Part shown: positions 1-34,683 of the stretch, in pieces
Numbering within the stretch: the stretch's first letter is position 1
Layout: every line of letters starts with the position of its first letter
Origin: Bipalium vagum
Lineage: Eukaryota
Reading direction: 5' to 3'
Assembly: GCA_037834085.1 (NCBI GenBank)
Contig: JBBMKC010215029.1
Coordinates: 1 to 34,683 of the forward strand
DNA: 34,683 nucleotides
Made by a program: the position numbers and the translations under genes
Notes under the pieces: generated by a model
Told to the model about the DNA's origin: nothing
Seen by the model: the letters and a program-made list of their open reading frames with translations, nothing else
The model's database searches: none

Positions 1-323
1 TATGATGCAGAGAATATATTTCAACAAGACGGAGCTCCATGCCACAAATCAAAATTGGTGTTTTCTTTTTTGGACATTAAAAAAATCTGCGTACTCAGTG
101 ATTGGCCGGCTCAATCGCCAGATTTGAATATTATTGAGCTGTTGTGAGCTGACCTAAAAGCCAGAGTTCGTAGCTGTAGGCCGACAAATATTGAGGCACT
201 ATGGAAGAATTTGGAGGATCAATGGGCAATGATTCCAACATCTAAAATTAAAAATCTATATGAAAGAATGCCAAGAAGGATGCAAGAGGTCATGAAAATA
301 AAGGCATGAGTACAAGGTACTGA
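1..323 (+). mobile_element. Tc1-like transposase C-terminal relic, D-35-E spacing (runs off the window edge)
   Basis: IFQQDGAPCHKSKLVFSFLDIKKICVLSDWPAQSPDLNIIELL*ADLKARV...LYERMPRRM; internal stop. Confidence 0.9.
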
Positions 324-419
324 ATTCGAGTATCCCGATTGTTCATGAGGTTGACTTTTTATTATTATGTGTTTGATCATTTGAAATATAAATAAAATAT
401 ATTTTATTGACGTTTTAGT

Positions 420-989
420 CTTTATTCAAAATGACTTATAAATTGATGACTTATAAATCTTCTCTTCTGACAATAAAATAATAATAATGGCTCTTGTTCC
501 TTCTTCTGACAATAATAATAACAACAGCTCTCGATCTCACTTCTGTGGCAATCAACTGCGGATTCCAACTTCTTATATACCATTCTGATCAGATGAATAA
601 TCAATCGTAGATCAGCTTGATTAATGGGGAATGTCGATTCCCTTTTTAGACCGATAATTCTAAATCAGTCCCTCTCTGCGGACCCTGATCTAATCTTGGC
701 AATTTAGGTTCGCCATTGTCAAGATCAGATCCTTTTTGGAAATAATTAATTTCCCTTNNNNNNNNNNNNNNNNNNNNNNNNNNNNNNNNNNNNNNNNNNN
801 NNNNNNNNNNNNNNNNNNNNNNNNNNNNNNNNNNNNNNNNNNNNNNNNNNNNNNNNNNNNNNNNNNNNNNNNNNNNNNNNNNNNNNNGTCTTAATAATTA
901 TTTGATAATAATCAATCTAAACCCTATTGCGGTCTCTACCATATACTTTTACAAGGATTGGCAGGGATGTGTCCTTGGGTAACCCAACA
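420..989. repeat. LTR-like or TIR-bounded interspersed repeat, copy A (contains gap)
   Basis: Ends GTGTCCTTGGGTAACCCAACA (969-989). Shares colinear blocks with 16128-16714: CTTCTGACAATAAAATAATA, TGTCAAGATCA, CCCTATTGYGGTCT. Confidence 0.6.
758..887. other. Assembly gap (130 N)
   Basis: Run of n. Confidence 1.
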
Positions 990-1649
990 ATTCTTTGCAA
1001 TTTGTAAGGATTTGCTTTTTCTAACAAATAAACTTTAGGTAATAAAGAAACATTTTCCACGTTTTACCTTTTCATTACATAATTTTTCAATACCTTCAAA
1101 GCTTAAGGAATATTAGCATTTTCCACCAAATGAAGCATAGAATTTAATTGATCTTTGGTTATGAATGACATTGATGAAGAATCTTCATTAATTTGCCTTA
1201 AATAATTTTTAATAATTTTAGACGATAACTTTGATAATACTTCTGTTATTTTATATTTTAAACAGATAGGAAGGAAAATTAATTAAACTCCGGGTTTTAA
1301 CTCTACATAAAAATAAACTTATATTTGTAAACTACACAAAAACACAAATATATAAAAACAATAATAAAAATACACAAAAACATTTAAATGTTTTTAAATC
1401 ACTATATTTAATTGTTTTTTCGAGAATTTGAAACTGAATTTGGAACTGAATTTTTGATCGGGCCTGAGAGTTTCTACAATATTTTTACACAAAGTGTACT
1501 AATTTTTTACCCCTACTTTTTTCACTCATTTTTTTAGATTTTTCATCTTTAAATTGAAATAATTCACCTATTACAAAATTTCATAGTTTTTTTTCTATAT
1601 CCTTAAAAGATTCATTAATATCTAGTGTATATTCAATAAACAAAAAATT

Positions 1650-1920
1650 ACCTTTATAGGTAAGTTGGATTTTTTAAAGAGCCCTTGAGACAATCTTAAG
1701 TGAAATGTGATCATACTCTCTTTTATATTAATCAGTGCTTGGATTAGTTTTAAATAATACTTGTAAATAGTAAATTTAATAATATAATATTTATCTTCTT
1801 GTACTGTAGTCAAACGATATTTTCCGATGTATGACCTGTTTGAATTGGATCCAGTTTCACGGTATAATTTTGTTGTATTGTGGTTTTGGGAATATTCATT
1901 TTCTTTTAAATCTCCTAGAG
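1650..1920 (-). mobile_element. Tc1-like transposase N-terminal (HTH) relic
   Basis: Minus strand, frameshifted: KKMNIPKTTIQQ../RETGSNSNRSYIGKYRLTTVQEDKY, resembling the Tc1 ETGS...GRPR-TT..EDR segment. Confidence 0.55.
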
Positions 1921-1929
1921 AAAGCCCAT

Positions 1930-2625
1930 CAGAAAGCCCCCATTTGCAAGACTCACGCCAACTGTATGGAATTTAAAGAATCAATTTAGTCTCGTCCTTT
2001 GTTACAATATTCTTTAAAAAAATCTGTCAAAGAGAATGAAATAGGTATAGATTTTCTTGACATGCTTTCATTCACCTTTGTCGCATTTCCTCTGTCAAAA
2101 CTCTTGGCACAAATCTGCTGCCTAATTTTCTGACTCAAATACTCTCTAGCATGTTCTGCATAGTCTTATTGCTTAAATTGAGTTTAATTAAAGCTCTCTC
2201 TGGATAACTTCCCTATCTTCTTCAATTTTTATAATTTTTGTTCACCAATTTCTGTAGGTCGTCCACGTTTTTCTTCGTCAAACACATTGTTTCTGCCACA
2301 GGAAAACTCTGACCCAATTGTATACAGTCGCCTTTTACAGTACTTAATTTCCTTATGCTTCCTCCAGTTAAGAAATATTTTCTTCTTTTCCGTCTTCTTC
2401 AACAACAAAAACCATATGACGCTCCGGAATTCCACTTAATGATACATTTTTTTCAAAAAAGTCGTACCTAATGTCAATAAAAGTTTATCACTGTAAAAAA
2501 TATAATAATCCTTAACTATATATATATTATTAATTAATTAAAGGATAATTAATTAATTTTTAAAATTTCATGAAATTCTTAATTATATTTCTATACGAGT
2601 CTAAGGACTTTTTATCCACACCACG
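1930..2625 (-). mobile_element. Mariner relic, 5' half with TIR
   Basis: Minus strand DEEKRGRPTE...VRKLGSRFVPRVLTEEMRQR...FLKNIVTKDETK (first catalytic D). Terminal TA|CGTGGTGTGGATAAAAAGTCC at 2625. Confidence 0.75.
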
Positions 2626-3377
2626 TATATTAAGGTTTCAATCATATTAACAATCATTTTTTGTTAAAATTTATTTTTTATTTGAATTAATTAGCTTACC
2701 AATTAATCTTATTAATTATAATTGTGCAATTACTTAAATGTATCATTTGTTTTATATTAATTTTAACTTTCCATGTTTTTTTCCAATAGTTTTTTAATTA
2801 GAGACAGATTACTAGGTCTTAAATTACAAGAAACTAGATATTATAATATGAAATATCTAGCAAGAATATAAATCTTAATATATTATACAAAATGTTCTTT
2901 TATTATTAATCAAGCATAAATATATGATAAACAAATTTTTTATGAAAGGAACAACCTCGAAAAAGCACTTATTGTGTGTATAAAAAATATATTTATTGGC
3001 ATTTAAGATACAACCAATTATTAATAAATAAATAATGTTCCATCTAATTTTTACATGTTATAAATATTTTTTACATAATATTTTTCTCTTGCTATTTTAT
3101 ATTTATGAAATTCAAATAATTTTTTTATTAAAATAAGATAGTGCATAAGAATAATCAGATTTAAAAAGAGAAATATGTAAATTTAAATAATTTGGGCTTA
3201 TCCTATAAAAGAAAACATCGGCAGATGAATAAAAATATTCAAAAATCTGTGAAGACGAAAAAAAAGAATTTTCTTTATCTAAATGAGATTTGAAAGTCGT
3301 ACAAAAGTATACATAAAGTAATGTAAAAGCCATTGAAAATTGCTAATTACCATTCTTATTCAAAAATATTATCAAAC

Positions 3378-3402
3378 CGATTGGTCAGATATCAAACCAA
3401 TC
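3378..3402. promoter_or_regulatory. Pair of inverted CCAAT boxes about 100-125 nt upstream of the ATG
   Basis: GATTGGT (ATTGG at 3380) and ACCAATC (CCAAT at 3397); position is compatible with a proximal promoter, function unproven. Confidence 0.25.
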
Positions 3403-3503
3403 AAATATCTCCCATTGTTTGTATCGTATTTTATCATAAAAAGATAATCAATTTTTAGCTGGAAAATATATCATCAGATTTTCTGCAAACAAATTGCTAA
3501 TCC

Positions 3504-3819
3504 ATGAGTTGCAACCAAGAATTTTGTTTCCCAACTCATAACCGACATACGATTGTACTATTTATTATTAGTTGGATGTTACCAATTCTAGCTACGGTTT
3601 TCTATTCTATGGTTATTATACTTCCAAACTGGGAAAAGACGATTTTCAATGTATCTCTTTTTGTGTCTAATAAAACACAATTCATCGTTTTGGAATACTT
3701 GTTGGATGACACGAATCGAACAAATGGTATCAAAATAGCACATGTAAACAATTCCGAAAAAATTTTTTGTTTGATGAATATGCGTGGAGGACTCTGGGAA
3801 ATTTGTGATGTATTATCAG
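3504..3819 (+). CDS. Claudin-like gene exon 1 (TM1 and first extracellular loop with GLWEIC)
   Basis: ATG at 3504; MSCNQEF...IVLFIISWMLPILATVFYSMVIILPNWEK...RGGLWEICDVLS; donor CAG|GTAAAT at 3819/3820, phase 1. Confidence 0.92.
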
Positions 3820-6800
3820 GTAAATAATCTATAAAAAATATCTGGTTGTAGGAAAATAAAAGTACTTTAATATTGAAAAATACTTTTATGTAAGAAAATA
3901 TTAAGATGAGATTAATTGTACTTTGAGGCTTTACTTTTAATTTCCTTTCATGCATTAAATTGAACTTAAAATATTGCGCATATCCATTTTAAAATTAAAT
4001 AAAATAAGTTTTGTGTTTGACTTAATTTTAATTAATAATGGAGTTTTAAATTACGAGAAAAGATGATTTTATTTTGTGGCTCAATATATAGCTAGTGTTG
4101 TCATAAGTTCTGTTATCATAAGTAAATGTAAATCGATAAAAATAAGCAGTTGTAAAACAGACTAGCTTATTGATTGTTCAATAAATTAGGGCGTTTTTCT
4201 CATCAATCGATTATTATTTTCACTCGGTGAAGATGTAATATTTTTGATAAAAATCTACCAAATTCGCTTCTACCTGTTTTGTTTAAATAAATCAATGTAA
4301 TCATCAAGTGATTATTATTATTATTAAAGATTATTAAGAAATATTATTTTAATAAATTTAATAATGTTCAATCTAAACCTTATACTTTTATAAATTTAAA
4401 GCCATATTTTCTATAAGGTAGTTAATTGAAAAAAGGTTATTAAAATGAAAATTAGTTATAATTATCGTCAAATATATATTACTCATCAATTTTAAAAGAA
4501 AATCATATAGGAGTTCTAACAATATATGTCAAAAAGAAATTTGTATTTCCCCAAACACGGCTTTGGAAATTAGATATTTAAAAGCACAAGAATTTCGGTT
4601 ATTAAAATATCTTAGGATATGTTAACTCAACACGCAATAATAAAGAAGACCCAAAATTCATCGCAAACTACTAAACATTTTCTTTTGTGCTCGCTATGTC
4701 ATTATTGATTCTCTGACAGAAGAAGACTGACAAATCAGTGAAAAAGATATAATATTGGATTTAAATGAGTTAAAATTTAGAAAAAGAAAAATGAAAAAAA
4801 ACATAGAAAAGTCGACATTGAATTTAAGGTTGATTAGTAATATTGCAGGGTATTTTCTCCAATAGAACCCATTTACCAAGAAGTGTGAGTCTTTATACCC
4901 AGCAATATTTAAACAATTTTGATGCTAGGTTATAAACGAGAAATTCCAGTAAATCCTGATAGAATGCGGGTGTTCACTGAAGTGAGTTTTGTCCTGAAAA
5001 ATTCACTGACTCTACTGATATCATATATAATGGGATCTCTCGTCTATGCTTCACGTAATGAATTATATACTATCCATATCACAAAGAAGAAATTTAAGAA
5101 CCTTTATATCTCTACCATGAGTTATTACTTAAATTATATAGAATGAATTAATATTATATAATTCACTTTAAAAAAAAACTTGATTTTTTGTATTTTCATT
5201 TATTTTTTTCACGTTTGTTGTAGTGCAATAGTTGGAGAATGAATACGTCTTAAATCTAAACAGTTTGATAAAATCTGTGTATTATGTTGTCACATGAAAT
5301 GTCAGATTTCAGTAGTTAATTTTTGCAAATGCTACAATATTTTATAGTAAAGATTTAGAAATAAATTATAATGTATTTTGGAGTTAATATATTGGGTTGG
5401 CAATTAAGTCCGTTCGGTTTTTTAAATGAAATGAAATAATTGCTTATTGTGGAAAAAATTTATTAATTTGAAGCAAAATTATAATGCATAATTAATTTTG
5501 TATTTCATAAGATATATATATTAATCAATTATTGTTTAAGTAATATCATTATTTAACCAACAAAGCAAATTGTAATATGGGAGATAAAATGGTGCATTTT
5601 AAACACATTTCTTTATATTATATTAAAAAAGGCAAAAGAGCTGTGGATGTTCATAAAAAATTTGCCGTTTTTTGGGTATGTCAGAAATGGTTTGAAAAAT
5701 TCCGTTCTGGAAAGTTTAGCATGGACGCTGCAGTCGCTCCCCGGAGATTAAATCAGATGATATCAAAGCTAATCCAACCCAGACGGTTCGGGAAATAGCC
5801 ACGAAACTCAAAATATCACATACATCTGTTGGAAAACATTTACATATAATTGGCTACGTTTCTCAACTTACTGTATGGGTACCACATAAACTCACCGAGG
5901 GCAATTTGACAGCACGAATATCAATCTACGATTTGCTCCTAAAACGGCAAGAGAGACACCCATTTTTACGCAATTTGGTTACTGCTGATGAAAAATGGAT
6001 TTCTTACGACAATGTAGTGCGTAAGAGATTATAGGGACACAGTTCTGAGCCACCAAAAACAACATCAAAAGCAGTATTACATCCGAAAAAGATAATGATC
6101 TGAGTTTCGTGGGATTATAAAGGGGTCATCTTCTATGAGCTGTTATCATCTGGCACAATGGTTGATTCAAATATTTAATGCTCTCAATTAACTAAATTGA
6201 ACAAAGAAATTTCCAAAAAGCGTCCAGGGTTATCAAATCACAAGGGCGTTGTCTTCCAACACGACAATGCCAGATCTCACATCTCAATGATAACTTGGAA
6301 AGAATTAATGAGCCTTGGGTGGGATGTTTTACTACATCCACCATATTCCAGTAACTTGGCACCTACAGACCACCACTTATTTTGGTCGTAGAATTCTTGA
6401 AACAGGAAAACTTTCAATAATGAGGAGTCCACCAAAAGGCATCTTGGTTGGTTTTTTGAAAATAAACCTCAGGAATTCTACGAAAGAGGAATAATGAAAT
6501 TGATAGAAAGATGGAGGGAGGTTATTGATTAAGATGGACTACACATCATTGATTGATATTGTTTTTATCAATAAAAATTTTCTATCTTCTAAAAAATCGA
6601 AGGGAATTAATTGCCAACCCAATATTAAAAAATGGTATTTTTATATTTGTTTAGTAAAACGTTTTAGAAAATATCAAGAATGACGTAAAAATTGACAAAC
6701 AGCACAATTTACTTATATGTATATGTATAGAAATTACGACACAGCTTTAAAAGCTATTGAAAACATTAATTTAGCACTCAGAAAAGGTACAGGTTATGAA

Positions 6801-9800
6801 CATTCAGTTAGACGGTTATATGTGAAGAAGAGAATAAAACTCGATCAGACAAAAATCGTAATAGGCCCAGATGCATAACTGAAAATGACGATTTAATCAT
6901 AGGTATAGCAATAAATTCAACTCAGACCGATCGGTATCTTCCTGAAACATTCATTGTTAGTCTCAAGACAATTTTAACAAAATCAAAATTAAGGTGAATT
7001 ATATATTAATATCTTAGAAATAGAACTTGTTAAACGATGAATCAAATAAAAATTTTTATTGATTTCGCATATTTCATCATTTTCAATCGATGATTTTCCA
7101 GATTTCAAAAGATCACAAACATTCCACGTGTCTTTGATTTCTTCCTCGCTATAGGTATTTTTCAATTCCAAATGCTGTAAATGCCGTTTGAATAATGTCA
7201 TTTTAGCTATCAGTAAAACAACTTGCAATCATCCTTCAATGGAGAACATTATTAAATTTTGAGTTTAGTGTAATTACATTCGATACCATCAAATTATCAC
7301 AAAAATTAAAAACTTACATTATATTTCGGAAAATCTGTTTCTTAGAAAAATGCTAATTGAATATAATTATATATGATATAATATATGAATATAATTATAA
7401 CTATAATTATATATATATATCGGATACTTACATTTTATTACACATTCTATATGTATTATAAAATAGAAAAAATAGTAAAATAATCACTTCATTCTTTTTG
7501 TGTATAATGTTTTTTTTAATAATTTTTTTAAAATAATTATTAAGAATTTGAAATACCAGTGAATAAATTTTTATATTTCATCTAATGTAATGTAATTGTA
7601 AATTGAGAAGTGAATTTATTGTCTCTTTATGCATTGTAATTATTGTTAAGTGGTAATTTAGGATATGGGTGAGCCACATGGCTTTATTAAGAAGTTAGCT
7701 TCTTCCATATAGGTTAGGAAAATCTCAACAAATCATATTCAATAAACCGTTATTAAGAATATCCACATATATAGAAATATAAAATAACTGTCTTATGATT
7801 ATTTGTAATAATAAATTGGATAATTAACTTTGAAATTTCAAATTTGGAAATCAGTGTGTTTCAAATTACGAGATCACATTTTTTGAATAAACATTATTAT
7901 TATTATTATTATTATTTATTTTATGAAATTGCTGGATGTGTTTTAAATGATATAATAATAATAAAATAATAATAAATAATATAATTATAAAAATATAATT
8001 CTTTTCTAAAAATTGAATTAAAATTTTTGACATTTTTATTTCAGATAAATCAAGATCTAATTCTTTCTGCAATCAATATGACAAAATTAAGGACAGCAAA
8101 AGATGCTTCAACTATCTGTACAGATCCCGAGACTTTAGCTCTGAGACTTACGCATATGAAAGCAAAAACCTCTACTTTTTGAGTAATTTATTGAAGCTTT
8201 TTATTTATACCATAATTTAATCATTTACTAAAATCAGAAAACAATATTCTCAATAAATCAATGATTTCATAATGATAATAATTTTATCAATATTTAATAA
8301 TTGATCAGGATCAGATGAGGCAGTGTTTGAAATTTTGGGAGATTACTTTTTAAGATTTTATACAAGAAATAAAATAAATTTTTGTCTTAATAATGGTGAA
8401 AACTTTTCAATTAAATTAATATTTCTTATAATTAACCCAGAATAGTACAAAGAGAATAAAGTTTAAGAAAATAGCAGGTTAAGTGGTTTCTAAATCAATT
8501 TAATTATTTTTCAATATAAATTTTTCGATTTCGCGATGATATTCGCCATTGATATTTTATATGAAATTAAATCATTTTCGAGCAAACTCTTATAAAAAAA
8601 TTATAGTAATGTTTCATTTGAAACCCGTTTTATCAAATGACCATTCACTGATGGTTTTAGATATATCAGCTTAGACAGATAATAGAGATTCTGAGAAAAC
8701 ACTGGAAATGTGAAAATAGAAAAAATAGGCTAAAACATATTCTTCAAGATTTTTCAAGAGAATTGTGAATGTGCTACAGAATTTTTATTACCTTTGATTA
8801 TTTGAAGAGATAAAAAATAAGATTGTTATGAAAACCAAAAATTCTGTTGTATTTCATTGATTTTTGAAATAGAGAATCATTTTATGGAATGCATTATAAT
8901 TAAGAAAGAAAAATAGAAAAAATTGTTATTGGAAATCCAATACTAAAGAAATCTCGCAATACATCCCGAAGCCAAAATTAAAATAAAATAATTATTTTTT
9001 CTTTATATACAATAATATTGCAATTGATGTAATGGACACTGGTTTATTTTTATAATAGTATATTTATTTTTTAATATAATATTAATTTTATATTTTATGC
9101 AATATTTATTTAGACAATAATATAGTCATAAAGAAAGATCATAAATATTTTATTACCTTTTGGTATTATTTTTTTCTAAAACTTTACTGATGATAGTTAT
9201 TATTATATTATTATATACGTAATTCTTATTGATTTTATTACTTAAGTCAAAAATAATGATTTTAAAGCACTATAAGTTAGATTCCCAATTTTCACTGGAC
9301 CCTTTGAAAAATTATGCTATGAATCTAGACTCACAAAGAGTAATCAATTGATGCTTCTTGCGCTTCCGACATTTAACAATAAACTCTTTCAACGTTTTCT
9401 GGGAATTTCAGTAATTTTCTAAAATTTTGAGGTCTTCAGGGCTTTCTAATAATTTTTAAAATATTCTTCTGGCTTCTCCAAAACTTTGAATTTTTTTTTG
9501 ATTCTCAAACTCCCATTATTTTTCTACCAAACAAAAGAAAAGTAATTTGCCTTTCATAGATGTATAGATAGGACGACGACGACAGAAAATCTCTACTTCA
9601 CAGAAGAGACAAAAAATAATAAAAAATATATTTTCCAGATTCTAATAGAGGTCTGACGTTATCTCAACAGCAAGATAGCATTATTTTAGGAAATTAATTA
9701 TTTATTATTAAAATAGAATCTTCTTTATTACAGTACTATTAATAAAAGTACTTTTATAATAATAATAATAATAATTATTATTATTATTAAGTTGTAAAGA

Positions 9801-12800
9801 AATAAGTTCCAGTTTTAACATTTATCTTCAAATGAACAAATCACAGTTTAAACAAAATAGAAACCATTACAACAATGTACACATTTCTCTCAACAAGCCT
9901 ATTTATCCTGATTTGATAAAAATCTGGATTACTAGATGTTACAAATTCTTCAAAGGCTTTAATAACAGCATCATCATCGGGGAAGATTCTCTTGCTGAAG
10001 AACTTGTCCAAATGTTTGAAAAATAATAATCAGTAGATGAGAGGCCTGCTGAGCAGGCTTGAAGAGTGGAGAATTTCAATATTAAGTAGGTTCAATTTTT
10101 GTATGGTATATTTCGTGACATGTGGTCTGGCGTTATCTTGGGGAAGTTTTGGGCCTTTTCTATTAACCAAGGCAGAGTAGATGTACTTCAGTTTTTGATT
10201 CATTTCTTTGATTTTCTCACAATACTTTTGTCTGTAATTGTTTGACCACATCTCAAGAATTTATAATGGATCAAATCAGTGAAACACCACCAAACAATCA
10301 ACTAAGCCTCCTGTTGGTGCAACTTAGATTTCATGTCTAAGCACTGCTGAGAATGTTGGCTGTTGTCGTACAGGGCCCATTTCTCATCAAATGCCACAAT
10401 GCGATCAAGGAAAGGTTCCTTTTTGTTGCGCAAAAGAAGTGCTCTCGACATATCAAAACGACATAGTTTTTGCTTTTTTTATCAACTCGTGACTTTCCTA
10501 TTTCTCGCAAATGGTTGGAAACAGTCATGGCTGAAACATCTAGCGCACATCTAAACTCTGGAATAGTTGTACGCTGATCACTCTCAACCAGTGTCTTCAA
10601 ATCGTCATTGGTGTTAGAAGATTTTTGTCTTCGACCATCTTTATCTTGAATATCATCATCTCCATTTATAAATCTCTGAAATCAGCATTGAGCGATATGT
10701 TCACAAGTGGTATCATCTCCAAATATTCGGTTCAGATTTCGAGGGTTTTGTGCAGTATTACCACCAATATTGTATTCATAAAGGAACACTGGTTTAATCT
10801 GAATATCGTTTTTTTCTTTATTAAAATTTTTTGTTGACTTACCGTTTTAAAAGATTTTGCCTTAAGATATAAGGAAATATATGTTAATAAAAAAATGAAT
10901 TAAACAATTCATAATGCAAAAATGAAGTCATAAAAACAGAAATTAATTTCTTTACAATCTAATAATAATATATTATTCCTTCAGACCCCGAGCGGTCTCT
11001 TCGTTTTGTGCCTTTGGCAAACCAAGAAATATTAATTTCAAATGAAGAATATAAATGTTAGATTGAAAAAATAAATTTGTGTATTTAATAATAATAAAAA
11101 TCAATTTACATATCATGGAGTAATATTGATATATAATAATATTGAATAATAAGTTCATATTTTAACAAAAATTTTAACAATTCTAAAATTAAAAGTAATA
11201 ATATTTTTATGATTTTTGTTTACGAAAATATTATTGTCTAAAAAATATTTCATAAAATATAAAATTAATATTCTAATAAAAAAAAATAATAAAAAATCAT
11301 TAATCATAAATCAGTTCAATAATATTGAATTATCAGTTTAAGCAAAAAATTTAAGCAAAAATTAAAAAAATTTTCTTGGAATATTTTAGTGATCATTTAA
11401 AAATAATATGTACTATTACAGTTTAGAATATCTTATACGTTCATATTTTCGTCTTATTAAGAAATATTTCAAAATTTAATGAACATTTGGTTTGAGGTTT
11501 ATTCAAAAGTTGATTTTCAGAGTTATGTTAGGAAGCCAGTATACAAATCATCAACAAATAAAAATAAAACCCTTTAATTTGTTAAAGCCATAAACTTAAT
11601 TTGTATTTAATTATGAGCAGTCAAATCTCGTTCGATATGATTTTTAAATAAGAACATTTTTATTAACAGTGATCAAATAAGCAGAATTATAACAGAAATC
11701 CTGCTATTTGAAAATTGAGTAGTTTGACTAAAATCTCAAGCATAAAATCTATTTTTTCTTATTTTAATTTTGTAAAATGGATGTCCATTACATTATTGTG
11801 AAGTAAAATGCACTTTAAGATAAAGAAAGTTATTGACGATTTCAGCAAATTAAATTAAGAACCACAAAGAATTGCTCAAATCATTAAAATATACTTAAAT
11901 TCACGATTATAAACAAAAGCCGTCTCTTTTCCATCAATGGAAGAAATTGCCAAAATAAAACTGAGTAAAAATATAATTTTCGTTTATACATATTACAGAC
12001 TTTTACAGAAATTGATTTAACAAAACAACAGTGAGCATAGTTGAATAAACAGCCAAACTTTAGTAAATCTATCAATAGTCAGAAAATCTCATATTTGGGT
12101 ACAGAGAAGAACCTGCTTGTTGTTTCTTACTAGAATAGTGATTATTCTCAGTTTTACTACAAAATTGAAATCTAGAGAAATATAATTGGTTTGCGAGAAT
12201 TGATTGTGGAAAAGAATACAGCCACCAACAAAGTACAATCATTTATTCCTTTAATTTCATAAATCGATGTTGGTTTTGTTCTGTGAATTTTTAAAATATA
12301 AATATCAGCTCCACTTTCATGACTTTTGATTTTCAAAATATTGTTTATTAAATAATGATAAATAACAGACGACAACAATCACAAGTACGACCCTCTTGAC
12401 AAATAAAGTATTGAAAAGAAATTAATGTCGTGTCTGTAGACATTTTACTTAATTATGATTTTTCTATACTTAATAAATTCCTTGTTAAATAACCAATAAA
12501 GATATTTCAGATTTCACAAAAAAGTAAAATGAGGGTTACATTAAAATTTGTTTCCAACATTGTAAATATTAAGTGTCTTTATTGCTTTCTAATCATTTTA
12601 TATTGGTTCATCATATTTAGGAATTGTTTATGTAAATTAAATATTTCACGAGGTGCAAGTTTACTTAATTTTGCAATTATGTTCTTAGCCGTCTTAAAAT
12701 CTTTCTTTAAGTTAATAAATTAAAAGTAATTCGTCTTTTTAAATCTCAAATATTTGATAGATGACTGTAAACTTAAATGTCGTTATGAATTACTGTTTAA

Positions 12801-15800
12801 GACATGTAACGAAATTAATTTTATCAAAATTAAATTATAAAAATAAAAATTTTTAAAAAGACAAATAAATTTACTTTTTTATATTTAATCCAATAAAAGA
12901 GAGGAGTAAAAAAGCAATTAACAGATCGCAGTAAATTTATATTAAAAGACCAACATTTTAAAATAATGTAATATCTGTTAATCTTTAAGTTTAATAATAA
13001 TTAAGAAGCACTCAATTTCATCGTAGACAGATTGTAATTGGAAGCATGTTAATTTATCACAGAAGGTCTTTCTTGACAGGCTTATCTTCGAGAATAATAT
13101 ATCCGTTTTGAAGCCTTTTGAACCAATCTGAAGCTGTTTTATAGGCAATGACGCCTCCTTCAATATCACAAACAGTACCTGTGGTGACAGCAATAGTAAA
13201 TAACCTTTTCCAATAATGACTGATGAAACATCGAAACTTTTAAGAACTGTTATTAAAAATATTTATTTGGATAAAAGAAAATTAAACTATCAAAATTCCG
13301 GAAACTGTTTATACAACATAATTTTGACTCACTGAAAAAGTACTTTCGAGGTGGTTTTTTATGACTTCCGAGTTTTCAATAATATCATGTTATTAATATC
13401 TTTATAGGTGTTGAATGGATTGCATTTTTATTTTAATTTTTTTGCTTTTAATTTTAATTTTACCATAGTCATTTTGCTACTGGTGGTATAGGATTGAAAG
13501 ACATCGTTTCCTGGGGAGATTAAGATATCCTCTTGTCAAATGTTTGTGTTCAGTTTAACATTAATTACTTAAGAATTTTTTATTTTACTGCAGTTTAGAA
13601 ATTCTGCACATAATCATAAATACCAAATAGATAGTTAACTATTTAGTTCAACTGCGTCGAATAGTTGGAATAAATTTTAATTCCGTTATAATAATTTGAG
13701 ACCAATAGTTTAAGATAAGCGAATGTCAAATAAAATTCAATTAAATTTCTTAAAAATGGAAACTAATTAAAAGTTTAACAAATCAAATAAAGATCAAATC
13801 GGGTTATTTTTATAACTATTCTAAGCAAGGTTTCGAATTCAGAATGATCAGTAAAATGTATTAAAATCTAAAAAATATATTTAAGCACAAGAAATATTTA
13901 TATTTTTTTTAGAAATGCAAAACAATGTTATCGCATGCGCTATAATGGTATTGATCTGTAGTCTTTTCGCATTCGGACTGGCTTTAGCAAGCATTATATG
14001 GCAGTTGGTTCTTTGTGGAATGGTCGCTTCTGTATTGTTTGCCATGTCCGGTATATAATAATTGGATCAATTGAAATTTTATTTTGGAATTATTTTAATT
14101 GAATAACTTTATTTATTTTTGTTATATATGATGAAACTGTCAGAGAATAATAATATAATGGGACCGGGAGAAAACAGCATTTTCATAAAGTATTTTTATT
14201 TTGTGTAAAATATTTTTATGCCATTAAATATTTCTCATTTATAAAACCACAATTTCATGATATCTTGCTTGAATTCACTAATGTGAAGGGCAAATATCAA
14301 CGTGAGAATCTTACCCTTATTCTTGAAAATACTAGTTCTTATTTAACAAAATTTAGAAATTCTTTCTTGGAGCAGAATGTAATTAACCCTCCTAAGATAA
14401 GCCTGTTGGACAGCTTCATATTCCGAAATGTTGAGTCTAAGAGAAAAATAAAAACGTTCAAGTTCGTGCACGAAATTAAATGACCTAGGAGAACAGACAA
14501 CATAAAGGCTGACTCGTTAATTAAAGCAATTGAAAGACGATCTGAACAGCATTTTTTGTGTCACAGTGAATATTGGTCATTTAATAATGTACGATTTCTG
14601 GAATAAATGTTTTTAAAATGATGTTTTAATGGGTAGCTCTATATAAGAAATTATTTAATTAATAAAAACTTAAGTAATAAAGAAAATTTTGGTCTCTGTA
14701 GAAATAAAATGTTACATAAATTTAAATGATTATCTTTATAAAATTCTTTTCGTGTTGCAAACATTCGAAATCTTAATATTTAATGGAAAATAAAATGATC
14801 AGTTTTCACAATTTTTTGAACTAATCCTAAGCCGAATAATTAATTAATTGGTTTTTGCAAATTAGGAACAAAATCTTAGCAACTGTATGTACTTTATTTT
14901 TTATATTATTTGAAGAAGTAATTAAAATTAATTATTTTTTTTGTTAAATTTTTATTTTAGTTACACAAATTTATTTAAAAAAATAAAAATGGATTATAAA
15001 TTAACATTTTGGAAAATTCTTAATTATGATTTGTTTAGAAACTTTAAAAGATTTTTAAAATTAATTTAATGAGTTACAAATATTTTAATTTTAAAGGTTT
15101 TTAAATAATTACAGTTATAAAACATTTAAACAAAAGATAAATTAACTTAGAAATTTCAAATTCTCTTAAATCTCAAACGAATTTCCAGACATATTCCAGT
15201 AATGATAAAAAGAAGTGACTGAGTGTTTTTATTGATTATGAATTTTTGCAACAATTTAGCAAATATAATATTCTGTACACAAAAGTTGCATCAGAATTCT
15301 TAAGACACAGTTCAAATTTTAACAGCGAAGAGAATTCATAAGTAACTGACAATAACAAGGGATGATAATGGTAATTCATTAGTTTGAGATGAAAAAATGG
15401 TATGAAGTATCTTTCTATTTGTAATATGGGAAAATTTTTCCTTTCACTATTTAAGTGACCAATAGTATATAATATAAAAAATTTCTTTCCCATTAGAATT
15501 TACTTTGTATGGAAAAATTGAATTTTGGTTGAAAATTTTTATCAAGTTATTAATATATGATTTGTTCCAATTTAAAATATTTATAATAATCACTTAAAAA
15601 TGATATTGATTTAAAGTTTTACTTTAAATTAAAACAAAGTTAAAGAGATGGTAAAAGAGGGTAAAATGAGTTAATACTCGATATTTTATATGAATAATTA
15701 ATAATATGAACTTATCTAAATAAATTCCACAATGGTGTTGAAAAGGGTAACTGCTAGAAAATATAAGAAGCTAGAGAAATAATTTTATTCGACAAGAGGT

Positions 15801-18800
15801 AACTAATCTTATAGTGACATTAAGAAACCTTAATATTTTGGATGCTGAGCAATTTATGGATTTTAATGCAAGATTTTAAAAAAATAAAGTAATTTTTGGA
15901 TAAAAGTATTTAGATTGTAAAAATTCAAATATTTAATAGGTTATTTATATAATGGTTATTTAATATTATAAAATGTAATAAGTCTAAAATATAATAAGAA
16001 TTATAAAGATGAAAATAATTTTTTTTTCGTACAAAAAATTGTTTTATATTAAAGAAATTATATAGTAAAATACATTTCTATTAGATTAAAAAAATAATTA
16101 TCACGCTTTATTATGTATTTTTAATAGTGTTGGGTTCGCCAAAGACACGGCCACTAATAATAATAATAATAAAATTAATTAAAAAGAATAATAATAGTAA
16201 TTAATTAATTATTATTAATAATAATAATTTAAAACTTATAAAAATAACATTTTTTTTCGCCGTCGAGATAATAATTAATAACTTATAATAAAGACTGTAA
16301 TTCTTATGACAAACAAAATCTATTGATTCTGAAAATCCTTCTGACAATAAAATAATACTCTACTATTTCCTTCTTCTGAAAATAAAGATACGCTAAGGAA
16401 AATTACCACTCGATTGATTTCATTGCCTTTTTATATTTGCCAGTCCACTACTCAGTCATATGCCAATATTCTTATCCGGGAACATTAATTCCCTTCTTAA
16501 TACAATATTTATAAAATCGTTTCCTAATCGCAAACAATATCTTGAATACCAACTGTCAAGATCAAAATCCAAAAACATAATTTTAATATTAAATATTTAG
16601 TAATTATTATTAGAAATTTTTGATTATTATTTGTAATTTATAATTATAACAATTATTTCTCATGATACCCTATTGTGGTCTTTAAACTTAAATTTTTTAG
16701 TTGAATACTGGATGNNNNNNNNNNNNNNNNNNNNNNNNNNNNNNNNNNNNNNNNNNNNNNNNNNNNNNNNNNNNNNNNNNNNNNNNNNNNNNNNNNNNNN
16801 NNNNNNNNNNNNNNNNNNNNNNNNNNNNNNNNNNNNNNNNNNNNAAGGAAAGCCGTATTTTTAATAACAAACTTAATTACCATATGAAATAATAAATTTC
16901 TTATTATCTTAATATGTAATCTGGATTTTGAATATGATTTCTCTATTATAACGATTTTCTTATTTAACTCTAATCCAATGCAATAATTTTCTTAATATAT
17001 TTGAAAACAATAGGACTTTAAAAATCAATATTAGAAAAATCTTTCTTTTCTTATTCCTGTCTAAATTAAATTAACGGGATATCTATAATTAATTATTTTC
17101 TCAAATAATGACCTAGACAAAATATAATTCATTTATAAAATTTTAAAAAAGTTATCGCATATTATAAAATATATATTTTATTATGTGACACTCATTTATA
17201 CAAAAAATTATTATGTAATTTCATTTTCAAATGTCATTATATAAAAATTATACTTGTTGCGAATTTAATACATTATATTAACCAAGCCCATTAATGGTCT
17301 GACTCAAAAATCTTTTGTTTGTGTTCGATATGTACTAACACCTTAAAAAAATAATATATAAAAAGGTTTTTTTAATCACAACACAATTTATAACAAAGTT
17401 TTCACAATATACTTGTTTCAAATTTAAGAAACCGAAGAATGTAATAAAAATATTTTCTAATATAATCAATTATTCGTGTAATTAATTGGTTTTTCTCGCT
17501 TTAAAAATATTTTTTCTTTTATAAACAATTTTGGTAAATCGATATTAATGCACGTCTTTTGTCAAGGTTAATTAAGAATTTTTTAATTTAAGAATTTATT
17601 ATTTCTTATGTTATACAATTTTTTTTAGAATCTAGACTTACAAATTGATTTCTTTAGTTAGTGGAGCCTTTTATGGGAGCACAGCGACCTTAATAGTGAT
17701 AACTTTCGTTAAATTTAAATAATATATGAAGGTTTAGCATAAGTTCATATCGCTGATGTATATGTGGAATTTAAGTAATAATAATAATAATATAACATGT
17801 AAAAATTTTTATTTGGTTCACTTAGCCAATATTGATTATATTTATAGCATTAATTTGATAATATTAATAGTTTAAGTTTATCAATTCATTTACAGAAACT
17901 ATAATAGAAGTAGATAAAATACATATAAGCCACAGTATGATGTTTTTGTTTAATCTGAGCAAAACATCGGCCGAAGCAACTCGGATCATTTGCAATACAT
18001 ACGGTGATAGAGCAGTAGCCGATAGCTCATGTTGTCAATGGTACGACGCTTCAAAAGATGTGATTTTGATTTGAAAGATAAGGAACACATTGGGCGGTCA
18101 CATGACATAAGTTCGGATGACTTGGAAGCACTTTTAAAGGAGGATTCTACTCAATCGACAGTAGAGTTGGCAAGAAGGTTACATATTAAGCAGAGTACCA
18201 TAATTCAACGGTTGCATCATTTTGGAAAGATTCATAAAGAAGGAAAATGAGTTCCCCATGATTTATCGAAGAAGAATATTATCAGCCAACCAATTGAATC
18301 AATTGAGAAATATTAAGAGAAGAGAAATTCTTTATATGTCGCTCCTTCAGATTTTCATGCAGCACAGTCTTCCGGATAGGCGATTCGGGAATTTTGAAGA
18401 GGTACGATAATTCATAAACGAATGAAGCAATTAAATTAAAAAAAGACTTTTTTCCATCTTTCACCTAAAAGATAAGAAAAAGTTGTTAATAATGTCTGAA
18501 AATATTTTGATTGAATGTACTGTGTTATTTGTATTAGGTGTACAATTAAGTTTTAAAGCGTTTTTATTTAACGTTTTTCTTCAATGTAATATTAAATAAT
18601 AAGGATTTTTTTGCAAATTTATTTTTTAAGTCATTTAATTTTTTTGTTTTAATAATCTAATTTTAATATTTATTTGAACGCAATGTTTTAGAAATGGAAA
18701 ATATAAATGACCGAATGTTTATTCGCCATTGCATTCGACATTATTTTAATCAGGAAAAATCCGCTGCAGAAGCGTATGCATAGATCTTTTCCGTACTTGT

Positions 18801-21800
18801 AGATGATGATGTTTTTTAAACCTGTGAATTTTGGTTTCCCAAATTTCGGACAAGAATTTTGACCGACCAGAAACAAATCGGGACCCATTTAAAGGTCAAA
18901 TCTGCCGTTCTTCAACTATCTAGATACAGATTCATCGCAAACGCTAAAGAAACTCCACTAAAAAGCTTGGACATCCCAACAAAAGATTTCATATCAATTG
19001 AGTGCCATAGGAAAAACTGAAAAATATGGAAAGTGGATATCGCATTATTTGAGTAAAAAAAATAAAGATGCTCGTATCTTGGTGTTCTCCAACCTCTTTA
19101 ATAAACCGCGAAAAAAGTCTTTCTTGTGAAAAATAGTCACTTGTGATGAGAAATAGATCTATGAAAATCCTAAAAGAATAAAAAATTGGATAAAATTGAA
19201 CACAATAGATAGATAGATAGAACACAAAAACATCCGATTCACTCAAAAAGGGTATAATGTATATTTGGTGGGATATCAATGGCGTGCTGTATCTTGAACT
19301 TCTCCAACCGGGAGAAACGTTTTGTGGTGAGCACTATAAACATCTGTTGACTCGATTGAATGCAGAAATCGATGTAAAACGTCTATTCAAAGGCAAAGGC
19401 CAATGTCCAGTAAAATTGCTTCATGATAACACTAGGCCTCACATTGCAAGATGGGTCAAGAATATTTTAGTAACATTTGGTTGGAAAGTTTCGGAACACC
19501 TGGCGATGCCTGATATCACTCCATCGGACTCCCATCTCTTTCGCTCAATGTAAAATTCTTTGATTGATATGCACTTCAAGACCTTTAAGGGCATCCGAAA
19601 ATGGGTTGATAATTTCATCAAATCAAAAATCGAAAACTTTTTAAATGCCAGAATTCATCCTTTGTTTGAAAGATAGCTTAAGGTGATAGACTATAATGTT
19701 GAATATTTTGATGACTAATTGTACCTTGTTTATTTTTATAATCAAGGTTATATTTTTAAAAATCGCTTTAAAACTTATTTCTATATGAAAACAATTTAAT
19801 TTATTAATTTAACTAAAAATTTTAACTCATTTCTTAAAAAGCCGAAATCATACTAATACACCTAATACCATATAGTTGCAACAGCAAAGCTAAAACTTAA
19901 TATTACTTTGAGATTAAATTAATTATTTAAAACAAAAACAACATGCTGCTGCTATTTCGAATGAGATCTAAAATTTTTAATGTTTTTAATAACTTTGTTT
20001 TACAAAGTATTTTTTTATACAAATATCATAATTTTTTTATTTTATACTTCTATTAATAATTAAAAAGGGAAACGAGGCTTATTTCTTTTATCTTATTATA
20101 AAATAAAATATTCATTGTTTTTACAATATAAAGTAATTTTTTAAGCCTTCATAATCAAAAATATACACAAGCTTATGGTTAAAAATGTTTTATTTTCTTG
20201 TGGGATTGGTTTAAGTTTATCCAGAAGTGTAGTTTCACATCTTATTTGTTGATCTGATTTGATAGATTCTTCTCACTGGAGAAATTCTTAGATTCATATA
20301 TCAAAATCTCTCAGAAAATATGATTATTAATTCATCATTAATTAAATTAAATTATCAAATCACGTTTATTTATATCAATAAGGTTTATATTATCGCATTC
20401 AAAGGTAACCTTTTTTATTTATAATATTATATTGCATAGGAAAGAAAAGTATGGAATTATGATTGACGGTTGTGAATTTAGAATAATTTATTCTTTACAC
20501 TATTTTCTATTAAATCTGCGACAACTTTATATGCTAAAGTAGGCTTTTGTTATTCAATAGAAAATCGGGAGTGCTCAACCTCACTATACACTTATATATA
20601 TGTTTTAAGCAGATTGATATAGAATTGAATGAACTGAAGAGAAGATTACTTAATAACGCTTTTCCAAATTGGAAAATTGAAAAAATGATGGAAGATACCG
20701 TGATTAAATATTTGAAAAATTAAGAATGCAATGTGAAGAAAGAAAAACAGAAAAGTGAATATAAGAAAATTATTAAAATTCCCTATTCAGAGGGATTCAA
20801 GATTTTTATAATTAAAATATTACAGACAAAGAGTGAAGAAGGCCTGAAAGTAATATCTGTAACTGCGAAAACGAAGAATTTTTAAAAAATCAAAACAGTG
20901 ACTCCAAAACCAATGCAGGCTTATATCGCGTATAGATTCCAATGTCATAGATGTGATCATCTATACACAAAGTCACCTAAAGACACGAATTAGTGAGCAT
21001 TCTCATAAAACTAGAAGAGGTAAAGTGTTGGGTCATACTATTAATTGCAAAGAAAGACAAGGAAAAAAATGCCAATGAAAATGAGTTTAGTATAGTAATG
21101 AACCACTTTGATAATGATGAAGAAAGAAAATATGCGAATCATTAGTAATTAAAAACTAAAACCAGAAATTAATTCACAAAATGGAGAAAGCAGGAATCAA
21201 TAGATGATTAATGTTTCCTTTAATTACTATTTTTAAAAGTTTTAGAATTAAAAAGGTTATTTTTACTTTTGTCCAATAATAATGTTAATAATTTTATTAA
21301 AATCATGATAGTGATATCATTTGAAGATAGACATTGAAGAAGAATAAAATTGACTGAAGAAGATCTAAATGAAGAGATCGAAACATGTTTCAAGATAGTA
21401 GTATAAATAAAATTTTGTATGTTCAAAAATGTTTTTTTTAATATATCTATTGGTTAGATGAATGAAGAATATAAGAAATTCTTATTAATATTTAATTATT
21501 CTTCTTATGAAAATAAATACAGGATATATTTCAGTTAATTTTGAGATTTTAATTTTTTTTAATTAAGATAGTTTTTTAACGCATAAAATACTTTTATTTA
21601 ATTGGTCGACCAACTTTGAAAATGAAAATTTTTAAAAGATTTTTTTTTATTTAATTCCAGTAATTATCAGAGTCGAGATCATAAGGTGTACATCAAGGTT
21701 TGTAAAATTTGTAAAATCATCAAAGAGGTGATTTGAATACAGTATTTTTGGCAACTTCAAAGAGATTCAATCGATATTGACCAGAAAATATGACCAGTAT

Positions 21801-23362
21801 GGACACATGGTCAGATCAAGTCTAAGTGAAGTAAATTAAGCATGTTATGAGATTAGCCTTCAGTGATAAGGAAAATATAAATACATTATAAGTCTTTAAG
21901 ATAGAGAAATTGATATACTCAGTACAAAAATAAGAATTAAGAAATTAATTATCGAAGTTTCATATTTGCTAAACCTTAACTATGGTTCTCATTTAAATGA
22001 AGATGTCGACCAGTTAGTCTATTAAATCGAAATATACTGACTTCTTCAAAAAATTATGAGAATAGCAAAAAGAAAGGTTAGAACAACTAACGATGGCAGA
22101 AGAGTCAGTCAACTGTAGTCATAGAAAATCCGATTTGTTTCAAGACGTACGGAAAGCAGTAAAGAACGATCTTAAACTGTTAAAAACATCATAGGCAACT
22201 AGTAGAAGATTCTATAAAAATTCATATTAATGGATAGTAATGAAGGCCAGATAGAAATACCAAATAAAGATATGGTGGGCAGTTTATGGAAGACAGCAGA
22301 CTGAAATAGACCAGATGAAACTAACACGTAATTATTCTGCGCAAAAATGTATTATTTTTATTTCTTTGAATCAGTTTTGAGCAGATATCATATTCATTTG
22401 TTTTTGATAATCAGTTAATAAATGCGGTATCCACTTATTTAACTTCTTAACCTTGTCAATTTCCTTTAGGTGTTGAGAAACAGTTGAAATAGATACTGAT
22501 AATTTCTTGTATAAATTTTTTACTGTTTTCTGTGAGTTTGATTCAATAATTGTGTTCAAATCATCATTGTCCACTGAGGTTTTCCGCCTACGGAAATTTT
22601 CTAAGACGGAATTTGGCAAACCACCAACGGGTAGTTGATTCTGCTACATAACCATTTCCGAAAGCCTTGTTTATATTTCTCGTTGCATCTGCCGCAGAAT
22701 TTCCAAGTTTAAATTCGTAGAGATATATTGCTCTAATTTTCTGGTTTGTTAAAATTTTTAAAACTGTGCCAAAAAATGCTTTAATTTAAAGCATTAATTT
22801 AAAAGTTTTAATTTAAATGGAGATGGCGGATGATCAAACCATGATTAGATTATAATTAAACTTAATGAATCCGATGGATGACAGTAGAAAACCATCAGAT
22901 AAATTAACTGGATATTTATGAAGAAATGTAAAAGACAGTTGCAGATGTATAGGATCTTATTGATGAACCGAGTGAGATAAGTAATTATACTTTCCTAGAA
23001 TACTTAGTCAAATGACAAGAGGTAAAGAAAATATTTTAGTTATTAATTTTTTTTGATATTATAAAGGTTACAAAGAATAAGAAAATTGGGTGGAGAATCC
23101 TATCTGTAAATATGAATTCTTTTGACGATGAACATAAACAATGCAGAGGAATATTACTGACAAGAAAAGAGCAGTAAAGGAGCAAAGGAAACCATTAAAA
23201 CAAAAATGTAAAGATTCAAAGAGTCTGATAGGACATAAGGAAAACGATGCTGAATACAGAGATGAATATGAACATGAAAAACTCTGATAAACTCACTTCA
23301 GGCGTAGAATGTAGTAATCAAAATCAGACTGAAAAAAAGAATCGAATATGTGGTGAAATATG

Positions 23363-23411
<49 letters not shown>

Positions 23412-25446
23412 TAATAATATCAATTTTTATGAATCTTTTTGATAGAGGCAATGCGTTAGTAATTTGGAATGCACCGGTAAAGACAAGTACAACTTAAGGG
23501 TAATATTAAATTGGATGGTAATATACTCGAATTACCAAACGAAATTTAGAGATTTTTTGATGCAGAAACATGGAAGGTGTTATATTTATTGAGCATACCA
23601 AACAAAAAAATTGTAATTATTGGAAATTTGTTTACAAAATACCAATTTCAGTATGTGAGATATGGTATATCTTAAGATAGCTGATTTAAAGAAGGTGGAA
23701 GTGGAGAAAGAAAAAGTAGTTACAATGTTAAGAAAGGCATGTAACATTTCTTAAAGATCAAAACAGTACATAAATAAATAATATCAATTGTTTTACTTAA
23801 TAAAATGAAACCCGTAGAGGCCAGGTTTGTCAGGAAATAAAGTACATTACAATGTTATGTAGCAGTGTGTGCAATCAATCATAAATGCATGTTTGTAAGT
23901 CTACAGAATATCTTAAAAACGACCGAAGTAGAAAAATGGAAATTAAAATGGCTAATTATGTCAACTCTGAACTAGATTATCTATTATTTGCTTAAACAAT
24001 CAGAATTGGTACTAACTGATTGTCTAATCAACAGAGAAGTTCTTAAAAATCGATTCGATATGATTATTATCAACTAAGATTTAGTTTCTAATGTTAATGT
24101 AGGATCAGAAAGTTTTGTAATCACTATCATACTTTTTCAATGGTTTTTGTCCTTAAAATCGAACGGGCAATCGTACATTAATCGTTGGTGACCTTGGCGA
24201 ATCCAAAATATACATATATATCGTAATTACTTTATTGTGAATTTATTTAATTCTGAACATTCACAATAGGCTAATTACTTTTTTGTCAATTGAAGTCGGA
24301 AATAAGGAGCTGGATGAAGTTTTTATCTAAGCATATTTGATTATTTATGAGAGTAATTTAAATAAAATAATGGTAATTGTGCTTTCGATTAAACTCAAGA
24401 ATTCTTTACTATATCATAAAATTCTCGTCAATTTTATAACTTTTCAAAACTCGGCATTTAGATATATAGCAGATGGTTAAATTATTGTTGGTGGTTTAAA
24501 TAGTTTTTGTTATTTAAAAAATGCTTTAACTTATTATTGGAATCCATAATTATATCCTTCTATAAAAATCGCTGAATGTAGCACAATTTAAATAAAATTA
24601 AAATATTTTAAATAATCATGTCTTTTTGCTCTACATATAGATAAAGTATTTAACTACGTATAAAGTATTTAGTCAACACTAAGACGAGCGGTGGACAATG
24701 ATTTAAAAGGGAAGTTCTACGTCATGAGAAGAAGACATTTTGTATCGGCAAAAAGCAAAGAAAATCATTTAAGTGTTTTTTAAACAAAATCAAGCATCCT
24801 GATCATCCAAACAGGTTAGGGTTCTTTTCTGATGAAAAAATTTTTACTCAAGATCAAAAGGTTAATAGGAGGAACGATTGATGGCTGTGCTCCAGTGCTT
24901 CTGAAGTCCCTGATGTTATGAACACCAAGTTTCCATCATCTTTAATGATATTGGGTGTTGTGAGCAACGAATGTTATGTTATGCCTCCATATTTCTTTCT
25001 AGACTTAGAATTAATAAATCTCTTTATATCGAGTGTCTGGATACATATGTGAAGCCCTGGATTGAAAAAATTTTTAAATATGATTTAAATCCTTTGGAAT
25101 ATTTCGTATGGAGCGTCGTAAAGAAGGAGATGAACAAACATCCTCATAATACCAAAGATTCATTACGGACTTCTTTAAGTTCTGTTATGATAAATATGAA
25201 AAAAAAACCATTTGATCGCGACTTGTAAGCTTTTCAGAAGCCACCTTGAAGCTGTAATTGACACTGAAGGCGATTGAATAAATAAAACTTGTGTACTTAA
25301 AACAAATAAGTTTCTAATATTGGTTAAAAATATACATTCTTTTCATTAAAAATATTACTTACCTTTAATATTAATTTTTGTCCTCAAATAGCTGGCGCAC
25401 CCTGTATATTAATTAATATCATTTAATTATACGTACGAATAAACTA

Positions 25447-25486
<40 letters not shown>

Positions 25487-28093
25487 TAAAAAAATAAATA
25501 ATAATAATGATAATAATATTAATATTAATAATATCTCTTTATTATTACGGTTATGCCAAATTCAGTTGTAAGAATTCGATATGAACGATGTATCCCGCCC
25601 CGGATGCCCATCTCACATTGATCCAAACACTATTGATTGTTTTACCGAAAGGAATCCGTCGAACATGGTTCGGGAAATCGCAAGGATACTGAGATTCGTT
25701 TCCAGACTTAATGTCTGGGTACCGCCTAAATTAATGCCGACCAATTTCTTGGTACATGTGGGATGTTTTGCCTCATCCTTCATACTCACTGGACTTGGCT
25801 CCTATCGAATATCACTTGTTTAGGACGCTGCACAATTCCTTGAATGGGAAAACATTCAATGATGATTAGTCTGTCAGACTCCCATTGACACTTTTTTGTT
25901 AATAAGCTCCAGGAGTTCTACGAATGTAGGATCATGAATTTGACCGAAAGATGGAGAAAGGTCGTATATAATAATGCTGAACATATAATTGATTAAAATT
26001 ATTTTTGTCAATAAAATATTTTGATGTTATCTTTTCATTAAAAAGTACACGAACTTTCTTGCCAACCCAATACATTGTTCCTAGTTAAATTAATATTTTG
26101 AAGATAAAATTCAGAAATTATCTTTACTTTTACTTATGTTTCATTTCAATCTATTGTCCTTTCAAAAGAAGTCCGCAAACTTAAAGATGTTATTAGCGAT
26201 TGGAAATGCAATTTTCATTTCAAAATTTAATAATTTTTTTATTAAGCATTATTTTCTGTCTTTGCGAGCGCTATTCAGAAAGAAAAAGTAAAACTGCTTC
26301 AAGTGGACGAACAGTGTCACAATTATACTCCTCTCAATATTCCTTCAGAGGTTTGTATCATCAATATTTATGACTAAAAAATTTTATAAAATTTATTACT
26401 AAGAAACTTATTTAGTAAAGCTAATATTTTAATTTAATAATTAGAATTTATTTTATTTTTTTTAAGTGTATTCTAAATTAAAGACTTCAAGTGTTAGCAT
26501 GCTTTAGGAAAACTAAAGGCTATTTCTAAATTATTTGAATAAATTAATTTCTAATTAGTTTCAAAATGTCTCTTGATCATCTAAAATAATTTATATGATA
26601 AAATCGGTTTTTCATTAACAAAATTTTACAATTTTTTTTTCTCTTACTTCTACTTCTATTACAATGGTAAAAAAAATTTAGGGTCATGATTTGTCTTCTT
26701 CCAAATTTAGATTTATATAAGTTGATTTTAAGTAAAAATTAATTAAAGAATATAATAATGCCTCTTAATGAAGTTAACACTTTTAAAATAAAAATTAACA
26801 AAATGTAGAGTTGTAACTTGTTTGTTCGGTGAACAGATAAATCATTTATGTTTATTTAAATCGATCCACTGAAATAAATTTGGTAATATAATTTTGAATT
26901 CAAATCTAATCGACCTTGCTTTAAATAAATGCTATTCACTAGAGTAATTATTCAGTTTTTACAAGCTGGTAATATTGTCGTAATATTTAGATTTAACGTG
27001 TCAACATTATGTTGTTAATCGAAAAAGTTGAAATTCAGCAGAAATCTCTCTTTTTAAACTTTGTAACATGATTTATTTAATTTATTCAAAAATTTATAAA
27101 ATTATATTTGAACCATAAACTAAATCATTAATAAATGATTCCCATGTTTGTTATTGGTGAGTCTATTTTATTTTCGTTCTATTTCTTGGCTTAGTTGTGT
27201 TTGAATTTTTTCAAGGATCTTCAAAATCTGTATTTTTACTTTTAAAATTTCATACACACATATACTTTATATTTAGCGTACTTAATTTTTAAAATAATTA
27301 AAATATTCATCAGGTCTGATTAACTTTAACCTTCAATAAAATGTTGCAAGGTGTGTAGGCTCTCTCTTTAGATAAAATCTTTATTTATCATGAATTTTAT
27401 GCATTCCAAAAAGATTCAATTTTGGGGATAATGTATAATGCAAATGTTACTATGATACATCGACACAGTAACGTGTGCTTGTGTACCCGTACCTTCTCAC
27501 TTTTAAAATGTTGTGTTCGTTTCATTCAATGAAATCTTATCCACTAAATCAAAAAACCCATGATAATACTTTATCCGCTCTCTGTGAACTGAATCAAAAC
27601 TTCCACAATAAAACTTTATAGGTAAAATACAATCACAGCTAAATATAACAAGTCACTCTATAAATCACCCCAATAATCCATAAGTTCGATAACCAAAAAT
27701 GTCAAATAATAGTCTCATCAAAAATAATGATAAAAATACAAAACTACTAAACAAAGAGAGAGATGAAAGAGGTGATCACAAACAGATGAGGTTCCGAAAA
27801 GTAGCAAGCAAATAAACGATCTCACCAAGAGCCATAAGGAGTCCCCTGGTTGCCCTCTAGGTCCTTTGCTGGTCACCTAGGGGTTCCCAAGCTCGCTGGG
27901 TCCCTTTGTTAAATTCTTTTTCGTTGTAATAACCACTTGCTAGAAGGAAAACCTGGAATATTTGAATTACCTCGCAGATTCGAATTGTTCTCCCAGATTT
28001 AAATTGTCTCTAAAAGTTTTTGGGCAAATTTATGGAAATAGCCGTCTCTTTATATTACCGTAGGGACTGAGCTACGATCACCAATTATTCTTA

Positions 28094-28139
<46 letters not shown>

Positions 28140-31100
28140 ATTATTATGAACTTATTATTAGTATTTATAATAATTATTATTATTATAACCCAACAAAATT
28201 ATAATTATTTAATATTATTTGTTTCATATTTAGAATAATATTGTAGATTTTGACATAACTATTAAATATTGTGACATTAAATTATTTTATTCTTAAATAA
28301 TTTATTTATATTAAAAAGGATATATTTCTGCCAAAACTAATCCACCAATATTTGTTTTTCAAATTCTGTGAACAAAAATAGACAAAAAGTTTTGTTTCTT
28401 TAAATGTATTCTCAATCTGTGAAATTTCAAAATGTTTTCTTTTGTATTTAATGTTCCAAAGGGCAAATATATGGAAATTGCATAACCAAAATCTTTACTA
28501 CATGTCGAAATACTTACAATGATGAATTTTTTCCACACATTAGAGGAAATAATTATAAATCCATTCAGTTTTCTACTATAATTTTTTTACTAAGGTATAA
28601 CTTAATCATTTAAGGAGATCAAAATTTGCTTATAGATTATTTGGAAAAGATTTTTGGTTTGAATGTTGAATTTTTATTAAAATTTGTCTGTTTAAAAGCC
28701 ATAGTTTTATAAATCATGCGAAAATAAGTATAAATCCAACCAACCAATGTTTAAATATTTTCAGCTTCGAAATTTTATTAAATCTGGTAAATCACCTTAC
28801 ATGTGATTTAATTTTAAATGTTTTATAAATATATTGTATATAATGTCTTGAACCTAAATCGACATTTTGAGAAAATCTGGATTTGGAAAAAGGAAGAATG
28901 CAACTGAGATTTTCTGCCTGTTATTTAATAAATTATTAAAACATCACATTTTTATAGTTAATTTCAAAATATTTTCAAGTAAGTTCAAATAGAAAATGTT
29001 TATTTTTTTAATTTGAGTAAAAAAATTTATAATTATTTTTTCCACTGTATAAAATAAAATGAAGTCCTCATGCAACCTAATTAAAATGCAGTAATAAAAT
29101 AAGTCAAAGATTTACTTTAAAAAAGTGTATTAAAATATGTAAATTTACTTAATTTTACTAATTTTCCTAAATTATTTAAATTTACTGCCCAGTTACATAG
29201 TTATCTATATAAATAGATAAACAAAAATGACCCAGGGGATATCTGAACGGAAGTGTCACCAAACATGGTAAATATTATTTAAAAGAATAATTTATTAATT
29301 TTATTTAAATAAATTAAAAATTATCTAACAATTATTAAATAATATAAATATTTAAAGTTACAACAATAAAATAATATCTCTATTAACAAATGTCGTCAAT
29401 TTCAGATTATATCATGTTTCAAATTTTTATTCTTATTCTACAAGTTTATGAAACATAGGCAGGATTCATTACAAAAAGATTAGTTAATCATTATCACATT
29501 TGACTTTAAGAGAAAGACGTAGTGAAAGATGATTAGACACCAGATAAAATATTAATTGAAAGATGTATTAAAATTCCGTGGATTAATATATATTTTTTAT
29601 ATATTATTTAGAAAGTATACTATTCATGGACAGTTACTATTTTCGATTAATTTATTTTAAAAAGCTAAAAAAAAACAAAATTCATCTTTTTGCAAATTAA
29701 ATATCACAAAATAATTGATTTTCCATAATTTAGGAATATAAAAATTTATTTCCCTAAAAATTTTTTACTTTACATAGAACTCTACAATAATAACATCATT
29801 TTTTTTGATCCATTTTTTTTATTGTTTTTAATGAAATAAAAGAATTCCGGGTAGAGACATCTAAATAGTTATCGTGAATAAGAATGATAAATTATTTCAT
29901 TGTCTTAATTCCCAAGAGAAATATAACGATAATCAAAATGGAAATTATGATTAGTTTCCTCTTTAGAATAAATCATAAAATATTTCATCGTGAAAAATAA
30001 TTTTGAAATTATATAAAAGTGTTATTAAATATGTTTAAGTAAATATAAAAATATTTTCAGGGTTTAATAATAATAATATATAATATTAAAAATAATATAT
30101 GTAATAATATATTTAATAATAATAAATAAATAAATAAATCAAATTAGTAAATCAAAAAATAATAAAAATATTAATTTAAAATAATATATAATTATATAAC
30201 AATAATAAATCAAAATAAGTTTAATAATAATATTAGTAAAATACTTTTCAAAATTATAATTTTTTGCCCGATAATGACTTTTTTGTCCTAATCATGTCGA
30301 GATGGCAAAGAAAGTCGCCTGAATGAACTTTTTGTTTGGCATCTAATGCTGTCAACTTAAATTTAATTCTGCTCTAGTAAGTCGCCGTTGAATGAATGGT
30401 TTATTATGAAGAGGATTTCTATTAAGTTCAAATTTCTCAGAAAATGAAAATATTTAGATGTTACGTACAATAAATACTTCATAGAATCCACGATGAACAA
30501 TGTCTTGAAGACAAAGAGCGGTGGTTGAGACCACGAAAACAAACAGAGTGCAAGATAGAGAAATTATTAAAATTTACCTGTTAAATAGACGTCTAACAGC
30601 GAGAATAATAGCTGAAAAATATAAAGAATTTAAGGAAGTGAATTTCAGCGAATGTACCATAAAACGCAAAACCGTATTGTTTTGGCTTGTACGGTCAAGT
30701 AGCTGCAAAAAATGTTTACTAAGAAAAGTTAATAAAGCAAAAAGACTGAGATGGCCATCAAACATGAAGATTGGACATTTAACCAATGTAAAAAGAAAAG
30801 AAAAGAAAAAAAAGATGAATGGAACTTCCAGTTCTTCTCTTGTTTCTTTTTTGGTTTCTCCTCACAGAACGTTTGTTAAAAGATTTTTTGCAGAAAGATA
30901 TATCAAAATAGTTTGATGCCTACAGTAAAGTTTGTAGGTGATTCTGTTTGTGTTTGGTGATGTTTTGCAGGAGAAAATGATGTTTAATTGCAAAAATAGG
31001 AATCATGACAAAAGAGGTTTATAAGGATATTTTGAAAAAGATGGTTAGCCATCTAGGAGACGATTATTTCAAGAGAAATATATATTTATGCATGACAATG

Positions 31101-31940
31101 ATCTCAAAGATACCAGTAAGATATGTAAAACCTACTTGAGAGAGTTAGAACAGAAGCCTATACTCAAAGTAGTGGAGAGGCCTCATCAGTCGCCAGATTT
31201 TATTCATATTTAATTACTATGGGATGAATAGAACAGAGAAATTCCACAACAACATTCATATTCAGCAAAGAGTTTTAGGGAGACGCTACTATTACTTTGG
31301 GTAGCAATAACACCAGAAATTTTATGGAAATTATTCAATCGTATGCCGAGGATTTGTGTAGATGTTATTAAAAACCCTGTAGGTAACTTTGATGGATATT
31401 TTAATGATATAAGATAAATATTTTTTCTTCTTAGTTCGAATAAATATGAAAAGGATTGTTGAATTTTTAAATAAATTAACTGTAAAACATGTCATAAACA
31501 AAGTGTTCCACTTATGTTATATTTAAAAATGCGAATGACTAATACTTTTGATTGGTAGTATAACTGGTGAATTTTTTATATCTGGATTAATAATGAAATG
31601 ACCTATAACAAGTTTTTAATTAATGAAAAATTTAAAACATTTTAAAAATTTTGATAATAAACAACTGTTTTAATTCAAGGACTTTTAATAAAAAGGATTT
31701 AAAAAATGTAACCTCAAAATTTAATTAAATGAAAAAAAATTTTTAATTTAAAATTGAATTTCAATTATTTTTGAAAAATTCCAGATTTGTCCATACTACC
31801 TGTCGAGCTCATTTTCTGCAACAACAGAATGGCCGTTTACCTTGAGTTTGGTTTCTTCAGTTTTATTTGCTGGATCCACTCTTCTCTGGATTATGATTAC
31901 AAGGAACTTAAGATTGGTGAAAACTAAAGCATACTTGTAA
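3504..31940 (+). CDS. Spliced 5-exon gene for a claudin-superfamily (PMP22/EMP/MP20/claudin-like) four-TM protein, 283 aa; join(3504..3819,8045..8182,13913..14050,26247..26350,31785..31940)
   Basis: Manual splicing gives one stop-free 852-nt frame with all GT-AG introns and matching phases (1,1,1,0). There are four hydrophobic segments, W43...G96L97W98-x-x-C101 plus later Cys in loop 1, and a short basic C-tail ending KAYL*. Confidence 0.9.
4540..5146 (+). pseudogene. Highly decayed coding relic, possibly a P-element/THAP9-like transposase C-terminus
   Basis: Semi-open frame with LISNIAGYF (cf. YIAGY) and NNKEDPKFIANY; weak resemblance only. Confidence 0.25.
5392..6622 (+). mobile_element. 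Full-length defective mariner (DD34D, mellifera-like TIR)
   Basis: TA-flanked TIRs TTGGGTTGGCAATTAA... / ...TTAATTGCCAACCCAA. Motifs WVPHKL, VTADEKW, HDNARSH-34-D, HPPYSSNLAPTDHHLF; several stops and frameshifts. Confidence 0.95.
6680..6990 (+). mobile_element. Mariner N-terminal relic
   Basis: ENINLALRKGTGYEHSVRR...ENDDLIIGIAINSTQT, resembling mariner HTH domains. Confidence 0.55.
7000..7250 (-). mobile_element. Mariner N-terminal relic
   Basis: LKNTYSEEEIKDTW...LKSGKSSIEND. Confidence 0.5.
8045..8182 (+). CDS. Claudin-like gene exon 2 (rest of extracellular loop 1)
   Basis: Acceptor TTTTTATTTCAG|; 138 nt, (D)KSRSNSFCNQYDKIKDSKRCFNYLYRSRDFSSETYAYESKNLYFL; donor A|GTAATT; phase 1 to phase 1. 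Confidence 0.85.
   Translation: MNQDLILSAINMTKLRTAKDASTICTDPETLALRLTHMKAKTSTF
8640..8960 (+). mobile_element. Very decayed mariner middle fragment
   Basis: LDISA...ENHFMECIIIKKEK* resembling FLDRIITGDEKW. Confidence 0.3.
9787..10962 (-). mobile_element. Full-length defective mariner (cecropia-like)
   Basis: TA-flanked TIRs TTAAGTTGTAAAGAAATAA / TTAGATTGTAAAGAAATTAA. Motifs LKTLVESDQRTT, VAFDEKW, QDNARPH; inserted in an (AAT)n/(ATT)n tract. Confidence 0.93.
10975..11027. repeat. Short terminal fragment of the TGTTGGGTT-ended repeat family
   Basis: GCGGTCTCT followed by GTGCCTTTGGCAAACCAAGA (11008-11027), a degenerate reverse complement of 16128-16148. Confidence 0.45.
11995..12410 (+). mobile_element. 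Possible Penelope-like ORF N-terminal relic
   Basis: FTEIDLTKQQ*A*LNKQPNFS resembles the LT..E..LLNKGLNF segment preceding PLE reverse transcriptase; heavily decayed. Confidence 0.3.
13020..13321 (-). mobile_element. Mariner 5' relic with TIR
   Basis: Minus strand TVCDIEGGVIAYKTASDWFKRLQNGYIILEDKP; TIR-like TTATGTTGTATAAACAGTTTCCGG starting at 13321. Confidence 0.7.
13913..14050 (+). CDS. Claudin-like gene exon 3 (TM2 and start of TM3)
   Basis: Acceptor TATTTTTTTTAG|; 138 nt, (K)MQNNVIACAIMVLICSLFAFGLALASIIWQLVLCGMVASVLFAMS; donor G|GTATAT. Confidence 0.9.
14280..14600 (+). mobile_element. Mariner-like transposase C-terminal relic
   Basis: ENLTLILENTSSYLT...PPKISLLDSFIFRNVE...F..VHEIK, decayed HDNA and SPDL..D motifs. 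Confidence 0.45.
16128..16714. repeat. LTR-like or TIR-bounded interspersed repeat, copy B (runs into gap)
   Basis: Starts TGTTGGGTTCGCCAAAGACAC, 18/21 identical to the reverse complement of the copy A end; colinear shared blocks at 16338, 16554 and 16668. Confidence 0.6.
16715..16844. other. Assembly gap (130 N)
   Basis: Run of n. Confidence 1.
17727..18531 (+). mobile_element. Internally deleted mariner (mauritiana/Mos1-like)
   Basis: KTSAEATRIICNTYGD...RFKRCDFDLKDKEHIGRS...GKIHKEGK*VPHDL, jumping directly to MQHSLPDRRFGNFEEV...KYFD*; catalytic core missing. Confidence 0.85.
18534..19782 (+). mobile_element. Full-length defective mariner (mauritiana-like)
   Basis: TA|TTAGGTGTACAATTAAGTTTTAAAGCG left TIR; right TIR remnant CGCTTTAAAACTTA near 19764. 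Motifs IVTCDEK, IWWDINGVLYLELL, LLHDNTRPH, PDITPSDSHLFRSM. Confidence 0.92.
20440..21410 (+). mobile_element. Penelope-like retroelement 3' relic (RT thumb, GIY-YIG endonuclease, pseudo-LTR)
   Basis: ELNELKRRLLNNAFPNWKIE...IKIPYSEG...AYRFQCHRCDHLY../HLKTRISEH...ENEFSI...ESLVIK/KLKPEINSQ, followed by a hammerhead motif. Confidence 0.85.
21350..21393 (+). ncRNA. Minimal type I hammerhead ribozyme motif (Penelope-associated)
   Basis: UUGA-CUGAAGA-A-GAUCU-aaaugaag-AGAUC-GAAA-CAUG-UU-UCAA: stem I UUGA/UCAA, core CUGAnGA and GAAA, 5-bp stem II, palindromic stem III ACAUGU, GUU cleavage triplet. Confidence 0.8.
21660..23290 (+). mobile_element. Decayed retroelement-like internal region (interrupted by a mariner), possible integrase/chromodomain remnants
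   Basis: Purine-rich semi-coding sequence; DLFQDVRKAVKN, EYLVK*Q and YYKGYKE*ENWVE resemble integrase Zn-domain and chromodomain segments. Confidence 0.35.
22371..22760 (-). mobile_element. Mariner N-terminal relic (cecropia/Hsmar1-like)
   Basis: KIRAIYLYEFKLGNSAADATRNINKAFG...WWFAKFR...VDNDDLNTIIE...KKLNKWIPHLLT. Confidence 0.88.
23290..24130 (+). pseudogene. Putative decayed viral-type envelope glycoprotein (chuvirus-like, class III fusion) remnant
   Basis: Frameshifted peptides EGVIFIEHTKQKNCNYWKFVYK, LRKACNI, MANYVNSELDYL and ELVLTDCLINREVLKNRFDMIIIN*D; resemblance judged from memory of the family. Confidence 0.45.
23363..23418. repeat. (AAT)n microsatellite
   Basis: About 18 near-perfect AAT units. 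Confidence 0.95.
24660..25404 (+). mobile_element. maT/Bmmar1-like (DD37D family) transposon relic with right TIR, internally deleted
   Basis: FFSDEKNFTQDQKVNRRND*WL...TKFPSSLMILGVVSNE...VKPWI/DLNPLEYFVWSVV; ends GCTGGCGCACCCTG|TA. The second catalytic D region is deleted, so spacing cannot be counted. Confidence 0.85.
25447..25530. repeat. (AAT)n microsatellite
   Basis: Tandem AAT with interruptions. Confidence 0.9.
25540..26070 (+). mobile_element. Internally deleted mariner (mellifera-like) with right TIR
   Basis: DVSRPGCPS...FVSRLNVWVPPKL...GLGSYRISLV...RIMNLTERWRKVV; ends TTGCCAACCCAA|TA. Confidence 0.85.
26247..26350 (+). CDS. Claudin-like gene exon 4 (end of TM3, extracellular loop 2)
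   Basis: Acceptor TTTTTTTATTAAG|; 104 nt, (A)LFSVFASAIQKEKVKLLQVDEQCHNYTPLNIPSE; donor GAG|GTTTGT; phase 1 to phase 0. Confidence 0.85.
27509..28195 (-). mobile_element. Probable solo LTR (about 690 bp) with TGTTG...CAACA termini
   Basis: Plus strand starts TGTTGTGTT and ends AACCCAACA; non-coding, GC-richer core at 27830-27910; no perfect TSD; orientation is a guess. Confidence 0.5.
28097..28138. repeat. (TAT)n microsatellite
   Basis: About 14 TAT units. Confidence 0.95.
30280..31560 (+). mobile_element. Tc1-like transposon relic with D-38-(E) spacing (DD38E/Intruder-like) and right TIR
   Basis: LMPTVKFVGDSVCVW*CF...IFMHDNDLKDTSKICKTYLRELEQKPILKVVERPHQSPDFIHI*LLWDE; ends CTAATACTTTTGATTGGTAGTA|TA. 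Confidence 0.88.
31785..31940 (+). CDS. Claudin-like gene exon 5 (TM4, C-tail, stop)
   Basis: Acceptor AATTCCAG|; ICPYYLSSSFSATTEWPFTLSLVSSVLFAGSTLLWIMITRNLRLVKTKAYL*; TAA ends at 31940. Confidence 0.9.
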   Translation: MCPYYLSSSFSATTEWPFTLSLVSSVLFAGSTLLWIMITRNLRLVKTKAYL

Positions 31941-32005
31941 CTAAAGTTCTTAATCAAAGATAGATTTCGGTCATTATATTAATGTTTAACAATTATTTTT
32001 GCTAA

Positions 32006-32034
32006 AATAAAAGTATTTATTTTATTAGAATAAA
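32006..32034 (+). promoter_or_regulatory. Candidate polyadenylation signals (AATAAA at 32006 and 32029) of the claudin-like gene
   Basis: Two AATAAA hexamers 66-94 nt after the stop and before the mariner at 32086; the hexamer is common in such AT-rich DNA. Confidence 0.4.
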
Positions 32035-32085
32035 CCTTTTGATTACATTTTAAAATTAAGTTTTGGTGAAAATGAAAAGTATACA

Positions 32086-33523
32086 TTAGGTTGTTCAGAA
32101 AGTTTTGCACGTTTCTGTTTACATACATTTAAATTGTAAATATTTCAAAAAACTTATTTAAAGATATTTAAATATCCGATGCGTTTACTTCTTTTTTCCA
32201 ATAATGCCGAAGGATACCACGAATTACCATGTTGTCATTTTTCATTTCTTGCTTACTTATTTAATCTAAAATTATATTTTATTTAAAAGTAATCATAAAC
32301 AATGCACTCAGAGAAACAAGAGCTACAGATTGATATCAAATTTATTATAAATATATGTATTTTTAATGTTAAAATTTTTAATTAAACTTTTCATTACAAA
32401 ATGGTAGATTACTTATGGAACAGCCTAATATTATTAAATAACTATTTATATAACTATATATTGAACTCTTTGAAATATTGATCTGTTTTACTTTTAAATT
32501 AAAATTTGATTATCTTTTTTCCATTATAATGTAGGAAGTGTCGCAATTTGCGCCAAATTTATTTTTATGATTTTCAACTCTGTACAACTGCTCGAAAAGT
32601 TAATGAAGTTTGGGTCCATGGTACTGTAACTTGGTACTAGAACTTCCAAAATGGAGATTTATCCCTTAAAGATGCAGAACGAATTGGTTATGCGTCAAAA
32701 CTTGATAACAAAGATTTAAAAGCTAGTGGAAGAAAATATGATAACAGCAATATGAAAACTTGCCAAATGTCTTGATATAAGTATTGGACAAGTCATATGA
32801 AGCAAATAATTAAGACAAAGAAACTGGACATGAGTTAACCATAAAAAAATGAGATGAACTTAGAACTCATTTTGAGGAAATAAAAACGAGCCATTTCTTC
32901 ATCGTTTGATTACTAGCAAAATTTTTATAGTTGCTCTATAACAATATGAAACATTCAACACAGTGATTACGCATCTGCGAATGTCCCAAGTCCTTCTCCA
33001 AACCGAGTCAACATGAAAAAAGATAATGATTACCTGGAAAAGGGAGAAATGATAAAAACAGAGAAATACTGCATAGAAATTGATATTATGCAAGAAAAAA
33101 TGAAAAGAATGTACCCGGTATTGATCAATGAAAAGGCCCAATTCTATTGTATGACAATGTCCGTCAGAACATAGCAAATCAAACCATGGATAAGCTGAAA
33201 AACCTAAGTCACGATATTCTGTCACAACCACCGTACTCGCCCGATATCTCACCAACTGATTTCCATTTATTCAAACATTTACAAAATTATTTGAATGAAA
33301 CAAAATTTCATAACGAAGAGATGCTAAAAAGGAATTTGAACAGTTCATTGCCTCTAGGTCTACCGAATTCTACCACATATGAATGGATAATCTACCAATT
33401 CATTGGTAAACGTGTGTAAACGATAATGGTTTTTATTTTGATCAAAAAATTCTTGTTTCAACTGACTCATGCTGTTTTAAAAAGAATGTACAAAAAACGT
33501 GAGAAATTTTCCGAACAACCTAA
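32086..33523 (+). mobile_element. Defective mariner (DD34D, cecropia-like) carrying a nested TIR-ended fragment
   Basis: TIRs TTAGGTTGTTCAGAAA / TTTCCGAACAACCTAA|TA; YDNVRQN-34-D, PPYSPDISPTDFHLF. An inner piece ends TTACTTATGGAACAGCCTAATA near 32430. Confidence 0.92.
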
Positions 33524-34049
33524 TACTTTTAAAAGTAAATAAATATTTAATTAATTTGAATTAAATAATTAATAATTTAATAAAAATAATGAATAAAATT
33601 AGGTCATTTAAACGATAAAAATATAATTTAACATTTTTTTAAATACAATGTTTCCGGAATCATTGGTGCCATCAAAAACTTTCGATAAATTGTCTAAATA
33701 TTTTCTTTATTTTTAATCTGATTTTAAATCAAACTAATAAAAATTTTCTAATTCCTAAAATTAGTTAATATTAATATTAATAATAGTTATAATTTTTTTA
33801 TTTCAAATAATAATTATTTTTTAATTAAATTATTTTACTTTTTTCCAATGTAAAATGATACCTACAATGTAAAAGAATAAATAATTATTATTTTAGTTGT
33901 AGAACTTAAATGGTTTTTGTTCTTGTCCCAATATATACTTCTGGATGTTAAATTATTGTGGATACCTCAATTTTTCGTTAATTTGAGCCACAACGAACAG
34001 CTTAAGTTTTAATTAAGCCCTTATAATGTAAAATACAATAATATTAGTA

Positions 34050-34385
34050 AGCAATGGTGTAAAAAAGTTAAAATGATGGTGAAATCATAAAAATATCCAA
34101 AAATAGAAATGTATTAGTTATTTTTAATATTTTGTAACACCATCATTTGCAGCTATCAGAACCATAATACGATCGAGCATGCTATTAATACACAATTTAA
34201 GACTTTTATTCAATTTCTCTGATTGATTCCAAACTTGGTTTTACTTCGATATAAGATCTTCCTTTTCTGTTATCAAATAATTTGTTAATTCCTGCTTAGT
34301 CATCTCCCATATGTTTTCAATTTGGCTCATATCCGGAGAATTTCCTGGCCATTACAAAATTTGAATTTTTTTTGTCATTGGAACA
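34050..34385 (-). mobile_element. Tc1-like transposase C-terminal relic
   Basis: Minus strand KKIQIL*WPGNSPDMSQIENIWE...SMLDRIMVLIAANDGVTKY*. Confidence 0.85.
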
Positions 34386-34683
34386 ATAATTTGATAATCT
34401 ATTGTTTATCTAATTAAACTAATCTATTATATATCTATATCTATTGTGCTCAACTTTAAATATATTAAAAAAACAAACAAATGTCGGATAACACTGCAAT
34501 AAAACTAAAAACAATTTATTGTCATTAAATTTAATAGAATAATTGTTAGTAGTTTACCATGAGGAGATTATGAAAAGAAATTTTTGAAATAATTTTATTG
34601 TAAGCTTTTAGGGATAAGTAACATATGAAATTTAATTAACAAATGAAAAAAGTATTCAAAACTGTTCCCTTCCAAATTATAAT

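Follow-up and report, generated by a model that had tools for sequence, protein, structure and literature searches.

Our data show that positions 21350-21393 (+) of the window, the whole 34,683-nt stretch of Bipalium vagum DNA that we analyzed, hold a hammerhead ribozyme motif that belongs to a Penelope-like element (PLE) family. The element copy around it has a broken ORF, no second motif occurs in the window, the genome holds about 900 copies, and the motif decays at the neutral rate. We consider it very probable that this is the 3' pseudo-LTR (pLTR) hammerhead of a 5'-truncated, mutated PLE copy in a predicted intron, an inert relic that is probably transcribed with the intron and probably does not cut.

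A minimal hammerhead at the end of a broken Penelope-like element

The motif reads as follows, with the type of evidence in brackets.

21350-21393 (+): minimal type I hammerhead of a PLE pLTR (sequence, descriptor, folding, covariance model)
21350-53 (+): stem I, 5' strand, TTGA (sequence)
21354-60 (+): catalytic core, CTGAAGA (sequence)
21361 (+): extra A between positions 9 and 10.1 (sequence)
21362-66 and 21375-79 (+): stem II, GATCT and AGATC (sequence)
21380-83 (+): GAAA (sequence)
21383-88 (+): stem III palindrome, ACATGT (sequence)
21387-89 (+): GUU triplet, with the predicted cut after U21389 (sequence)
21390-93 (+): stem I, 3' strand, TCAA (sequence)

The initial annotation had stated that every core nucleotide is present at 21350-21393 (+), and this proved correct letter for letter. 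A hammerhead descriptor applied to both strands of the whole window returned this one site. When the window was simulated 200 times with an order-3 Markov model, the descriptor returned 0 sites; the motif is real and not a chance match. A covariance model made from the families likewise gave 21350-21393 as the only site in the window, with 70.8 bits. The next match to that model, at 13214-13245 (+), scored 18.9 bits (E 0.011) and has CTGATGA followed closely by CGAAAC; without stem II or the palindrome, it was rejected as a second hammerhead and may be a decayed motif or a chance match. The search with Rfam covariance models that had been proposed for this DNA found no hammerhead family in the window at E<=10, a null result that weakens only the claim of canonical Rfam membership.

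Stem II is closed by G21362-C21379, equivalent to G10.1-C11.1, and folding predicts that it pairs with a probability of 0.94-0.99; for stem I the predicted pair probability is 0.07-0.16 for the motif alone and 0.00-0.02 with flanks. Single-strand folding showed no stability above background (z 0.00 to 0.43), and a stem III hairpin with a 2-nt loop is unscorable by folding. The intermolecular ACAUGU duplex between two strands has a computed energy of -4.6 kcal/mol. On every sequence feature tested the motif is of the kind termed PLE min-HHR, and these features together with family membership support the earlier description: a minimal type I hammerhead of the Penelope type, whose palindromic stem III is of the dimer type; any cleavage activity would be by analogy with published relatives only.

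The element copy that carries the motif comprises the following parts.

about 20603-21437 (+): PLE copy, 5'-truncated and broken (alignment with sister copies)
20603-21236 (+): ORF remnant, the end of the RT thumb/linker and the GIY-YIG endonuclease, interrupted by 3 premature stops and put out of frame by 3-4 deletions
21237-21349 (+): pLTR spacer from the ORF end to the hammerhead (sister-copy comparison)
21385-21437 (+): ORF N-terminus, the first 18 codons, carried in the 3' pLTR (sister-copy comparison)

The alignment of sister copies to the window covers about 20603-21437; many sisters extend farther upstream, so the window copy is 5'-truncated; at its other end it stops at 21437, without the family's roughly 35-nt tail. 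The remnant is interrupted by stops at 20721, 20883 and 21201, by the loss of 11 nt from the GIY-YIG motif region (near 20962-64), and by smaller deletions of 2, 1 and 1 nt near 21064-70, 21126 and 21150, as judged against three sister copies (the last deletion is seen against two of the three). The stops and frameshifts reported earlier for this ORF are therefore borne out. The motif had also been placed about 150 nt after the ORF end; a stop does stand there, at 21201-03, but it is premature, since the sisters read on past it through WMINVF and the family ORF ends near 21222-36, so that the motif begins ~115-130 nt past the true end.

The upstream parts of the sisters encode a reverse transcriptase (RVT_1, E 4e-06, a score slightly below the curated cut-off). 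A query with this RT yielded 234 homologs; among the 120 listed, most carry RVT_1 and several carry GIY-YIG, and 13 of these 120 match the window, the best at 20562-20966 (P0002, E 2e-19). The ORF remnant is also matched by P0003 at E 1e-15, and the aligned region is that protein's GIY-YIG domain (PF01541 at 409-490). Pfam GIY-YIG applied directly to the family's own endonuclease matched 0 of 6 sister-copy fragments, and a word search with the N-terminal PLE fragment found no homolog. By sequence, the family is an EN+ Penelope-like element with a predicted single ORF, in which a telomerase-like RT is followed by GIY-YIG.

Family copies L008, L009, L015 and L020 have inverted 5' pieces, L154 has a tandem arrangement, and the 3' ends of family copies fall into two clusters about 35 nt apart. 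The PLE anatomy in PMC8557442 and PMC11167929 matches these inverted 5' pieces, partial tandems and 3'-end clusters. The hammerhead lies 3' of the ORF in the window copy and 5' of the ORF in L091/L155 and L157-L160. Two loci show contacts with other families: at L010:1177-1500 the hammerhead-bearing end of a second Penelope family is inserted head-on at the 3' end of a copy of this family, which fits a PLE preference for the ends of other PLEs, and in L154 (G000:C202639:3000-8000) a 5' pLTR-ORF copy of the family stands immediately before an element that belongs to another family and is 65% alike.

Upstream of the window copy, 20020-20600 was examined as a possible inverted arm of the element and rejected as such, as it is single-copy DNA. 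Just before the element this single-copy DNA contains inverted arms, AGGCTTA and TAAGCCT, about 65 nt apart at 20073-20150 (+), which do not have the order of a hammerhead.

Abundance and decay of the motif in the genome

The initial annotation had suggested counting motif copies genome-wide and looking for covariation in the stems. A search with the pLTR region gave 1122 candidate places in the element's own 441-Mb genome, 40 of which were scored. The core pattern CTGANGA-N10-34-GAAACATGT matched 938 times, against 13 for a reversed control, and a pattern combining this family's GATC stem II with the core matched 147 times, against 0. The motif loci that we fetched fall into at least four families. 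We extracted 27 motifs, dropped two as chance matches without stem II, and aligned the remaining 25, with core columns that were fixed in advance by the search pattern. Helix cells are paired in 89.5% of cases in this alignment, compared with 22-49% in slid controls, and one stem II pair is compensatory (AU in 14 and UA in 10 of the 25 motifs). The covariation expected earlier is thus present in pairing and in this pair, but few independent changes stand behind the signal. Stem I is paired in 78% of cells in the same alignment and is poor in two families. The extra base is A in 28 of 36 motifs and T in the other 8, in a set for which the pattern itself required one extra base.

The combination of an intact motif with a dead ORF had been taken as meaningful. 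For a decay test we fetched 29 copies by their endonuclease end only; 22 of these reach the motif, and seven were dropped as ending before it. Compared with the majority letter, 60 of 717 motif sites (8.4%) and 318 of 3663 flank sites (8.7%) are changed in the 22 copies (Fisher p=0.83), and the two rates are also alike when compared base by base. The 11 core sites alone, which are A-rich and mostly A and G, are changed in 13 of 237 cases (5.5%), against 7.7% and 11.9% for the flanks; weak selection may act on some copies (n=22). A plausible motif is kept in 8 and a perfect one in 3 of these 22 copies, which were chosen without regard to the motif.

The window copy itself has no change in 33 motif sites and 22 changes in 370 sites elsewhere, and at its divergence the probability of finding 33 unchanged sites is 0.13. 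Its intactness needs no selection, because the motif decays at the flank rate and chance alone would leave it intact at this probability. Target size accounts for a 44-nt motif outlasting a 630-nt ORF, and the contrast between the two loses the significance given to it.

A likely start codon within the stem III palindrome

Comparison of family copies drew attention to two further features inside the motif.

21385-21387 (+): AUG in the stem III palindrome, likely ORF start codon in tandem (5' pLTR) copies (sister and homolog comparison)
21355-57 (+): in-frame UGA, part of the catalytic CUGA core, 30 nt upstream of the AUG in this family

The predicted cut falls two bases after this AUG, and the 3' strand of stem I is also coding in the ORF. 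In L091, where the motif lies 5' of the ORF, the palindrome ATG opens a frame that runs into the PLE N-terminal domain. Among 30 loci fetched with that N-terminus, eight (L155-L160, L163 and L170, representing this family and at least two related ones) start at the palindrome Met and continue into the ORF body; seven others carry a truncation or a shift, and the remaining 15 represent 3'-type ends, as in the window. In four families the ATG lies 54, 60 or 63 nt from a downstream motif that they share (seen in 12 of the 18 motifs that could be measured; six are shifted). Counted from the palindrome Met, an FLxxC motif stands at residue 63, compared with residues 52-61 in 11 of 22 full-length homologs. 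One family has an additional in-frame ATG in stem I. These comparisons suggest that the AUG in ACAUGU is likely the start codon of the element ORF; a spliced leader, as in Drosophila Penelope, may be an alternative to a start in the palindrome. Start codons in stem III may already have been described (Lunse et al. 2017), and we do not claim the placement as unpublished. Our literature search for a start codon in stem III turned up only Frangieh 2024 (PMC11167929) as directly relevant.

In an active ancestor, tandem copies would be transcribed into RNA in which each pLTR carries a hammerhead. Stem III would form in trans by pairing between the ACAUGU strands of two motifs, probably aided by the element's protein, and the RNA would be cut after GUU. 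Such a cut would separate the cap and the AUG from the ORF, because the palindrome AUG is the likely start codon. As the AUG would be masked by pairing and lost by cutting, the ribozyme could be a switch that senses the concentration of element RNA and converts mRNA into a non-translatable template, with dead intronic copies whose motif is intact, such as that of the window, supplying trans strands and damping the active element; we put this forward tentatively and regard it as unlikely. The role of the hammerhead in Penelope-like elements is still described as an open question (PMC8557442), and a likely start codon inside the dimer helix, found in 5' junction copies of three families, offers a concrete test of cleavage control over element translation.

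The predicted host intron, the rival explanations and known systems

The element lies within a predicted gene with the following structure.

3504-31940 (+): predicted five-exon host gene, claudin-like, 283 aa (splice sites, frame continuity)
3504-3819, 8045-8182, 13913-14050, 26247-26350 and 31785-31940 (+): predicted exons (GT-AG, one frame)
14051-26246 (+), 12,196 nt: predicted intron 3, holding the element and several mariner/Tc1-like remnants (splice sites, frame)

The motif is on the sense strand of predicted intron 3, 4,857 nt before the 3' splice site; as a prediction, its reported sense orientation in a 12-kb third intron of a claudin-like gene (14051-26246, same strand) holds. The predicted 283-aa product has four hydrophobic segments and a GLW-x3-C motif, with GLW at 96, C101 and C114. 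We take the gene to be putatively claudin-like from this topology and from its likeness to the W-GLW-C-C motif of claudin/PMP22 proteins; Pfam gave no claudin match for single exons or for P0001. A single database homolog of exon 1 was found (E 1.6e-07, 30% over 90 aa), and searches with exon 1 found none among longer proteins and, in its own genome, none besides itself. Contigs of one sequencing run (X1), which may be the source sample, span both insertion junctions uniquely and show no empty site. Within the intron, at 17658-17722 (+), an AG at 17656-57 precedes 22 in-frame codons for a hydrophobic segment that end in a stop, which could serve the host gene as an alternative terminal exon. 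At loci L043 and L039, motifs from other families are intact and share their strand with host-like exons nearby; sense placement is therefore not special to the window.

Other repeats are scattered through the window. Predicted intron 2 contains, at 9532-9642 (+), a short stretch that resembles another Penelope-like element's RT thumb, with weak tblastn matches (P0040, P0007, E 0.003-0.006). Many decayed transposase remnants, putatively mariner/Tc1-like by their motifs, lie at 5544-6550, 10090-10830, 18000-18260, 18690-19720, 22324-22797, 24650-25280, 25570-25990, 30500-31420 and 32550-33420, and two similar-looking repeat remnants with short minus-strand frames at 422-1000 and 16250-17000.

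The window copy would probably be transcribed along with the predicted intron. As a lone motif whose loop III has 2 nt and whose 4-bp stem I is unstable, it would probably fail to cut within the few minutes before splicing. Published min-HHR monomers did not cleave and dimers cleaved at a low level (PMC4209133), and the Anolis PLE hammerhead cleaves only with protein and has no RNA-seq ends at its cut site (PMC11167929). The descriptor, a fuzzy pattern and the covariance model all found no cis partner motif in the window. Hundreds of intact family copies make a trans partner RNA possible in principle, and intronic hammerheads are not always harmless, since a fast engineered one knocks down its gene, cutting expression up to 20-fold (PMC11856399), and in Xenopus such motifs occur in retrozymes that introns hold less often than expected, although about 43% of them are intronic (bioRxiv 10.64898/2026.07.22.740005). 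Slow intronic ribozymes had no effect on splicing (Fong 2009 as cited in PMC10919898). With no second hammerhead in the window and no cleavage of published monomers, the predicted claudin-like gene is unlikely to be affected. We find no support for the idea that the motif cleaves the intron or gives rise to small or circular RNAs, given its decay at the flank rate, the lone site, a stem I with pair probabilities of 0.00-0.16 and low published activity.

If the host had kept the copy, it could cut the nascent intron, with a trans partner or an element protein, and tune the splicing or level of the claudin-like gene in the manner of CPEB3. The sense orientation within the predicted intron and the unchanged 33 sites, against 22 of 370 changed elsewhere, fit such a role, as do the at least 147 family copies with core, palindrome and four stem II pairs as potential partners and the precedent of the CPEB3 intronic ribozyme (PMC10919898). 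Chance accounts for the intactness at P=0.13, however, the cis partner is absent, stem I hardly pairs, published activity is low even for dimers (PMC4209133), and the copy, at a divergence of just about 6% from the rest of the family, has had little time for co-option to show; we judge host use to be very improbable. Quite improbable as well is a non-cleavage role in the element lineage, such as protein binding or translation control over the start codon, in an ancestor that cut little. The AUG within stem III, the coding 3' strand of stem I and the poor stem I pairing in two families (78% of cells) speak for this account, Anolis core mutants still insert in vitro (PMC11167929), and some PLE clades thrive without canonical hammerheads (PMC8557442). 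Four families nevertheless have in common the stem II G-C closure, the compensatory pair and the full core (core columns being pattern-fixed), and the Anolis motif cleaves with protein and is rescued by C3G/G8C (PMC11167929), and these points count against a non-cleavage role.

The gene model could also be wrong at exon 4, with the element outside the transcript, for example after the alternative terminal exon at 17658-17722. All exon junctions are predictions, and the AG at 17656-57 does open an in-frame 22-codon hydrophobic exon with a stop, but exons 4 and 5 are in phase, have GT-AG sites and provide the fourth hydrophobic segment, and this error seems to us extremely improbable; the verdict of an inert relic would be unchanged even then. 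As such a relic, the window motif is of little consequence, since hundreds of such relics exist and the motif is already described. A host effect, if true, would matter more, and it is without support here.

The motif resembles the metazoan PLE min-HHR (Cervera and De la Pena 2014, PMC4209133) in its type I topology, CUGANGA core, extra base before G10.1 and G10.1-C11.1 pair, and equally in its short helix I, palindromic helix III and pLTR location. That source lists many 5'-truncated PLEs with only a 3' hammerhead (Table S1) and reports thousands of single motif copies genome-wide. The ACAUGU with a 2-nt AU loop was not found among its Fig. S3 rows as extracted, which contain similar 2-nt inserts, e.g. 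Drosophila AUAU, and we found no start-codon overlap in the part of PMC4209133 that we drew on. PAc (Poseidon_Ac) of Anolis carolinensis (PMC11167929) likewise has a pLTR hammerhead that overlaps the ORF start, a cut downstream of the AUG, and at the element's end a 30-40 nt tail, as in the family copies here. The overlap here is a variant in placement of the one published for Anolis, because in Frangieh 2024 (PMC11167929) the ORF start is in stem II and the cut comes 26 nt later, whereas here the AUG is in stem III and the cut comes 2 nt later.

Animal non-LTR retrozymes (bioRxiv 10.64898/2026.07.22.740005; PMC7229834) share the type I hammerhead, the PLE pLTR origin and the need for a dimer. 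They are non-coding tandem units with a hammerhead in each, in contrast to the window's single truncated coding element with no tandem partner; identity as a non-LTR retrozyme was rejected, as a single motif with a coding remnant upstream was found. A self-cleaving motif on the sense strand of an intron, here a predicted one, is shared with the CPEB3 HDV-like ribozyme (PMC10919898), which is active alone with a half-life of 2-3 min, and with amniote intronic hammerheads (cited in PMC6765202). Those adopted intronic ribozymes are single-copy and conserved across species, whereas the window motif is one of hundreds of decaying transposon copies.

Follow-up and report, generated by a model that had tools for sequence, protein, structure and literature searches.

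Planarians renew all of their tissues from stem cells. Grohme et al. 2018 are reportedly also a source for Burro/GYPSM1, the giant gypsy-like LTR retrotransposons of these animals. The planarian element Burro encodes Gag, SUMO-like and BCL2-like domains, an in-frame env, a protease (PR), a dUTPase-like domain and ankyrin repeats, and its env matches the fusion glycoproteins of mononegaviruses (PMC6431247). Arkhipova and Yushenova 2019 saw in it the first env to be placed between gag and pol in frame, and they also recorded decaying Burro copies in Dugesia japonica (PMC6431247). Loss of PIWI raises BURRO transcripts in differentiated tissues (PMC8532177). Chary and Hayashi 2026 reported elements of the order GAG-ENV-POL with a gB-type ENV from Nematoda, Bryozoa and Platyhelminthes, including nine in flatworms; the elements listed are intact and often multicopy, and the terms 'Bcl' and 'polyprotein' are absent from the main text of that paper (PMC13524379). 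In nematodes, env also lies ahead of pol in non-canonical ERVs (Sacco et al. 2022, as cited in PMC13524379). The layout that we discuss here is already published for planarian Burro and for the flatworm GAG-ENV-POL errantiviruses (PMC6431247, PMC13524379).

The window, which denotes the whole stretch of DNA analysed in this study, is an entire contig of 34,683 nt with ~25% GC, taken from an assembly of 440.8 Mb across 272,664 contigs. No host genes were recognised anywhere in it. With a probability of about 0.9, we consider one region of the window to be a dead fragment of an LTR-type retroelement (likely Ty3/gypsy and Burro-like), likely from a flatworm, in whose better copies a fusion glycoprotein of predicted class III lies in frame between gag and pol.

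The Env fragment and its surroundings

Searched as DNA against the genome, positions 23440-24200 had 16 matches, which were the window itself and 15 paralogues at 67-75% nucleotide identity. P0008, a natural 482-aa paralogue frame, matched window positions 23757-24089 with 55.8 bits (E 6e-11), whereas 100 shuffled windows reached 26.9 bits at most. Two independent database proteins also matched, P0006 at the same place with 33.5 bits (shuffle maximum 26.6) and P0007, marginally, with 27.3 bits (shuffle maximum 26.2). The window fragment itself showed no glycoprotein match in Pfam, either in six whole frames (stops as X) or in six short pieces, so its link to the family runs through the paralogues. 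PF24664 (Monjiviricetes_fusion) was found in 7 of the 14 paralogue frames scanned, which were all seven env-region frames (E 2e-9 to 3e-23), and on paralogue frames overall at E values down to 1e-90. In the family search of the genome, 68 of 1562 candidates were scored and contained 86 PF24664 matches; the 14 control genomes had none. The fossil Env is real, and it belongs to a kind of element that is already known.

Table 1. Features of the window and of frames behind the integrase in related loci (positions refer to the window unless a locus is given).
Feature	Position	Strand	Evidence
Probable CCHC zinc-knuckle remnant of Gag, decayed and weak	21786..21830	+	71% nt identity to a knuckle-like stretch of paralogue L071, E 0.012; position as expected
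Polyprotein spacer between Gag and BCL2-like domain	21988..22275	+	63-68% nt identity to L018/L019, L020/L021, L016/L017 and L030; best E 7e-26
Inserted mariner transposase fragment, foreign to the retroelement	22324..22755 (right edge approximate)	-	HTH_48 Mos1 domain, E 2e-15
Remnant of helical BCL2-like domain preceding Env	22756..23120 (right edge approximate)	+	60-67% nt identity to paralogues
Linker ahead of signal peptide	23120..23320	+	Paralogue alignment
Internal signal-peptide region, ending in NAL	23321..23460	+	Aligns with paralogue segment SNMWLPMMIL..DRGNALVAY, E 7e-7
(ATA)19 microsatellite breaking the signal-peptide region	23363-23419		Tandem-repeat listing
Fragment of Env ectodomain, class III (gB/chuvirus-type)	23458..24116	+	Paralogue alignments; fold read from paralogue
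Decayed Tc1/mariner pieces	5720-6034, 10337-10681, 19221-19553, 24690-25230, 25570-26030, 30509-30916, 33132-33419		Pfam support for three only
Post-integrase frames of paralogues	L016:1170-1616, L022:6146-8802, L026:659-3046	- (L016)	No Pfam match

The Env fragment corresponds to about residues 130-353 of the 482-residue frame P0008 (Table 1). Offsets against L021 and L016 indicate that ~375 nt of Env are gone directly after the end of the signal peptide, and homology to the paralogues ends at ~24116, ahead of the last ~130 ectodomain residues, the transmembrane (TM) helix and pol. In ungapped alignments to paralogue frames, the coding frame runs in the order 2-1-2-1-3-2-3 over 23321-24089, which amounts to six switches, and the fragment contains several stops. 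Its coding peptides are NAL, VYKIP..C, IVLL..RF, MANYVN..D and ELV.TDC.INREVLKNRF.MII.N, and the cysteines read in the coding frame belong to ECTG, CN, VC, LQC and TDC. The peptides from which the preliminary description had recognised an envelope protein all occur within 23298-24074 of the + strand, spread over three frames, but some of the cysteine-containing ones are off-frame. SGVEC...ICG is a frame 3 reading of a stretch that the paralogues encode in frame 2, and it falls ahead of the signal peptide, across the end of the linker. IWNAP is an off-frame reading of the piece after the deletion, for which coding frame 1 gives NLECTGKDKY, and the cysteine of LRKACNI, which had been taken as conserved, stands opposite a non-Cys residue in the paralogues.

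Colinearity with the same paralogues extends upstream over 21988-22275 and 22756-23392; the upstream remnants span ~21790-23460 overall, interrupted by the mariner insert, and the dead fragment measures ~2.3 kb. The retroelement-like remnants previously noticed upstream do come from a retroelement, but they are gag-side and BCL2-like rather than pol, because env sits between gag and pol. The repeat listing of the window contains no LTR-like pair, and the copy, which is truncated at both ends, lacks a primer-binding site and pol. The window copy has thus lost most of gag, the ~375 nt of Env and everything beyond the middle of the ectodomain, has gained a microsatellite and a mariner, and is unable to encode a protein. 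Since the four closest paralogues are 88-92% identical to one another over the env core, the window copy, at 67-75% to the paralogues, is among the more decayed ones.

The contig depth over the mariner insert was ~6,000-8,500, compared with ~25 beside it, a difference of some 300-fold at ≥95% identity (run X1), with loose ends at 22324, which points to a recent insertion into a fossil of greater age. The contigs of that run left the env piece largely uncovered, which counts neither for nor against it. The insert likely has thousands of near-identical copies, and it showed no pair of terminal inverted repeats. Elsewhere in the window, decayed pieces of Tc1/mariner transposases are numerous, and Orf78 and TMEM154 matches of Pfam in window frames were rejected as products of microsatellite poly-Ile. 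A separate dispersed repeat occupies 20608-21125 (62% to L075, E 5e-32); its broken frames, which gave no Pfam match, look similar to the GIY-YIG endonuclease of Penelope-like elements.

Organisation and predicted fold in better-preserved copies

Twenty loci from the genome-wide PF24664 family search were examined. The order in the paralogues is Gag (CCHC), BCL2-like domain, signal peptide, Env, TM helix, PR, reverse transcriptase (RT), RNase H (RH) and integrase (IN), and the longer ones (L016, L019, L021 and L022) run through it with a spacer after the CCHC Gag and a helical domain ahead of the signal peptide. L021 has PR, RVT_1, RT_RNaseH and Integrase_H2C2 in sequence and zf-CCHC at E 0.003, and ~6.5 kb separate its CCHC knuckle from its integrase zinc finger; L019 has rve. 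Retrotrans_gag was above the cut-off in L060 and L065, of which L060 keeps env before pol. The Pfam set of the 17 frames scanned comprised Retrotrans_gag, RVT_1, RT_RNaseH, Integrase_H2C2 and rve, and no Pao-type family was listed among these frames. Env, TM and PR occupy one uninterrupted frame in L033, L034, L035 and L042 (929, 1027, 937 and 1054 aa, respectively), and two of these four frames run on to the start of RT. In L033, L035 and relatives, a hydrophobic helix comes next after the ectodomain, and the paralogues share a DDDEYL..C motif upstream and a segment behind PR. When an Env-PR frame was searched against PDB sequences, the DDI1 protease was the single type of match (E 0.0035). 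The preliminary description had also suggested looking for other copies in the genome, which brought up better-preserved paralogues with Gag, Env and pol, although none of those fetched is complete.

In C52321, the spacer, Env, PR and RT lie in one frame with two isolated stops, and Retrotrans_gag and CCHC are found upstream in other frames than Env. Because of these other frames, continuity between Gag and Env rests on overlapping frames of different copies and on database proteins, from which we infer a single frame from Gag to IN. A protein search of 1.84 billion representatives gave 958 matches at E ≤0.001, of which 150 were listed and 18 were scanned for domains. Env was joined in one protein to PR/RT/RH/IN in four of the 18 scanned (P0011, P0013, P0019 and P0020) and to Gag/CCHC also in four (P0009, P0020, P0021 and P0023). 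An internal signal-like segment exceeded the hydropathy threshold in P0011, P0013, P0019 and P0020, and stayed below it in L002 and L072.

Pfam gave no match to ubiquitin/SUMO-like or dUTPase-like domains in the frames scanned, nor to ankyrin, BIR or MATH in those of the window's family. A sister env family in this genome (L059, which is C36350, L064, L065, L067, L069 and L077) has alternating protease-like and ankyrin segments between Env and RT, with up to three PR motifs, in the style of Burro, and P0006 and P0009 contain several PR domains behind Env. Among members of the window's family, the frame runs on beyond the integrase into a hydrophobic signal-like segment and frames that no Pfam family matches (Table 1), which possibly encode a second membrane protein or a secreted cargo protein; hydrophobic segments past the integrase occur in P0011, P0013 and P0019 as well. 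Beside an env fragment, L029 carries an intron-less La-like RRM frame of 329 aa (PF08777; 3305-4291, - strand), possibly a retrocopy or a single large exon. Integrase-like and small capsid-like frames beside env copies (L020:585-917, L020:1824-2282 and L024:5952-6284) have a possible resemblance to Polinton/Maverick pieces.

The model of P0008, built from a 90-row alignment, had a pLDDT of 91.6. All PDB structures listed as matches to it were herpesvirus gB (best E 6.7e-15, TM ~0.5), and its best matches in the viral library were chuvirus-like glycoproteins (E ~1e-34, TM 0.64-0.79, identity 18-20%). Env is accordingly modelled as a predicted class III fusogen with a gB-like ectodomain. A class III gB-like fold had been expected in the preliminary description and was found, on the model of this paralogue rather than on the window peptide, and the chuvirus-like glycoprotein named there agrees with these nearest viral structures. 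The identity of Env to retroelement-type frames was 34-61%, compared with 18-20% to chuvirus-like G. An Env tree was built from 50 of 120 cores, namely the eight of this genome and the top-ranked database proteins up to P0070 with ≥430 aa; it was midpoint-rooted and so speaks to grouping only, not to a donor. The eight rows of this genome and all 11 proteins of ≥1100 aa fell into a 23-row branch (support 99/95), and the 27 shorter stand-alone G proteins, mostly of ~650 aa, fell apart from it. The link to chuviruses therefore holds for the fold but not as a recent chuvirus capture; to judge from its sequence, the Env protein is that of a distant retroelement lineage.

The domain preceding Env is putatively BCL2-like, at a sub-threshold level. 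In paralogues it matched PF00452 at E 0.0087 and 0.00096, both below the cut-off, and schistosome BCL-2 gave its top natural PDB sequence matches (E 0.004-0.005). A BH2-like GGW/QGW motif is present in four of the aligned lineages or copies of this genome and in P0006, P0010, P0016 and P0021. The model of the domain was poor (pLDDT 60) and gave no Foldseek match at E ≤0.001, and 11 of 50 VIA rows had a Bcl-2 fold at Z 4.7-5.3, which is within the helical background. A BCL2-like domain ahead of env in such elements is already in print (PMC6431247).

Origin of the fragment and host

Chuvirus-like glycoproteins are the best viral structure matches (TM 0.64-0.79, E ~1e-34), and G insertions from Jingchuvirales are frequent in arthropods (PMC10084718), as would suit a non-retroviral endogenous element, in which the G mRNA of a chuvirus or another member of Monjiviricetes integrated alone beside unrelated transposon debris. 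However, the identity is 18-20% to chuvirus-like G, against 34-61% to retroelement-type frames, the Env tree sets the group apart from stand-alone G proteins, and the paralogues run on into PR-RT. The 1.6 kb upstream are moreover colinear with the spacer, BCL2-like domain and signal peptide of the retroelement, which largely refutes such an integration, and we regard it as very improbable. We regard as equally improbable the env of a BEL/Pao element (Anakin-like as in mosquitoes or Tas-like as in nematodes) placed after pol. An env of the gB/chuvirus type has been published for such elements (PMC13524379; PMC7642597), but in the closest four of the long paralogues (L016, L019, L021 and L022) Env comes ahead of PR, and the Pfam set listed for the 17 frames is of the gypsy type and includes no Pao-type family. 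Neither of the nematode markers PF01484 and SL1 was found, which is uninformative, as their controls were equally silent.

Capture of env genes by hosts is known in other systems. A syncytin-like fusogen domesticated by the host from such an env nevertheless finds no supporting point in the window copy and is refuted by its broken frame, with six frame switches and stops. The deletion takes the cysteines of two of the six near-invariant positions (C56 and C67), no TM helix is present, and the window copy, at 67-75%, has diverged further than is seen among the closest four paralogues (88-92%); domestication is thus next to inconceivable here. In line with the preliminary description, the fragment is best read as the env of a decayed envelope-bearing retroelement, given its 15 paralogues, the colinear upstream homology and the continuation of paralogues into PR-RT.

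The host was assessed from the mitochondrial code. A nematode, the initial candidate, was abandoned on the evidence of cox1. In the main cox1, on the best-scoring mitochondrial contig, all five AAA codons of the aligned part stand opposite Asn of the COX1 of the reference structure and six of eight ATA codons opposite Ile (both by eye), which indicates table 9. This code is used by flatworms and echinoderms. Together with the close resemblance to Schmidtea elements, it makes a flatworm, probably a triclad, the likely host, at the level of phylum, as the code is common to echinoderms. At least three types of cox1 were seen in the assembly (L053-L058): the table-9 main copy, a similar second type (L054), and the foreign-looking L055 and L057, which may be prey or contaminant DNA. 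The high copy number of the env family favours the main organism as its carrier over prey or contaminant DNA. The preliminary description had called a non-arthropod host notable: the host is likely not an arthropod, but such elements are not new outside arthropods, as they are published for flatworms, nematodes and bryozoans.

A proposed membrane-threaded polyprotein and related elements

As a dead copy, the locus carries little weight alone; it adds a further case of an element type already in print, likely from one more flatworm genome. The wider family holds some interest, since a frame that has env between gag and pol implies that the polyprotein is threaded through a membrane, which is unusual. 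In the living element, one polyprotein would be threaded through the ER membrane, with Gag and the BCL2-like part staying in the cytosol. Cleavage by signal peptidase would leave Env free in the lumen, the TM helix would bring PR-RT-IN back to the cytosol on the Env tail, and the element's protease would free it. The outcome might be enveloped particles capable of fusing with neighbouring cells, and the BCL2-like domain could have an anti-apoptotic role.

A fuller scenario is speculative, and we think it rather unlikely to hold as a whole: the genome would have carried at least five deeply diverged enveloped lineages with a single Gag-BCL2-Env-Pol polyprotein threaded through the ER in a flavivirus-like manner, infectious spread between somatic and stem cells, and a captured Bcl-2-like domain blocking apoptosis, and the compact family of the window may add another lineage of flatworms to those with Burro-type elements. 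Movement of such elements between planarian cells is a testable question, which is not advanced by the fossil in the window.

Compared with known systems, the Env resembles the G proteins of Chuviridae/Jingchuvirales and herpesvirus gB in its fold and Pfam family (PF24664). Unlike chuvirus-like G (18-20% identity, stand-alone, ~650 aa) and gB (10-14%), it lies inside a retroelement polyprotein. The position of env upstream of pol in a metavirus is shared with the nematode non-canonical ERVs, whereas the host phylum differs. Gene order and the gB-type fold are also those of the Platyhelminthes errantiviruses Smed_errantivirus_1-6, which have an HSV/gB-type ENV; judged by eye only over ENV domain I-II, the window's family is nearest to Smed_errantivirus_4 and L035 to 1/2 (PMC13524379 supplementary file 3). 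With Burro/GYPSM1, the window's family shares the CCHC Gag, a putative BCL2-like motif and the env in frame before PR, and the ankyrin repeats of Burro occur in this genome, in its assembly of 272,664 contigs, only in the sister family. In contrast to Burro, which has an internal region of up to 25 kb and ankyrin/BIR/MATH cargo, the window's family looks more compact.
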